Origin: an uncultured bacterium
Lineage (GTDB): Bacteria; Acidobacteriota; Thermoanaerobaculia; Multivoradales; J023
Length of the DNA stretch: 64,000 nt
Direction: 5' to 3'
Assembly: GCA_965366625.1 (NCBI GenBank)
Contig: CBDUGP010000022.1
Coordinates: 21,165 to 85,164, forward strand
Shown piece after piece: positions 1 to 64,000 of this stretch. The notes below the pieces were generated by a model that saw only the letters and a program-made list of their open reading frames with translations, had not been told where the DNA came from and did not search any database. The position numbers and the translations under genes were made by a program. Every line of letters starts with the position of its first letter. Position 1 is the stretch's first letter.

Positions 1-103
1 GCCCGAGGCTCAGAACATCCTGCTCCAAGAGGAGCGTCCGTCCTTCCTCAGGGCCGCTGACCACGACCAGCTTCGGTTCTACTCGGGATTTTCTTGCGTC
101 CAT
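1..103 (-). CDS. 5' fragment of a probable FHA-domain protein (runs off the window edge)
   Basis: Not in the ORF track. My translation from the ATG at 103 is MDARKSRVEPKLVVVSGPEEGRTLLLEQDVLSLG(R), which resembles the first strands of an FHA domain up to the GR motif. Confidence 0.55.
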   Translation of the reverse strand, partial: MDARKSRVEPKLVVVSGPEEGRTLLLEQDVLSLG

Positions 104-390
104 TCCGACGAAGTATAGCGGCTGCTCCAACCCGCCGATAGCGATCCGAATTGTCCTGTGGATTCCATGGTCCAACGCCCCAAGGCCGCCGACGCCTTGG
201 GCCAGGATTGAGCGAAGCGCTCAACTGTTGATCGACATAGGCCCGGACTCCGATTTCAATAAAATGCCATAAGTCTTTTTATAACAATCTTTCGTCGCTC
301 CTCGACGAGCCCGCGCAAAGCCGGCACTGCCCTTGCTCTAAGGCTTCTTGACCCTAGAACAAAGCTCAACAAGAACTCAAAGGAGCCATC

Positions 391-3300
391 ATGTTTCCCA
401 CTCCCCAAACGCCCCAGCTCAGAACGCCCCAGCTCGCTCGCCCCACGGATACGACTTTCAGGAAAGCCCGCGCCCATCTTCGATCGAATTCTCGATGGCG
501 AGCCGTCCTACTGTGCACCCTCGCCCTATTCCTGTGGGCCACCCTGCCGGCAGCCGCCGCCACGCCCAGCGATACCGAAGCACGGCAGATCATCGAAGAT
601 CTCTACACCCTTTACGGCCAATATTCAGAAGGTAGCGGAGAGCGACTAGAACTCAGCCTGTCCAACTTCCAAACCGTGACAATCCCTGAATTTGAAAGGT
701 GGGTGGCGATCGATTTCGTCTCAATGCCGGACGGCCAAGTGCTCTCTACGGAGCTCAACTACTTTTCCGAATCGCCCGAAGGCTCCAGAATGGTGACTTC
801 CCACGAGTGGAAAGACGCCTCATTTAGCTATGAAGTCAGCCCCGGAGGTTTCGATCCCGCGAAAACCAGCCTTGCAGAAGCCCTCGCCATGGAAGCTCCA
901 TCGGATTCTCGCTGGAGCCAAGTGGCCTTCGCGACCCGCTACAAGGTCACTATCGACCTAAAGGACCATCAAAGGACCTATGACGCTGCCGTGTTTTGGG
1001 TCGACAACCCATTCCAAAGTCAGGTTGGCTACGAAATGATGCTGGTCGACCACGTGGCCGACGGTATCCACTCCGTCGCTAACCTGCCGGCACCTCCCGC
1101 ACTAGATCCCACTTTCCTGGACCAACGGATGGCGGAAATTGAAAACGGTGGAGCCTGGCACCCCGACTCGGGTGGCATCGAGTCGGCCGCCAAGTCCCAG
1201 ACCTGCACTCCTGATTCTTTTACCCGACCGATTGATTGGATCCACATCGACGAGACAGACCACTACTTTGGAATGCACTTCATCAATGGCCGAGCCTCGA
1301 TCGAGTGCCGTTGTGATTCGAGGTGTGTAAATACCTGCATACCTACCATTACCTCTCTGAGTTGTGACGACACCGGATGGCTGACCGAATGGAACCCGTT
1401 CCATGTCAAAGCTCTGGCGTCGGACGTGAAGAGCTGGGCCGGTAGCCAACCGGGCGCCCAAGCTTGCATGGCAGCGGTTAACTGCGCGGTTCGCGGTTGC
1501 TTGACACCCTTTTGCGCATTCTCGGCCGGAGCCGAGATCAACGGCATCGGCGGTGTAGAGTTTTCATTTACGCCCAACGATCCCATGTGGTCGTACACTC
1601 ACGGCCTTCCCCAGGAGTGCCAGCCTTGTGAGCAGAAATTCCGCGTGGGTTTCGACGTCCAAGGTTTGGGGACCATTCAACCCCCTCCGGCATTGGAGGT
1701 CACCCTCCAACCTCTCGACGGCAGCAGCCCCGGCCCCGACTTGGTGCAAACACCCACCCAAGACGGACGGCTTTTATTCAATCGCAAAATCGCCGACGGC
1801 ACCCACTTCAATATTCGCGTGACCTCAGGGGGCGAATATTGCCAGGTAGCCTCCGGCGGCACCGGTCAAGTCAGCGGCGGAGATTGGGTCAACACCATCA
1901 TCCAATGCCAGGACCCCTGTGCCACCGGCAGCCAGCCCGGCGGCGGAGGCTCCAGCGAGGAACCGAGCGGACCGGGCAAAAGCACAAAATCCGACGGTTG
2001 TGGCGGCGGCGGTGGCTCGGAGACCAAAGCGCGCATCTCTTTCTTACATTGGGACAACGTCGGCACGTTTCCCCCTGGATCCAAAGCCTCGGTGACCTTG
2101 ACCGAAAACGGCGGCGGCAGCTCCACCATGAACACGGTGATCGATGCTCCTACCGAGCAAATTTTCGGCGAAAAGATCGTCGAACAATACTTCACCCAAA
2201 ATCCGATCGACGGTGCCACCTATTCGGTGGAGGTTCAGGAAAGCAACGAGGATCATTTGCGCTGCCAAGCCCTAACCCCGACCATCGAAGCGGGAACCGG
2301 CGAAAAAGCCGAGGGGTTGTGCATCAGCGTGCCCCAAGACTGTGAGCACAAACCAGAGTGGTGCCCCATCCAAGGTGCCGGCTCCGGTAGCCATTCCTGC
2401 CATTATTTGGTGCTCAACATCCACTACATCCGCTGGAAATGCGTCAAAGTGGGCGACGACTACGATTGCACCACCACTCCCTTCACCACCCAGATTTATT
2501 TGGGTGCGGTGTGCAGCGCCAAGGCGGCCGGCGACCAGACGACCTACCTGCCACCTTATCTCTACCTGCGCAACGACGAGGACCTGACCTACTCCGGTGA
2601 CATGGAGATCATGGGCGTCGCCCGATTGGACGATGGTCAGATCGGCGACTTGGTGATCACGGTCGACGGTGACGAAACCCTGGTGCGCAACGTCCAGACC
2701 AACCTCTACGACGAGTACACCTGCACCGAAATCTCTTCCGCCAACTGCAATGCCATGTCCAGATTCAAGGCCACCCTGGATACCACCCAGCTGAGCAATG
2801 GTGAGCACGAAATCAGCGTGCACGCCACCCGGGCCGACGACATGACCAGCAGCCACTACACAGTGATCATAGTGGTCGACAACGAGAATCGCCCGGCCGA
2901 CGATTCTCAACTCACCGACCACACCTTCCCGTCGGCCATGGCCTGCGGCGAGTCCCAAAACGTGTCGTTGACCTTGGAGAACACGGGGCATGCGACTTGG
3001 GTCGGTGGATCAGCTTACAAATTGGCTGCGGTCGGCAACTCGGACCCCTTCACCTCGACCACTCGAATCGCCATTCCCAGCGGCACCAACGTCTATCCGG
3101 GTCAAAGCCACACCTTCGAACTCGAGCTGACGGCACCCCTCAACGAGGGCAACTATCGCTCGGATTGGCGCATGGTCCACGAAGGGGTGACCTGGTTCGG
3201 CAATCGCTTGGACGAGGTCATCACCGTGCAATGCTCGGAGCCGGCCCAAGATCCCTATTTGGGCTCGCCGGTGACGATCCGCTTGAGCGGTAGCCGCATC

Positions 3301-4182
3301 GAAGCCGAGCACTTCGACTACGGGGGCGAGGGGGTGGCCTATCACGACCTCACCGCCACCAACGATGGCGACGCATCGGTTCGCGAAGAAAGCGTCGACA
3401 TCTCCGACCGTGGCACCCTCTACTCCGTCACCCACACCCTGGGCGGCGAGTGGATGGAATACACCGTCGACGTGGAGAACTCCGGCCTCTACGACATCAA
3501 GCTGCGGGCGCAAGGCAACAATGTCGACGGGGCGAGGATTCGCCTCTACCTCGAAGGTCAGCCGCTTACCGACACGACGGTCATCCCCAATGCCCCTTGG
3601 CAATCCGTGGTGATCGAAGATGTCTACGTGCCGGCGGGCGACGACAAGATCCTACGTTTGTTGGTCGAAGCCGGCGGCTTCTGGCTGGATTGGATTGAAT
3701 TCGTGGCCCCCGGCCCCGAGCAAGCCCCATACTTCGGCAGCCCGTTCGCAGTCGGCTCTGGAACCACCCGCATCGAAGCGGAGCACTATGACATCGGCGG
3801 CGAGGGATTGGCCTGGGAAGACGTGACCGCCGGCAATGACGGCGGCGCGCTACGCTCGGACGGAATCGACATCACCCGCCGAAATACCATCTACGCGGTC
3901 ACCCACAATCGCCCCGGCGAATGGTTGGAATATACGGTCGACGTCGCCTCGTCCGGCTTCTACGACCTGCACATCCGGGCTGAAGGCCACAATCCGGACG
4001 GGGCCGCGCTGAGTCTCAAGCTCAATGGCGCCACCCTCACCCAAGGCGTCGTGGTCAGCGAAGGTAACTTTCAGACAATCACCGTCGACGACGTTTACCT
4101 CTCTGCCGGTCAAGGCAAGATCCTCCGGATCGAAATCGACACGGGCGGATTCTGGTTGGATTGGATCGAATTCGAGCGCTGA
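391..4182 (+). CDS. Secreted modular protein: Cys-rich N-terminus, Ig-like units, NBR1-type Ig-like domain, two C-terminal CBM6-like domains
   Basis: RBS AAGGAG before ATG 391 and a signal peptide ending LPAAAA. NBR1-like block ENTGHATW...YPGQSHTFELELTAP...YRSDWRMVHEGVTWFG. Two repeats IEAEH(F/Y)DxGGEGxA...GEW(M/L)EYTVDV...GGFWLDWIEF. A terminator follows. Confidence 0.85.
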   Translation: MFPTPQTPQLRTPQLARPTDTTFRKARAHLRSNSRWRAVLLCTLALFLWATLPAAAATPSDTEARQIIEDLYTLYGQYSEGSGERLELSLSNFQTVTIPEFERWVAIDFVSMPDGQVLSTELNYFSESPEGSRMVTSHEWKDASFSYEVSPGGFDPAKTSLAEALAMEAPSDSRWSQVAFATRYKVTIDLKDHQRTYDAAVFWVDNPFQSQVGYEMMLVDHVADGIHSVANLPAPPALDPTFLDQRMAEIENGGAWHPDSGGIESAAKSQTCTPDSFTRPIDWIHIDETDHYFGMHFINGRASIECRCDSRCVNTCIPTITSLSCDDTGWLTEWNPFHVKALASDVKSWAGSQPGAQACMAAVNCAVRGCLTPFCAFSAGAEINGIGGVEFSFTPNDPMWSYTHGLPQECQPCEQKFRVGFDVQGLGTIQPPPALEVTLQPLDGSSPGPDLVQTPTQDGRLLFNRKIADGTHFNIRVTSGGEYCQVASGGTGQVSGGDWVNTIIQCQDPCATGSQPGGGGSSEEPSGPGKSTKSDGCGGGGGSETKARISFLHWDNVGTFPPGSKASVTLTENGGGSSTMNTVIDAPTEQIFGEKIVEQYFTQNPIDGATYSVEVQESNEDHLRCQALTPTIEAGTGEKAEGLCISVPQDCEHKPEWCPIQGAGSGSHSCHYLVLNIHYIRWKCVKVGDDYDCTTTPFTTQIYLGAVCSAKAAGDQTTYLPPYLYLRNDEDLTYSGDMEIMGVARLDDGQIGDLVITVDGDETLVRNVQTNLYDEYTCTEISSANCNAMSRFKATLDTTQLSNGEHEISVHATRADDMTSSHYTVIIVVDNENRPADDSQLTDHTFPSAMACGESQNVSLTLENTGHATWVGGSAYKLAAVGNSDPFTSTTRIAIPSGTNVYPGQSHTFELELTAPLNEGNYRSDWRMVHEGVTWFGNRLDEVITVQCSEPAQDPYLGSPVTIRLSGSRIEAEHFDYGGEGVAYHDLTATNDGDASVREESVDISDRGTLYSVTHTLGGEWMEYTVDVENSGLYDIKLRAQGNNVDGARIRLYLEGQPLTDTTVIPNAPWQSVVIEDVYVPAGDDKILRLLVEAGGFWLDWIEFVAPGPEQAPYFGSPFAVGSGTTRIEAEHYDIGGEGLAWEDVTAGNDGGALRSDGIDITRRNTIYAVTHNRPGEWLEYTVDVASSGFYDLHIRAEGHNPDGAALSLKLNGATLTQGVVVSEGNFQTITVDDVYLSAGQGKILRIEIDTGGFWLDWIEFER

Positions 4183-4205
4183 CCCGCGTGGCTCGATGAT
4201 TCGGC

Positions 4206-4238
4206 AAAAGAGGCCCGCTTCGGCGGGCCTCTTTCTTG
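4206..4238 (+). terminator. Rho-independent terminator, probably bidirectional
   Basis: 12-bp perfect stem AAAGAGGCCCGC-TTCG-GCGGGCCTCTTT followed by CTT, 24 nt after the stop at 4182. Confidence 0.85.
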
Positions 4239-4327
4239 ATTCAGGCTGCTATTCCGAGGCTGAGCCCACCTCGGTTCCGCGCCGAGCCCAAGGCTCGATT
4301 TTCGTCGATTGCTGGTAAGCTCGATGC

Positions 4328-5011
4328 ATGAGAACACTACGCGGTTGGACGGCCAGAGCCTTGCTGTTGACCACGGCTCTGATGATCGGGGGCTGTGAGG
4401 GCTGCCGCAAGCAGGTACGAGGCAAATACTTCGATTCACTGGAAAAAGTCGGCATTGAAAAACGTGAAGTGCTGGTCAAGAGAGTCGACAAGGCACGAGA
4501 CGCCCAAGAAGAAGCGCAAAAGCAATTCGAGGACGCCTTGGAAGAACTCCAAGCCCTCGTCGGCCACGACGGCGGCGAACTCGAAGCCATGTACGACACC
4601 TTGAAGGGTGAATTCGAAGGTGCCGAGGCCCGGGCGGAAAATGTGCGCGATCGCATCCGCAAAGTTCAGAATGTGGCCCAAGCTCTATTCGAGGAATGGC
4701 GGCAAGAGATCGCCCAATTCGACAACGCTTCTTATCGACGGGAGAGCGAAGGGAAGCTAGAAGAAACCAAGACTCGCTACTCGGAGTTGTTGGGCAAAAT
4801 GCAACAAGCCTCCGATTCCATGGAACCGGTGCTGAAAAGGCTTCACGATCAAGTGCTTTATCTGAAGCACAATCTCAATGCCCAAGCCCTGGGCTCCCTC
4901 GGCCAAGAGGCCGAGCTACTGCAGACCGACGTCGGCCGATTGATCACCGACATGCAGGCTTCGATCGCGGAAGCCGACCGATTCATCGCCGACATGACCG
5001 AGAAGGATTGA
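4328..5011 (+). CDS. DUF2959-family lipoprotein
   Basis: Lipobox-like LMIGGC. YFDSLEKVGIEKREVLVKRVDKARDAQEEAQKQFEDALEE and HDQVLYLKHNLNAQA match my recollection of DUF2959. Confidence 0.8.
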   Translation: MRTLRGWTARALLLTTALMIGGCEGCRKQVRGKYFDSLEKVGIEKREVLVKRVDKARDAQEEAQKQFEDALEELQALVGHDGGELEAMYDTLKGEFEGAEARAENVRDRIRKVQNVAQALFEEWRQEIAQFDNASYRRESEGKLEETKTRYSELLGKMQQASDSMEPVLKRLHDQVLYLKHNLNAQALGSLGQEAELLQTDVGRLITDMQASIAEADRFIADMTEKD

Positions 5012-5266
5012 ACCCGACCAGCCGACTGCACACGCCGGGCCCTCTGGCCCGAAGGTCGGCGCGGCGTCGCGCCTCGATTGAAGTCGGTCATGTCGGTGTT
5101 GGATTCGTCCCCACTGGTCCAACCGCCCCCGAACGAAAGTCCCGGAGTCCGATGCTCGGACCAGATCCTTGAAACGAATTTAGCCCCGAATTCACCTAGT
5201 TCGTGAGACCGCTCCGCGGCACTACCCCCCAGCACACGACTCCAGCGGATAAGGACACGGTGATAA

Positions 5267-5917
5267 ATGGCTACAATGACGGTAATTAGCCGAAGAAAGT
5301 TTTCGATGGTGCAGTGTTTCGACTCGGCCTACATCGATCGTCTACGCAAACGTGATCCGGAGACCGAGCAGCATTTCGTCTCCTATTTCTCGGATTTGCT
5401 CGCCATCAAGCTGCGCGCCCGCTTGCGCTCGCGACAGATGGTGGAAGACGTCAAACAAGAGACCTTCCTACGGGTCTTGCGCGCCCTGCGCTCGCCCCAG
5501 GGTATTCGCCAGCCGGAGCGGCTGGGAGCCTACGTGAGTTCCGTTTGCAACAATGTGATGTTCGAGCACCTACGGGCTCAAGGAAAGCACCCCACGGCCT
5601 CCGAGGAAGCCATTTCGTTGGTGAGCGAAAACGGCGGCGGCCCAGACGATGCTCTGGTGACCAAAGAGCGCAAAGCCCAAGTTCGAGGCATCATCGAAGA
5701 TCTACCCGCGAGGGATCGCGGTGTTTTGAGGGCGGTTTTTTTGGAAGAGCAGGACCGCGACCAAGTCTGCGCCGAGCTGGGCGTCGATCGCAGCTATCTG
5801 CGGGTCCTGCTGCATCGGGCAAAAACCGAATTCCGTAAGGACTTTCTCCTGCGCCAAGCCGCTCGCGACGCGAGCACCGCTTGGGGCCGCGGCAGGTTGC
5901 CGAACGGGGAGCATTAA
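5267..5917 (+). CDS. ECF (sigma-70 family) RNA polymerase sigma factor
   Basis: Region 2-like VEDVKQETFLRVLRAL and region 4-like RDRGVLRAVFLEE...VCAELGVDRSYLRVLLHRAK. The next gene starts 2 nt after the stop. Confidence 0.88.
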   Translation: MATMTVISRRKFSMVQCFDSAYIDRLRKRDPETEQHFVSYFSDLLAIKLRARLRSRQMVEDVKQETFLRVLRALRSPQGIRQPERLGAYVSSVCNNVMFEHLRAQGKHPTASEEAISLVSENGGGPDDALVTKERKAQVRGIIEDLPARDRGVLRAVFLEEQDRDQVCAELGVDRSYLRVLLHRAKTEFRKDFLLRQAARDASTAWGRGRLPNGEH

Positions 5918-5918
5918 A

Positions 5919-6695
5919 ATGAATCATGCAGAGGCCCTTCAGTCGCAGTGTACGGAACGCTATTTATTGGGAGAGATGAGTTCCGAGGAGCAGCTCGAAT
6001 TCGAAGAGCACTTCTTCGATTGCCGAGAATGCGCCGACGATGTCAAAGCAGCGGTGGCTTTCACCGACAATACGCGCGCCCTGCTTCAGCAAAGCGAATC
6101 CCAAGGCCACGAACTCTTCGGTCGGCCCGCACCGGCAGAAGGCGAAGATACACCCTCGGCTTCCCACACCCATCGGTCGTCCAAATCAGACGGTGGCGCA
6201 GACCTGATTCCCTTCTTGCCGCGCCGGCTTCAACCCCCCCCCGCCTTGCTCGCAGCGGCCATGCTGCTGATCCTTTGCGGCACAGCCTTCCAAAGCTTGG
6301 TGGTGATTCCCGATCTCCATCGCCGACTGGCCGACGCCCAGAGCCCCCAAGCGGTGAGCTGGCAATTCCTCTCCGTCTCCCGCAGCTCCGTGCCGGTGGT
6401 ACAGCTGTCCTCCGACCATCGATGGGTCGGTCTGCGTCTGAGCCAAAGCTTCGAGCGAGCTTTTCCCCATTATCGTTGTGAACTTGAAGACAACGACGGC
6501 CGGGTCGTACAAAGCGCCGTGATTCCGGCACCGCCTAAAAATGAAGAGCTGAGCATTATCTTGCCCACCTCGGGGCTACCCACGGGCGAGTATTCCTTGG
6601 TGTTGTCCGGTTTGGAATCCCGGTCGGGCCCGACCGCGGCGCCGGAAATCTCTCGTTATTCACTCAAGCTAGAAAACAAGCTAGACAACGAATGA
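5919..6695 (+). CDS. Putative anti-sigma factor: zf-HC2 zinc finger, TM helix, extracytoplasmic domain
   Basis: ERYLLGEMSSEEQLEFEEHFFDCRECADDV (HxxxCxxC) and a hydrophobic helix ALLAAAMLLILCGTAFQSLVVI. Coupled to the ECF gene. Confidence 0.82.
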   Translation: MNHAEALQSQCTERYLLGEMSSEEQLEFEEHFFDCRECADDVKAAVAFTDNTRALLQQSESQGHELFGRPAPAEGEDTPSASHTHRSSKSDGGADLIPFLPRRLQPPPALLAAAMLLILCGTAFQSLVVIPDLHRRLADAQSPQAVSWQFLSVSRSSVPVVQLSSDHRWVGLRLSQSFERAFPHYRCELEDNDGRVVQSAVIPAPPKNEELSIILPTSGLPTGEYSLVLSGLESRSGPTAAPEISRYSLKLENKLDNE

Positions 6696-6770
6696 GCCCA
6701 GGGGGCGACCAGGGGCGACAGGGGCCCACTGGCGCGTCTATCTCAGCTGACATCAGGAGAAGGAGCCGAA

Positions 6771-7598
6771 ATGAACTCTCTACGTTCCGATCTGAAAGAA
6801 CGATTCTTTTACCGGGGTAACGCCTTCGCCATCGGCGGTTATATGAACCGCCCCCACAAGGAGATCATCGAAACCCAGGCGTCGAGCGTCTTGCCCAACA
6901 TCGGTGGCGGCACCCGAGCAGAAGTGGCCGACTATCGCTATCGGGACCTGATTTCTTTCAGCTCGGCCCGCAGCAAAACCCTGGGAAACATGGAGGAGCG
7001 CGACGGCGAGCGCATTTACAACACCCTGTCGACAGTCACCGTAGAAAATCTCAACATCGCCGACTTGATCACCGCCGATCGAGTGGTCGGACGGTTGGTT
7101 TCGGAGCGTCACGAAGGCCAAAAAGAGCTGCCGATGCTGCCGGTAGGTAGCTATATTTCCAATTTGAGGATTGCCGGTGAGCCGGTTGAACTACCCACCC
7201 ACACCGTGCTCTTCCGGGCCGCGACCGTGCAAGAAATCAGCGAGCAAAGGGATAACGGCGCGCTCGACGGAATGGGGGGCGCGCTCGACATTCCCCGCCT
7301 CGAAGGAGTAGATCCCATGGGCGGGGGTCGTCGTTTCGAAGATCACCAAGTCCTAACCTCGCTCTACTCCCTACCCCGACGTCTACCTTCCGGCAGCCAA
7401 TCCGGCAAGACCCACATGGGCGAGCCTCTCTACCCGTGGGGCATCCACATCCGAGGCTTCGGCACGGTCTATTTCGGTGAGTTCATGATCACCCGTTACT
7501 CGCGTAGGCTCACCATGATTCGTCTCGACCTGGGATCCCCTGAGGACGGTGAGGTCTCGATCGTGTCGACCGACGGAAACGGATGCACCTATCCTTGA
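6771..7598 (+). CDS. Hypothetical protein of the ECF-CHAT cluster (choice-of-anchor P-like, tentative)
   Basis: RBS AGGAG...ATG and no signal peptide. Blocks ETQASSVLPNIGG and TVENLNIADLITADRVVGRL resemble proteins I associate with acidobacterial ECF/CHAT loci (from memory). Confidence 0.6.
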   Translation: MNSLRSDLKERFFYRGNAFAIGGYMNRPHKEIIETQASSVLPNIGGGTRAEVADYRYRDLISFSSARSKTLGNMEERDGERIYNTLSTVTVENLNIADLITADRVVGRLVSERHEGQKELPMLPVGSYISNLRIAGEPVELPTHTVLFRAATVQEISEQRDNGALDGMGGALDIPRLEGVDPMGGGRRFEDHQVLTSLYSLPRRLPSGSQSGKTHMGEPLYPWGIHIRGFGTVYFGEFMITRYSRRLTMIRLDLGSPEDGEVSIVSTDGNGCTYP

Positions 7599-7626
7599 TC
7601 TTCGATCTTGTCCTTGATCTTCGATC

Positions 7627-10305
7627 TTGAGCATCAGCACCAAGCTCTCGTGGGTCGCCTTGGTCGTAACCGTGGCCTTGACCTCAGTCTCCTGTGCAGG
7701 CCCGCCTCCACCGACCCTCGACGAGCTCCATCGAGGCGGTTATGACGCCCTTCAACGGGGAGACCTAAGCGCCGCCGAGCAGCTCGCCGACCGGGGCTCC
7801 AGTCGCGCTGCCGCCGAGAGCTCCGAGGAGTGGCGTCTCGCTTTTGGGGTCTTGAAGGCCGAGGTGCTGGCGGGCCGACGCCAGGATCGAGAAGCCGGCG
7901 ATCTGCTCGACCCGATGCTGCAACCCGGACCCGGCGAAGGCCCTAGCTCCCACGACGCGAACTCCCACGACGTGAGCGCCCACGGTGCCGTGTACGTCCG
8001 GGCGCTCATGACCCAGGGTTTGTTGCGCTGCCGCTCAGGAGGCGCAGAGGCCCTCGAAGAAGGTTTGCGGCGACTCGACCAAGCCGGCAGGAAAGCCCAG
8101 GCCCTCCCCTCGAGCACACTCCAGGGAGAAATCGACCTACGTTTAGGCAGCTGTCTCATCTTGGCCGGCCGAGCCGAGGAGGCAGAGCCTTATTTCGAAC
8201 AAGCCCTCGCGGTCGCCCGCCAAGAGAACATCCCCCATCTCGAAAGCCAAGCGGCGGGCAGCCTGGGTTTGGTCCACATCCGCAGTGGCAAATTCGACGA
8301 GGCCACGGAATGGTTATCCCACGCTTTGACCATTGCCGAGCAGATCGGCGCGGACATTTCCGCCGCCAAAACCATCTCCAATTTAGGTTGGTGTTATCTG
8401 GAGCTGGGCAATTACGAACGGGCTTTAACCCTCTTAACCCGAGCTGAGGCTTCGGCTCGGGAACTCGGTTTGGCCGGAGATCGGATCACCAACCTGAACA
8501 ACTTGGGCAGAACCCTCTTCAGGCTCGACCGCTCGTCCGAAGCCATGGACCGATATGCCCAGGCTCTAGAGCTGGCCGACCAAATGGACGCTCAGCAGAC
8601 CAAAGCCGCGGTGTTGTCGAATATGGCCTTGGTGGCGTTCGAGCAGCAGCGGCTCGACGAAGCCGCGGCCTTGCTCCAAGAGTCTTTGACCCTCCGTATC
8701 CAACTCGACGACGGCGTCGGCCGCTTGCACACCATGCTCTCGCAGAGCCAGGTGCTGATGTCCAAAGGCCAGAGCGAGGAAGCGGAACGCCGTGTGCGGC
8801 AAGTCCTTCAATCTCCGCTTCTTCGACCGGACCTGAAACAAGAAGCTCACGGCCTTCTGGCCCTTGTCTACGCCGAATCCCAACGTTTCTCCGAAGCCCA
8901 GGCCGAGCTGGACGTTGCGCTCGAGCTGCTCGACCAAACCCGCGGCCGACTGCGCAACGTCGGTCATCGCATGTCCTTCGGCTCCGGCACCAAAGACCTG
9001 GCGGATATCGCCGTCCGGTTGGCGGTCGAGAGCGGTCGTCCTACCCAAGCCCTGCAAGAGGCGATCGAGAGCCGGGCTAGACTGCTGCGAGAAAGACTGG
9101 GCAAGGAAGCGACTCATCCTCAGAAGGCCCCCGGTGTCTCGGCGCCCGGCCTCTCGGCTACAGGTCTTTCAACTACAGGTCTTTCAACTACAGGTCGGGG
9201 CAACACCGTAAAGCACCTGCAACGATTGGCGGCCGGCTCCAATCATGTCTTCCTGTCGTATTGGACGAGCCGTCCACGATCCTATTTGTGGTTGGTCCAC
9301 TCCGAGGGAGTAGAGCTGCACGAATTACCTTCGGATCTGGAATTGAGCCGGGATGTCGAGCTTTACCAGAAAGTGGTCCTGCAATCCGGAGATCCTTTGG
9401 TGGAAGGGCTCGAAGTCGGCCGACGGCTGTGGAACCGACTGGTGGGACCGATAGCCCAATGGATTCCCAAAAATGCCCAGGTCGTCATCGCGCCCGATGG
9501 CCCTCTGCATCGCCTGAGCTTCGACACCTTGATCGTGCCCCCTGACGACCCACCAACCCGGTCACGATATTGGATCGAGGAAGTGACCACCTCCCTCACC
9601 CCTTCCCTGGCGCTTCTGGGGGTGGCCGCCGAGCCCTCGGAGCTGCCGCGTCTGCTGTTGATCGGCGATCCCGTGCCGACCGAGGACTTTCCTCGGCTGG
9701 CCCACGCGGGCCGTGAAATCCAGCGGATCGCGGCTCTTTTCGAACCCTCTAGACGGCACATCATCACGGGTCCGAAAGCCGACCCTTCAGCCCTACGACG
9801 TTCCAACCCTGAGACCTTTGACTGGATCCACCTGGCAGCCCACGTCACCGCGAATCCGGAGATGCCCCTGGAATCGGCCGTGGTTTTGTCTCCCGGATCG
9901 GGATCCCACAAGCTCTACGCCCGCGATGTATTGGACATCCCCCTGGACGCCGACTTGGTCACCCTCTCCGCCTGCCGCAGCGCAGGGGCCCGTGCCATGG
10001 CCGGCGAAGGCTTGGTGGGATTGGCCTGGGCCTTCATGAGCACCGGTGCCAGGCACGTCATCGGCGGCCTTTGGGATGTGGAAGACGCGTCCACATCCCG
10101 GCTCATGGAGCAGCTGTATCGCGATCTCCAGGCGGGAGATTCCGCGGCCCAAGCCCTACGTCAGGCCAAGTTACAGCTGCTGAACTCGGACTCGGCCTAC
10201 CGCAAGCCCTACTATTGGGCGCCGTTTGTGCTCTACCACGGCACCTCGAGCCTGACCGAGCCAGACTCTTTCCGCCAATTGGGTCCAGACCAGAATTCCC
10301 GTTGA
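7627..10305 (+). CDS. TPR + CHAT (caspase-HetF-associated) domain protein
   Basis: Several TPR-like helices (LGWCYLELGNYERAL; LNNLGRTLFRLDRSSEAMDRYAQAL). CHAT motifs IAPDGPLHRLSF, IHLAAH (His 9841-9843), LVTLSAC (Cys 9973-9975), GLVGLAWAF and PYYWAPF. The TTG start is uncertain. Confidence 0.88.
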   Translation: MSISTKLSWVALVVTVALTSVSCAGPPPPTLDELHRGGYDALQRGDLSAAEQLADRGSSRAAAESSEEWRLAFGVLKAEVLAGRRQDREAGDLLDPMLQPGPGEGPSSHDANSHDVSAHGAVYVRALMTQGLLRCRSGGAEALEEGLRRLDQAGRKAQALPSSTLQGEIDLRLGSCLILAGRAEEAEPYFEQALAVARQENIPHLESQAAGSLGLVHIRSGKFDEATEWLSHALTIAEQIGADISAAKTISNLGWCYLELGNYERALTLLTRAEASARELGLAGDRITNLNNLGRTLFRLDRSSEAMDRYAQALELADQMDAQQTKAAVLSNMALVAFEQQRLDEAAALLQESLTLRIQLDDGVGRLHTMLSQSQVLMSKGQSEEAERRVRQVLQSPLLRPDLKQEAHGLLALVYAESQRFSEAQAELDVALELLDQTRGRLRNVGHRMSFGSGTKDLADIAVRLAVESGRPTQALQEAIESRARLLRERLGKEATHPQKAPGVSAPGLSATGLSTTGLSTTGRGNTVKHLQRLAAGSNHVFLSYWTSRPRSYLWLVHSEGVELHELPSDLELSRDVELYQKVVLQSGDPLVEGLEVGRRLWNRLVGPIAQWIPKNAQVVIAPDGPLHRLSFDTLIVPPDDPPTRSRYWIEEVTTSLTPSLALLGVAAEPSELPRLLLIGDPVPTEDFPRLAHAGREIQRIAALFEPSRRHIITGPKADPSALRRSNPETFDWIHLAAHVTANPEMPLESAVVLSPGSGSHKLYARDVLDIPLDADLVTLSACRSAGARAMAGEGLVGLAWAFMSTGARHVIGGLWDVEDASTSRLMEQLYRDLQAGDSAAQALRQAKLQLLNSDSAYRKPYYWAPFVLYHGTSSLTEPDSFRQLGPDQNSR

Positions 10306-10480
10306 TTTCCTGTCAGAGTGATCAAAATGAGCATCTTTTTGTCCCCCTATGCCAATTTTCCTATGCTTTCTTGAAACGCCTTCACACAAAGTCTCACTAC
10401 CCCTCGAAACCCGCGCCAAGTCAGCTCATCGAGATGCTCGTATCGGCGTCGGGTCGAACACCCTTTGTAGGAGACTTGAA

Positions 10481-12301
10481 ATGAAGAAAACCGTAATCGT
10501 CGGGGCCCTCGGCCTCGCGGTGATCGTCGCCCCCTCGACCTGGGCGGCGGAACAGGACGAAAAAAGTGCCCCAGGTGGTTCCGAACGGGTGGAAGCCCGA
10601 TTGGAAATGGCCAAGAAGGGCCCTCAACAGGCGGTTCCGCCGGTCGCTTCGTGCGGCTTGAGCACCCCCGACTACGTGGTGACCGGCTCCGAATCCACCG
10701 CTTCGGGCGACGAGCACTGCTTCCCCAGCAACGGCGCCGGAGCCTTTGGGCCGCGCTCCGACATCCCCCAAATGGCCATCGTCGACGGCATGGACGTGGT
10801 CGACGCGGACAATGACGGCGACAACGATTTCTTCGCCTGCGACGGATCCGTGGGCGAGGTCTACCTCTACACCCAAGGACCCGTGGGCGTTTTCGTTCCG
10901 TCGTTGGTCGCCGGCGGCATCACCTCCGGCGTCGGCGGAAGCCTATTCTGCACCAACCTGCGCGAGGGCGACTTCAACGGTGACGGCCTCGCCGACTTCG
11001 TCGTCGGCGACAATCGGGTCACCAAAGGTATGTTCGTTTACCTTCAGGGACCCGTCGGCACCTTCACCCCCGTGGCCGCGGGTTTGGACGTCACCTGGGC
11101 CTCCCCCAGCGGCGTGGAATGCAATTGCCTCTTCGGTGTCGCCGTCGGTGACGTCGATGGCGATGCCAACGACGACGTGATGGTGCTCGGCTACCGTGGC
11201 GCGGGCACCGGTCAAGTTTGGTTCTACCAGGGCAACGGCACCGGCGCGATGGCGGCACCGGCACTCAAATTCAACGTCTCGGTGGACTTCCCGGTGGTCG
11301 CCAATCCGACCGGCATCGCGCTCTTCGACTACGAGGGAGACGGGGATCCGGACCTGATCGTCGGTGGCTCGTTCGACGGCAGCCACTACGTTTATACCAA
11401 CGACGGCCTCGGCAACTTCGCGGCTCCCGCAGGCCAGGCCTTTAGCACCAACAACTTCACCGGCATCGACGCCTATGACGTCGACGGCGATCTCAAAGAA
11501 GACCTGATGTTGGTGGATTGGTCAAACCTTCGTCTGCTCTACAGCCAGAACCTCGGCGGCGCGCTCGCTGCCCCGGCGCCGGTCGGCGTGGTCCGCGGAC
11601 CGAGCATCGGCATCGGTGCCCCCACGCGACCCGAGCAGACCGGATTCAACCTCGACCACTTCAAATGTTACCCGTCGGAAGCGGATCGTCCAGCGGATGC
11701 ACCGGTCGTGCTCAGCGACCAATTCGGCGATAGCGAAGCCTACGTCTACAAATCCGCTCGCTTCTGCAATCCCGTCGAGAAACATCACGACGGGATCGTC
11801 ACGAAGATCCAAGACAAAGACGCCCACCTGGAGTTCTATCACCTGGAAACCAGCGGAGAGACCCCGTCGTTGGTCCAAGTGACCAACCAATTCGGTCCCG
11901 AGCAAAAGCTCGAAATCGGCAAGGCCAAATACCTGGCAGTGCCGACCCAGAAAATCAAACCGGGTAACCATCCCTTCCCCGAACGGCTCGATCACTTCAA
12001 ATGTTATGAGGTCTTCGGCCAGCCCGCAGCGGTGGAGATCGGTTTGCGGGATCAATTCGGTTGGGAGCCCCAGCTGCGTGCCTACGAGCCGCAGTTGCTT
12101 TGCAACCCGACCAAGAAAGAGCACAACGGCAAGGTGACGCCGATCCAAAATCCCTTGGATCACCTCGTCTGTTACCACCTCTATGGCACCGAGCCGATTT
12201 GGGACTTCGCCTACGTGCGCAACCAATTCGGCGAAGAGAGCCTGCGTCTCGAACCCGCCGACATGCTCTGCCTGCCGTCGAAAAAGAAAGTGATCCAATA
12301 A
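10481..12301 (+). CDS. Secreted FG-GAP/VCBS-repeat protein with C-terminal tandem DHFKCY-type Cys repeats
   Basis: Start re-called at ATG 10481 (AGGAG RBS, signal peptide MKKTVIVGALG...WAA). FG-GAP motifs GDFNGDGLADF, GDVDGDANDDV and DYEGDGDPDL. The C-terminus has two LDHFKCY...DQFG...(F/L)CNP..K.H.G units. Confidence 0.8.
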   Translation: MKKTVIVGALGLAVIVAPSTWAAEQDEKSAPGGSERVEARLEMAKKGPQQAVPPVASCGLSTPDYVVTGSESTASGDEHCFPSNGAGAFGPRSDIPQMAIVDGMDVVDADNDGDNDFFACDGSVGEVYLYTQGPVGVFVPSLVAGGITSGVGGSLFCTNLREGDFNGDGLADFVVGDNRVTKGMFVYLQGPVGTFTPVAAGLDVTWASPSGVECNCLFGVAVGDVDGDANDDVMVLGYRGAGTGQVWFYQGNGTGAMAAPALKFNVSVDFPVVANPTGIALFDYEGDGDPDLIVGGSFDGSHYVYTNDGLGNFAAPAGQAFSTNNFTGIDAYDVDGDLKEDLMLVDWSNLRLLYSQNLGGALAAPAPVGVVRGPSIGIGAPTRPEQTGFNLDHFKCYPSEADRPADAPVVLSDQFGDSEAYVYKSARFCNPVEKHHDGIVTKIQDKDAHLEFYHLETSGETPSLVQVTNQFGPEQKLEIGKAKYLAVPTQKIKPGNHPFPERLDHFKCYEVFGQPAAVEIGLRDQFGWEPQLRAYEPQLLCNPTKKEHNGKVTPIQNPLDHLVCYHLYGTEPIWDFAYVRNQFGEESLRLEPADMLCLPSKKKVIQ

Positions 12302-12342
12302 TTCCCGATCGACACCCCGATCGACAATAAGGCACCCCAGCC

Positions 12343-12383
12343 AACGGGGTTCCCGCGGCTACGCGGGAACCCCGTTTTTTTTT
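12343..12383 (+). terminator. Rho-independent terminator
   Basis: 15-bp perfect stem AACGGGGTTCCCGCG-GCTA-CGCGGGAACCCCGTT followed by a T-run to 12383. Confidence 0.9.
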
Positions 12384-12412
12384 CGGGCAGAGGGAAGTCG
12401 TCCGCTGGGTCT

Positions 12413-12781
12413 GGTGCCTGGCACCACGTCCCACCATCTTCCTGCCCGGATCAGGTGCCTGGCACCACACCCACCCAGATCACGTGCCTGGTACCGCCAC
12501 GAGATCGCACCGCCACGAGATCTGCTCCATCGGGTCAGGTGCCCATCGGGTCAGGTGCCTGGCACCACACCCAATCACCACCGGGTCAGGTGCCTGGCCC
12601 CGGCACGGGATCTGCTCCACACCCAGATCACGTGCCTGGCACCGCCACGGCACCGCCACGAGATCTGCTCCACCGGGTCAGGTGCCTGGCACCACACCCA
12701 ACCACCATCTTCCAACCACCATCTTCCTGCCCGGGTCAGGTGCCTGGCACCACCCATCCTGGCACCACCCATCCAGGCACC
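12413..12781. repeat. Cluster of family-A palindromic repeats (GGTGCCTGGCACC), all in the same orientation
   Basis: Perfect 13-mers at 12413, 12454, 12554, 12681 and 12739, with degenerate copies at about 12484, 12538, 12589, 12632, 12758 and 12773. Copies are often preceded by CGGGTCA or GGATCA and interleaved with CCACGAGATC(T/G) and CCACCATCTT modules. Confidence 0.9.
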
Positions 12782-12937
12782 ACCCATCCACCATCTTTCA
12801 GCCAAATTGCGGATCTCGGCTATCGATATCGCTAAGATGAATAGGGGCCTCGTGTTGAACACTGACGGGGCCACTCCCAGCCCTGACCCTCTGTTCCATC
12901 CCCCTAAATCCAATCCCCACATTTTGAGGTGGTTTCC

Positions 12938-14311
12938 ATGCACGTGCCGACTCTCCGACTTCCCCTGATCTACTGTTGCGTCGTTTTTCTGCTTTCCGCC
13001 TTGGCTACTAACCCCTTGAGTTCTGCGCCCTTGACTACCGACTCCCCGGGCTCGCAAGGCTCCAACCCAAAGACTTCTGCTGACCAAGAGCGCATCGAGG
13101 ACGACGGTGTCTGGATCACCCTCGGTGCCGATGCTTTTGAGCTCTTGCAGCAAGCCGAATTGCGCTTTGACGGCGCGCCGATTCAAGCCGAGCGAGCCGT
13201 CGGAGACGCGGTCGCGACTCGGGTCGCTCGACAGGACATCGATCAGATCGTCGAATCGTTGCACGATCACCTGCAACGTTGTCCGGGATTCTTCGCCCAC
13301 GGCTCACAGGCGGAAGCCGTGCAAACGCTGTATCGGACCCAGGATCCTCCGCAGCGGGGTGGCCAAATTGAATACGTGATCAACCAGCCCGCCTGGGTCC
13401 TAAATCTGGAAGCTCGCATCGACAAGGCTCGAATTCTGGCGACCATCGAGCATTTGTCGACGGAATACAACAACCGCTACTACCGCCACCCGTCGGGTGT
13501 GCAATCGGCCACCTGGATCCGCGACCAGTGGCAGGGATTCGCCCAAGGACGTGGTGACGTCACCGCCGAACTCTACGAGCATGCCGGCTGGGATCAGCCG
13601 TCAGTCATTCTGACCATGCAGGGCTCCACCCTGCCGGACGAGGTGATCGTGCTCGGCGGCCACCTGGATTCCGTGGCCTCCGGCAGCTCCAACCCCAACT
13701 TCTCCGCCCCCGGCGCCGACGACAACGCTTCAGGCATCGCGGTGCTCACCGAAGTGATTCGGGTCGCCATGGAGGCCGGCTTTCGTCCTGAGCGGACGGT
13801 CAAAGTCATGGGCTATTCCGGCGAGGAAGCCGGCTTGTTGGGCTCCCAAGAAATCGCCGACGACTTCAACGACAACGGCGTTCAAGTGGTGGCGGTGCTG
13901 CAGCTCGACATGACCGACTACAAGGGTTCTGTGCAGGACATGGCCTTCCTGAGCGACTACACCAACAGCACCCTCACAAGCTTCGCCAAGGACCTCTTGG
14001 ACACCTACCAACCCGAACTCGAATGGACCAATACCGCATGCGGTTACGGTTGCTCGGACCACGCATCCTGGCATCGAGAGGGTTATCCCACGGTGATGCC
14101 GTCCGAAGCCATTTTCGGCCAGCACAACCCGTGGCTGCACTCCACTTCCGATACGGTTTCAACTCTGGACAACAACGCTGACCACGCCTATAAATTCGCT
14201 CGATTAGCGGCCGCTTTGATGGTTGAAATCGGTGTCGTCGACGTGGGCCAACTCTTCCTCGACGGTTTCGAAACCGGGGATTGGAGCGCTTGGGCCGAGT
14301 CTGAGCCCTAA
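12938..14311 (+). CDS. Secreted leucyl aminopeptidase-like M28 peptidase with a C-terminal FxDGFExG motif
   Basis: Zn-ligand motifs GGHLDS, GADDNASG, GEEAGLLGS, QLDMT and CSDHASW, plus NNRYY and a signal peptide. Start is ATG 12938 (GAGGT RBS) or GTG 12929. Confidence 0.9.
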   Translation: MHVPTLRLPLIYCCVVFLLSALATNPLSSAPLTTDSPGSQGSNPKTSADQERIEDDGVWITLGADAFELLQQAELRFDGAPIQAERAVGDAVATRVARQDIDQIVESLHDHLQRCPGFFAHGSQAEAVQTLYRTQDPPQRGGQIEYVINQPAWVLNLEARIDKARILATIEHLSTEYNNRYYRHPSGVQSATWIRDQWQGFAQGRGDVTAELYEHAGWDQPSVILTMQGSTLPDEVIVLGGHLDSVASGSSNPNFSAPGADDNASGIAVLTEVIRVAMEAGFRPERTVKVMGYSGEEAGLLGSQEIADDFNDNGVQVVAVLQLDMTDYKGSVQDMAFLSDYTNSTLTSFAKDLLDTYQPELEWTNTACGYGCSDHASWHREGYPTVMPSEAIFGQHNPWLHSTSDTVSTLDNNADHAYKFARLAAALMVEIGVVDVGQLFLDGFETGDWSAWAESEP

Positions 14312-14578
14312 TCCCGATCGCAGCTCTTCGCGCCCCTCAGATCACTACCTCGGCCTACCGCGGCCTGCCTCTTTCCGGGTTCAATTCATTCCTCCCCGGG
14401 TTGATCTTCGTTTCGACAAATATTTTAACTTTTTAACTGACCCTGGGATCTTACCCACCTCACCTGCGCCCTGTCTCACAGCAGTTCTTCGCTCTCGATT
14501 CGAGATTTCGAAGGCCCGCGAGCCTCAGTTCTCGGCCTGGCCTTCGAGCTTGACCTAGAAGCTTGACCTTAGAAGAAA

Positions 14579-17500
14579 GTGAGACCCATGAAACCGCATG
14601 AAACCGCGACCCAACCCATTGCTCCAAAAGCTCAGCATCAAAGACGTCTACTGCCATGGCTGCAAGGCCTAGTCTTCGGCTCGTTATCGTGCCTCATAGC
14701 CCTGTCGAGCCTGGCAGGTGAGACGTCCGTGGTCGACACTTTGCCCCCGGAGCCTGTTTTGCTGCCGAAGATTCATGGCATGGAGCTGGAAAACGGAGCT
14801 TACGAATACACCGACCCCTATCTTCCTTTGATGACCGCCACCCGCGACTATCGGGTCGGGGTTTCACGCAAACTACAAGTCATCAACGGCGTGAGCGAGG
14901 TGCGTTTCTTCCTGCTCAAACCCGAAGCCCTCGACGACCAAGTCGGCTTGGCCGGCTCTCCACCCGGCGCGGCACATTGGATCGACATCTTCGACATGTA
15001 CGCCGGCAACCTAGGTGCGAATCCCCAGCTCGTCGCAGATGCCGACGACTTCCACAGTCATGGGGACGCCGACTTCGGGCCCATGCATTTCTCGATTTGT
15101 GATCCCACCCTAGGTCACAGCAACGGCAGGAACCCCTATTCCTGCGGCCCTAATCTCGATTGTTATGAATTCGATCTTATGCTCGGCCTGTCGATTGGAC
15201 ACACGGCAGCGAATCCCAACCCCAGCGGTGCGGACGAGGCCCAGCTCTTTTCCACCCGTGTCCTGGTCAAGATCCTGAATCCGAAAACCGCGGCCGCATC
15301 CATTCAAAGTGTGGAGATTGTCGACAAAAACGGCAACGGTAACCGGTCTGACGAAACCGTTGCCGGACCCCGTTTCGAAGGCACCACCAGCCACGGCATC
15401 GGCTCGTTCCACACGCCGATGATCGTCGGCGATCAGAACGAATTGCTGTTCGTTCGAATCGGCGGCAACTCGGTGCCGCAATATACCGACGAGAACGGCC
15501 AACCCAGGACCTCCGGCAAACACGACATGGTCTATTCGGTGAATACCACCGGCAACCCATGCGACGTCAACGCCTGGACGGAGCTGCGACCCATTTCGTT
15601 CGCTCCCATCGACCCGGAAGTGGCAGATTTCGGCTTTGCCCAGAATCCGTTCAGAACCCCGTCGGGACATGAGATCCAGCCCCACGAACGGATCTACGGT
15701 ACCTACCTTTGGGTCGACCAGGACGCCGACAACCTATTCTTCGGCAGCCTCAAACGCCCGTTGTTGAGCTCCGACATCGATCCGGCGAAACCCCTCTACG
15801 ACTACACCTGCTGGAACGGCGGCGACGAGTGTCATAGCGGCGAGCGTAGGAGCAACTTCCACGGTTGGATGATGGCCGGCCTGTGGACCCACGGCAAAAT
15901 GGTGCTGCTGGATTCCCTCGTCAACAACATGGATTTCGGAATTTTAGCCGCAGAGAAATACCACACCCGAGTCCAGCTCTTCTCCGACCGCGCGATACGG
16001 ATCGGCACCGGCGAAGACGCGTCAAAAATCGACGGCGGATCCGAGCCCGCGGGTTATGCCCGAACCACCGTGCAATTCGGCTCCACCGAGCACTTCCTCA
16101 ACATGGTCGACGCCATGAAACCTCGCACCCCCCGCGACGTGGTGTGGCACGTGACCGCCGGCGCGGTTTCCGACGAGATCGCCTTCGACGATTTAATCAG
16201 TCATCGCACGCTGATCTTTTCCCCCATGAATGCCTTGAAGGAAATGGATCCCGGTGCGGATCTCACCTACTACGACGGCAATCAATCGGCGGATCCGGGC
16301 CAATCACGAACCCTGCGATTACAAAACTCGGCGACCAGCAAGCGCTTCTTGACCCCACCCTTCGGCGAGGTGGTAGCGTCGTCGGATCAAGGGAGAATCG
16401 AAAACGTGGCGCTCGGCGGTATCAAGGCGCGCGGTTTTTATCTCTTCTCGCCGTCGAGCATCCGTTATTCAATCCCGTCCCAAGATCTGAGCGGAAGAGA
16501 CTGGCTGATCAGCCTTTTCCTGGATCGACGAGATTCGTCGACCGGCCGTTCCCGCCTCTTGACCCTGCCCAGCGGCGCCTCGGTCTCCCTCGATGGGGGC
16601 AATGCTGAGCTGCGGCTGTGCGGAAGCTCCGGCTCTTGCACCCAAATCACCCTGCCGATCGGGATTCCGACCAAAGCCTGGAACCATCTCGCGTTTCTCA
16701 GAGTCGGGTCGACGAATAAGGTTCAGCTCTTTCAAAACGGATTCCTCTTCGCCGAAATCGATCAGCCAGTCGGTTTCGACATCAGCTCCGGTGATTTGGA
16801 GGTGGGCAACACATCTTCGTCCTCGGAAGCGGGATTCGAAGGCTGGATCGATGAGTTCAAAGTGATCGAAGGCCCATTCAACCTCGAAGAAGTCTGCAAT
16901 CACGCCCGCGGCACCCTGGTGTCCATGCCCAGCTCATACCAAGGCGACCCCACCAACCCCTTCGCCCAGCTAGAGCTGCCCTTCCATGCCCGGGACCCCA
17001 AACCCGCCCATTGGGTCTCCGGCCGCGAAGCGGTCCAAGACGCCCTGCACAATGCCACGGCCATCGCCCAATCGCTGTCCGATTACTTCGCCTGCCACGT
17101 CGACTACACCAGCCACCTCGGGGTGTCGGTGCACCATCCAGGCGACCTTCAAATCCGGTCCTTGAGGCGGCGAATTCTCTTCCCTGAGGGCCCTGTGGTT
17201 TTTAATCACCCGCGGCCGACATCGATCCAAAACAACTTCTGCCTTTCGTGCCATGAGCCCGGCCGGACGGCGGGCCTACATACCGATGCCTTGATCGCAG
17301 ACCTCGCCCAGGCGCAGAACGATGCCAGACGAATGCCCATGCAAGCCCCCCGGGATCTAACCGGCTGGGTGCCGTCCGGATATTTCGGCCCGGATCGCCC
17401 GGCCACCGACACGTCCTATTCGGATCTCAACCCTTTGGTCAGCGATCGCTGGACCCACAACGGCCCGATCTTCCGGTGGAAATTCGATTCCGGCGCCGGG

Positions 17501-18217
17501 GCCCTGCAGCACAATTGGGTCGGCGGCAACCTCGAGTCCGGACACGACGGCGATGCAACGTCGACCCTCGGTCTAGCGCGCAAACCCGGAGTCGGCAGGG
17601 CACACAGCCTAGAATTCGACGGCAGCGGCGGATATTTGAGGGTCGACAGTTTGTTCGGTGACGAGCCCGACATTGTTGGAAATCAGCTGACTTTGGCGAC
17701 CTGGATGCGACTCGACTACCCGGGCCAAAGCGTCACGGCCCAGGACCAATGCCTGCCTTTTTCCTCGAGTGTGCCATGCACCGTCATCGCCAAGTCCGGC
17801 TCCGGGAACCACGACATCACCTGGGGGCTGCGGGTGCTCTACAAAGACTCCAGCTGGTGGGCTCAAATGCACGTCACCAATTCCAACGGTGACATCGCCA
17901 ATCGATCCCAAGCCCTGGGATCGGCTCTTGACCCAAGTGCCTTTGACCCAGGTGCCTGGCACCACCTCGCAGCGATCTATGACGACGGTGCCGTGGAATT
18001 CTTTCTCGACGGCAGCTCCCTGGGCGCCGGCGTTTCCATCCACAGCTCGGACACGGATCTCTTGACCGATCCAAGCCACCCTATTTCGATCGGCGCCAAG
18101 CTGAAGAGCGGCACCACGGCCCTCTTTCCCTTTCACGGCCGTTTGGACGAGCTTCACGTCTACGATCGGGCGTTGGCCGATTGGGAGGTCGCCCTGCTGG
18201 TGGTCGAGACACCCTGA
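14579..18217 (+). CDS. Large exported protein with two LamG/concanavalin-A-like domains and one CxxCH motif
   Basis: N-terminal hydrophobic segment. LamG motifs AWNHLAF...GWIDEFKV and AWHHLAAIYD...FFLDG...GRLDELHVYDRAL. CLSCH at 17240-17254. The start may be ATG 14588. Confidence 0.78.
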   Translation: MRPMKPHETATQPIAPKAQHQRRLLPWLQGLVFGSLSCLIALSSLAGETSVVDTLPPEPVLLPKIHGMELENGAYEYTDPYLPLMTATRDYRVGVSRKLQVINGVSEVRFFLLKPEALDDQVGLAGSPPGAAHWIDIFDMYAGNLGANPQLVADADDFHSHGDADFGPMHFSICDPTLGHSNGRNPYSCGPNLDCYEFDLMLGLSIGHTAANPNPSGADEAQLFSTRVLVKILNPKTAAASIQSVEIVDKNGNGNRSDETVAGPRFEGTTSHGIGSFHTPMIVGDQNELLFVRIGGNSVPQYTDENGQPRTSGKHDMVYSVNTTGNPCDVNAWTELRPISFAPIDPEVADFGFAQNPFRTPSGHEIQPHERIYGTYLWVDQDADNLFFGSLKRPLLSSDIDPAKPLYDYTCWNGGDECHSGERRSNFHGWMMAGLWTHGKMVLLDSLVNNMDFGILAAEKYHTRVQLFSDRAIRIGTGEDASKIDGGSEPAGYARTTVQFGSTEHFLNMVDAMKPRTPRDVVWHVTAGAVSDEIAFDDLISHRTLIFSPMNALKEMDPGADLTYYDGNQSADPGQSRTLRLQNSATSKRFLTPPFGEVVASSDQGRIENVALGGIKARGFYLFSPSSIRYSIPSQDLSGRDWLISLFLDRRDSSTGRSRLLTLPSGASVSLDGGNAELRLCGSSGSCTQITLPIGIPTKAWNHLAFLRVGSTNKVQLFQNGFLFAEIDQPVGFDISSGDLEVGNTSSSSEAGFEGWIDEFKVIEGPFNLEEVCNHARGTLVSMPSSYQGDPTNPFAQLELPFHARDPKPAHWVSGREAVQDALHNATAIAQSLSDYFACHVDYTSHLGVSVHHPGDLQIRSLRRRILFPEGPVVFNHPRPTSIQNNFCLSCHEPGRTAGLHTDALIADLAQAQNDARRMPMQAPRDLTGWVPSGYFGPDRPATDTSYSDLNPLVSDRWTHNGPIFRWKFDSGAGALQHNWVGGNLESGHDGDATSTLGLARKPGVGRAHSLEFDGSGGYLRVDSLFGDEPDIVGNQLTLATWMRLDYPGQSVTAQDQCLPFSSSVPCTVIAKSGSGNHDITWGLRVLYKDSSWWAQMHVTNSNGDIANRSQALGSALDPSAFDPGAWHHLAAIYDDGAVEFFLDGSSLGAGVSIHSSDTDLLTDPSHPISIGAKLKSGTTALFPFHGRLDELHVYDRALADWEVALLVVETP

Positions 18218-18342
18218 GGTCTGCTTGGCTCCAGGCCTTGATTGACAAGCCCCACGGCTTGCTTCAGCATCTGCCGGGAAGACTCCAGCCGGCTCGAAGC
18301 CTGCGACCGAACTGCCCGCCGAATTCGAAAGTGAGATCCAAC

Positions 18343-18702
18343 ATGTCCTATCTATCGGCAGAACAACTCCGAGATTTTCACCAACGCCTCCTGGACGCCA
18401 AAGCGAGCATCCAAGCGTTGTTGTCCCAAACTGCCGCGGACACCCAACCCGTGGACCTCAACTTGCCCATCGGTCGGCTGACCCGAATCGACGCCATCCA
18501 AATGCAGGGCATGGCCCAGATGAACCGGCATCAGCTCGAAATTCGTCTCCAACAGGTCGAGGCGGCCCTGTTGGCCCACGATCGCGGGGATTACGGAGTC
18601 TGTCGATCTTGTAAGGGGCCCATGCGCATCGAACGCTTGGAGGTGCTCCCTGAATCTCCCTTCTGCGTCGAATGCCAAGAGTCCTTTGAGCAAGCGCCTT
18701 AA
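18343..18702 (+). CDS. TraR/DksA-family C4 zinc-finger protein
   Basis: Start re-called at ATG 18343. GRLTRIDAIQMQ coiled coil and CRSC...IERLEVLPESPFCVEC. Confidence 0.85.
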   Translation: MSYLSAEQLRDFHQRLLDAKASIQALLSQTAADTQPVDLNLPIGRLTRIDAIQMQGMAQMNRHQLEIRLQQVEAALLAHDRGDYGVCRSCKGPMRIERLEVLPESPFCVECQESFEQAP

Positions 18703-18759
18703 CCACTTCCGCCGTGTTAATCTACTCTCATCCGTCCGAATCATTTTAAGGAGATCCGT

Positions 18760-19260
18760 ATGAGTGTTTTCCGCTGTTTCGTGGTCGTGCTCGTCTTACT
18801 CGCTTTACCCACCGTCGCCATGGCAGATCACCATGAGCTTATGCAGGAGGTCAAAACCTTTGGTGAGGCTGTGACCAAAGCCATGCTCGCCGAAGATGTC
18901 GACTCCATGCTCAACATGTACACCGACGACGCCATCTCGCTGCCCAACTTCGGCCCCCGCATGGACGGCAAGGAAGAGATGAAGAAGCACCATGAGCAAA
19001 TGGCCGCCATGGGCATGAAGATTACTTCCTTTGACAGCGAGCCCACCGAAGTGTGGCAAGCGGGTGATCAAGTGATCGAGGTCGGCACTTACCACATCAC
19101 CATGACCATGGGCGATGCACCAGCGCCGATTGAAGACAAGGGCAAATACGTGACCGTCTACGTCCGGGACAAGAGCGGCGCTCTAAAGATCAAAGTCGAA
19201 ACCTGGAATACGGACATGAATCCGATGGCCATGGGCGACTCGGGACATTCCCACGAATAG
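18760..19260 (+). CDS. Exported SnoaL-like / DUF4440 (NTF2-fold) protein
   Basis: AGGAG RBS and signal peptide. MYTDDAISLPNFGP...EVGTYHITM...DKGKYVTVY...KIKVETWN. Confidence 0.82.
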   Translation: MSVFRCFVVVLVLLALPTVAMADHHELMQEVKTFGEAVTKAMLAEDVDSMLNMYTDDAISLPNFGPRMDGKEEMKKHHEQMAAMGMKITSFDSEPTEVWQAGDQVIEVGTYHITMTMGDAPAPIEDKGKYVTVYVRDKSGALKIKVETWNTDMNPMAMGDSGHSHE

Positions 19261-19357
19261 TGTCCCCCTAGCTCTGTAAGGGCTTCTGTAGCTCTGTTGG
19301 TCGAGACGAAAACGGTGATAGGTTCCCTTCGGCATCTTTTTCAGCTCGAGGGAAACT

Positions 19358-20647
19358 ATGAAGGATTCAACAGAGGTTCTAATCGTCGGCGGCGGACCGG
19401 CAGGAAGCACGGCCGCCGCCCTCTTGGCTGCCGCCGGCCGCTCGGTCACCGTCATTGAAAAAGAACGATTCCCGAGATTCCACATTGGCGAATCGTTGCT
19501 CCCATATAGCGCGCCGCTTTTTCGCCGCTTGGGTGTTTGGGATCGTCTCCAGAACCAAGGATTTCAACGCAAGCTCGGGGCTCAATTCATTTTCGAGCCC
19601 GGTCAACGAGCTTCACGCCTCGATTTTCAGAAGAGCTTGGATCGCGACCTCTCACTCGCATTTCAAGTGCGCCGAGCCGAACTCGACCAATTGCTCTTGG
19701 ACAATGCCCGAGATCAGGGTGCCGAAGCCCTTGAAGGTCTCTCCGTGGACCGCGTCCTCTTCGAAGAAAGCAGGGCCGTCGGAGCCGAGGTCCGTGACGC
19801 CGAAGGAAACCTCCGGGTTCTGCGGGCTAAAGTGGTGATCGACGCCACCGGAAGAGACACGCTCCTGGGCCGTCAATTGGGCCTCAAACGCAAAGACGAA
19901 GCCCTGCGTCAGGCAGCCCTTTTCGGCCATTTCAAGGGCGCCGAAATGGGATTGGGGCCGGAAGGCGGCGACATCTTGGTCGTGGGGGGAGAATACGGCT
20001 GGTTTTGGCTGATCCCCTTGGACCAGGACACTACCAGCGTGGGTGTCGTGTTCCCGAGTCGGGTGCTGAGGGCAGCACGCTCCGTCGAGCAAGGCTCGTC
20101 CCAGGCAGTTTTCGACCTTTTGGTGGCCCAGTCTCCCGAAGTCTCGAAACGCCTTCGAAACGCCCGCTGCTCCCGCCCCGTTGAAGCCGCTGCGGACTTT
20201 TCCTATCGCTGCAAGCAATTCGTCGGCGACGGCTGGATGTTGGTGGGCGACGCCGCCGGCTTCTTGGACCCGGTTTTTTCCTCGGGTGTTTTTCTTGCCA
20301 TGAGCACTGCCGCACGGGCCGCTGATCTGCTGGTAAAACGACTGCGCGCGGGGGGGCCCGTTCGTCGCAGAGATCTGATCGGTTACGAGCGCTTCGCTGC
20401 ACGCGGATTCGATCGATTTCGCCGCTACATCCTCGCCTACTACGATCCCGCCTGTGTCTCCATGTTCGCCCGAGAGCCTCCCGTGATCATTCGACGGGCC
20501 GTCTCATCCGCGTTCGCGGGCAAAGTATTTGCGCGTGACCCTCGGATATGGCTGATGGAATCCCTCTTCTTCGGAGGCGCCGCACGGCTCCGCCGCCTTG
20601 CCGCCCGCAACAAAGTCGAGCTTCCCTTGGCGCCGTCCTGCGAATAG
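19358..20647 (+). CDS. Flavin-dependent halogenase-like FAD/NAD(P)-dependent oxidoreductase
   Basis: GGGPAGS FAD motif, RFHIGESLLP, WFWLIP (WxWxIP) and GDAAGFLDPVFSSGV. Confidence 0.82.
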   Translation: MKDSTEVLIVGGGPAGSTAAALLAAAGRSVTVIEKERFPRFHIGESLLPYSAPLFRRLGVWDRLQNQGFQRKLGAQFIFEPGQRASRLDFQKSLDRDLSLAFQVRRAELDQLLLDNARDQGAEALEGLSVDRVLFEESRAVGAEVRDAEGNLRVLRAKVVIDATGRDTLLGRQLGLKRKDEALRQAALFGHFKGAEMGLGPEGGDILVVGGEYGWFWLIPLDQDTTSVGVVFPSRVLRAARSVEQGSSQAVFDLLVAQSPEVSKRLRNARCSRPVEAAADFSYRCKQFVGDGWMLVGDAAGFLDPVFSSGVFLAMSTAARAADLLVKRLRAGGPVRRRDLIGYERFAARGFDRFRRYILAYYDPACVSMFAREPPVIIRRAVSSAFAGKVFARDPRIWLMESLFFGGAARLRRLAARNKVELPLAPSCE

Positions 20648-20658
20648 CCCCACGAGGT

Positions 20659-20726
20659 TAGGGTAGGGTGCCTGGCACCCTACCTAGGGTTCAGTGCCTG
20701 GGTAGGGTGCCAGGCACCCTACCCAG
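20659..20726. repeat. Pair of long perfect palindromes built on the family-A core and bounded by GTAG/CTAC
   Basis: 20659-20685 is TAGGTAGGGTGCC-T-GGCACCCTACCTA (13-bp arms). 20696-20726 is CCTGGGTAGGGTGCC-A-GGCACCCTACCCAGG (15-bp arms). They lie about 150 bp upstream of the RAYT-like gene. Confidence 0.92.
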
Positions 20727-20876
20727 GACCCAGGCGAGTGGTCGGCCCTGCTTAGAAAAGTTTCCAAGAATCCCCGCCAGCTACAGAATTCGCCGCTCCG
20801 ATTGCGTCTAGGAACTAGTAGTGACCCACCAGTGTGTCCACTGGTGACTACAAAACCTCGACGAAGGAGCGAAGCC

Positions 20877-21818
20877 ATGGCCAGACATCCCCGCATTCAC
20901 ATCCAATCTCGGCCTTTGATGGAGTTTTCCAATCGAATTGCCCAAGGACTTCACCTCCTTCAACCACAGAGCACGCTCAATCAGCTCGTCGTGGGCGCTT
21001 TGGCTCGAGCACAAAAACTCTATCCGATGAAAATCCATGCGGCCGCATTCTTAGGCAACCACTGGCACATCTTGGCCACTCCCGACTCGGTGGAGCAGCA
21101 AGCTCGATTCTTCTGCCACTTCACCCGGGCGATCTCCATCGAAATTCAGCGTCTCCGGGATTGGGAGGGAACCGTCTTCCCCAAGCGCTATCACGCTGCG
21201 GAGATTTCAACAGAACCGGAGATGCAAATGCGCCGCCTAAAGTACGTCCTGAGCAATTCCGCCAAAGAGGGACTTTGCGCATCTCCCTTGGACTGGCCTG
21301 GAGCCCCATTCGCCAAGGCCTTGGTCACCGGCGAGCCCCTAAGAGGAATATGGATCAATCGCAGCGCACTTTATAAGGCGCGTCAACGGGGCAAAGATGT
21401 TTGTGATCTCGACTTCGCGCAAGAAGAGCTACTTTTCCTCGATCCCTTACCGTGTTTGGAGCATCTAGACCCCAGCTCTCAGCGCTCTTGTATTGCGGAC
21501 ACAATCCGAGAAATCGAGCATGAAACCCAATTGAAACACCATGAGCAGGGCACGAATCCGATCGGTTCCAAAAAGCTTTTGGCCATGAATCCACTGCGTC
21601 GCCCCAAGTCTTTCGTAGGCTCCCCGCAACCCAGATTTCACGCTTGGAATCGGCAGATCAGGCAGGACATGTCAGAGGCGATGCAGTGGATCATTGAGTC
21701 CTACCGAAGTGCCGCCTCCGACCTCAAGCTCGGGTTAAAGCATGCAATATTTCCCGAGAATTGCTTTCCGCCGGGGCTCCCCTTCGTGCCCGCCGGCTCC
21801 ACTCAGATTCACTCATAG
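20877..21818 (+). CDS. REP-associated tyrosine transposase-like (RAYT, Y1 HUH) protein 1
   Basis: Start re-called at ATG 20877 (AAGGAG RBS). N-terminal MARHPR, HUH motif GNHWH, FPKRYHA, Tyr helix RLKYVLSN and GLCASPLDWPG. Confidence 0.85.
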   Translation: MARHPRIHIQSRPLMEFSNRIAQGLHLLQPQSTLNQLVVGALARAQKLYPMKIHAAAFLGNHWHILATPDSVEQQARFFCHFTRAISIEIQRLRDWEGTVFPKRYHAAEISTEPEMQMRRLKYVLSNSAKEGLCASPLDWPGAPFAKALVTGEPLRGIWINRSALYKARQRGKDVCDLDFAQEELLFLDPLPCLEHLDPSSQRSCIADTIREIEHETQLKHHEQGTNPIGSKKLLAMNPLRRPKSFVGSPQPRFHAWNRQIRQDMSEAMQWIIESYRSAASDLKLGLKHAIFPENCFPPGLPFVPAGSTQIHS

Positions 21819-21902
21819 GCAGCTTCGACACTCCATCGATACCCAACGCGGAAAGAGAAAAAGACGAGCTCCGTCGCGGTCCCCGGCTCAAGACATTGCG
21901 AA
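21809..21902 (-). pseudogene. Internally deleted, diverged remnant of the 3' end of a paralog of CDS 23238-24296
   Basis: 21809-21834 matches 23238-23263 at 25/26 nt (encodes SVEAAYE*). 21835-21902 matches 23354-23421 at 56/68 nt (SQCLEPGTATELVFFSFRVGYR vs SQFLELGTTTEPVFFYFRVGDR). Confidence 0.8.
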
Positions 21903-21925
21903 CTGAATCAAGACCATCTGAGTCA

Positions 21926-22130
21926 GTGCCTGGCACGACCACGTTGGACACCACCCGGTTGCGGGCTGAGTCGGTGCCCAAGCTGAGCCAGTACCTGTCA
22001 CCACCGGGTTGGAGTACCACCCAGGTGGGATGCCTGGCACCACTCCTTTGGTGGGCGGGATGCCTGGCACCATCCTTTGGATTGGCACCACTCCTTTGGT
22101 GGGCGGGATGCCTGGCACCATCCTTTGGAT
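21926..22130. repeat. Degenerate family-A repeat cluster including a perfect 48-bp tandem duplication
   Basis: GTGCCTGGCAC at 21926, GTACCTGTCACC at 21991 and GATGCCTGGCACC at 22029, 22059 and 22107. 22035-22082 is identical to 22083-22130. Confidence 0.88.
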
Positions 22131-22244
22131 TTGGCTTGGGCAGTTCGACTCGTGGTCGACAAACGAAAATCTCGACGAAGTCGTCGTATTCTCACAGCCG
22201 CTTTGCATGGTCTTGGCAAAATACTGTCGGAGTCATCGCCCTCA

Positions 22245-22694
22245 ATGATGGCGCAAGAGCGTGCCTACCAGTTCCTAGAGCGTGCGAAGTCTTTGATGGT
22301 GCGACAGTCAAAATCCGTCGCCAAGATGCAGATCAACTGGCATATGGGCAAGATTGCGTTCAATCTCGGCCTCAACAATCAGGGGGAGCGTTTGATCAGA
22401 AAAGCTCGCAAAGGGTTGAGGGAGCTAGGAGAATTCCAAGAGTTTGCTCTCGCGAGTCTAGATCTGGCAGCGCTATACCTGTTGTTCGGTGACACAACTT
22501 CGTTCGAAGCCCTGGTCAGAGATACCAATGAGTATTTGGTGCAGGCCATTCCGGATTCTGAGATGCTGAGAATTCTGTCCAACTGGCGGAGTCGTCTTCT
22601 TCGGTCCCCAGAAGAGTTCACGCAACTCCGACGACAGGTGGCGTCGCTCGGAAAAGAAGCTGCCGCTTCACCGCATGCTCAAATGTGCGAATAG
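22245..22694 (+). pseudogene. Probable truncated TPR-like helical protein (C-terminal remnant)
   Basis: Helical repeat KARKGLRELGEFQEFALASLDLAALYLLFGD. The upstream in-frame extension to 22077 is only translated repeat sequence. Confidence 0.45.
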
Positions 22695-22724
22695 AAGTCG
22701 GTACAGGAGAGGTCTTCTGGATGC

Positions 22725-22749
22725 GGCGACAGGCTCAAGCCCTGTCGCC
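22725..22749. other. GC-rich hairpin (terminator- or REP-like)
   Basis: GGCGACAGG-CTCAAGC-CCTGTCGCC, a 9-bp perfect stem with no T-tract. Confidence 0.4.
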
Positions 22750-23146
22750 TGAATCGGTTAACCGGTCGGCACAATAAAGCCTTGGGCTCCAGCCCTGACA
22801 GTGGTCTGAAGATGCATCTCTGATCTCCTGTAGCGATGAGGTGGAATTACCTCGTCACTCAGGCTATCAAGAAGAGTGCACCGACCCCTGATTTCGCAAT
22901 CCGATGGGTTTGTAGCTTTCCTGTTCTTCCTTTCTCATCAAGAGAAGCCTATTTTCGGCAGCCGCGCTACCTGGAGGGAATATTTTGGACAGCACGGAAC
23001 GCCCTTCGTTCTTGAAGGCATATCCCTCCGTCTGAAGGGGAGGCGAAACTGACCGACCACTGCTCAGGTGACCCAAACTGATTGCTATCTGATTGCCGGC
23101 ACTTGGAGAGGAAGAGGAGCGATTTGTTGTAAGTGCTTGAAAAGAC

Positions 23147-23197
23147 TGGAGCCGACAGGCGGGTTTGAACCGCCGACCTACTGATTACGAGGTCGGC
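23147..23197 (-). pseudogene. 3' half of a tRNA-Thr(CGT) gene, att-site-like
   Basis: The reverse complement of 23147-23190 is TCGTAATCAG-TAGGTC-GGCGG-TTCAAAC-CCGCC-TGTCGGCT-CCA: anticodon loop, T-arm, acceptor 3' strand and CCA. There is no D-arm. An 8-bp inverted repeat GCCGACCT/AGGTCGGC (23172-23179, 23190-23197) flanks the junction. Confidence 0.8.
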
Positions 23198-23237
23198 GTT
23201 AACGTTACAGATCGACGCGTGGTTGCATCGATGGAAA

Positions 23238-24296
23238 TCACTCATAGGCGGCTTCGACACTCCGTCCGCCACCACCATTGAGCCAAAGTCGGGCATGGGC
23301 GCGGACGGTGCCTTCATGGTCGACCCAGGGTGCCTCTAGGTAGCCTTTTCCATATCGATCCCCGACTCGGAAATAGAAAAAGACGGGCTCTGTCGTGGTC
23401 CCCAGCTCGAGGAATTGGGAATAGCCGTCGGCCGGGGCTTCGAGCATCGACCGCAGGGCAGCCCGTGGACCTGTTTCCGCGGGAAAGTGACGCGTTACAC
23501 CGCCGATGGAAGAGAAGTCGAGGGTCGCGCCGACCGGGCGTCGATGGACCGGGGCGACCGGCACGTTTTTAGCGCGATTCTCCGTCACGTCGACCAACGC
23601 GGCCTTGCCGTCGGCTGCGGTGGTTGTGGTTAAGCGCAAGACGAAGGGATCGTCTTGCCCGGCAACTTTGGCCGGCAGATCCCTCAGCCCGACCACACGT
23701 GCCTTGCGGTTGCGAGGGTCGAGGGCCAAGACCGCAGCCTTTGAGGCGTCTCCCGCCACCAGCTCGCCTTGGACCGCCTGCAACTCCACCGGATTCTGAA
23801 GCGGCCGCAAGGTCACCCGCAGACGGGTTTCGTCGACCCTATTGCTCTCCGAAGTGGCGACGGCGAAGTTCAACGTCTCGCTGCGATAGCCGTCCTTGCT
23901 CAAACGAACTCGCACGTCCGTACAAGGACTGCATTGATAACGAAAAGCGCCCGTGACTTCCTCTTTGTGGCGAGTCGACACCCGGAGTTCCGGTCTTTGC
24001 GGGTCAAATGAGCCTTCCGTGACCGACAAACGCACGCCTGCCAGGGGACGTCCCGTGGACGCGTCGACCACGGCGCCGCCCACCCGGATCTCACCGCTGA
24101 GCTTGCTTTCCAGGAGCTCCCGAACCGGAGGCAGTTCGGGAGGAGTCTGTGCCGACAGATAAGACGGTGCCAGGCACATGACCCCTAGGCACATGACCAC
24201 CAGGCACATCCATGCCCTATGAGCGGGTGCCAGGCACGTCCTTGCCAGGCACGTCTTTGCTAAGGCCACCATCGCAATTTCTTTAACCGTATTCAT
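23238..24296 (-). CDS. Exported protein with a carboxypeptidase-regulatory-like domain; candidate immunity/partner protein
   Basis: Starts 3 nt after the giant ORF stop, with a GGGAG RBS. The signal peptide is built from repeat-derived CLA(R/P)/MCL units. Domain block VGGAVVDASTGRPLAGVRLSV...VRVRLSKDGYRSET. Confidence 0.78.
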   Translation of the reverse strand: MNTVKEIAMVALAKTCLARTCLAPAHRAWMCLVVMCLGVMCLAPSYLSAQTPPELPPVRELLESKLSGEIRVGGAVVDASTGRPLAGVRLSVTEGSFDPQRPELRVSTRHKEEVTGAFRYQCSPCTDVRVRLSKDGYRSETLNFAVATSESNRVDETRLRVTLRPLQNPVELQAVQGELVAGDASKAAVLALDPRNRKARVVGLRDLPAKVAGQDDPFVLRLTTTTAADGKAALVDVTENRAKNVPVAPVHRRPVGATLDFSSIGGVTRHFPAETGPRAALRSMLEAPADGYSQFLELGTTTEPVFFYFRVGDRYGKGYLEAPWVDHEGTVRAHARLWLNGGGGRSVEAAYE

Positions 24297-24299
24297 CGT

Positions 24300-27200
24300 T
24301 TACTCCCTCTCCCTTGGCGTCTGCCCCGGCACCTCGTAGTACCACTGATAAATCACCGGGAATCCCGACGTCTGGAAATCACTGTGCCCGTAGAAATCCC
24401 AATTCAGATCCGTGGCATCCACGTTATTCGGCGTCATCACGTTTTCCACCGAGCCGGCCGGAATCAACAGCTGGGTCGCTTCATAAGCCACGCGAATCAC
24501 GTCCGGAAGGCTGGTGGGAATGGGGCCCCGCTCCGGTAGACGGGGGCTCATCATGGCCGGCGAATCGTTCGACAACGCCGGCTGACCCTGCCCGGCCACC
24601 GGAGCGCGCCAACAAGTTGGCGAGCCTTCTTCGCGGTCGTAATGGACCCAGGGATTGCGTTTCGCATAGTCGTCGATGCGCATCAGCTCGAGGGCATAGT
24701 CCTTCCACGCCCAGCTGTGGACTAATTTGGTGGCCGATTCTTTCGTGCTGTGTTGCTCTTGATTGAACCAGAAAGTCCAAGAGTCACAACGTAGATCGTC
24801 TTCGTCGTAAGTGATCGGAATTCCGTAGAGGTCGGGGATACCGCCGACGCCTCCGCTACCCCCCAGCAGACCGTAGGAATACGGCTGCTGCGGCCAGAAG
24901 ACTTCCTGCCAGATGGCCGGCTCCACGGAATAGAGGTTGCGGAAGAGGATGCCCGAGGTATCCACCGCGTGCTGGCGCAAGGCGTCGTAGACCACTTGGT
25001 TGCCCAAGCTGTGGGCCATGACGTAGATATTCTGCGCCTCACCCCCCCACTCGCCGACGATCTTGTTCTCGATCAGCTCGCGGAAGCTTTGGGACGATCG
25101 GAACGAATTGTCCACGTTGTCGATGTAGGAGATCGGCGCGTTTTCGTCGCCTTCCCAGGTAAAACCGACCACGTTGCCGCGGAAACCCAACCAGAACATG
25201 CGTTTGGTCACGATCTGGAAGGAAGCCTTGGCACCTTCTAAGTCGACGTTGAATCCGTGCACCGGCATGAAGTATTGGGTCTTATCCGTGTCGGGCATGG
25301 CGGTGCCAGGCACGTGTTCAGCTTCCGGATACAGGAAGTGGGGAATGGTGTTCACACCCCCGCCCGCATCACACGACGTCTCCGGATGGCATTCGGTTTT
25401 GTAGTTGGTGAATCGGGCCGACGGCGAGCCGCGCGCCGACCACAGGGAGAAGAAATGATTCAGATGCTCCAGGGTCATGCGGATCGAATCCACCGTATGC
25501 CAATCCGACTCGCCCTTCTCCCGTGAGAGCAGATTCATCTGCACTTCGTGGACCGTGTCTTCGCTCGCAAACGGATCCACCCGGAATAAATATCCCGTTT
25601 TGGTCTCGTCCGGAGTCAGCTCCAGCCGTTCGTGGGAGCGCAGCACGTAGTCGACGGACATGGACGCGCTATAGGAGAAGATTCCGCCGCCGAAGAAACC
25701 GCCGATCAAATCCTCGGCCACGTCTTCCCTCGACAAATACTGCAAACCTTCTCCAACGGCGTTCAGAGGAGCTTTCCAAAGCTGGATGTCGACGTCCCGG
25801 CTGGTGTCCACCAGCTGCAAGGTGAAATCGAACCCCTCCTCGATCAACGGTGCCGGGATCTGCAGGTGCAAGGGCGACAAATCGTCGATATTGCCCATGT
25901 TTACCGCTTCCGAATTGGCCGTGTTGGAGGTCCAGAATCGGTAGCCGTCCCCTTGATCCTCCATCATTTCGTCGTATTCGTCGATCGTCCAACCGAGCCC
26001 GTCGGGCACACCGGGGCGGATGTAGTTGTAGCCGCCACCGCTGCCGTCGCTGCTGTTGTTGACGGCGAGGTTCGCTTCCACGGGCGTGAAACGAATGGTT
26101 TGCTCCGCTTCGGACCCCTCAAAGGTCAGCTTGACGGTGACGTCGGCGGTGACCAACTCGCCGCCCGCCTGGGTGCCGTTGAGCGCTTCCACCCACACCT
26201 TGATGGTTTCGTTGCCCGGGCCGAAATTAAAGGTCGACGCGCTGTACGGGGTGCCAGGCACGATGTACAGATCCGGCTCTTTGCTGTCGCTCTGATTCTC
26301 GATCCGCCACAAACGCAGGATTCCCTGCTTCTTTTCGGTGAAGTCGTAATAGCTGTGACTGCCCTTGGTGCCCAACAGCCTGCCGGTATTGTCCGGCAAT
26401 TGCGAAGCCGGCGGACCGTCGTACTCGAAGGTCAGGGTCGCGGCGCCCCAATTGCCTCCCTCGGGCCGCAGCTCGACCATCAGGGGTACGAGGTTGTCCT
26501 CGTTGTCGACCTGTTTGTCGGCATAATCCGGGATCTGATCACCGCTCGCCGAACCGTTACCGTCGTCGTTGTCGTGGTTGACGTAGACGAATTTGCCGTA
26601 GCCTTGGTCGCCGTCGCCTTCCTCGATCTCCTCTTCCAAATCGTCCCGCTGGGGTTCGTCGATGTCGTCGTCGTTATTGGAATCGGCGTCGATATCCAAT
26701 AAGGCAATGGAGAACGGCTCCGGCTCCGACATCACCGTTAGCGGCACGTCGACGCCCGCCCGGGGCGACCACACCCAACCCACGTTGAGCGCCATCAGCA
26801 CCTCGTGATCGCCCTCGGGATGGTCGAACATCTCACCCTGAGGCAGCGTCGCGGTGCCATCGCCGGTGCCGTCGGTTTGGGCCAAGAAGGGAATCGTGCC
26901 GTCCTCGACGAAGAACATGTAGGTGTTGAGGGCCGGGTAATTCGACGGCTGAATTTGATAATTGAAAACCGTATCTTCTTCGTGATTGCCGTCGTGGCCG
27001 AGCAGAACCACCGGCGTGGGCGTGGTGACCTGGCCGGTGACCGACCACAACACGTACGTCGACCGCCAATTTTCGTCCGACACCTCTAAGATTTCGAATT
27101 TGCCGCCGCACAGGGGATCCTCAGTGCAGGGCTCCACCGCCTCGAAATGGGACGCATCGTCTGGGATCACCGGTACTCCGACCCAAGCGGTCGGTGTCGC

Positions 27201-30200
27201 CGTAATTTCATAACGGCCCGGCGTCGACGGCAGGGGCACGGCGTAGGAGTAGAGGCCGTCGCCGTCGGGGCTGCTGACCGTGGCACCACCACCGGCACCG
27301 TTGAAGGCGATCTGGACCCGTTCGTCGAGGGTGCCGCCGCCACAGCTGTCGGGCAAACATTCCGGTGCCGGGCTCTCCCCCAGGCGGGTGGCTTTAAACG
27401 TTCCCAGGGGCACGCGACAATAATCTTCGCCGCAAGCCTCGACTCCGAAGTCTTCGCGCACCACGTGCACGTTGACCTGCAAAGGAACCGACGTTTCTCC
27501 GGGCGGGTAGGCTTCGATCGAACCGACCCCTTCACCCCCCGAAGGTTGGCCACGTCCGGACACCCGCAGAACCGGGAAACCTACGAAGACCTCGCCCGGC
27601 ACCCAATCCTTGCGCACCTGGCCCGTAAAGCTGACCTCCGCGGAGCCGCCGTCCTCGCCCGTGGCGCTGGCGGTGACGGTGTAGGAATCATCCTCCCCGA
27701 GCACCAGCCACGCCCACACGCCGCTCACCCCGCCGTCGTCGGTGACCGTGGTGCCCGCACTGCACTCGCCCGCGATCACCGTGCCCGGACGACAGCCGAG
27801 CTTGTCCTCCCGGCTGATCAACTCCGGACCCTTGCCTTCGCCACCCGGACTACCGTTGAGGGTGAAGACCACGTCTTGATTGGAGATCGGATTGCCGTAT
27901 TGATCCACCGGCAGGGCCAAAACAGGGGTGCCGAGGCTCAAATGGGGCAGACCGTTCAAGGTCTGACCGTAGGGTTGCTCGAGGTCTGCCACCTCATCGG
28001 GAGCACCGATGGCGTAGAAGAGGTCGGGCACCGCATGGCCGTTGACCTCCACCGCCACCACGTTGAGGCCCGCCCGGGTGGAGTGATCCTCTTCCGGGAA
28101 GAGCAAATAATACGGACTCTCGTCCGTCTTCGTGCCGAGGGTGAAATCCACCGACGCCAAACCGGTCGAATCGCTGACCACCGAGCCCGACGCCGTGCTT
28201 CCGCCGCCGGTCAAGACCGTGAAGGTCACCTCGGCCCCTTGAACCGGCACCTGGTCGACGTCGAAGACCTCGACTTTGAAGGCGATGTAATCGCCGTCGC
28301 TCAAAGTTTCGCCAACCGTCGCCAGCTGTAAGTTGCCGTCGAAAATCTTGCCGCCCACCGCCTCCTCACCGCGTCGGTTCACCGGTCCACTGTGGGGTCG
28401 GCTGAGGGGCACCCGTGTGCCTTCCACCACCTCGAACCACGGCACCGCCAACATGCCGCCGGAGAGGGTTCCTGAAATCTGGTAGCGACGCTCGCCCGTG
28501 AGCGGGTCGAGCAACACATAACCGACGCCGGTCCAATCGACGAAGGACATGGCCTCGGCCGGCACCAGGGCTTCACCGCCGGCCAGCACCCAGCCTTCGA
28601 TTTCGTCGAGCACCGCTGAATCGAAAGGCAGGGTCGGCAGGAGGGTGCCCAGATTGGCGCTGTCGATGCGGTGCACGGTGATGCCGCGATCCGCGGCCAA
28701 CGCCAACGCCAGATCCGCGCTCATGGCCGCCATGCCTTGGACCTCGAAAAGCTCGCGCTCGCGCGCCGACGCTTCGAGCTGGGTCAAGGCCAGCCAGCGG
28801 CCGGCGACCCGCCGATCCTCGGTCCCGCCGTCGCCCACCAGACGTCCACTGTGGATGTCCGCGTCCACAAAGACACTTTTATATTCCAAGGATTCGATCA
28901 GCCCGAGGCTGCCCTGGGGCTCCACCAGACTGCCGACGGTCACCACGCTCGGCCGTGGGAAGACCCGGGTCAGACCTTCCAAGCGCGCCATCCGTGCGCC
29001 AAAATCATCCACTGCCGAGAGATAATCCGAAGCCATGGCGGCCAGCAGCTCAAGGGTATTTTGCGGCTCGCCGTTCGGCGGTGCATAAGCTTCCGCCCCG
29101 GCGCCGAAACCCAAGCCGGCGGCAATGCCGGCGCGATGATCGTTGACGAAGCTGGTGCTGCCCACGGTGGGTGAGGTGAGGGTCATTTCGAGCTCGAACG
29201 GCCTGCCCATGGCGATCGGCAGGCTGGCCGGCACCAACGGCTCGCCATCGGTACGCAGTTCCAGGCGTACGTTGACCAAATAGGGCGGCGTATTCCACAG
29301 GCGATGACCGTTGGCGGCGACGATCTGCTCGTCGGCGGCCGTGGCCGGCACGTACCAAAGGGTCGCCTCCTGGCCGGAAAGATCCGCCACCGGCACCGTC
29401 CGGTCGAAAATCACCCGACTGCCGTCCCGGGCCCGCAGACGCACCCGATGGGTCAGGCTGTCGGCCAGGTCGAGACCGAAGCCGTCGACCCCCAACACCA
29501 CGCCCACCATGCCCGGCGGCAAGACCTCGCCTTGTTGTTCGGCCAACAGCTCAGGTGCGGTGACCTGGGGATATTGGCCGGCACCCAAATATCCGTCCAC
29601 CTCTTGCTCGACCAGCGCGCTGGGCATGGGACATGCCCCCGCCTGCTCCAGGGGTCGGGAGCAGACGTCGCCCGCCAAATAGCTGTCGAAGAAAGCGTCG
29701 GCGTCGAAAGCCATTTGATCCAACAGCGGATCGGACGCCACGGATCGGTCGAAGGTTTTGAGCTGGGGATCGAGGGCCAACCAGGTGGCGCCGCTATCGT
29801 CCAAGACCACGCCGCGGTAATTGGCGTAGGGCAGATAAACCTCGGCCCACACCCGATCCAGCACATAGGCGACGGGACGACCGCCGGAGATCACCGGCGA
29901 CCAACCGATGCCCGCTGCGGTCAACACCCGTTCGAGGGCCGGCACGTTGGCAGCACCGAAATGGTCGAGCAAAGCGGCGGTCGGGATCTGCTGAGGACCC
30001 CATGCCAAGCGAGCCGGGAAACCCGCCAGGCGCATCAACTCGGCCAACAGACCGGCTTGGTCGGCGTCGTTGCCTTCGCCGGAGCGCAACACTGCCTCGG
30101 GGCCTTTGATGCCACCGTAATAATGACCGGCACGGATGTCCTGCAATACAAAGTTGTAAATCGCCACCGGATCCCCGGCCAACTCCACCACCTTTTCCGC

Positions 30201-30896
30201 CAAATAGTCGGGTCTGACGATCTCCGCCTTGCGGAACCTCAGGCTTTTCTCCTGGGTTTGGACCCGACGTTTGCGCGCCACCGCCGTGGCTTCGATCAGC
30301 TCCGAAGACGGCTTCGCCAGATAACCCTCCGGGAAGGCTCGGCGGTCCGAAGGCGCACGGGCCACGAGCGCTTCGTCGAATTTCGGTGCCAGGCGAGATG
30401 AGATCGGCGAAGCCTCCCGCGACCCACCCGCACAGGCCAACAGCTCGGACAACTCTTGGGAGCTGAGGCTCGCCTTCTCGCCAATCGCCCGTTTCAGCGC
30501 CTGCAGCTTCTCGCCGGCGGACTGCTCGAGTTCGTCCAAGCGCGAGTCCACGTCACCTCCCGCCCGCGCCAGCACCTGCCGTTGATGGGCCAGCTCCTCC
30601 TGCCAGATGAATTCCTCCAGCAGTAGCTCGCGGTCCACCGCCGAGCTTTTGGTCGGCAGGGCGTCGAGCTGGGCCTGGGCCATTTTCGCCAAAGCCGGGA
30701 AATGGCCGTAACACGACTCACCTTGCGCTGCCGACCCAGACTGGGTCGCGGACTGCGCTTGGAGGGGCGAGCCCAAGCCCGGCCACACGGGCAAAAGGGC
30801 CAACCCCAACCAAACCCAACCCTGTGACGGATAACCCTTGGACGGATCACCCTTGGACGAACGACGGGCACGTCCGCCGACGGAAGACTGACTCAT
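24300..30896 (-). CDS. Possible separately initiated 2198-aa protein inside the giant ORF (transglutaminase-like + acidic Ca-binding-like + alpha/beta-hydrolase)
   Basis: In-frame ATG at 30896 preceded by GGAG at 9-nt spacing, then a signal-peptide-like stretch (GRARRSS...WVWLGLALLPVWPGLGSPLQA-Q). Confidence 0.5.
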   Translation of the reverse strand: MSQSSVGGRARRSSKGDPSKGYPSQGWVWLGLALLPVWPGLGSPLQAQSATQSGSAAQGESCYGHFPALAKMAQAQLDALPTKSSAVDRELLLEEFIWQEELAHQRQVLARAGGDVDSRLDELEQSAGEKLQALKRAIGEKASLSSQELSELLACAGGSREASPISSRLAPKFDEALVARAPSDRRAFPEGYLAKPSSELIEATAVARKRRVQTQEKSLRFRKAEIVRPDYLAEKVVELAGDPVAIYNFVLQDIRAGHYYGGIKGPEAVLRSGEGNDADQAGLLAELMRLAGFPARLAWGPQQIPTAALLDHFGAANVPALERVLTAAGIGWSPVISGGRPVAYVLDRVWAEVYLPYANYRGVVLDDSGATWLALDPQLKTFDRSVASDPLLDQMAFDADAFFDSYLAGDVCSRPLEQAGACPMPSALVEQEVDGYLGAGQYPQVTAPELLAEQQGEVLPPGMVGVVLGVDGFGLDLADSLTHRVRLRARDGSRVIFDRTVPVADLSGQEATLWYVPATAADEQIVAANGHRLWNTPPYLVNVRLELRTDGEPLVPASLPIAMGRPFELEMTLTSPTVGSTSFVNDHRAGIAAGLGFGAGAEAYAPPNGEPQNTLELLAAMASDYLSAVDDFGARMARLEGLTRVFPRPSVVTVGSLVEPQGSLGLIESLEYKSVFVDADIHSGRLVGDGGTEDRRVAGRWLALTQLEASARERELFEVQGMAAMSADLALALAADRGITVHRIDSANLGTLLPTLPFDSAVLDEIEGWVLAGGEALVPAEAMSFVDWTGVGYVLLDPLTGERRYQISGTLSGGMLAVPWFEVVEGTRVPLSRPHSGPVNRRGEEAVGGKIFDGNLQLATVGETLSDGDYIAFKVEVFDVDQVPVQGAEVTFTVLTGGGSTASGSVVSDSTGLASVDFTLGTKTDESPYYLLFPEEDHSTRAGLNVVAVEVNGHAVPDLFYAIGAPDEVADLEQPYGQTLNGLPHLSLGTPVLALPVDQYGNPISNQDVVFTLNGSPGGEGKGPELISREDKLGCRPGTVIAGECSAGTTVTDDGGVSGVWAWLVLGEDDSYTVTASATGEDGGSAEVSFTGQVRKDWVPGEVFVGFPVLRVSGRGQPSGGEGVGSIEAYPPGETSVPLQVNVHVVREDFGVEACGEDYCRVPLGTFKATRLGESPAPECLPDSCGGGTLDERVQIAFNGAGGGATVSSPDGDGLYSYAVPLPSTPGRYEITATPTAWVGVPVIPDDASHFEAVEPCTEDPLCGGKFEILEVSDENWRSTYVLWSVTGQVTTPTPVVLLGHDGNHEEDTVFNYQIQPSNYPALNTYMFFVEDGTIPFLAQTDGTGDGTATLPQGEMFDHPEGDHEVLMALNVGWVWSPRAGVDVPLTVMSEPEPFSIALLDIDADSNNDDDIDEPQRDDLEEEIEEGDGDQGYGKFVYVNHDNDDGNGSASGDQIPDYADKQVDNEDNLVPLMVELRPEGGNWGAATLTFEYDGPPASQLPDNTGRLLGTKGSHSYYDFTEKKQGILRLWRIENQSDSKEPDLYIVPGTPYSASTFNFGPGNETIKVWVEALNGTQAGGELVTADVTVKLTFEGSEAEQTIRFTPVEANLAVNNSSDGSGGGYNYIRPGVPDGLGWTIDEYDEMMEDQGDGYRFWTSNTANSEAVNMGNIDDLSPLHLQIPAPLIEEGFDFTLQLVDTSRDVDIQLWKAPLNAVGEGLQYLSREDVAEDLIGGFFGGGIFSYSASMSVDYVLRSHERLELTPDETKTGYLFRVDPFASEDTVHEVQMNLLSREKGESDWHTVDSIRMTLEHLNHFFSLWSARGSPSARFTNYKTECHPETSCDAGGGVNTIPHFLYPEAEHVPGTAMPDTDKTQYFMPVHGFNVDLEGAKASFQIVTKRMFWLGFRGNVVGFTWEGDENAPISYIDNVDNSFRSSQSFRELIENKIVGEWGGEAQNIYVMAHSLGNQVVYDALRQHAVDTSGILFRNLYSVEPAIWQEVFWPQQPYSYGLLGGSGGVGGIPDLYGIPITYDEDDLRCDSWTFWFNQEQHSTKESATKLVHSWAWKDYALELMRIDDYAKRNPWVHYDREEGSPTCWRAPVAGQGQPALSNDSPAMMSPRLPERGPIPTSLPDVIRVAYEATQLLIPAGSVENVMTPNNVDATDLNWDFYGHSDFQTSGFPVIYQWYYEVPGQTPRERE

Positions 30897-33800
30897 GACT
30901 TCTCGCTCCAATCCAACCTCGGTCTGCCGGCTCACCGCGTCCCGTCGACGCAGGATGACCGCGCCGGCAAGGGCGAGCAGCACGGTCAACAACATGAGCA
31001 GACCCGGGCCGAGGGTCGGTATTTCCAAACCGGCGCGGACTTCGACGTCCGCCCGGGACAATTCCAAATCGTAGGGCACCCCGCCGAAATCGCCGGCCGC
31101 GTGCAGCTCCACCCGATAGGTGCCAGGCACCAAGTCAATGGTGTCGAAGCTGTGGATCAGCACCACTTGATCGTCCATCGGCACGGTCTGCACCACCACA
31201 AGGCTGTCGATCACGGCACTGGTCTCGGGATCCACCAACAGCAGGCTGAGCTGAGCGTCCGGCAGGTCCCCGGTGCTCAGGTTGCTCACCTGGGCGTCAA
31301 CCTTCAACGGCACGCCGACGAAGACTTCCTCGGGCAGATAAAGCAGACCGCCGACATCCAAGCCACCTTGGGCCGTGACCTCAAAAGCCACCGTGACCGT
31401 GGAGACGTTGCCGGCACAATCCGTGGCGCTCAGCGCGAGCACGTGATCGCCGACCGTGTCCACCACCAGCGGGCTGCTCACGGGCTGACCGTCGAGCAAG
31501 GCAGAGGAGACCGTGAGGTTGACGTCGAGCATCGTCCATTGGGCGGTCACGCTGGTTTCGTAGCTCCCGCCCTCCACCACACCGTCGACCGTGATCTCCG
31601 GCGCCGTGGCGTCGAGCAGGAAGGAACGGCTCGCGGTGGTGCTCAGTCGACAGCCGTCGACCGCCAGCAACTCGAAGAGGTGCTCGCCGTCGCCCACCAC
31701 CGGCTCCCCGGCGACGTAGGTCAGGCCGTCGAGGGTGGCGACCACCGAATCCAGCTGTTGGTCGTCGGCAATCCAAGTGAAGGCCGCCGAGCTCACGCAG
31801 GCACCTTCCGCCGGACCGCTCAAGTCGAGGGTCGGCGGCGTATCGTCGATCGTCGGCAAGAAGTCCACCGCCACACCGGTGCTGATGTTGTTGACCGTAT
31901 CCTCGGCGAAGACCTCGACCCGATAGGGATCCAGGCGATCCGGATCGATCACCACCCGCGACGAGAAGATCTCGCTCTCCACGCTCTCCCGGGGCAGCGG
32001 CAGGTCGTGGTCGGAATCGTCGAGATGGAAGAAGACCCGGAACACGCTCGACAGCTCGTCGATCGCTCGCACCCGAACCAGCATGGACTCGGAGCAAACG
32101 ATCTCGGTAGTCGGTTCCAGCAGGTCCACCACCGGCGGCGTGCGGTCGACCAACAACAAGCTCGACGTCGCCAAAGGCTCTTCCACGGTGCCACCCACCT
32201 GTGCCGCCGGTCGCTCGGCGGTCAACGACACCAAATAGGACTGCAAGTAGGACACGCTGAGGGGCACGTCCCAGGTGAAGGGACGGGATTGACCGGCGCC
32301 GAAGGAAGTCGCTGCCGCCTCGGCGTGGCCGACCACCGCATTGCGCACGGGATCGATCACGTCCACCTTGACCACCACATCGTTCAACGGCGCGTCGCCG
32401 AAGTTTTCCACCGTGGCGGTGATCGTGAACGGCCCCTCGTCGGGTTCGGCGGAGACCGGAGCCACCGCCACGCTGCCTTGCAGCTCGGCGCCGGCGGCGG
32501 TGATCACGAATCCGACCGGCTCGGAACTCGCCAGCTCCGCGCCCGGCTCGTCCACCACCCGCGCGGTGAAAGCGTAGTTGCCGGGAGGAATCGGCGAGGT
32601 ATCCAGAGCCCATGGCGTGGGCAACAGATCCCCCACGGGCAGGGCGATGACCGGCACGGAGGTGCTCGCCACCTCGGTGCCGCGGGCGATTTCGAGGCCC
32701 GAAACCGCCACCACCGTCAGCTCGACCGTGGCGTCCCGCAGGGTCGCGTCACCAATATTGAGCACCCGGGCCAAGAGGTTGGCACCGGCGCCCCGGCGGT
32801 AAGTGGGACGATCCGTGGAACCGGTGACCTCGGCCGCGACCCGCGCGCCGACGGTGAAGGCTGCGCTCGCCCGCGCCGCTTCGACACCGGCTCGCTGCAC
32901 CGTCACCACCGCCTGGTAGTCGCCGGGGTAAATCCCCGACACCGACCAGCCCGAATTCGTGACCCGGGTTTCGTAACCGAAGGTCTCGTCCTGCCAGCTG
33001 TCCACGTCGGTGACCCAGACGCCGTTGGCATCTTCAATGCTCAGGGTCACCAAAGTCGGCGCCGGACCGTCGTTGACCGTCACCTGTGCAGTAATCGCGG
33101 CGTTCTCGCCCAAGAAGTAGGCCGGCCGGTCGGTGGCGATCTCGGCGTGGGCGCCGAGGGTTTCGCGCACCGGAACCACCATCTCCTCAACGTTGTTGGT
33201 TTCGTCGAGCTCCACCAGCAGATCCGCCGGATCGAGCACCAGACGCCAACGGAAGTCGCCCTCCTGGCCGGTGGTATCCCACAAGAATCGGACCCGACGG
33301 GTTGCGCCCGAAGCCAGGTCAAAGGTCTCGCTGACCACCACGTCGGAAGCCCCGGAGGGTGCCGTGCGGATCAAGCTCGCCACCAATCCTTCGAGTTCCA
33401 CGGCTCCGGCATTGCGCGCCACGCCGTCGATGGCGACGGTCGTGCCGGTGACCGGGAAAGCCGGGGTCGCGGTGATCGATCGAACCTCCGCGTCACCAAA
33501 GGCGTCGGGGTCGACGATCACCTCGATCGGCAGGCTCTCTTGCACATCCGCCCCGAGCTCTTGGCGGGCGACAAAGGTATTGGTGCCCACCGCCAGCTCC
33601 ACGTCGGGCAAGACAAAGGTCCCGCTGGGCTGGAAGCGGCGTTGCAGCTGTTCGTCTTGGGTCAGCCACAGGGCACCGTCGTCGGTGCGCATCAGGTCCC
33701 AAGGACCACCGTCGCCCCACGGCAAGGCGTAACGATCCAAATCCGCCGCCAGCACGGTCTCACTGCCATCGATCATGGAACGGGTCTTCAGGCTGAAGAG

Positions 33801-36800
33801 GTCGCTATCGACGGGATGGATCTCGAAGTAGGCCAAGGTCCGATCGTCGAGCCAGACTGCGGCAAACTCGCCATCGGCCGCGCTCACGTCTTGAACCAGG
33901 CCGGTTTCCAAGTCCACCACCTTGAGCCGCGCGCCCTCCACATAACCGCCCGGCTGGGAATAAACGAAGCGGCTACCGTCCGGCGAGAACGGTGAGGAAG
34001 ACATGCCCAGGCTGTCGTAGTCGCCGACAAATTGGGCGCCGCCCTCCACCAAGTCGATCACCAAGGGTTGGCCATAGTAGAAAGCGGCCACCAAGAATCG
34101 GCCGTCGGGGCTTTGGGCCAAGTGGGAGATGCTCGAATAAGACTGGAATAGGACGGTTTCGGCACCGCTTCTCACGTCTCGGTAAAGCACCTGGGTCCGG
34201 CCGCTGGAGTCGTCCTCACCCACTGCGAAGAGGGTTCGGCCATCGTGGCTGAAGCGCGCCGAGCTATAACCCCCACGGGTGGTGAGCTGGCGCACCGACC
34301 GATCGGCGAGATTGGCCGAGAACAAATTCCAACCGTCGTTCCAATCCAGGAACACCAAGGTTTGACCCGACGGATCCAGAGCCGCTTCGTAAGGCTCGTC
34401 ACCGAAGAAGGTCCAGGTTTCACCGCTGTCGAGATCCACCACCGAAACGCCTTCTTGACTGCCGTAGCTGTCGAAAGCGATGCGGCGCTGGTCGGCGCTG
34501 AAGGACACCGCGTTGTAGTCGAAGTCGTCCAAGGTCACGGTCGACATCGGCTGTGCGGCGGGCAGCATCAGGACACCCACGTCCAGGCCGTCCCGGAAGA
34601 GGGTGACCAAGGAACCCGGATAGGCCCGTCCACCCACGTCGGCGATCGGCACCGGCCAAATCACCGGCACTCCGGCGATCGTCGGTTCGAGCAACTCGGG
34701 AGCCGGCGGCGTGGTGCATTCGGTGGTCGCGTCGGCGACGTTCGACGGTGCGGATTCCACCTCCAGGCCGCTTTCGAGAGCCAGGGTGGTCAGGCGGTAA
34801 TGGAAGGTCGCATCAAGACCCAGGCCCGAATCCACATAGGCCAGATCCGAACTCGACGGCATGGCGATCGGCGCGAATACCGTGCCGTCGGCGCTGCGAT
34901 ACAAGCGGTAACCCAATAACACCGGCGGCAGCGGCGAGGGCGCCTGCCACTCGAGATCGATGGCGCCACAGGCACCGGCGGCCGCCAGCAGACCCGTGGG
35001 CGGGTTCGGCGGATCCGTGGACACCAGGGCAATGGCGTTCGACGGCTCGGAGAATTGTCCGAAGCGGTTGACCTCCAAGGCCGAGTATTCATGGGCCCCG
35101 GAGGCGACCCCGGAATCCACCTGGGGCGGCGCCAAGAGATCGAATCCGATCAGGCCCACTTCGGCGATCGAGCAGCTCGGGCAGTAGTAGCTGCCCGGCG
35201 GAACCGAGACCCGCACCCCCTCCACCGGCAGGTAGAGATCTAAGTAAAGGTTGGTGGAGCTGTTGTACGAGCGGTAATACCACCACAGCCAATGGCCATC
35301 CACCAAGACCTCGACGGAGAAGCGGCGGGCGTAGGACCCCCAACGCAGATTCATCTCGGTGATCAGCTTGGGATCGGCCCAAGTCCACTGCCAGACCGTG
35401 CCCGCGTCGATCGTGTCGGTGTCGGGCATCCAGGACGTGCCCGTATCGCCGTCCACCGCCCGCAACCAATCCGCGTTATCACCGCCCGAGGCGGAGAGCA
35501 CATGGCCACCGGCCCCGTCGTAGGGATAGGACGCCGGTGGGTCCATCAGCGGCGTGCCGTCACGGTCGAGGGCATAACCGAAGCTCACGGGCTCGCCGGA
35601 CTCCGTCCAATCCACGGTGACGTCGGCGCCCGCGGCGATCGCGGTCATATTCGCCGGCGGTGTGGGACGGGGGTGCGAAACCAAAACCAACTCCCGCGAC
35701 CAACGGCTGCGGTTGCCATCGGAGTCCTCACCCCGATAACGCAAAGTGTTGAAGCCTTGGCTCAGGCTGACGGTCGGGAAGGTGACGCCTTCGAATTCCG
35801 ACGCAAATGCAGCCAGGGTCTGCCAGGTATCCGGCGCGACGAACCGCTGCAGCTCGATGGACTCGAAATAACGCTCCGAATAGCCGTTCAAGCTGCGACC
35901 CGGCGACTCGGAGATCGGGTCGACGAAATCGAAGGTCGGCGTCATCACCACGCCGTTGCGCCACGGCGACGCCGCAGACTCGTTGTCGCCCTCGTCGATG
36001 GCGGTCACTTGGTAGTTGTAATAACCGTCGGCCAAGCCCAGGTCGTCATAGGTCAGCTGGGTCAGCGGCAAGGCCGTCGGGGTCAGCAAATCGCCGCCTC
36101 GGTAGACCAAATAACCCGCTAAGTCGCCATGGGTATCGGGCACCGCGGTCCAGGTGAGGTGAATGTCCCCACCGTCGACCCGCACGGTCAGCTCCGCCGG
36201 GGACGGCGGTGCCAAATCGATTTCCGTCAGCGAAATGCTCTCCGGCGCGGGATCGGGTCCAAGGGCATCGGACGCCACCGCACGCAGGTGGTAAAGGCCC
36301 GAGGTGGCCGGCGCAAAGTCCATGACGTAAGGCCGACGGCTGAGCGCGGGTCCGAGGGGCAACCAATCGGTGGTGCCGTCGGCTTGGACCTCAAATTGCA
36401 CCGATTCGACGTCGAGATCCGGGGTTTCGGCGGTCAACAGCACCGATTCCTCGAATTCCGTGCCGTCCGGCGGATCGATGATGATCGCGTGGGGGCGACG
36501 GGTATCGATGGTGATCGGATCCGACTCGTTGGACGCCGCGGACTCGTTGTCCGCAGTGTCCGCCGCAGTGACGAAATAAACGTAGGTGCCGTCGGGCAGA
36601 TCTTGGTCGTCGTAGGCGGTGCCGTCGATCAAGAACGGCTCCTGGCTGCCCACCACCGGGCCGGGGGCGTTGGCCAACAGGCTGTTGCGATAGAGGTAAT
36701 AACCCGCCAGATCCGCCGGCGCCGGATCGAGCATCCACTCCACGTGGATGTCGTCGGTGACGCCGTCACCACCGAGGATGGTGGCCGCAGCGAAGGTGAG

Positions 36801-39800
36801 CACCGGAGCCACGGGGGCCTCGTTGTCCACCTCGACGTTGATTTGGGCCGTGGCCCGATTGCCGAAGATGTCGTCCACCTCGAGCTTCAGGTCGTAGAAG
36901 CCGTTGGGGAATTGGGGCAAGGCCGTATCCCACTGGCCGAGCTCGTCCGCCAACACCGACGCCGAACCCGAATTGAGGGGTTGCCAGGCACCGGCCGGCG
37001 CCGAACGTACCCACAGGCGCCACACCGACAAGCCGGTATCGCGATGGGCGGTGCCGAAGATCTGCACCAGATCCGAGATTCGATCGCCATCGCTCGGCAC
37101 GCTGATGTGGGCCACCGGCAGATTCAAGTTGATGGTCGCGGTCAGCGCATTCGAAGGATCGCTTTCGGTGCCGTTGGCCACCAACGCGGTCACGGTATAA
37201 ACGTAGGAGCCGTCCGCCAACGCCGGATCCACCAGGGTGGTGCCGACGATCGGACCGGCGATCTCTTCACCGTCGCGATAAACCAGGTAGGCCGAAGGCG
37301 CCGGGCCGGCCCCCGCTTGCCACACTAGGGTGACATCGCGAACGTTGGGCTCCGCCGACAGCAGAATCGGCGGTTGGGGCGGGGCCACCGACACGGTCAC
37401 CGACACCGAGGTTTCCGACCGGTTGCCCGCCCGATCCTCGGCCTCCAATTCGAGGCGATACTCGCCGTCCACCGGCAGGGCCGTCCACGGGGCCAGAAGC
37501 CCGGCTTCGTTGGCGGCGCCGGCGGCGATCGGCGGTAGCAAGTCGCCACCCTCGGGTTTCAGGTTCAACACCCAGCTGAGCATGTTGGCGTCGTCCACGG
37601 CGCCCAAGACATCCGTATCGTCGGCGATCACCGCGCCGTCGAGCGGCAGGTCGATCGACACGTCGGGCGGCGTATTGTCGACGGTGAAGATCCGACGCAC
37701 CTCCGCGGTGCGTCCCGGTTCGTCGGTGGCCGACAAACGCAGGGTGTAGGGGCCATCGTCCAAGCCGGAGGCATCCCAATCGAAGCTCACCAAGCCGTCG
37801 GCCGGCAAGAGGTTGTCTTCGGCCAAGGTCATGAAGTCGCCGTCGTCGGGCATCGCGCCCGGGGCATAGCTCCAGACGTAGGAAACCAAGTGGTCCTCGA
37901 TGACCTCGCCTTCGAGGCCCAGGGATTCGTTGATCGTATTGATCACCGCGCCGCCCTGAGGTTTGAAGATCTGCACCGCCGGCGCCGTATTGTCGATGGT
38001 GAAGATCACCGACTTTTGGGCCGAATTGCCGGCCGCGTCCACGGCGCTAAAGGTCGACAAATACTCACCGTCGGCACGATTCGTCAGCTCATCGAGCACC
38101 CGGCTTTCGAATACCCCCGAGCCCGTGGCGATCGGCTCACGATCGCTTTCCAAGCTTTGGAGATCGAGATTCCAGGTGTCCGGGTGCAGCTCGTCCTGGG
38201 AGCCCACCACTTGCAGCGGCAGACCCGACAAGGAATTCGGCCGCGGGCTGATGACTTCGAGCGCAGGCGGCACGGTATCGACGATGATCGATAGGCGCTC
38301 TTCCTCCGACTCCAGGGTCGGCGGCACCAGCGGATCCTCCGCCAGGATCACCAAGGTGTAATCGCCGTCGGCGACCACCGCAAAGGCGTCCGAGATGCCG
38401 TCCCACAGCGCGTGGATGCCGTCACCCACGGTGGCCGCGCCGGCTTGCAGCTCGCCGTCGGTCAGGGTAGCGACCACCAGATCGTCACCGTCGACCACGG
38501 TCAGGGTGATCAGGGCGTCCTGGATCAGCTCGTATTCGATCTCCACCTCGTCGAGCACGCCGTCGACATTGGGCGAGAAGAGTTCGGGCTCGCGCATGAA
38601 CCGGCGGATGAAGTTGCGCGGTCTCAGGGTCACCGGAATCTCAGAGCTCCAGGCCTCATTGCCCGGCTCGTCAAAGGCATAGACCCGCACCAGATATTCA
38701 CCCGGGGGATGGCTACCTGTGTTCCAGGTGCCTAAACCTTGTTCGGGTCCCGGCACCTCACGACTGCTGCCGGCCACCGGCTGCCAATCCCCGGCGCCGT
38801 CCAACCACAGGACCTGGAGCTCGAAGCGCTGGAAGTTCTTGTCGGTCACGCTGCCGAAGAATTCCAGGCTCGAGCCCACCAGCTCACCGCCCTCCGGCGA
38901 GCTCAGGGTCACGGCCGGTGGAGTTTTGTCGAGCTCGAAGGGCAGGCTCTCGGTCTGCTCAGCGCCACAGGGGGAACGGGCGGTGACCGCCGCCCGATAG
39001 ATGCCGTCGGCAACGTCCAAACCGCCTAGATCCGTGCCGTCCCAGGCAAAGAGCAGCTCTTCAACGCCGTCGGTACCGCCAGGCGGATAGGACTTCAGCA
39101 CCGTGCCGGCGGTGTCGGTGACCTGCACTTCGTAGGTTCCGGGGGTGCCGGTGGTGAAGCCGATCTCAGCGACGATCGGTCGACCCAGGCCGTTCACCGG
39201 CGAGAAGATCTCCGGATCCACAACCATAGCGATATTGGGCAAGTCCGGGATGATCACCGGAATGCTGGTGCACGACGCGTTGCCCGCTTGGTCCACCAGG
39301 CGAGCGGCGAGGTCGAAGGCACCGCTGCTCAGCTCATCGCGCTCGATTTCAAAGCCGGTGGCACTGGAATAGGGCGAGCAGAAATGGTCGCTATCGACAA
39401 GGCGCTCACCTAGGAAGATGCGGTGATTGGCCGAGCCCACCTCCTCCACGTCCAGGGTCACGTCGACCGTCAGGTCCGACGGACAAATCACCGATTGGGA
39501 GAGCGGCTCGGTGATCTGCGCCACCGCCGGCGTACGGTCGATTCGCACATTGAAGCTTTGGGGGCAGGTGCCCAACAGACCGGGCTGATCGACGTAGGTA
39601 TAACGCTCGGTCAGCTCGTGGTTGCCTTCTCCCAGGCTCGAGAGGTCGAGGCTCTGGCGGTAATCCCAGGACAACAGCGGCCCGTCGATCGTGACCCGTG
39701 GCACCCCGTTCACCAGCAGCTCGTAACGCTGCACGAGCGCGCCGGTCGGGTCCACGGGCACACGGCCGTCCACCGGTGAGGCCTGGCCGGTGGTCACCCA

Positions 39801-42800
39801 GTAGTTGGGGAACGCCGGTCCGGGATCACAGGGCGCCTGATCTTCTTGACCGAAGAATCCTCGGCCCAGCTGCGACGATCCGTCGGCAGCGCACGTGGCC
39901 GGGAAGTAACCGCCGAACAAGCGGCTATAACCTTCGCGATTCTGGATGCCCGTATTGAGGGAGATCGCTTCTTGACCCAGGTCGCCGGAGCCTTGGGCCC
40001 GCACCAGACGGTTGCCCAAGGGCACGAATACGCAGCCGGTGCTGACCTCCACGAAGTCGCCCGGCAGCAGGCGATCGATGACCGCGTAGCGTTGCTGCCA
40101 ATAAACATTGCCGAATTGATCGACCTCGCGGGTCGCCAGCTGGATCGAGCGCACAATGCCCGCCGACGCGTTGGTGACCCGGAACCGATCGCCGTTTTCA
40201 TCCAAACCGAGGTATTCGATCAGCAGCGGCACCTCCGGTCGGAAGAGCACGGGATCGCTGATCACCTCCACACCGCTGTCGCTGCCGGCCCGCAATCGAA
40301 CTTCGTGGGACACCATGGACAGGGTCGGATGGTTCCAATAAATCGCCGACAGACGGTCGCCCACGGTCACCGGACGGTCCGCCGTGGCGTAGGAGACGTC
40401 GGTGGTCCGGAATTGGCGATATACCGTGTCGTGGGAGACCTCGATCTCGCCCGGCTGCCAAGGTCCGGAGGGCAGGCCGGTCAGGCTGATCGGACGATAT
40501 TCCAGCCGCAGATCCGAAAGATCCGACTGCACCGTGCTCTGCAACAACAAGGTGTCGTAGAAGGAACTGAGGATTTGATCCTCACCCACCAGGAAACCGG
40601 TGGAGTCGCCGATGGCTCCCAATGGCGGTCGCTCGGGGTAGGCGCAGGGAGGATTATCCGTGCGACATCCCGGCTCGGAGTCGGTGAAGACCAGACGTTC
40701 GTCGCGGAAACCGCGAGCGGTGATGGTTTCGTTGCCGGCCATATCCCGGGCGATGATCCGCCGCTCCGAGCCCACCAATTGATGCGCCCCGACCACTCGC
40801 CAGGCGAGGTCGCCATCCTTCTCGAGGGTTTCGGTGCCCAGGGACTCCGTCGCCCACTCACCGTCGCTGTGGCGACCAAAGCTCTGATATTGCCACTCTT
40901 CGAGATTGTCGTCGCGCACCGCGGCGAACACCTCGTTGATCCACAGGTCTTGATCTGCCGGCTGCTTGTCCCCCGGGATTTCGACCGCCAGGTGGGTGTC
41001 GGCGAATCTCAACACCACCTCGGGCGGCGTATTGTCGACGATGATCGGCCAGGTGGCAGCACCGTAGGTCAGTAAATATCGACCGTCGGGCACGGGATTG
41101 CCCGCGTCGTCGTTGCCGTCCCAGGTGGTGGTTTTCGGGCCGACCACATCGGCGGCCACCGGCAGCTGTCGATAGACCACGCCGTTCGAATCGGCAATCG
41201 CAAAATCCAGATTGGCCGGGCGCAGCACCGAGTAGTGGAAGACCAGCTGATCCTTGACTCCGGGGCTGGTGCGCGGCGACATGTAGCGGTTTTCCGTGTA
41301 GAGATTGGCGATGTCGCGGTCGCCGTTCCACACCACCCGCCGCCATTTCGCACGCTCGTTGCCGGCTCGATCCCGGGCGGTCAAACGCACTCGATAGGTG
41401 CCGTTGGCGGGCGGCAGCCAGGTTCCCCACGACTCACCGAACAACAGCTCGTTGCTCGGCAGGCCGATCGGCTCGTAAACCAGCTCGGGCGCGTTCAGAT
41501 CCGCGTATTCCAAGCGGTAGTTGTCCATGTAGCGGTCGGTGGCCAGGATCCACAAATCCACCCCGGCATCGCCGAACAACACCCTCGGCTTGAGCCTCAC
41601 GGTCAGATTGGCGGCGGGGGTGAAATAGGCCAGCAGACCGTCGAGCTCGTAAGCCGTGTCGAGGTGGGCGACCAAATATTTGTCGGTGGGTGACCACACT
41701 GCCCGATCGAGATAGAAGGGCAGCTCACGGGTCTCGCCGGAGCGCCAATCAACCAAACTCTGAGGCCGGAAGCCGCCTTCACCCTTGGTGGAACCCTTGG
41801 CAGCCGCCGCTTCGGCCCAAGCCCGGTGGCGAGCCTCCACCTCGGGATCGTCGATCAGCAGGCGAGCAGGTCGGCCGAAGCGGCCGCTCGTTTCGGAATC
41901 GGCGCCCGTACCCCCGGCGCCCACGCAGCCCAGTCCCGCGTCGGCTCCACAACCGTAGTACTCCTCGCTCATCGCCACCACGAAGCCGTCGTTGGACACA
42001 CTGGTCACCGGCGGCGGCGCCCACCACGGACCTTGGGTTTCGATGCTGCCCTGTTCGAGCTGCTCGCCGTCTTGCAAGCCGATCACCAAAATATTCAGAT
42101 CACTGCCGCCATAACCGCCCTTCTGCAAACCTTGGGCGCCATCACCGAGAGCAGAAGGAATGATGCCCTTCTGGCCGGCCGTAACAGACGAGGAAGACGT
42201 AGCAGACGGGGAAGACGTGGCAGACGGACTTGAGTCCGCCCACACCACCCGGAAATTCTCGTCCGCACCTTGGCCTCGGGCTCGGCTTTGCCCTGCGCGG
42301 CCTCCCGCCCCGTAATAACCGTAACCTTCCGACGACACCCAAACGAATTGCTCGGCGTCGAAATCAGTGGCGGTGTCTGGTCCTTGGTAGAGGCTCACAC
42401 CCACGGCCGACTTCGAACCTTCGTCCGCCGTGGTCACCGAAGGAATCTCGCCGCCCCCACAACCGCCGTAGTTGTCGGTGCCTTTGACCTCCACCGTCGG
42501 CGGATCGTCCGAGCCTTCCGGTGCCAGGGAAATATCGTAGAAATAGCTTTCGCCCCAATTGACGCCCACCACCACATTGGCGCGATGGTTGTGGGTCCAA
42601 TCGATGGAATATCCGCAGGGGTTGTTGCCGCTGTAGAACCCGGCGTCGAATTCGAACGGGCTGCCCGGGTTCTCCAGATCCTGGATCATCAAACGATCCT
42701 GCCAATCGGAAGCCCATACCACCCACCGGCCGTCCGGGGACAGCCACGGGTCGAGCCCCACCTCGTCCGGCGGATCGAGAGGTTGGATGAGGTTGTCGGG

Positions 42801-45800
42801 ATACCGCACGATCGCAAACGGACCGTCACCCAAATATCCGGCCAGGAAGGTATCGCCTTGAAGGTTTGCCGACAGCAGCGGTAGGCCCACGGTGTACTCA
42901 CCGAGCTCGATCAGGTCGTCGCCGTTCCACTTCTGCAACAGGATTTCGTCGTCCGACGACGAGGTGCCGGCCGCGTGGTAGCGCTCCACCACGTAGAGTT
43001 CTTCCACCACGGCGCTGCGCACCATGCTGGTGAAATAAGAGCGCTCTTCCTCATAACCGGGAACCCGCGGGGAGATGAAACCGGTGAGCAGGAGCTGATC
43101 CAGCTCGGAGGTCACCGCAAAGAGATTGTTGTCGAGCACCACCCACGATTCGAGATCGTCGACCCGCACTTGGTACAAGCCGTCGCGCGCCAGGTTGCCG
43201 CGATCGTTGAGGCCGTCCCAAATCACGGCCTGGTCGCCGTCGTCGACGCTCAGGGTCCGGGTCAGATCACCCCGCGGCCCGAAAATGAACACCGTGTCGG
43301 CACCGTTGCGGAACGAAATGCGCGTGCTGTCGCGCACACCATCGCCGTTGGGGGAGAAAATCTGGCTCGAAATGAAGAGGTCGCCGCTTTGGATGCCGAC
43401 CGAAATGCTCGCCACGTTGTTGGCGTAGTCACCTTCGGGAAAGAGGTCCGCACGGTTGACCCGCACGGACAAGTCGAGTTCACCGCTCAAGGCGCCCGGA
43501 TTCCAATCGAGTGGCAGGGTGACCTCGCTATGGCCGTCGAGGGCGGGGATCGTCACCGAATCGAGCACCGTGCCGGAGGCGTCCAGCCATTCGAGCAGGC
43601 TGGCGGGAGACGGCTGATCCCCTGGGTTGGCCACCCGCACGTCCAAGTGCAGCGAATCGCCCACCTGAGGGAAGTCGGGCGTCAGATCGATACCGCCGCC
43701 GGTCACCGCTAGGTCCGGCAGGGTCTGGACGTCGGGCTCGACAAAGGCCTGGTTGTCCGACTCGTCGAGTTCGTCGACCTCGCCAACCCGGTCCACGAGC
43801 ACGTAAACCAAACGATCCTCGGGATCGGCGATGTACCAGGGTGAGGTGAGGTCCACGGAGCCGCCGGCCGCCAGGCCCGCATAAGCCTGGTTGACCAACA
43901 ACACCCCGGTATCGATGGCGTCGAGCCACAGCTCGGCGCTGAACGGACCGGCATCGTTGGCGGACGGATTGTCGATGGCGACCGTGATCTGCGCGGTCTG
44001 GCCCTGGAGCGGCGGATCCGCGACAAAAGCGAAGGACTCGTCCGTGACCCGCAGATTGGCCAGCGGGCTGGCGCCCACCGCCAACATCAAAATCTGAGTA
44101 TTGTCCGCCGGATCCAAATCACCGATCACCCCTTGGGGATCCGCCACCACCGTCACCGGCAGGGTGCCACCCACGTTGGGCACCCAATCCACCCCGACCA
44201 CCACGCTCTCGCCCGGGGCCAAAGGACCATCGACCGCGAGCTGTTGGATCAAGAAGTCGGAGCCGTCGTAGGTGTAGGAAAAAGCAACCTGGAAATTGCC
44301 CAGGGTGGTGGTACCGCCATTCCAAATCTCGGCGTCGATGCGCACCAGCTCACCCACCGCCGGCGCGGGCGGGGTGGCGACCACGCCGCCGTCGCGGATC
44401 TCGAGGTCCGGTTCCAGGCGCAACACCATCTGGCGCGACGCCGAGTTGTTGAAACGATCCGCGTCCTGCAACAGACGGTCCGGATCCGCCACCACCGTCA
44501 ACAGGTAAGGACGCGCTTCGGTCAGCACCACGTCGAGGCTGAAGGGTGATTGGGAAAGGGATGCCACCGCCACGTTGGTGGAGCCCAGACGACGGTTGTC
44601 GGCCGGGTTGCCGTCGAAGACCACGAGTTCGGCGGAGCCGGCGTCGGTCAGCCCTTGGTTGTGCACGATGCCTTGGACGGTCACCGCGGTAGGCACCGCA
44701 TTGACCTGGTCGGGGGTGAGCAACAGATCCCCGTCGGTCATGGCGAGATCGATGCCTTCAGGATGGGTGCGGACGCGGAACGAAATCTCGGCGGTATCGT
44801 TGTCGCGGGTTTTCTGGCTGAGCTTGCGCAGCGGATCGATCACCAGCCGCACGATGTAGTTCCCCGGCGGCAGGTTGTCGCCCGGCACCGCGTCGTCGAT
44901 GGTGGTGAATCCCACCTCACCGAGAAACGGCAGCAGACCGGGAATCACCAACGCCAAGGTGTCGTCGGCCCGATAGATCTGCCATTCGTATTCGGTGCCG
45001 GTGCTCAGGTCCGCACCGCCGTTGCGCACGGCGGCGATCAGGTTGAAACCCTCGCCGTCGAAAGGATCCTCGGGGGTGGCGAAAACCTCGGCGGCGTCGA
45101 CGTAGGGATCCGGCAGCAGATAAGCGACGAGCGCTTTGATGGCGGCGGCGGTTTTGTAGGAACTCGACTCCCAGCTGCCGTCGGCGCTTTGGTGGGCGGC
45201 CAAAAAGTCGATCGCCCCTTGCACGAATCCTTGATCGATCGGTTGGTCGAGCACCAATTGCAGGAAGAGCGCGGTTTGGGCGGCGGTGGGATAGAGATCG
45301 CCGAAACCCCCGTCCACCCGCCGGGCCAACAACCATGCCACCCCGGATTCCACCGCGGGCTGAAGCCAAAAACCTTCCGGATCCACGACTCGGGCCGCCA
45401 AAAGGACTTCCAAAGTCACGGGCACCGAACTCGGGCTGCCCGGCTGCCAACCCCAACCGCCGTCGGCCCGCTGCTGGTCCACCAGCCACTGCCAGCCCGT
45501 TTCGGCGACCCCATCGCGACCGGTGGTGGCCAAGGCACGCACGGCTCGCGCGGTGGTCACCGCGTCGGCGGTGTAACGGGAATAAGCGGCCCAACCGCCG
45601 TCGGGCCCCTGCTCCGCTGCCGCTTCGTCGGCGAGATCTTCGATCAGATTTTGATTGTCGCTGTACAGGGCCAGGCTCTCGAGCTTGCGATAACGCAAGG
45701 CTGCGGCACCGGCGCTGCGATTGTCGAGCAGGCGGATCGCATCTTCCACCGTGTCGAAATAACCGCCCGCGCGACCCAACGCCTCCAGCGCTTCAGCGCT

Positions 45801-47072
45801 GTCGCGCAGCTCGGTGGTGCCGGAATCCGCCCATAGGCCGCCACCGCTTTGGTCCGCCAGCCATTGCATGGCCAAGGGCAGGTTGACGTCGCTGCCGCCC
45901 AGGGGCAGCTCCCCCTGCTCGCCGACCTGCACCACGCCGCGCCCTAGGGTCTGGCGGAAGAAGGAGCCTTGCCAGAAAGTCCTAAGGTCGTCGAGAAACG
46001 AAACGTCTTGGGTCGAATAGGGCTCGTCCGGGTCGACGAGAAAAATCATGCCGATACGAAATTCATGGTCGCTGTCGATGTCGTCGGGAAAACGCGCGCC
46101 TTCCGCACGGATCACGTCGTCGACGGTCAACGTGCGCTCGGTCGCCTCGATGGTGGCGCCGAGGGACGGTATTTGGGTGACGTCGATCGCGTCGTTTTCC
46201 AACAGGCTGAACGGCGGCACCGCCGATGGTGGGGTCATGCCCATCAAATAGAGGGAGAGCGGGCTGAATCGACGACGCACGGAAGTAGCTGTAAAGGTGC
46301 CATCGCCATTGTCGGTCCACTGACTGCCGTACATGAAATCGTCGACACCGTAGAGGTAGCTCCAATGGGAGCCGTCCCGGCCCAACAAGTCGTCCGTGGG
46401 CCCAGAGCCGTCGTCCACTTGGGGATGCACCAACCAGCGGTGACCGAGTTCGTGATTGATGATCTGCCGCACCCGCTCCTGATCCAAGGAGCCGTCGGGC
46501 AGCCGGTAGTCGGGCAAATACATGCCGTCGATATAACCTTCGAGCCCCTCGCTGCCGAATTCCTCCGACAAATCGAAAACATCCACACCGATGCCTTCGT
46601 CATCGTTGGCGATGCTCCAATAAAGTCCACGCGCCTCGCCGGCGTCCCATTGGAAGTTGGTGAAGACCAGGACGAAGTCGAATCGGTCGGGATTATTCGC
46701 CAGAAACGACCGAGTTACCCATTGGCGGGCCGCCACATTCGAGGCCCCCGACACATCCCGGTCGTAGGGTCCGTCGTAGGAAAAAGGCAGAACGTAAACA
46801 TCGTCTTGCCACACTCCGGCACCCAGGGGCATGGAGCCCTTGCCGGCGTCCGCAGCGGCGAGCAGGCCGTCGACCACCATGCGATGATCGATCACGCAAC
46901 TGTCCGTATGCCGGTGGGTCGACGAGGATTCGGTCGACGAGGATTGGGTCGATGAGGATTGGGTCGACGAGGATTGGCCGGCATCAGGGGCGGCCGCCAT
47001 TTGCCCCACGTTCAAACCGAATAAGAGCAGACACAGAAGCAACGACACGGAAAGAGCACGCAAGCGCATCAT
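24300..47072 (-). CDS. Giant 7590-aa exported protein: HEXXH domain, prenyltransferase/squalene-cyclase-like barrel, CARDB, FlgD-Ig-like, TolB-like propellers, Ig/FN3, internal IPTL-CTERM, then transglutaminase-like and alpha/beta-hydrolase domains
   Basis: Open frame of 22.8 kb with an N-terminal signal peptide. HELGH at 46440-46454; QxxDGGW repeats about 45150-45870; several ...DPxxxIxExDxxNN CARDB ends; (I/L)FSP(N/V)xDG...WDG units; IPTL at 31011-31022; GNDADQA at 30054-30074; AHSLG at 25002-25016. Confidence 0.85.
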   Translation of the reverse strand: MMRLRALSVSLLLCLLLFGLNVGQMAAAPDAGQSSSTQSSSTQSSSTESSSTHRHTDSCVIDHRMVVDGLLAAADAGKGSMPLGAGVWQDDVYVLPFSYDGPYDRDVSGASNVAARQWVTRSFLANNPDRFDFVLVFTNFQWDAGEARGLYWSIANDDEGIGVDVFDLSEEFGSEGLEGYIDGMYLPDYRLPDGSLDQERVRQIINHELGHRWLVHPQVDDGSGPTDDLLGRDGSHWSYLYGVDDFMYGSQWTDNGDGTFTATSVRRRFSPLSLYLMGMTPPSAVPPFSLLENDAIDVTQIPSLGATIEATERTLTVDDVIRAEGARFPDDIDSDHEFRIGMIFLVDPDEPYSTQDVSFLDDLRTFWQGSFFRQTLGRGVVQVGEQGELPLGGSDVNLPLAMQWLADQSGGGLWADSGTTELRDSAEALEALGRAGGYFDTVEDAIRLLDNRSAGAAALRYRKLESLALYSDNQNLIEDLADEAAAEQGPDGGWAAYSRYTADAVTTARAVRALATTGRDGVAETGWQWLVDQQRADGGWGWQPGSPSSVPVTLEVLLAARVVDPEGFWLQPAVESGVAWLLARRVDGGFGDLYPTAAQTALFLQLVLDQPIDQGFVQGAIDFLAAHQSADGSWESSSYKTAAAIKALVAYLLPDPYVDAAEVFATPEDPFDGEGFNLIAAVRNGGADLSTGTEYEWQIYRADDTLALVIPGLLPFLGEVGFTTIDDAVPGDNLPPGNYIVRLVIDPLRKLSQKTRDNDTAEISFRVRTHPEGIDLAMTDGDLLLTPDQVNAVPTAVTVQGIVHNQGLTDAGSAELVVFDGNPADNRRLGSTNVAVASLSQSPFSLDVVLTEARPYLLTVVADPDRLLQDADRFNNSASRQMVLRLEPDLEIRDGGVVATPPAPAVGELVRIDAEIWNGGTTTLGNFQVAFSYTYDGSDFLIQQLAVDGPLAPGESVVVGVDWVPNVGGTLPVTVVADPQGVIGDLDPADNTQILMLAVGASPLANLRVTDESFAFVADPPLQGQTAQITVAIDNPSANDAGPFSAELWLDAIDTGVLLVNQAYAGLAAGGSVDLTSPWYIADPEDRLVYVLVDRVGEVDELDESDNQAFVEPDVQTLPDLAVTGGGIDLTPDFPQVGDSLHLDVRVANPGDQPSPASLLEWLDASGTVLDSVTIPALDGHSEVTLPLDWNPGALSGELDLSVRVNRADLFPEGDYANNVASISVGIQSGDLFISSQIFSPNGDGVRDSTRISFRNGADTVFIFGPRGDLTRTLSVDDGDQAVIWDGLNDRGNLARDGLYQVRVDDLESWVVLDNNLFAVTSELDQLLLTGFISPRVPGYEEERSYFTSMVRSAVVEELYVVERYHAAGTSSSDDEILLQKWNGDDLIELGEYTVGLPLLSANLQGDTFLAGYLGDGPFAIVRYPDNLIQPLDPPDEVGLDPWLSPDGRWVVWASDWQDRLMIQDLENPGSPFEFDAGFYSGNNPCGYSIDWTHNHRANVVVGVNWGESYFYDISLAPEGSDDPPTVEVKGTDNYGGCGGGEIPSVTTADEGSKSAVGVSLYQGPDTATDFDAEQFVWVSSEGYGYYGAGGRAGQSRARGQGADENFRVVWADSSPSATSSPSATSSSSVTAGQKGIIPSALGDGAQGLQKGGYGGSDLNILVIGLQDGEQLEQGSIETQGPWWAPPPVTSVSNDGFVVAMSEEYYGCGADAGLGCVGAGGTGADSETSGRFGRPARLLIDDPEVEARHRAWAEAAAAKGSTKGEGGFRPQSLVDWRSGETRELPFYLDRAVWSPTDKYLVAHLDTAYELDGLLAYFTPAANLTVRLKPRVLFGDAGVDLWILATDRYMDNYRLEYADLNAPELVYEPIGLPSNELLFGESWGTWLPPANGTYRVRLTARDRAGNERAKWRRVVWNGDRDIANLYTENRYMSPRTSPGVKDQLVFHYSVLRPANLDFAIADSNGVVYRQLPVAADVVGPKTTTWDGNDDAGNPVPDGRYLLTYGAATWPIIVDNTPPEVVLRFADTHLAVEIPGDKQPADQDLWINEVFAAVRDDNLEEWQYQSFGRHSDGEWATESLGTETLEKDGDLAWRVVGAHQLVGSERRIIARDMAGNETITARGFRDERLVFTDSEPGCRTDNPPCAYPERPPLGAIGDSTGFLVGEDQILSSFYDTLLLQSTVQSDLSDLRLEYRPISLTGLPSGPWQPGEIEVSHDTVYRQFRTTDVSYATADRPVTVGDRLSAIYWNHPTLSMVSHEVRLRAGSDSGVEVISDPVLFRPEVPLLIEYLGLDENGDRFRVTNASAGIVRSIQLATREVDQFGNVYWQQRYAVIDRLLPGDFVEVSTGCVFVPLGNRLVRAQGSGDLGQEAISLNTGIQNREGYSRLFGGYFPATCAADGSSQLGRGFFGQEDQAPCDPGPAFPNYWVTTGQASPVDGRVPVDPTGALVQRYELLVNGVPRVTIDGPLLSWDYRQSLDLSSLGEGNHELTERYTYVDQPGLLGTCPQSFNVRIDRTPAVAQITEPLSQSVICPSDLTVDVTLDVEEVGSANHRIFLGERLVDSDHFCSPYSSATGFEIERDELSSGAFDLAARLVDQAGNASCTSIPVIIPDLPNIAMVVDPEIFSPVNGLGRPIVAEIGFTTGTPGTYEVQVTDTAGTVLKSYPPGGTDGVEELLFAWDGTDLGGLDVADGIYRAAVTARSPCGAEQTESLPFELDKTPPAVTLSSPEGGELVGSSLEFFGSVTDKNFQRFELQVLWLDGAGDWQPVAGSSREVPGPEQGLGTWNTGSHPPGEYLVRVYAFDEPGNEAWSSEIPVTLRPRNFIRRFMREPELFSPNVDGVLDEVEIEYELIQDALITLTVVDGDDLVVATLTDGELQAGAATVGDGIHALWDGISDAFAVVADGDYTLVILAEDPLVPPTLESEEERLSIIVDTVPPALEVISPRPNSLSGLPLQVVGSQDELHPDTWNLDLQSLESDREPIATGSGVFESRVLDELTNRADGEYLSTFSAVDAAGNSAQKSVIFTIDNTAPAVQIFKPQGGAVINTINESLGLEGEVIEDHLVSYVWSYAPGAMPDDGDFMTLAEDNLLPADGLVSFDWDASGLDDGPYTLRLSATDEPGRTAEVRRIFTVDNTPPDVSIDLPLDGAVIADDTDVLGAVDDANMLSWVLNLKPEGGDLLPPIAAGAANEAGLLAPWTALPVDGEYRLELEAEDRAGNRSETSVSVTVSVAPPQPPILLSAEPNVRDVTLVWQAGAGPAPSAYLVYRDGEEIAGPIVGTTLVDPALADGSYVYTVTALVANGTESDPSNALTATINLNLPVAHISVPSDGDRISDLVQIFGTAHRDTGLSVWRLWVRSAPAGAWQPLNSGSASVLADELGQWDTALPQFPNGFYDLKLEVDDIFGNRATAQINVEVDNEAPVAPVLTFAAATILGGDGVTDDIHVEWMLDPAPADLAGYYLYRNSLLANAPGPVVGSQEPFLIDGTAYDDQDLPDGTYVYFVTAADTADNESAASNESDPITIDTRRPHAIIIDPPDGTEFEESVLLTAETPDLDVESVQFEVQADGTTDWLPLGPALSRRPYVMDFAPATSGLYHLRAVASDALGPDPAPESISLTEIDLAPPSPAELTVRVDGGDIHLTWTAVPDTHGDLAGYLVYRGGDLLTPTALPLTQLTYDDLGLADGYYNYQVTAIDEGDNESAASPWRNGVVMTPTFDFVDPISESPGRSLNGYSERYFESIELQRFVAPDTWQTLAAFASEFEGVTFPTVSLSQGFNTLRYRGEDSDGNRSRWSRELVLVSHPRPTPPANMTAIAAGADVTVDWTESGEPVSFGYALDRDGTPLMDPPASYPYDGAGGHVLSASGGDNADWLRAVDGDTGTSWMPDTDTIDAGTVWQWTWADPKLITEMNLRWGSYARRFSVEVLVDGHWLWWYYRSYNSSTNLYLDLYLPVEGVRVSVPPGSYYCPSCSIAEVGLIGFDLLAPPQVDSGVASGAHEYSALEVNRFGQFSEPSNAIALVSTDPPNPPTGLLAAAGACGAIDLEWQAPSPLPPVLLGYRLYRSADGTVFAPIAMPSSSDLAYVDSGLGLDATFHYRLTTLALESGLEVESAPSNVADATTECTTPPAPELLEPTIAGVPVIWPVPIADVGGRAYPGSLVTLFRDGLDVGVLMLPAAQPMSTVTLDDFDYNAVSFSADQRRIAFDSYGSQEGVSVVDLDSGETWTFFGDEPYEAALDPSGQTLVFLDWNDGWNLFSANLADRSVRQLTTRGGYSSARFSHDGRTLFAVGEDDSSGRTQVLYRDVRSGAETVLFQSYSSISHLAQSPDGRFLVAAFYYGQPLVIDLVEGGAQFVGDYDSLGMSSSPFSPDGSRFVYSQPGGYVEGARLKVVDLETGLVQDVSAADGEFAAVWLDDRTLAYFEIHPVDSDLFSLKTRSMIDGSETVLAADLDRYALPWGDGGPWDLMRTDDGALWLTQDEQLQRRFQPSGTFVLPDVELAVGTNTFVARQELGADVQESLPIEVIVDPDAFGDAEVRSITATPAFPVTGTTVAIDGVARNAGAVELEGLVASLIRTAPSGASDVVVSETFDLASGATRRVRFLWDTTGQEGDFRWRLVLDPADLLVELDETNNVEEMVVPVRETLGAHAEIATDRPAYFLGENAAITAQVTVNDGPAPTLVTLSIEDANGVWVTDVDSWQDETFGYETRVTNSGWSVSGIYPGDYQAVVTVQRAGVEAARASAAFTVGARVAAEVTGSTDRPTYRRGAGANLLARVLNIGDATLRDATVELTVVAVSGLEIARGTEVASTSVPVIALPVGDLLPTPWALDTSPIPPGNYAFTARVVDEPGAELASSEPVGFVITAAGAELQGSVAVAPVSAEPDEGPFTITATVENFGDAPLNDVVVKVDVIDPVRNAVVGHAEAAATSFGAGQSRPFTWDVPLSVSYLQSYLVSLTAERPAAQVGGTVEEPLATSSLLLVDRTPPVVDLLEPTTEIVCSESMLVRVRAIDELSSVFRVFFHLDDSDHDLPLPRESVESEIFSSRVVIDPDRLDPYRVEVFAEDTVNNISTGVAVDFLPTIDDTPPTLDLSGPAEGACVSSAAFTWIADDQQLDSVVATLDGLTYVAGEPVVGDGEHLFELLAVDGCRLSTTASRSFLLDATAPEITVDGVVEGGSYETSVTAQWTMLDVNLTVSSALLDGQPVSSPLVVDTVGDHVLALSATDCAGNVSTVTVAFEVTAQGGLDVGGLLYLPEEVFVGVPLKVDAQVSNLSTGDLPDAQLSLLLVDPETSAVIDSLVVVQTVPMDDQVVLIHSFDTIDLVPGTYRVELHAAGDFGGVPYDLELSRADVEVRAGLEIPTLGPGLLMLLTVLLALAGAVILRRRDAVSRQTEVGLEREVMSQSSVGGRARRSSKGDPSKGYPSQGWVWLGLALLPVWPGLGSPLQAQSATQSGSAAQGESCYGHFPALAKMAQAQLDALPTKSSAVDRELLLEEFIWQEELAHQRQVLARAGGDVDSRLDELEQSAGEKLQALKRAIGEKASLSSQELSELLACAGGSREASPISSRLAPKFDEALVARAPSDRRAFPEGYLAKPSSELIEATAVARKRRVQTQEKSLRFRKAEIVRPDYLAEKVVELAGDPVAIYNFVLQDIRAGHYYGGIKGPEAVLRSGEGNDADQAGLLAELMRLAGFPARLAWGPQQIPTAALLDHFGAANVPALERVLTAAGIGWSPVISGGRPVAYVLDRVWAEVYLPYANYRGVVLDDSGATWLALDPQLKTFDRSVASDPLLDQMAFDADAFFDSYLAGDVCSRPLEQAGACPMPSALVEQEVDGYLGAGQYPQVTAPELLAEQQGEVLPPGMVGVVLGVDGFGLDLADSLTHRVRLRARDGSRVIFDRTVPVADLSGQEATLWYVPATAADEQIVAANGHRLWNTPPYLVNVRLELRTDGEPLVPASLPIAMGRPFELEMTLTSPTVGSTSFVNDHRAGIAAGLGFGAGAEAYAPPNGEPQNTLELLAAMASDYLSAVDDFGARMARLEGLTRVFPRPSVVTVGSLVEPQGSLGLIESLEYKSVFVDADIHSGRLVGDGGTEDRRVAGRWLALTQLEASARERELFEVQGMAAMSADLALALAADRGITVHRIDSANLGTLLPTLPFDSAVLDEIEGWVLAGGEALVPAEAMSFVDWTGVGYVLLDPLTGERRYQISGTLSGGMLAVPWFEVVEGTRVPLSRPHSGPVNRRGEEAVGGKIFDGNLQLATVGETLSDGDYIAFKVEVFDVDQVPVQGAEVTFTVLTGGGSTASGSVVSDSTGLASVDFTLGTKTDESPYYLLFPEEDHSTRAGLNVVAVEVNGHAVPDLFYAIGAPDEVADLEQPYGQTLNGLPHLSLGTPVLALPVDQYGNPISNQDVVFTLNGSPGGEGKGPELISREDKLGCRPGTVIAGECSAGTTVTDDGGVSGVWAWLVLGEDDSYTVTASATGEDGGSAEVSFTGQVRKDWVPGEVFVGFPVLRVSGRGQPSGGEGVGSIEAYPPGETSVPLQVNVHVVREDFGVEACGEDYCRVPLGTFKATRLGESPAPECLPDSCGGGTLDERVQIAFNGAGGGATVSSPDGDGLYSYAVPLPSTPGRYEITATPTAWVGVPVIPDDASHFEAVEPCTEDPLCGGKFEILEVSDENWRSTYVLWSVTGQVTTPTPVVLLGHDGNHEEDTVFNYQIQPSNYPALNTYMFFVEDGTIPFLAQTDGTGDGTATLPQGEMFDHPEGDHEVLMALNVGWVWSPRAGVDVPLTVMSEPEPFSIALLDIDADSNNDDDIDEPQRDDLEEEIEEGDGDQGYGKFVYVNHDNDDGNGSASGDQIPDYADKQVDNEDNLVPLMVELRPEGGNWGAATLTFEYDGPPASQLPDNTGRLLGTKGSHSYYDFTEKKQGILRLWRIENQSDSKEPDLYIVPGTPYSASTFNFGPGNETIKVWVEALNGTQAGGELVTADVTVKLTFEGSEAEQTIRFTPVEANLAVNNSSDGSGGGYNYIRPGVPDGLGWTIDEYDEMMEDQGDGYRFWTSNTANSEAVNMGNIDDLSPLHLQIPAPLIEEGFDFTLQLVDTSRDVDIQLWKAPLNAVGEGLQYLSREDVAEDLIGGFFGGGIFSYSASMSVDYVLRSHERLELTPDETKTGYLFRVDPFASEDTVHEVQMNLLSREKGESDWHTVDSIRMTLEHLNHFFSLWSARGSPSARFTNYKTECHPETSCDAGGGVNTIPHFLYPEAEHVPGTAMPDTDKTQYFMPVHGFNVDLEGAKASFQIVTKRMFWLGFRGNVVGFTWEGDENAPISYIDNVDNSFRSSQSFRELIENKIVGEWGGEAQNIYVMAHSLGNQVVYDALRQHAVDTSGILFRNLYSVEPAIWQEVFWPQQPYSYGLLGGSGGVGGIPDLYGIPITYDEDDLRCDSWTFWFNQEQHSTKESATKLVHSWAWKDYALELMRIDDYAKRNPWVHYDREEGSPTCWRAPVAGQGQPALSNDSPAMMSPRLPERGPIPTSLPDVIRVAYEATQLLIPAGSVENVMTPNNVDATDLNWDFYGHSDFQTSGFPVIYQWYYEVPGQTPRERE
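30942..31022 (-). other. IPTL-CTERM-like sorting signal located internally in the giant ORF
   Basis: IPTLGPGLLMLLTVLLALAGAVILRRR, i.e. IPTL motif, TM helix and basic cluster, ending near residue 5377 of 7590. Confidence 0.8.
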
Positions 47073-47677
47073 TGATCTCCCCCGGTCTCGTCCGCTTGTC
47101 CGTCAGAGCCGTTCTCCGGCACCTCGACTTGGCGCGGGGCCACCAAAGGCGCAAAAGCAACCCCCGACTCGCCGTCCGATTGGCCTTGCCCAGACCCGGA
47201 GTTCACCTTGCCGCTGTCCTCGGACCAAGGTGAATAAACCGTCTCGTGGTCCAACAGCTCCGGACCCACCGCCCGTGGAATTCGGGCCGAAAGCACGGTC
47301 ACCGTCACCTCACCGTCGGGCCTCTTCTCAATCTTCACCAAGCGGTCGGGGATCGGCACCGCCGCCTCGGACGTCGAGCCGGGGCCGGATCCCTTCGGTC
47401 CTTGGATCAGGATCGCGTGTCGATCCGTGATTTCGAGCACCCGCAAACCCGGCTGTCCAGGCACCGCGTCACCCTTGCGCAGGACGTGGAAAAGCTCACC
47501 GCTTTGCACCACCACCTTGCCCTGGGGAAACATACAGCGAGCGACCTCAACACCGGGAAAGTGCTCGGAGAGTCGACCGACGACGCCAGTGTCGGCGACT
47601 GGGTCGGCGAAACTCGGCAACGAAATGAGGGTACAGGCCAGGAAGACGACTAGGCAGGGGTACGCACGGACGGACAT
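47069..47677 (-). CDS. Exported hypothetical protein, first gene of the giant operon (weak PilP/GspC-HR-like segment)
   Basis: Start re-called at ATG 47677 (GAGGAG RBS), with a signal peptide. Its TGA overlaps the giant's ATG (ATGA). Segment VVVQSGELFHVLRKGDAVPGQPGLRVLEITDRHAILI. Confidence 0.65.
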   Translation of the reverse strand: MSVRAYPCLVVFLACTLISLPSFADPVADTGVVGRLSEHFPGVEVARCMFPQGKVVVQSGELFHVLRKGDAVPGQPGLRVLEITDRHAILIQGPKGSGPGSTSEAAVPIPDRLVKIEKRPDGEVTVTVLSARIPRAVGPELLDHETVYSPWSEDSGKVNSGSGQGQSDGESGVAFAPLVAPRQVEVPENGSDGQADETGGDQ

Positions 47678-48211
47678 GGGGAGGCTCCTCGCGGCGGACA
47701 GACCGCGGACACACGGGAATCCCAGCACGACCCGCGTTCGCGAGGTTCAACGGACATTCAGACCAGGGCGGTCGGCACACATTGAGCCGCGATCGGGTTT
47801 CGAGCCGAGATCGGAAGGGACTCGGGACAAAATAAACTCGCGATTTCTGGCCCTGCCGCTTTTTTACCGAGTCGACAAGCGGTCTCCTCAATGGGGTCAG
47901 CAGGGGTAAAACTGACCACCGAGTCAACGCGCTTGGCGGGCAAGGGCCAACAGAGTCATAGACGAAACCGAAGGGAGACTTTACACAGACTGCCGCATCT
48001 TGGCAAGTATCTCCCCATCTACATGTCCACATAGGATCGGCAGATCAGTGGATCTGATCACTTTGCATCCGAAAAAGCGAAAGCTCTTCCGGCAGAATGC
48101 CGCACCTCGACGTACCCTGCTCACTCACAGGGTCCATCGCCCTACCCTTCTGACTTTACCCAACGGACAACTTTTCTAGACAAGGAAACCCACCCTCGGA
48201 GCAACAACCCA

Positions 48212-48501
48212 GAACAACTACCTGGTACCGGTCAACTTAGAACAACCAGAACAACTACCTGGTACCGGTCAACTCAGAACAACTACCTGGTACCGGTCTA
48301 CCCCGAACAACTACCTGGTTCCGGTCTACCCAGAACAACTACCTGGTACCGGTCTACCCCGAACAACTACCTGGTACCGGTCCAAACAAGGACCACGACC
48401 CGCCGGAACAACTACCTGGTTCCGGTCCAAACAGCAACACGACCCGCCGGAACAACTACCTGGTTCCGGTCCAAACAAGGACCCGGACAACTACCTGGTT
48501 C
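48212..48501 (+). repeat. Direct-repeat array of family-B 22-mer GAACAACTACCTGGTWCCGGTC
   Basis: Full copies start at 48212, 48249, 48277, 48305, 48333, 48361, 48406 and 48450, with a partial copy at 48487-48501. Start-to-start spacing is 37, 28, 28, 28, 28, 45, 44. Confidence 0.92.
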
Positions 48502-48666
48502 TGCCACAGCACGGTCTGCCGCCTCCCTGCCATGCAAATCTGAACGGGATTTTTGACCGCAAATTCGGATCACGATGCGGGTTTCGGACCCGGCTTTCGC
48601 GTTGCCAAATGAACCCCTCGGCACGCCGGTCTCACGGTGGGTCGCAATTCCCTTGGAGACCACCGC

Positions 48667-50373
48667 ATGTCCAGTTCTCGTTTTCCATTCGTTTCTCAAG
48701 CCAAGGTTCTGAGGACCTTCTGCCTATTCCTACTGGTCGGGTGCGGTTTCGCCCACCAACTCGCAGCCGACGAAGGCGCGGTTTACCGTATTTCTACCCC
48801 TGTCTCCGAGCTAGACGAGCTGCGCCGACAGGTCGATGTTTGGGCCTACTACCCCCTATCCGCCGAAGCGATCACCTTCCTGACCCCCGAGCAGCGCCAA
48901 TGGATGGAAGAGCGAGGTCTGGTTCCCCAGCTGGATGTCCAACGCACGGCGGAGCTGCGTCGTCATCGACCGAAGGCGGATCAGGTCGGCAGCGGTATCC
49001 CCGGCTTTTCTTGCTACCGCACCGTGGAGGAGACCTACGCGGATCTATTCGCGGCGGCCACGGCCAACCCGAATTTGGCCTCTTGGCTCGACATCGGCGA
49101 CAGCTGGCAGAAGACCGTCGGCCAGGGGGGTTACGACCATCGGGTTTTGGTGTTGACCAACCAGAACATCGCCGGTCCGAAACCCGTTTTCCTGCTGATG
49201 GCGGCCATGCATGCTCGGGAATACGCCACCGCTGAACTCGCCACCCGCTACGCCCTGCACCTACTCAACGGTTATGGAACCGACCCCGAGGCCACTTGGC
49301 TTTTGGATCATCGAGAGATCCACATCGTCGCCCAGCAGAATCCGGACGGGCGAAAGCGAGCGGAGACCGGTCTCTCCTGGCGTAAGAACACCAACAACGA
49401 CTTCTGCTCCGACAGCAACAATCGAGGTGTGGACCTCAATCGCAACAGCACTATCTTCTGGGGAGGCGGCGCCTCGAGCGGCTCCCAATGTAGCGAAACT
49501 TACCGCGGACCGTCGGCGGCTTCGGAGCCGGAAACCCAGACCATCGAGGACTATATGAACCAGGTCTTCCTCGACCAAAAGGGCGATATGGCGGATCCCG
49601 CGCCGGACACGGCCGAGGGGGTCTTCATTTCCGTGCACAGCTTCGGAGAGCTGGTGCTTTTCCCCTGGGAAGGCACCAACAACGACAGCCCCAACCATGC
49701 AGGTCTGCAGACCTTGGGTCGTCGATTCGGCTTCTACAACGATTATTCGGTTTGCCAGGATTGCTTGGGCACCGCCTCCGGCACCACGGTCGACGTGGCG
49801 TATGGCGAATACGGGGTCGCCGCCTACACCTTCGAGATCGGCAACACTTTCTTTGAGGGCTGCGTGGCATTCGAAAGCTCGATTTATCCCGACAACCTTC
49901 AAGCACTGATTTACGCCGCCAAAGTCGCTGATCGGCCGTATCAAAAACCTTCCGGCCCCGACGCGCTCAATCTTCAGCTATCGTCCCGCACCGCAGGGGT
50001 CGGTCAAACCGTGACCCTGCAAGCCACCCTCGACGACACCCGCTTCGACTCCAACGGTTTCGGCACCGAACCGGTGCAAAACATCAGCTCCGGGCGGGCG
50101 TCCTTCGACTTGGCCACCCTCGAGAGCGGCGGCGGCACGGCCCTCACCGCCGTGGACGGAGCCTTCGATGAAACCCAGGAAGAGGTGACCGGTAGCGTCG
50201 ACATCAGCGGCTTGTCCATCGGACAACATCTGCTCTTCGTGGTCGGCACCGACGAGTCGGGTCAGCAAGGTCCGCCCGGTGCCATTTTCGTCGACGTGAC
50301 GGTACCTTCGGAACTTTTCGCGGACGACTTTGAAGACGGCACCATGGCGGCTTGGTCCTCGGCAGAGCCGTGA
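48667..50373 (+). CDS. Secreted M14 zinc carboxypeptidase (carboxypeptidase T-like) with C-terminal Ig-like domain and FxDDFExG motif
   Basis: Start re-called at ATG 48667 (GGAG RBS). Motifs MHAREY (HxxE), WRKN, GVDLNRN, FISVHS and YTFE. Confidence 0.9.
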   Translation: MSSSRFPFVSQAKVLRTFCLFLLVGCGFAHQLAADEGAVYRISTPVSELDELRRQVDVWAYYPLSAEAITFLTPEQRQWMEERGLVPQLDVQRTAELRRHRPKADQVGSGIPGFSCYRTVEETYADLFAAATANPNLASWLDIGDSWQKTVGQGGYDHRVLVLTNQNIAGPKPVFLLMAAMHAREYATAELATRYALHLLNGYGTDPEATWLLDHREIHIVAQQNPDGRKRAETGLSWRKNTNNDFCSDSNNRGVDLNRNSTIFWGGGASSGSQCSETYRGPSAASEPETQTIEDYMNQVFLDQKGDMADPAPDTAEGVFISVHSFGELVLFPWEGTNNDSPNHAGLQTLGRRFGFYNDYSVCQDCLGTASGTTVDVAYGEYGVAAYTFEIGNTFFEGCVAFESSIYPDNLQALIYAAKVADRPYQKPSGPDALNLQLSSRTAGVGQTVTLQATLDDTRFDSNGFGTEPVQNISSGRASFDLATLESGGGTALTAVDGAFDETQEEVTGSVDISGLSIGQHLLFVVGTDESGQQGPPGAIFVDVTVPSELFADDFEDGTMAAWSSAEP

Positions 50374-50451
50374 CAGGTTGACTCGCCGGCACGGCCCTGC
50401 ATCCTTCCGGGCTGCCCCGAAGGGGCGAGGCATGAGTAGCCTCGGAATTTA

Positions 50452-50616
50452 TTCCGTGGCGACCGGCTCGAACACGGACTACATGCCCTGGGCTGACGGC
50501 GATTCGGCGAAATAACCCCCGGATTGTTCCGTGGCGACCGGCTCGAAAACGGACTACGCGCCCAAGGCTCATGGCGTTCGTGCCCCAAGATCACGGCGAT
50601 TCGTCGAAATAACCCT
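50452..50616. repeat. Two-part degenerate tandem repeat between convergent genes
   Basis: 50452-50482 and 50527-50557 match at 30/31 nt. ACGGCGATTCG(G/T)CGAAATAACCC occurs at about 50496 and 50593, the second copy being the VWA gene 3' end. Confidence 0.75.
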
Positions 50617-51775
50617 CGCGATGGCGCACTTTCAGCCCGGCCCGGTGGAGCTTGACCTTGACCGAATGCCAGACCCCGTCGTCGAGGTCTCGGGTCGGGT
50701 AGTACCCGAGCACGTATTGACGGCGCAGCTCCCGCAGGATGTCCGCCAGCAGCTCGCCGGCTCGGTCGATGTGATCGACTTCTAGAATGCGGCCCCCGGT
50801 GCCTTCGACCAATCGCTCGAGAGCTTCGAGGTCATGGGTGTATTGCTCGGCGCCACGCCAGAAGGAGAAGAAGGAGCTGCCGGCTTCCATCTGGCTGCGG
50901 GGCCGAATCCAATAGATCAAGGCCTGGCTTCGGCGCGCTTTCCACTCCAGGTCTTTTAGGGAAAGCACGCTCTCGACATCGATGCCGTCCGAGAGCAAGA
51001 TCACGACTTGGCGCCCTTGGCGACGGCTGATTTGTTCCAGGGCCAGGTAGAGATGGTCGTAAACGGCCGTGCCTCCGGAGGCTTCGACTCGAGCCACCTG
51101 CTCGGCCACCACTTCCGGATCGGCGGTGAATGGGGTTCTCGCTTGGAGGCGGTCGGAGAAAACCAGCACCGCGGCCTCGTCGAGCGGTCTCATGCCCGCG
51201 ACGAAAGCCCGGGCTCCGGCCAACGCCGACGCCAACGGGCGGCCGACCATGCTGCGGCTCGAATCGACCAGCAAGGCCGCGGTGAAAGGCGCATTGCCGT
51301 CCTCGAAGGTCACCAAATCCTGCGCTAGCCTGTCGTCGAGGACTTGGAAATCGTGTTTTGCCAGCTGGGGCGGATCTTGCGACCCGTTCTCAACTGTGAC
51401 GTAAAGTTGCTGCAAGCCCAAATCCAGCTCGAAGTGCACCTCGATCCGGCCGGTGACCATCGTGCGGGTCACCGAAACGCCGTTCACGTCGGTGGCCACG
51501 AATTCAAAAACATGGGACCGATTCTCCTCTCCCACATCCACGGTGGTGTGAAAAGGCTCCGCGGTCAATCGATCCACTTCCCGGCCATCGAGGCGAACGA
51601 CGATTTCGCGGATCGGCGCACCTCCCAAGACTTCGAGCCGAACTTCGACCGAGCCAAAGACCACCTGCCCATCCCGTGGATGGTGGACAAAAAAGTCCAT
51701 GGCCAAAGCCCGGGTCTGCCCAAGGAAGAGACACGCGAGCCATAGAATTCCAGCGAGCCAGCGTCCGGGACTCAT
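50591..51775 (-). CDS. VWA-domain protein with an N-terminal Ig-like domain
   Basis: Signal peptide. MIDAS motif LLVDSSRSM, GGTAVYD, LLSDG, LRRQYVLGYYP and VKVKL. Confidence 0.87.
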   Translation of the reverse strand: MSPGRWLAGILWLACLFLGQTRALAMDFFVHHPRDGQVVFGSVEVRLEVLGGAPIREIVVRLDGREVDRLTAEPFHTTVDVGEENRSHVFEFVATDVNGVSVTRTMVTGRIEVHFELDLGLQQLYVTVENGSQDPPQLAKHDFQVLDDRLAQDLVTFEDGNAPFTAALLVDSSRSMVGRPLASALAGARAFVAGMRPLDEAAVLVFSDRLQARTPFTADPEVVAEQVARVEASGGTAVYDHLYLALEQISRRQGRQVVILLSDGIDVESVLSLKDLEWKARRSQALIYWIRPRSQMEAGSSFFSFWRGAEQYTHDLEALERLVEGTGGRILEVDHIDRAGELLADILRELRRQYVLGYYPTRDLDDGVWHSVKVKLHRAGLKVRHREGYFDESP

Positions 51776-53799
51776 CGGCGCGCCTCCCTGCGTTCAACAG
51801 CGGCGATCGCCTGGGCTAGGACCGGCAGCCGGGCCACGGCGTGACGACGCAGCTCCAGGCGCGAGCCGCTGTCCTCGAGTTCGGGCGGCTGCTGATAAAC
51901 ATGCCTCGGCGAGGGACCGCTGTCCGGCGGAAGCTGGTCGAGCAGATCCGCGGCCCGTCGGCGATCTTCCGGGCTGCGGCCGGGCCGACGCTCCAAAGCC
52001 TGGGCGAGCTGTAGGCGTAAGCGCTGGTTGGCGGGAAAACGAGCGGCCGCGTCTTCCAGCAGCACAATCGCAGCGTCGAAGCGTCCAGACTCGGTATGCA
52101 AACTCGCGGCTTCTTGGAAGGCGATGACTTTGACTTCAGTCGAGACCTGCCGTCCGAGGATCGACTCCAGGGTTGCAAGGGCCGAGTCGGAACGTCCCAG
52201 ACGCCGCAAACCGATGGCCCAACGTAATCGAGCGTCGTCGAGCTCGGGACGCAGCTCCAGAAGTATCTCCAAGGCGTCCACAGCCCGGTCCACCTGTCCC
52301 CGTCGTTCGTGCCAAAAGACCAGATAACGCCACACTTCCGCGTTCTTCGGATCGACCTCCGTCGCCTGTTCCAGCAAGCGCAGGGCAGATCGGGGAAGAC
52401 CGGCCCGATCGACGGCAATGCCGAGCTCCGCCAGCACCGTGGAGGCAAGGCTCTTGGCCACCTCTTGATCGGCGGCCTCGGCATAGGCCTCCGCCAGCGT
52501 CCGAATACGAGACCAAGTGGCTTCGAGCACGAAGGCGTCTTCCTGATGCTGCTCGACATATCGGTCGTGCAGCTCGAGATGTAACCACACGATCGGCAAC
52601 AGGCTCTCCGGGTCTCGACCCGCCAAGGCTTTGACGAGCTTGGTCACTGCCTGTTCTAGGGTCCCCGGTATCTCGGCCTGTCGACCCGCTCCCGCCTCCG
52701 CGGCCGCGAACAGCTCGGAGTCGATCGCGATCAGCGAGTCCACGGCCCGATCCACATCTCCTGCCACGAGCTGGTCCAAGACCCCCTCGTAAGCTTGCAC
52801 GAGAGCTGCCACGCGTTTGGAGCGTCGACCTTCCAAATCCTGCGTTCGCATCTCTTGCCGCTCTTCAGGATTCTCGACCAGACGTCGAATTTGGGCCCAG
52901 CTCAGGGTTTGGTCACCCCACTGCGCTTCGAGCAAGAGAATCGGCAGGCTCCACGATGACCCGCGGCCGACGGGGCGAATTCGACGGCTACCCGTGCAGT
53001 CCGTGCCGCCTGCAATTCGGAGCTGCTCACCTTGCCATCGAACGCTACAGCCCGGAATCGGCTGATCGGTCTCGTCCACCAACTCCAATCCGCTCTGCGA
53101 CGCCGGCCCGGGCGGCACGGCCTCGGACCGGCCCATCACCCACACCGGCCAAGGATCAAAGGGCTCAAACCAACGATCTTCGACCCCGGCGGTGAGCCAA
53201 TCCCCTCGTGGGGGGACCCTTAGAGCGGGCTCCCCAGTCGGATTCCGAAGCTCTGCCCCCAAGCGACGCAATGAGTAACTTTGGCCGGCTCGGTCGCGGA
53301 CCAAGAGGCGCAGATCGTAAACACCGGGCGGCGCGCTGAAGGGCAATCCCACTCGCAGTCCGGTGGCGCCTAAACGCTCGCCGTGGACCGTCGTGTCGAG
53401 GTCGAGACGCCCGGCAAAGCTGTCGATCAGCTTGGGACCCGCCAACAGGTAGGCGTAGATTTCGAGCCGCAGCTTGGGGGGTACCGGGTCATGGGCTTGG
53501 AGCAAACTCCGACCGCCGACCTCGAAACTCAGCTCGAGCCGATCACCGGTCGCCGAGGGCAAGACCGCAGCAGCCGTCCAAAGGGAGCCACCTTCGGTGC
53601 CGGCAAAGAGCAAAGCCGCCACGTCGGCTTTGGTGCCGGGTAGTGGTCGGATCCGCAACTCGGGCGTCTCCTGCCCAAAGAGGCTTCGAGCCGACACAGC
53701 CAGAATCGCCGTCAACAGCACCCAATACCAATAGGTCCCTAAAAAGCAGGTCCTGAAAAAACAGGGTCTAAAGGACCCATCCGTCCGATGGAATTTCAC
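51772..53799 (-). CDS. Exported TPR-repeat protein
   Basis: Signal peptide and C-terminal TPRs (ALRLLEQATEVDPKNAEVW; LEILLELRPELDDARLRWAIGL). 4-bp overlaps with both neighbours. Confidence 0.8.
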   Translation of the reverse strand: MKFHRTDGSFRPCFFRTCFLGTYWYWVLLTAILAVSARSLFGQETPELRIRPLPGTKADVAALLFAGTEGGSLWTAAAVLPSATGDRLELSFEVGGRSLLQAHDPVPPKLRLEIYAYLLAGPKLIDSFAGRLDLDTTVHGERLGATGLRVGLPFSAPPGVYDLRLLVRDRAGQSYSLRRLGAELRNPTGEPALRVPPRGDWLTAGVEDRWFEPFDPWPVWVMGRSEAVPPGPASQSGLELVDETDQPIPGCSVRWQGEQLRIAGGTDCTGSRRIRPVGRGSSWSLPILLLEAQWGDQTLSWAQIRRLVENPEERQEMRTQDLEGRRSKRVAALVQAYEGVLDQLVAGDVDRAVDSLIAIDSELFAAAEAGAGRQAEIPGTLEQAVTKLVKALAGRDPESLLPIVWLHLELHDRYVEQHQEDAFVLEATWSRIRTLAEAYAEAADQEVAKSLASTVLAELGIAVDRAGLPRSALRLLEQATEVDPKNAEVWRYLVFWHERRGQVDRAVDALEILLELRPELDDARLRWAIGLRRLGRSDSALATLESILGRQVSTEVKVIAFQEAASLHTESGRFDAAIVLLEDAAARFPANQRLRLQLAQALERRPGRSPEDRRRAADLLDQLPPDSGPSPRHVYQQPPELEDSGSRLELRRHAVARLPVLAQAIAAVERREARR

Positions 53800-55586
53800 G
53801 ATCCGACCTCAACCTCCACAGTCAAGGTGGAGCCCACGTCAGCGAGGTCGTCGCGCAGGCCTACCCCCAGCACTTGGCGCCCCTGGCGGATGACCAGTTC
53901 GGTGGGATATTCAAAAGTGCTCGAAAGGGCTTCCATGAGATGAATATTCTTGACTTCAAAGGGCAAACGAATGCGCACGGGATCGCTCAGCCCGCCAGTG
54001 TCGTCGCTGACCACGAGCACCAAGGTCAGCTTGCCGGAATGGGAGATCTCACCGGGCAGCAGCACCAGATTGGCCATCGGGACTTGGACCTCGATCGGCA
54101 GGCGATAGAAACCGTCCTTCTGACGTTTGGCTTTGCCCAGTTCCACGCGCGCGTCGAGGGGATTCACCTTGGTGCCCAGAAGGACCGAGGACAAGGTTCG
54201 GTCCGCCATTTGTTGGTCGCCGGACTTGTCTCGATACTCTTCCAGGTACCGAATCTTGACCCCTGGTCTTTGGATTCGCACCTCTATCTTGTGGGTCTTG
54301 CCGTCCCCACGATGGGGTGAGGCATAAGCCAAGGAGTAGTAATCCGTGAGATCAGATTGCAGAGCGGCGAAAAATCCGTCGACGTCACCCCGTCCAATAG
54401 CAGCCCGTCCACCCGTGCGCTCCGCTAGCCATAACAGCCCAGAGTCCTGTTCCTTAAATTGCGCGAAACCCGCGCCTCCCACGGAAACGCCACGGCTTTC
54501 CGCGCCCACCAGGCTCGGCCCGGCGTCGGCGCCCACACCAATGGGATAAAAGGCAACCCGATTGGAGTTGGCGTCGGCGATCAGCTCCCGCACGGCAGCG
54601 GAGGTATCGAATTCCGCCAACGCGGCGTCGACCGAACTCACTCCGAGTTCGGGGCCCCAATCGAAGCCAAACTTTTGAAACCAGGCGCGCCAAACCAGCT
54701 CACCCGGTCGGGTCGGCAGGCGATCGGCCACGTAGAGCAAGGCTTTGCGTCCGGGCAAGCCGGCTAGGGATCCTAGGAAGCTCTTCAGCAGGCCCAGGCT
54801 CACCTGCATTTCGGCGTGCATTTCTTGGCTGTGACGGCGGGCTTGTTGGTGGGCGGAGCGGGCGTCGAGCAAAGAGGTCAGCTTCGTGGCACCGCCCGCA
54901 CCTCCGGGCCCCGAACGCGCAAGACCTTCCGTCGGGCCGGAGGTAATGCTTTGAATGATCCGCGCCACCTCCATCCGGCTGCTCGTACCAGGTTGTTGTA
55001 CCAGTCGCTGGAGAGACTCACGAACAGCACCGAGATCCGAGGTCAATGGCTGGACAATTTCCACCTTGCGATCCTTGCTCACCAGCAGCACCCGAGTCCC
55101 CTGTGCCACGGTCTTGTCCAGCTGCGCCGAGATCCGGTCAAAAGCCATCTTGCCCGCCGTCGGCGCCAGAAATGGATGGTCTACGAGGATGACCAGAGTC
55201 GAAGGCTCTTGGGGCTCTGCCGTCTCCTGCTCAGGTGATTCAACGTCGTTCTTCGGCACCACTCTTCGACCGTCTTGAACGCGGTAGAAGTGACTGATAT
55301 CCATAGATTTACCGTCATCCAGCAGCTCGAAATCCGACGCCTCGAGATCCGTCACGGGCAGACCTTCTTGCTCGGCGTAGACCTCGATATTGATCAGGCT
55401 GACATCCAGGGAATCCAAGAAAATGCCGTGGCGTCGAACCTCCTCGTCCCATCCACCGTCCTCCTGCGCCCAAGACGCGGGAACAGCCTGTAGCACCAGA
55501 AATACAGCCGTTGTCAGTAGCGCCCACTTGCCCTGCCAAGGGGATCGAACCGAGTCAAACCGCCGAGAACTCTGCGTATCGTCCAT
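53796..55586 (-). CDS. VWA-related protein of the acidobacterial type (degenerate MIDAS)
   Basis: Signal peptide. VSLINIEVYA...PVTDLEASDFELLDDG, LAGLPGRKALLYV, LAERTGGRA and YYSLAYA. Confidence 0.82.
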   Translation of the reverse strand: MDDTQSSRRFDSVRSPWQGKWALLTTAVFLVLQAVPASWAQEDGGWDEEVRRHGIFLDSLDVSLINIEVYAEQEGLPVTDLEASDFELLDDGKSMDISHFYRVQDGRRVVPKNDVESPEQETAEPQEPSTLVILVDHPFLAPTAGKMAFDRISAQLDKTVAQGTRVLLVSKDRKVEIVQPLTSDLGAVRESLQRLVQQPGTSSRMEVARIIQSITSGPTEGLARSGPGGAGGATKLTSLLDARSAHQQARRHSQEMHAEMQVSLGLLKSFLGSLAGLPGRKALLYVADRLPTRPGELVWRAWFQKFGFDWGPELGVSSVDAALAEFDTSAAVRELIADANSNRVAFYPIGVGADAGPSLVGAESRGVSVGGAGFAQFKEQDSGLLWLAERTGGRAAIGRGDVDGFFAALQSDLTDYYSLAYASPHRGDGKTHKIEVRIQRPGVKIRYLEEYRDKSGDQQMADRTLSSVLLGTKVNPLDARVELGKAKRQKDGFYRLPIEVQVPMANLVLLPGEISHSGKLTLVLVVSDDTGGLSDPVRIRLPFEVKNIHLMEALSSTFEYPTELVIRQGRQVLGVGLRDDLADVGSTLTVEVEVGS

Positions 55587-55864
55587 TGGATCTCCCTGAG
55601 CCGGATCTATGCCTTAGTCGCAAATTCAACCTAACTGAATCGATTTAGTGTATCAATTGGCCGAGCCCCTGCCCAGCCTCTCACCCAGGGGACACGTTGT
55701 TGTGACCAGAAGCTACGGACGTCGTGAATAATCGATCGGTCAACCCGGAACGTGCTGATACCCGACCACTCCCGTGCGTTATCAAGACACACGTCCCCCC
55801 ACCCAAATCTGGCTCTACGTCTGGTTCTGATCATGTAAGGCAGCGGACAAAGGAGAAATCGAAC

Positions 55865-56812
55865 TTAGCCTGACACCCAGGCTAAGTCAGAGGCCGGATC
55901 GACAAACGGCAGCCTGCTGGGAAAACAATTCCTTGGAAAGCTCACCGAACGGTCTCCCGCCTTCAGCCGCTCTGCAGCGTCGAAATAGGCGGTGGTGATC
56001 AGACCGAGCGCCTCACGCATATCTCGCCGTACCCTTTGACGAAAAGCATGGAATAGCGGTTTAGGAGGCGTCTCAAGCTCTTCCGGACGGAAATGTGGAT
56101 CCCCCGCGAGCACCGCAAGCACTCCGAGCGGGCTCGTTCCTTCAGCCGCATGGACCTTTGCCGTCTCGTCCTCGATCTGCCGAACCATCTCGGTGACGTA
56201 ATCCCGCCGGGTTGCGGCATCCACTTCTTGCCAACAAGGCAAGGGAGCCAATGGCAACTCCAGCTCTTCTGTGAAATCGTCGAGAGTGACAGCCTTGCCC
56301 TTAGCCCGAGCGCGGCTATAACCAGATCGGTCGATCCAAATGCCCTTCAGCGGCTCACCGGTCATCAACGCTGCGGCAAAACCGACCCCTGGCCACTGGA
56401 TCGGCGACCCAACAAGGCCTTCCTTACATCCGTGTTGCAAACAATAGGTCAGCCTTCCGATCTGAGCCTCCGGCTCCTCGGAAACCTCCGTGGCGCGGTA
56501 TCTCTCCGGGAAGGTCGAACCCTTCCAGTCATAGGCAATGCCGCTCTCGATCGATAGTTTTCGAGTGAAGTCCCTCATAAAATTCGCCTGGGCCCGCACC
56601 GAGCCGGCCCGTAGGTACAGGTGGAAGTGGTTCGCGGCAAAAGCCCCGCCATAGATCTCAATTCCATGTCGCTCACGGGCCTTGGCCAGGGCGCCGACGA
56701 TGATGGCGTTGAAGCGAGGGCTCGGTTGGATCAGGTGGCGACCTTGAAAAGTGCGGTTGACGACTTCGACGGTGGCGTTGGGATGGGTCCAAAGCCTGGG
56801 TTGTCTGGGCAT
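55865..56812 (-). CDS. REP-associated tyrosine transposase-like (RAYT, Y1 HUH) protein 2
   Basis: AGGAG RBS. MPRQPR, HUH ANHFH, FPERYRA, RLTYCLQH and GLVGSPIQWPG. Homologous to 20877-21818 along its whole length. Confidence 0.85.
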   Translation of the reverse strand: MPRQPRLWTHPNATVEVVNRTFQGRHLIQPSPRFNAIIVGALAKARERHGIEIYGGAFAANHFHLYLRAGSVRAQANFMRDFTRKLSIESGIAYDWKGSTFPERYRATEVSEEPEAQIGRLTYCLQHGCKEGLVGSPIQWPGVGFAAALMTGEPLKGIWIDRSGYSRARAKGKAVTLDDFTEELELPLAPLPCWQEVDAATRRDYVTEMVRQIEDETAKVHAAEGTSPLGVLAVLAGDPHFRPEELETPPKPLFHAFRQRVRRDMREALGLITTAYFDAAERLKAGDRSVSFPRNCFPSRLPFVDPASDLAWVSG

Positions 56813-56955
56813 GATGTGCTCCTAGGATTCCAGTCGGATTTTGCATGTCGAGTAGGCGCAATGCCTACACTCCTAGGAGAGTTAGGACGAAGAAGAGGTC
56901 GCCAATTCTGCAGATTCTCGAAATTTCCAGAAAAAATTTCAGCGTTGGGTACCCG

Positions 56956-57003
56956 GAACATCTACCCGGTACCGGACCGAAGAACATCTACCCGACACCG
57001 GAC
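56956..57003 (+). repeat. Two family-B-like repeats upstream of RAYT 2
   Basis: GAACATCTACCCGGTACCGGAC (56956-56977, 19/22 identical to the 48.2-kb unit) and GAACATCTACCCGACACCGGAC (56982-57003). Confidence 0.8.
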
Positions 57004-57026
57004 CGAAATCCCCTTAGAATAACTAC

Positions 57027-58373
57027 ATGGCACGAGAAACATGGGCGAGTCGGTTCGGATTCATCATGGCCACCGCCGGTTTCGCCGTCGGCCTCGGCAA
57101 TATCTGGCGCTTTCCCTACATGACCGGCATGAACGGCGGAGGTGCCTTTCTAGTCGTTTATTTGGTCTTTGCCTTGCTCATCGGCATCCCCCTGCTCACC
57201 GCCGAAATCTCACTCGGACGCAAAGCCCAGCTCACACCCATCGCCGGCATGGCTCGCTTGACCGGCTCAAAATCCAATCCATGGAATCTGCTCGGATGGT
57301 TGAGCGTCACCGCGGCCGTCATCATCGAGTCCTATTACGTGATGCTGATCGGCTGGATCTTCGGTTATTTCTTTCGCATCGTTTCGGGCGATCTGGTCGG
57401 TGCCTCCCCGGACGAGCTCACCGCTCAATACCAAACCTTCATTTCCTCCCCCGGCCCCGTCTTTGCCTACACCGCCCTCGTGGTTTTCGTGCTCGCCCTC
57501 ATCGTCGGGCGGGGGCTCAGAGCCGGGTTGGAGCGGGTCGCCAAGATCGCCATGCCGCTTCTTCTGCTGCTGCTCATCGCCCTGGCCGTCCGCTCGCTGA
57601 CCTTCGAAGGCGCTGAACGAGGTCTCGTCTGGTACCTAAAACCCGATTTTTCCTCGCTCACCGCTGAGACGATCCTGGCAGCCCTCGGACAGGCCTTCTA
57701 TTCGATCGGCATCGGCATGGCAGCGGCTTTCGGTCTGGGCGGTTACCTCGACCGCAACACCAGCGACGTACCCGGCAATGCCGCGATCGTCGTGGTTTTC
57801 GACACCGCCATCGCGGTGCTCGCCGGCCTGGTCATTTTCCCGGCCCTCTTCGCCTTCGACCTCGAACCCGACGCCGGCCCCGGCCTGCTCTTCGTCACCA
57901 TGACCCATCTCTTCGCCCAAATGCCCGCCGGACGGATCTTCGGCTCGGCCTTCTTCTTGCTTCTGATCCTGGCGGCGATCACCTCCGCCGCTGCCTTGCA
58001 CGAAGTTTTGACCACAACCCTCACCGACATGGTCGACATCAGCCGCCGCGCCGCCTGTTGGCTGACGGCAGGGGTCTTCCTCCTCCTTTCAATTCCGATG
58101 ATCCTCTCCCAGGGCCCTTGGTCCCACGTTCGCCTCTTTGGAATGGACCTTTTCGTTCTGGCCGACACCGTCTCCGGCAACTATTTGTTACCCGCCGGTG
58201 GATTGCTATTGAGCCTCTACGTGATCTTCGCTTGGACCTTCGAGCGATTCCTCCAAGACACCAACCAAGGTGCCCGGCGCCTGCGCGTGACCGTGCTGTG
58301 GAAACCTTTGATGATCGTCGGCATCCCGCTCGCCGTTTTCGCGGTCTTGCTCGCAGGATTGGGTGTTCTATGA
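57027..58373 (+). CDS. Sodium-dependent transporter, neurotransmitter:sodium symporter (NSS/SNF) family
   Basis: RETWASRFGFIMATAGFAVGLGNIWRFPY signature, ALGQAFYSIGIGM and many TM helices. Confidence 0.93.
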   Translation: MARETWASRFGFIMATAGFAVGLGNIWRFPYMTGMNGGGAFLVVYLVFALLIGIPLLTAEISLGRKAQLTPIAGMARLTGSKSNPWNLLGWLSVTAAVIIESYYVMLIGWIFGYFFRIVSGDLVGASPDELTAQYQTFISSPGPVFAYTALVVFVLALIVGRGLRAGLERVAKIAMPLLLLLLIALAVRSLTFEGAERGLVWYLKPDFSSLTAETILAALGQAFYSIGIGMAAAFGLGGYLDRNTSDVPGNAAIVVVFDTAIAVLAGLVIFPALFAFDLEPDAGPGLLFVTMTHLFAQMPAGRIFGSAFFLLLILAAITSAAALHEVLTTTLTDMVDISRRAACWLTAGVFLLLSIPMILSQGPWSHVRLFGMDLFVLADTVSGNYLLPAGGLLLSLYVIFAWTFERFLQDTNQGARRLRVTVLWKPLMIVGIPLAVFAVLLAGLGVL

Positions 58374-61228
58374 TCCTCACCGTCGACCGACAAACCGTCG
58401 AGATCCGAACCGGCGAATCCCTGCTCGTCGCCATGTTGCGCGCTGACCTTCATCCCACCGGAGGCGGCTGCCTATGCCTCGCCGGCGACTGCGCCCACTG
58501 CCTCGTGACCGTCGACGGCGTGGCTTATTCCCGGGCCTGTCAGATTCCGGCCCGCCCCGGTTTGGTGGTGGAACGAAACCACCGTGACGGCGCCCCTCCC
58601 TTGGCTCTTGAAGACCAGGTTCTTGAAGACCAGGTTCTTGAAGACCTGGCCCAAGGGCACCATCCCGGACAGGGCGTCGACATCCCAAGCCGGCATCTCT
58701 GGTGCGATGTGGTGGTGATCGGCACTGGACCCGCGGGTCGGGCGGAGGCCGAGCAGGCCCGAGCCGACGGCCGAGAGGTGGTGACCCTGGACGCGGCGGA
58801 CGGCCAGGAGGTGGTCGGCATTTACCAGGGTCCATTGGTGGTCGCGCGCACGGCCGAGGCCACGCTTTGCGTCCATCCCCGGGATGAGGTCGTGGTGGCC
58901 ACCGGAGCGGCCGAGCTTCAACCCGTGGTGCCCGGATCCCATCTCAGAGGACTGCTGACCGCACGAGCCGCAACCGAACTCGCCGCCGCCGGTTTCGAAC
59001 TCGGCAAGGTGGTGGCCATTGGCGAGTCGCCCGCTGGGCTCGAAGCCCAACCAGCCGACGGAACGCTTTGCCGCTTTGAAGGCAACAGCAAGGGTGACGG
59101 CAAGGGCAACGGCAAGGTCGAGGCGGTGGTGACGATCGACGAGAAGGGTCGAGAGTGTCGCTACCCCTGCGACACGGTTTCCTTAGGCCTTGGATTCCAA
59201 GCCCGGGACGCCCTATTGCGCATGGGGCGCGGACTGCCCGTGCGGGCGGTGGGTGACGCGGCGAAAACCTTCGATCCACCCCCTTGCCCGAGCTCCGGTG
59301 AGATTTGCCCGTGCGCCGGCGTCATCGTGGAGGATTTAGAAAGCGTCTGGCAGCGCGGGTTCCACGAACTCGAGCTGGTCAAGCGCGCTACCCTCGCCGG
59401 CACCGGGACTTGCCAAGGATCCACCTGCCTGCCCTATTTGCGCAGCTTCCTGGCCGCCAAGGGCGGTGAGCTCCAAGCCCCGTTCACTGCGCGTCCCATG
59501 ACCCGCCAACCCACCGTCGGCGAAATCGCCGCCGGTGCCTTTCACCAGAGCACGCCGCGCACCCCGCTCCACGACGAGCATTTGCGACTCCACGCGCGCA
59601 TGGAACGGTCGAGCGGCTGGTGGCGACCTTGGACCTACGGCGACACCGAAACCGAATACTTGGCCGCCCGCAAGGCAGTCTCCATCGGCGACATCGGCAC
59701 CTTGGGCAAATTCATCGTCGCGGGCCCCGACGCACAGGAATTCTTGAACCTCATTCTGCCGACGCGAGTCGAGACCCTAAAACCCGGAGCATGTCGCTAC
59801 GTCTTGTTGTTGGACGAGCGGGGCTACGTGGTGGACGACGGGCTGATCGCCCGTGAGCACCAGGACCCCACCGCCGGCAGTCGGTTCTACTTGACCCTGA
59901 CCAGCGCAGGTTCCACTTTCGGCGAGCTGTGGCTGCGGGATTGGGCCGAATCCAAAGGGGACGTCACGGTGCTCAACCAAACCCAAAGCCTCGGCGCCAT
60001 CAACGTCACCGGACCGAAAGCCGCCGAGCTACTAGCGCGGGCCGGCACGACCTTCTTGCCGTCGTTTTCGCGCCACGGCCACGCCGAGGTCGCCGGCATT
60101 CAGTGTCGGATCTTGCGCTTGAGCTTCACGGGCGAGCTTTCCTACGAGCTGCACCATGCCGCCGCCGACTCGGTCTTTCTTTGGCGCGCCCTGCTCGAGC
60201 TGGGAAAAGACCTGGGGATCCGCCCCCACGGCCTCGACGCCTTGCTCAAATTACGCCTCGACAAGGGACATCTGGTGGTTGGGCTCGATACGGACTTCGA
60301 CTCCACCCCCCGTCGGCTCGGCTATGCTTGGGCGGTCAGACTCGATAAGGACGACTTCGTCGGCAAAGCGGCCATCGAGCGCACCAACCGGATAGAGCTC
60401 GACCGTCAACTGGTGGGTCTCGAAATGGACCTGCCGGCGCCTCCCCAGGGCACCGTCGTTCGCCGCCCACGGACCGACGGAACCTACGAGTCCGACGGGA
60501 CTGACGAGCCGGTCTACGCGGGATATGTCACTTCGAGCAGCGCTTCTCCCGTGCTCGGACGGGCGGTGATGCTCGCTTGGATCGAGCAAGTGGACGGTCA
60601 ATGTCCCCGTGAGCTGGTCGTCGACGGACGCCCCGCCCGTCGGGTAGATCTGCCCTTCTACGACCCGAAACACCAGCGCTCGAGAGCTAAGGTTCCCTTC
60701 GAGCACGGCCGAGACTCGGCCGAAGGCCGGGTCAAGGGCCGGGTCGAGGGCAAGGCCGACCGCGAGCCGGCAAACGGCGGGTCCGAAGACCTAGGGCGAT
60801 TTCAACGTCTCGAAGGCACCCGCATTGCCGGGCCGGCTCACCTCTTGGATCGGCTCCAACTGCCGTCGGATCGTCTCTGCCTGCCCATCGCGCCCGACGA
60901 GCTTCTGATCACCAGCTCGACTCACAAAGATGACCTAAAGCTCGACGGCGGCGGAGCAGACGCCCTAGATCGCGTTCTCATCGAGCGGGAAACCGGCTTT
61001 GCAGCCGCCTGGCTGGACATGGAAGAAGCCCTTGAATTCCTGGAACGATCGTGCAGCTGGCCTTTGCCGGCCGCGCCTGTGCCGGCCGCGCCTGTGCCGG
61101 CGGATCGGCCCGCCTTTGCCCAAGGTCGGATCGCGGACCTGCCGATCAAGCTTTGGTTCGAAGAAATGCGGGTGCTTTTCCTGGTACCAGGTAGTTGTGC
61201 GGCGGAGCTCGAGGCGCGCATGAAATGA
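58370..61228 (+). CDS. Sarcosine-oxidase-alpha-like protein (2Fe-2S, FAD, BFD-like, GcvT folate domains) with a fused gamma-like C-terminus
   Basis: Start re-called at ATG 58370 (ATGA overlap). Motifs CLCLAGDCAHC...RAC, IGTGPAG, ICPC...KRATLAGTGTCQGSTC, RTPLHDEH, DIGTLGKF, SFTGELSYELH and LRLDKGH, followed by a gamma-like tail. Confidence 0.85.
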   Translation: MILTVDRQTVEIRTGESLLVAMLRADLHPTGGGCLCLAGDCAHCLVTVDGVAYSRACQIPARPGLVVERNHRDGAPPLALEDQVLEDQVLEDLAQGHHPGQGVDIPSRHLWCDVVVIGTGPAGRAEAEQARADGREVVTLDAADGQEVVGIYQGPLVVARTAEATLCVHPRDEVVVATGAAELQPVVPGSHLRGLLTARAATELAAAGFELGKVVAIGESPAGLEAQPADGTLCRFEGNSKGDGKGNGKVEAVVTIDEKGRECRYPCDTVSLGLGFQARDALLRMGRGLPVRAVGDAAKTFDPPPCPSSGEICPCAGVIVEDLESVWQRGFHELELVKRATLAGTGTCQGSTCLPYLRSFLAAKGGELQAPFTARPMTRQPTVGEIAAGAFHQSTPRTPLHDEHLRLHARMERSSGWWRPWTYGDTETEYLAARKAVSIGDIGTLGKFIVAGPDAQEFLNLILPTRVETLKPGACRYVLLLDERGYVVDDGLIAREHQDPTAGSRFYLTLTSAGSTFGELWLRDWAESKGDVTVLNQTQSLGAINVTGPKAAELLARAGTTFLPSFSRHGHAEVAGIQCRILRLSFTGELSYELHHAAADSVFLWRALLELGKDLGIRPHGLDALLKLRLDKGHLVVGLDTDFDSTPRRLGYAWAVRLDKDDFVGKAAIERTNRIELDRQLVGLEMDLPAPPQGTVVRRPRTDGTYESDGTDEPVYAGYVTSSSASPVLGRAVMLAWIEQVDGQCPRELVVDGRPARRVDLPFYDPKHQRSRAKVPFEHGRDSAEGRVKGRVEGKADREPANGGSEDLGRFQRLEGTRIAGPAHLLDRLQLPSDRLCLPIAPDELLITSSTHKDDLKLDGGGADALDRVLIERETGFAAAWLDMEEALEFLERSCSWPLPAAPVPAAPVPADRPAFAQGRIADLPIKLWFEEMRVLFLVPGSCAAELEARMK

Positions 61229-62433
61229 ACGAATTCGTCGAACGCTTGATCTCTCTCCGCTGGGCTGAGCCGAAGCCCAGCTACGACGTGGTGATCGTCG
61301 GCGGTGGCGGCCACGGTCTGGCCACGGCCTACTACCTCGCCACCCGCCATGGCATCACCAACGTCGCCGTCATCGAACGGGGTTATATCGGCAGTGGCAA
61401 CTCGGGCCGCAACACCACGGTCATTCGAGCCAATTACGGCATTCCCGAAGCGGTGCGCTTCTACCAACATAGCGTTGAGCTCTATCAAGGTCTCGAACAA
61501 GAGACCGGGCGCTCCCTGATGCACGAGCGCAAAGGGCTCCTGTGGCTTGCCCACAGCGAGTTGGGGGCCCGCGCCGAGCGGGCACGGGCCGAGCTCAACA
61601 CCGCCTTCGGCGCCGAGACTGTTTATGTCGAACGGGACGAAATCCGCCGGATTTGCCCCCAGCTCGACCTCGACGGCGCCGGCGTTTGGCCGGTTCGCGG
61701 CGGCAGCTTTCATCCCGCGGCGGCCACCGCCCGCCACGATCGCGTAGTCTGGGCGTATGCGGAAGGCGCCATGAGCCGGGGAGTGGACGTCATTCAACGC
61801 ACCGCGGTCAGCGGCCTAAACATGGACCGCGGCCGAGTGGTCGGGGTGGAAACCTCCAAGGGCCCGATCCACGCCGGCTTGGTCGTCTCCGCGGTCGGTG
61901 GGCATGTGACGAGCCTGGCGTCGATGGCCGGTCTTCGTTTGCCGATCCGCACTCACCCTTTGCAGGCTTTCGTCACCAACCACTACCAGCGACAATTCCA
62001 CCCGATCGTCGCATCCGCCGACCTGCTCTTCTACGCCTCCCAAACCGCCCGGGGCGAGATGTTGATCGGCGCCGAAATCGACCGCCAACCCAGCTATTCC
62101 TATCGCGCGGGTCACCCCTTCATCCAAAGCTGCGCCCATCGCGCCATGACCCTCTTGCCGTTCCTCGGCCGACTGAAAGTCTTGCGTCAATGGACCGGCG
62201 TGTGCGACATGAGCCCGGACTACTCCCCCATCCTCGGCAAATCGGGGGTCGACGGCTTCTATTTGACCACCGGCTGGGGCACCTGGGGATTCAAGGCGAT
62301 TCCCGCCGGTGGCGAGCAAATGGCCCGCTTGATCGCCGAAGAAGAAACTCCGGAGCTGATCGCCCCCTTTTCCTTGGATCGTTTCGCCCGCGACCGCACC
62401 CTCGCGGACCGCGGCTCCTCCGGCACCCATTAG
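61225..62433 (+). CDS. soxB: Sarcosine oxidase subunit beta-like FAD-dependent oxidoreductase
   Basis: Start re-called at ATG 61225 (ATGA overlap). YDVVIVGGGGHGLATAYYLA, GSGNSGRNTT, HPLQAFVT and GWGTWGFKAIP. Confidence 0.88.
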   Translation: MNEFVERLISLRWAEPKPSYDVVIVGGGGHGLATAYYLATRHGITNVAVIERGYIGSGNSGRNTTVIRANYGIPEAVRFYQHSVELYQGLEQETGRSLMHERKGLLWLAHSELGARAERARAELNTAFGAETVYVERDEIRRICPQLDLDGAGVWPVRGGSFHPAAATARHDRVVWAYAEGAMSRGVDVIQRTAVSGLNMDRGRVVGVETSKGPIHAGLVVSAVGGHVTSLASMAGLRLPIRTHPLQAFVTNHYQRQFHPIVASADLLFYASQTARGEMLIGAEIDRQPSYSYRAGHPFIQSCAHRAMTLLPFLGRLKVLRQWTGVCDMSPDYSPILGKSGVDGFYLTTGWGTWGFKAIPAGGEQMARLIAEEETPELIAPFSLDRFARDRTLADRGSSGTH

Positions 62434-62454
62434 ACGCACCCGAGCAAGCCAAAG

Positions 62455-62697
62455 ATGAGCATCCCAATCACTTGCCCCCACTGTGGCCCGCGACCGATGG
62501 AAGAATTTCTCTTCGGCGAGATTCCCGTGGTTCCCGACGCCTTGACCGACCCCCAAGACCGGAACTTGGACCGAGCCTTCATGCACCAAAACCCCGAGGG
62601 ACCGACCGTCGAGCGCTGGTTTCACCTCTACGGCTGCCGCCGATGGTGCACGGTGCGGCGGGATACCCGCACGGACGATATTTCCGAAACCCGCTAA
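62455..62697 (+). CDS. soxD: Sarcosine oxidase subunit delta-like
   Basis: ITCPHCGPRPMEEF...ERWFHLYGCRRW (Cys3His zinc motif). Confidence 0.88.
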   Translation: MSIPITCPHCGPRPMEEFLFGEIPVVPDALTDPQDRNLDRAFMHQNPEGPTVERWFHLYGCRRWCTVRRDTRTDDISETR

Positions 62698-62740
62698 AAT
62701 ACGCCTTGAGCCATGTGAAGACATACCATCGGGAGGCCCC

Positions 62741-63487
62741 ATGTCGATCGAATCCCCAGAAGATCTAGCCGCCCTGCGACGCATCGGTTTCATCGTCGCG
62801 GATACCGTCAAGAAAATGTTCGCCTATGCTCGCATCGGCATGACCACCGCCGAGCTCGACGCCTTCGGCAAAAGCATTCTCGACGGTTGCGGCGCGCGTC
62901 CCGCACCCCAGCTTTGTTACGGTTTCCAGGGCTCGACCATGATCAGCATCAACGAAGAGGTCGCCCATGCCATCCCGGGCGACCGGATCTTGCGCAACGG
63001 CGACATGGTCAATATCGACGTCTCCGCCGAGCTCGACGGTTATTTTGCCGACACCGGCTTCACCCGTCCGATCGGTTTCGCCGAGCCGAAGCTCCACGAG
63101 CTGTGCGCCGCCGGCCAGGAAGCGCTACGGCTCGCCCTGCTGGCGGTCACCGATGGCGGCAGAATGGCGGACGTCGCCAAAGCGATTCGAGGAGTGGCTC
63201 GCCGACGCGGCTTCTCGGTGATCGAAAACTTGACCGGCCACGGCGTGGGTCGTCACATCCACGAGCCCCCGCACCACGTTCCCAACTTCACCAAAAAAGC
63301 CGATCGGCGACGATTCAAAAAAGGCACCGTGCTGACCCTCGAGCCCTTCCTCTCCACCGGCCCTCGCCAAGCCCTTGAATCGGCCGACGGTTGGACCCTG
63401 GTGACCCCCAAAGGCCACCACAGCGCCCAATTCGAGCACACCGTGGTGGTAACCGACAGCGAGCCCTTGATCCTCACCGCGGCCTAA
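62741..63487 (+). CDS. map: Type I methionyl aminopeptidase
   Basis: SINEEVAHAIP, DMVNIDVS, GYFADTG, GHGVG...HE, TLEPF and SAQFEHT. Confidence 0.95.
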   Translation: MSIESPEDLAALRRIGFIVADTVKKMFAYARIGMTTAELDAFGKSILDGCGARPAPQLCYGFQGSTMISINEEVAHAIPGDRILRNGDMVNIDVSAELDGYFADTGFTRPIGFAEPKLHELCAAGQEALRLALLAVTDGGRMADVAKAIRGVARRRGFSVIENLTGHGVGRHIHEPPHHVPNFTKKADRRRFKKGTVLTLEPFLSTGPRQALESADGWTLVTPKGHHSAQFEHTVVVTDSEPLILTAA

Positions 63488-63521
63488 CCTACTGAGAAAG
63501 AACGTTAATCACCCGACAATA

Positions 63522-63611
63522 AAAGCGCGCGGGGTCGAACGAGGACGGCCGAGTATGTCTGAGCGCAGCGAGTTGCGCAGGCCGACCGCAGTCGAGCCCG
63601 ACGCGCGCTTT
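63522..63611. repeat. About 90-bp imperfect inverted repeat (REP/MITE-like or terminator)
   Basis: AAAGCGCGCG...CGCGCGCTTT outer stem, inner GGGTCGA/TCGAGCCC and CGGCC/GGCCG pairs, and TGTCTGAGCGCAGCGAGTT near the loop. Confidence 0.55.
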
Positions 63612-63753
63612 GGCGGGTAGCTAGATTTGGGATTAGCAGCCGCCACTGCCGCCACCCGCCTCACCAAGCCCAGCGGTCTTTGGCTTCATCTGACGCATAC
63701 CCTGTCGTAGGCATATGATGTAGAGGTTCAGCCGAGCCAAAGCCGAAGCGGAG

Positions 63754-64000
63754 ATGGAGTCCGAAATGCCTGAAACCAACGATCCCCAAGCCCACGACGC
63801 GCACAAAACTGGGGCGCCGAAACCGGGCTGCATCATGTGCGACAGCCTCTACGTCAAACCCGACGGGGGTCTACCCTGTTGGGACGACGTCGGCGAGGAC
63901 TTGATCCTGCGCACCTTGGACGAACAGAAGCTGATCGCGGGCACGGAAGAGCCGGTCTTTTACACCCCCGAACTCAAACACATCCGTAGTTCGTTCCGCG
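63754..64000 (+). CDS. 5' fragment of a Cys-containing protein (SPASM/radical-SAM-like, tentative), runs off the window edge
   Basis: Not in the ORF track. ATG 63754 or 63766 opens ...PGCIMCDSLYVKPDGGLPCWDDVGEDLILR..., with no stop before 64000. Confidence 0.45.
   Translation, partial: MESEMPETNDPQAHDAHKTGAPKPGCIMCDSLYVKPDGGLPCWDDVGEDLILRTLDEQKLIAGTEEPVFYTPELKHIRSSFR

Follow-up and report, generated by a model that had tools for sequence, protein, structure and literature searches.

REP sequences and their RAYT proteins are the textbook example of a transposase that has been domesticated and on which a population of short repeats depends. The window (the whole 64-kb stretch of DNA that was analysed) encodes two RAYT-like proteins, RAYT 1 and RAYT 2, and contains an array of short direct repeats in the 5' region of a carboxypeptidase gene. 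What is this array, and is it the repeat of one of the two RAYT proteins? An earlier note on this DNA had described it as CRISPR-looking and had proposed a second repeat family paired with the second RAYT, so that each paralogue may keep its own repeat.

Organisation of the array

The 22-nt unit GAACAACTACCTGGTWCCGGTC has eight exact matches on the + strand of the window, starting at positions 48212, 48249, 48277, 48305, 48333, 48361, 48406 and 48450 (array span 48212-48471). No match is expected by chance, as calculated from 100 dinucleotide-preserving shuffles. The eight full units, the number given in the earlier note, are arranged head-to-tail and read on the - strand, which is the sense of RAYT 2, as GACCGG(T/A)ACCAGGTAGTTGTTC. 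The start-to-start spacings are 37, 28, 28, 28, 28, 45 and 44 nt, with linkers of 15, 6, 6, 6, 6, 23, 22 and 13 nt. Several of the linkers are identical or near-identical, in agreement with the partly re-used linkers of 6-23 nt described before, and the first one includes a partial unit. The re-use of linkers together with this partial unit results in the nested periods of 37, 28 and 44 nt reported by Tandem Repeats Finder (TRF), none of which is divisible by three. A degenerate ninth unit on the same strand (48485-48504; GGACAACTACCTGGTTCTGC in + strand sequence) is found 163 nt 5' of the start codon of the M14 gene.

The array is located in a divergent gap of 938 nt, between the giant operon and the carboxypeptidase gene as had been reported. 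The minus-strand operon on one side contains a 219-aa ORF (47069-47728) and a giant ORF of 7590 aa. On the other side is the Peptidase_M14 carboxypeptidase gene (48667-50373, + strand), which has an array in its 5' region both here and in the syntenic relative L025. In total, the 64-kb window has two to three intergenic and two intragenic sites of this repeat family, termed family B. The convergent gap between the VWA and M14 genes (50380-50590) has possible degenerate relics of family B, the similarity being too weak to call.

Copies beside RAYT 2 and within genes

Besides the array, the only match to GAACAACTACCTGGTWCCGGTC in the window at up to three mismatches is found at 56956-56977, with exactly three. 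This near-match, which the earlier note had placed correctly at 144 bp upstream of RAYT 2, turned out to be part of a two-copy tandem. The RAYT 2-proximal pair (56956-57007, - strand) consists of two family-B units, GTCCGGTACCGGGTAGATGTTC and GTCCGGTGTCGGGTAGATGTTC in the RAYT sense, with a period of 26 nt by TRF, and lies 144-195 nt upstream of the RAYT 2 start (56812). It is invariant across eight independent contigs of the same species. Between the pair and the start of RAYT 2, a conserved box CAGAATT-N14-CGTC (56886-56910, - strand) is followed by a hairpin GTAGGC-attgc-GCCTAC (56852-56868, - strand). The box and hairpin (56852-56910) were found upstream of all 13 RAYT-like genes examined. 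RNAalifold yielded no consensus for the leader downstream of the CGTC box, the hairpins being out of register in the alignment, and the leader hairpins were judged from individual folds instead of the alignment fold. The 3' gap of RAYT 2 contains no copy of the motif, and neither do the 3' intergenic gaps examined at the RAYT2-clade genes.

Two additional copies are located inside genes. The 16-nt opposite-strand match at 61183-61198, which had been noticed before as lying in frame (LVPGSC), is real: the copy GTACCAGGTAGTTGT (61184-61198, + strand) is near the 3' end of a SoxA-like gene. It is accompanied by a second one, the core copy GTACCAGGTTGTTGT (54985-54999, + strand), which lies 866 nt past the RAYT 2 stop and is in frame in a 596-aa gene, encoding the peptide LVQQPGT. 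Both segments match GTACCAGGTWGTTGT exactly, with 0.00 matches expected even if one mismatch is allowed, and both are inverted with respect to the arrays. The L025 orthologues keep the two intragenic copies with the same sequence, despite a different triplet in the intergenic repeats of L025. The two appear to be old in-frame copies that coding constraint has kept unchanged. REP units inside genes have already been described (PMC3733652, Table 1; PMC6006769, section 12).

RAYT 2 and its protein family

RAYT 2 (55865-56812, - strand) is a Y1/HUH protein of 315 residues, with NHFH as the HUH motif (H62 and H64) and the catalytic-type Tyr123 in the motif RLTYCLQHGCKEGLV. The residues H62, H64 and Y123 are invariant among 22 homologues. 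The tyrosine motif is Y-x-L-x-H/N-G/S-x-K-E-G/N-L, whereas that of class 2 TnpA-REP is Y-x-x-x-N-P (Quentin et al., PMC6006769). RAYT 2 is about twice as long as the canonical core and has a C-terminal extension of about 170 aa, which was modelled confidently and gave no Pfam match, including HTH or other DNA-binding domains. A Pfam search with RAYT 2 alone gave no match at E <= 0.01, whereas weak matches to PF01797 (Y1_Tnp) were found in 20 of 22 close homologues. The NCBIfam model REP_Tyr_transpos (NF047646) matched RAYT 2 with an E-value of 0.017 and RAYT 1 with 2.8e-12, both, like the PF01797 matches, under the curated cut-offs. In addition, distant homologues of about 40% identity carry PF01797 or bear the JGI name RayT.

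The AlphaFold model of RAYT 2 has a mean pLDDT of 79. Its best PDB match by the program Foldseek is 4er8_A, the E. coli TnpA-REP with a REP hairpin (probability 1.00; TM(target) of 0.57), and the next ranks are taken by about 25 IS200/IS605 TnpA chains, all with a probability of 1.00. A sequence search of the PDB with the RAYT2 profile yielded nothing significant. Together, these results place RAYT 2 in the Y1/HUH superfamily, with a TnpA-REP-like fold. At E <= 1e-30, the profile finds 647 clusters (50% identity) of the long family, most of the matches being full-length; a search of metagenomes with the RAYT2 alignment returned four short loci only. An IS200/IS605 insertion sequence was considered and rejected, because L025 has a RAYT 2 orthologue of 72% identity in the syntenic position, the paralogues are 56-88% identical and so not near-identical copies, and there is no adjacent tnpB.

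Co-variation of the motif with the RAYT2 clade

We took the flanks of 11 RAYT2-clade genes from contigs other than the window, and found the family-B motif just upstream of nine of them. Alignment of 41 units gave an 18-nt consensus, GGTRCCAGGTWRDTGTTC. In L025, which is fully syntenic and has a RAYT 72% identical to RAYT 2, three copies of GGTGCCAGGTAAGTGTTC are found upstream of the RAYT gene. Four non-syntenic loci from GCA_030431255.1 and ERZ25074695, namely L024, L030, L031 and L043, have three, at least five, three and 2-5 units of GGTGCCAGGTTGATGTTC, respectively. Five to six copies of CGTACCAGGTAGATGTTC are found upstream of the gene for P0004 (L040), a protein of 69% identity, and a single partial unit upstream of the RAYT gene in L027. 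In L034, the three upstream units are reversed, reading AGGTGCCACGTAGTTTCC in antisense, and the clade members L032 and L041 have no upstream array. The units are head-to-tail throughout, and the arrays at RAYT genes are on the 5' side only. Counted with a 12-position pattern, the motif has 22 matches in 5.5 kb (the sense-strand 500 nt upstream of the 11 genes) versus 23 matches in 438 kb elsewhere, which is a 76-fold enrichment upstream of RAYT2-clade genes. Eighteen of the 23 matches elsewhere fall in four further intergenic arrays. In public collections, the relaxed 20-mer GAACAWCTACCYGGTWCCGG had 14 singleton matches in unrelated taxa among 185,579 species genomes, approximately the chance level by estimate, and the exact 22-mer had none in JGI metagenomes.

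Positions 15-17 of the motif form a lineage-specific triplet. It is AGT in the M14 array of the window, AGA in the RAYT 2-proximal copies of the window and in L040, AAG in all three L025 arrays, and TGA in the P0007/9/11/15 subclade. These triplet groups correspond to the identity groups of the RAYT proteins. Therefore, the motif is tied to the RAYT clade and undergoes concerted evolution within a genome. The check proposed in the earlier note, a co-variation of RAYT clade and flanking motif across genomes, thus gave a positive result.

L025 also has an array 5' of its M14 gene, consisting of 3-5 units of its own variant. In both L025 and the window organism, the M14 array is about 165-180 nt from the start codon, and in L025 it adjoins promoter-proximal blocks that can be aligned with the 5' region of the window M14 gene. 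By this alignment, the M14 array is orthologous in position in the two organisms. Other arrays are located in convergent 3'-3' gaps, at 16305-16380 of L025 (between the VWA and M14 stops) and at 8247-8409 of L030, indicating that the arrays are not confined to promoters. REPs, too, occur in such gaps.

RAYT 1, family A and the pairing of repeat and protein

The paralogue RAYT 1 (20877-21818, + strand) has the same 313-315-aa architecture as RAYT 2 and is 45% identical to it, ungapped. Upstream of RAYT 1 are two GTAG-footed palindromes, GGTAGGGTGCC-T-GGCACCCTACC (20655-20735), which together with the CCTGGCACC arrays around RAYT 1 constitute family A. CCTGGCACC occurs 22 times in the window versus 0.87 expected, and a long head-to-tail array of the family-A type (..CAGGTGCCTGGCACCAC.., 12400-12800, + strand) forms the left edge of a 36-kb segment discussed below. 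The two families have the core CCTGG[C/T]ACC and long head-to-tail arrays in common, with the L025 unit standing between the two. The units differ in their folding. The single-stranded DNA of family-B single units, three-unit blocks, the RAYT 2-proximal pair and the L025 array was folded on both strands, with family A as the control. The family-A units at RAYT 1 are perfect palindromes with a 10-bp stem (z = -4 to -8), giving a z of -4.2 for one unit and -8.0 for the pair, whereas family B gave z values from -0.5 to +2.4, no better than shuffles. Family B swaps one arm of the palindrome for the tail GTAGTTGTTC and cannot fold, and a hairpin or REP structure of the family-B unit was rejected. 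In other lineages, the palindromic sub-core TGGTACCA of the window unit is replaced by TGGTGCCA, which is not a palindrome, and no compensatory change is seen (A/G at motif position 8). The units of the window, L040 and L034 contain a GTAG internally, for which L025 has GTAA and the P0007 subclade GTTG, and there is no stem that this tetranucleotide could flank.

The claim that a second repeat family is paired with RAYT 2 stands at the level of the clade, given the motif at nine of the 11 genes, the co-variation, and the different, palindromic family at RAYT 1. A strict rule of one repeat for one paralogue is not supported. In GCA_030431255.1, three paralogues with 80-85% mutual identity have one motif in common. 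The P0004-proximal units (L040) differ from the M14 array unit by 1-2 mismatches and the RAYT 2-proximal units by three, making either RAYT 2 or P0004 a candidate for the cognate enzyme. P0004 and P0005 come from samples that also contain the window organism, at matching coverage (4.41 versus 4.51 and 7.64 versus 8.09), and are probably further paralogues in its genome. It is established that every tnpA-REP gene comes with a REP family of its own, and that a genome in which several of these genes occur has several families (PMC6006769, section 12). The own-repeat rule is therefore old, and the new parts are the non-palindromic, tandem form of the repeat and the long RAYT-like family.

Comparison with known systems

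The closest parallel is the REPtron, a RAYT/TnpA-REP gene with its cognate REP/REPIN sequences, reportedly known from E. coli, Pseudomonas and Stenotrophomonas through the work of Nunvar in 2010, Bertels and Rainey in 2011, Ton-Hoang in 2012 and Quentin in 2018. Similar to the REPtron, the system described here has a single-copy, vertically kept Y1/HUH gene, the RAYT 2 orthologue being syntenic and 72% identical, and copies of a short repeat both beside this gene and elsewhere between genes. Each RAYT lineage has its own version of the repeat, which evolves together with the RAYT, two RAYT-like genes in one genome are accompanied by two families, and in-frame intragenic copies are present. In contrast to the REPtron, the family-B unit has no palindrome or hairpin, and a GTAG-like tetranucleotide is found in some family-B lineages only and not at the foot of a stem. 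The units are head-to-tail, on the 5' side only, and without the inverted pairs of REPINs or BIMEs. RAYT 2 is twice the usual length, with Y-x-L-x-H/N-G/S-x-K-E instead of Y-x-x-x-N-P. A head-to-tail order was reported to be rare for REPs (PMC3733652). With no palindrome, no inverted pairs and no flanking on both sides, family B lacks these defining features of a REP. The relationship that defines a REP, i.e. a RAYT-specific, co-evolving repeat family, is present. The array probably corresponds to the REP cluster of a REPtron, from which it differs in its asymmetric 18-nt unit GGTRCCAGGTWRDTGTTC that has no hairpin.

In TIRtrons, TIRYT genes (TnpA-Y1 subclass 2.1) are flanked by terminal inverted repeats that are not REPs (Di Nocera 2013, PMC3733652), and little-studied phyla, Acidobacteria among them, are known to contain TIRYT groups (PMC3733652). 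Among named organisms, the methionine aminopeptidase is closest to that of Puniceicoccaceae (66%), followed by Caldilineaceae, Verrucomicrobiota and Planctopirus (52-59%), matches that point to no one phylum. The TIRtron is similar in that its Y1 protein is long and extended at the C-terminus and its flanking repeats are not always hairpins, some of them making moderately abundant families and clusters. However, RAYT 2 is not bracketed by an inverted pair, as the only inverted family-B copies are those in frame within the neighbouring genes, 0.9 and 4.4 kb away. In addition, neither the GGGGWSAS motif nor a Pfam domain of the HTH type was detected here. For the TnpA-Y1 proteins of class 3 and subclass 2.6, weak secondary structures termed 'atypical' have been described (Quentin 2018, PMC6006769). 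Like family B, in which GTAG is confined to some lineages, their flanking repeats have no GT[AG]G consensus, a weak structure and copies elsewhere in the genome, and class 3 occurs in Planctomycetes and Acidobacteria, with several gene copies per genome possible. They differ in the length of the protein (about 180 aa versus 315 aa here), in the motifs Y-x-x-x-x-Q or Y-I-H-[QN]-N-P, and in that their repeats are still structured, whereas family B has no structure.

Three other readings were rejected. A sigma-54 promoter (TGGCAC-N5-TTGC) was dismissed, since by eye no correctly spaced TTGC was seen in family A or family B units. An ECF-type promoter (GAAC-N14-GGTC) was dismissed because the GTC part is not kept in L025 or the P0007 subclade. 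The RAYT-sense GC skew is of either sign among the loci, giving no signal of a replication-strand bias.

Proposed mechanism and alternative explanations

We consider it fairly probable that the array arose by tandem expansion of the putative cognate site of an HUH enzyme of the RAYT2 clade. The enzyme would have seeded and homogenised the copies, and slippage or unequal exchange would have changed their number. A protein of this clade, RAYT 2 or a paralogue such as P0004, would recognise GGTRCCAGGTWRDTGTTC by base-specific contacts with one strand or via its C-terminal domain, and not as a hairpin. Upon recognition, it would nick and rejoin the motif, thus seeding and homogenising copies, and replication slippage or unequal recombination might alter the number of units. 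Any effect on the transcription of M14 or the giant operon would be secondary. The absence of a hairpin is the main difficulty for this explanation; to our knowledge, all characterised Y1 enzymes read DNA hairpins. Also weighing against it are the purely head-to-tail order, the restriction to the 5' side of the RAYT genes, the two clade members that lack an upstream array (L032 and L041) and the small number of intergenic sites in the 64 kb.

The most serious competitor is that the arrays are duplex-DNA sites of a regulator, possibly the RAYT-like protein itself, domesticated as a site-specific DNA-binding protein and acting via its C-terminal domain, which would control the RAYT gene by autoregulation and a small regulon with the M14 gene in it, without any transposition-like chemistry. 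The motif does resemble a protein-binding site, being asymmetric, free of hairpins and conserved over 17-18 nt, and the arrays at RAYT genes have a fixed place relative to a conserved promoter-like box, which follows 70-110 nt downstream. The position of the M14 array, about 165-180 nt 5' of the start codon, is kept in two species, the RAYT 2-proximal pair is the same in eight contigs, and a concerted change of site and protein is typical of co-evolving regulator/operator pairs. However, arrays also occur in the convergent 3'-3' gaps of L025 (16305-16380) and L030 (8247-8409), which have no promoter, and the unit number and spacing (26, 28, 37 and 44 nt) are irregular and may be polymorphic. 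Moreover, no HTH or other DNA-binding Pfam domain was detected in the C-terminal part, and the invariance of the HUH and tyrosine residues argues for retained catalysis. We therefore regard a pure regulator as rather unlikely.

Slippage by itself, producing an inert minisatellite in AT-poor intergenic DNA whose likeness to the RAYT 2-proximal copies reflects shared descent without a protein partner, is less probable still and receives little credence from us. It would account for the head-to-tail order, the re-used linkers and the nested periods of 28, 37 and 44 nt, which are typical of slippage, as well as for a possible 56-nt length polymorphism and the lack of dispersed copies in the public collections scanned (185,579 species genomes and JGI metagenomes). 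It does not account for a motif that is enriched 76-fold upstream of RAYT2-clade genes, that recurs there in non-syntenic settings (L024, L030, L031, L040 and L043), and that carries concerted lineage-specific substitutions at arrays kilobases apart. If the motif were rare in the genome and not bound by RAYT 2, the array would be a minor, lineage-specific minisatellite. A CRISPR-like or other small-RNA-producing array is extremely improbable. The resemblance is confined to a visual pattern of repeats with short linkers, and none of the defining features of a CRISPR was found. The repeat is 22 nt compared to about 23-50 nt, and the 'spacers' of 6-23 nt are re-used, one of them with a partial repeat. 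The units do not fold, no cas genes are among the Pfam-scanned genes of the window, and no Rfam match was obtained at E <= 1 except a chance snoRNA match elsewhere. The sole terminator-like site in the region is a weak match at the chance level.

A RAYT-like clade whose catalytic residues are intact is consistently linked here to a non-hairpin repeat that is found only as direct tandem arrays. HUH/Y1 enzymes serve as DNA-tagging tools, and action of the protein on these sites would broaden the recognition modes of this enzyme class. If the proposed enzyme-site explanation is true, the genome has a second, structurally different repeat partner beside the classical palindromic family, and the two would make a natural pair for specificity experiments. 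One may go further and suppose that the widespread, so far undescribed family of about 315 aa includes members that left hairpin recognition, with linear, asymmetric 18-nt sites in head-to-tail platforms for protein loading that are used by the host, and not selfish, REPIN-like replicators. We regard this as speculative and unlikely. If it were true, the arrays may regulate adjacent genes or promote large deletions or insertions between arrays, for example of the 36-kb segment.

Array length and the 36-kb segment

The array is spanned by four independent assemblies of the same species, and it consists of 8+1 units in the window and L037, and of 6+1 units in L035 and L038. The contigs L036 and L039 end within the array. 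The difference between six and eight units corresponds to two adjacent 28-nt units (56 nt), and may be a real length polymorphism or a collapse of the 56-nt exact repeat by the short-read assembler.

L025 is collinear with the window from 63.5 to 48.8 kb, and then jumps to the region from 12.3 to 9.9 kb of the window. The 36 kb absent from L025 contain RAYT 1, the giant gene and others. At the left edge of this segment, a family A array of about 400 nt begins about 30 nt after a conserved terminator (12340-12385), and the right edge is formed by the family B array; the L025 junction has a single array. The difference could be accounted for by a deletion between the two direct arrays, or else by an insertion into a single one. 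Because the arrays are direct repeats, they could double as recombination substrates, which fits their position at both edges of the 36-kb segment and makes a role in rearrangement testable.

Conserved box and hairpin upstream of RAYT-like genes

The box (T)GCAGAATT-N14-CGTCC was found upstream of all 13 RAYT-like genes examined, 70-205 nt before the start, and the gap inside the box is a constant 14 nt in every one of them. These genes are RAYT 1 and RAYT 2 of the window together with those at the loci L024, L025, L027, L029, L030-L032, L034, L040, L041 and L043 from other assemblies or contigs. About 10-18 nt downstream of the box lies a short hairpin, whose pairing is kept in 12 of the 13 loci while its sequence varies from locus to locus; the fold z-scores of the box-linked hairpins are negative in 13/13. 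The box and hairpin region occupies positions 20784-20850 (+) upstream of RAYT 1 and 56852-56910 (-) upstream of RAYT 2, and the box has no other occurrence in the window. The element looks like an ECF-sigma-type promoter followed by a stem-loop in the 5' leader; alternatively, it resembles what is left of an IS200-like left end. For comparison, an ECF-sigma promoter reads TGCAAC-N17-CGTC.

Further RAYT2-clade genes

Two other RAYT2-clade proteins, P0004 (locus L040) and P0005 (locus L041), share 69% and 66% identity with RAYT 2, respectively; both were recovered from the samples that yielded the window species, and their coverage equals that of this species. Therefore, the window organism may possess at least four RAYT-like paralogues. 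In L040, the RAYT-like gene is preceded by a 5-6-unit array of CCACCCGTACCAGGTAGATGTTC and followed by a distinct 34-nt repeat in two copies with TGGCACCA. A single MAG, GCA_030431255.1, carries at least five RAYT2-clade paralogues (L024, L030, L031, L032, and P0031 on the L031 contig) of 56-85% mutual identity in unrelated neighbourhoods, which is an unusually high number for a "domesticated single-copy" RAYT. At L032 of this MAG, the promoter-like box is present and the repeat array is absent.

Several loci (window 5267-10305; L041 1-1660; L025 18576-20954) share a gene cluster in the vicinity of their RAYT-like genes; it encodes an ECF-like protein with sigma-70 region 2, a TPR-CHAT protein and unknown ORFs.

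Family A and family B repeats

The family A sequence CCTGGCACC occurs 22 times in the window versus 0.87 expected, with sites at 12400-12800, 20655-20735, 22033-22131 and 24166-24260. Upstream of RAYT 1, family A takes the form of perfect palindromes with GTAG at the foot, and downstream of this gene that of a 48-nt repeat in two copies. Elsewhere between genes, its units make up long arrays in head-to-tail order. The family A unit at 12483-12504 contains the family B core CCTGGTACC.

RAYT 2 has a copy of this core on either side (54985-54999 and 61184-61198); both copies lie in frame within genes and run opposite to the arrays. Their nucleotides are identical in the orthologues of the syntenic relative L025 (about 11897 and 5600), including synonymous sites, although the intergenic repeats of L025 have diverged. 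The M14 and VWA genes converge on a gap (50380-50590) in which a direct repeat of about 84 nt is present twice with GTAGTCCGT(G/T)TTCGAG, and the matching place in L025 holds three family-B-type units. The window copies, of weak similarity, may be degenerate family B relics.

A 36-kb segment missing from the relative

L025 is collinear with the window except for a 36-kb segment (12302-48211; L025 counterpart 18340-18576), which it lacks. The segment encodes an M28 peptidase, a Laminin_G_3 protein, a halogenase, RAYT 1, and a 7590-aa ORF with its leader ORF, and has a family A array as its left edge and the family B array as its right edge. The L025 junction holds a single array directly after the orthologous terminator.

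The 7590-aa ORF (24300-47072, -) is one continuous frame with a G+C of 0.63-0.66 versus 0.58-0.61 around it; the ORF ahead, of 219 aa, overlaps it by 4 nt. The closest named sequence to the methionine aminopeptidase of the window is from Puniceicoccaceae, at most 66% identical, followed by Caldilineaceae, Verrucomicrobiota and Planctopirus.
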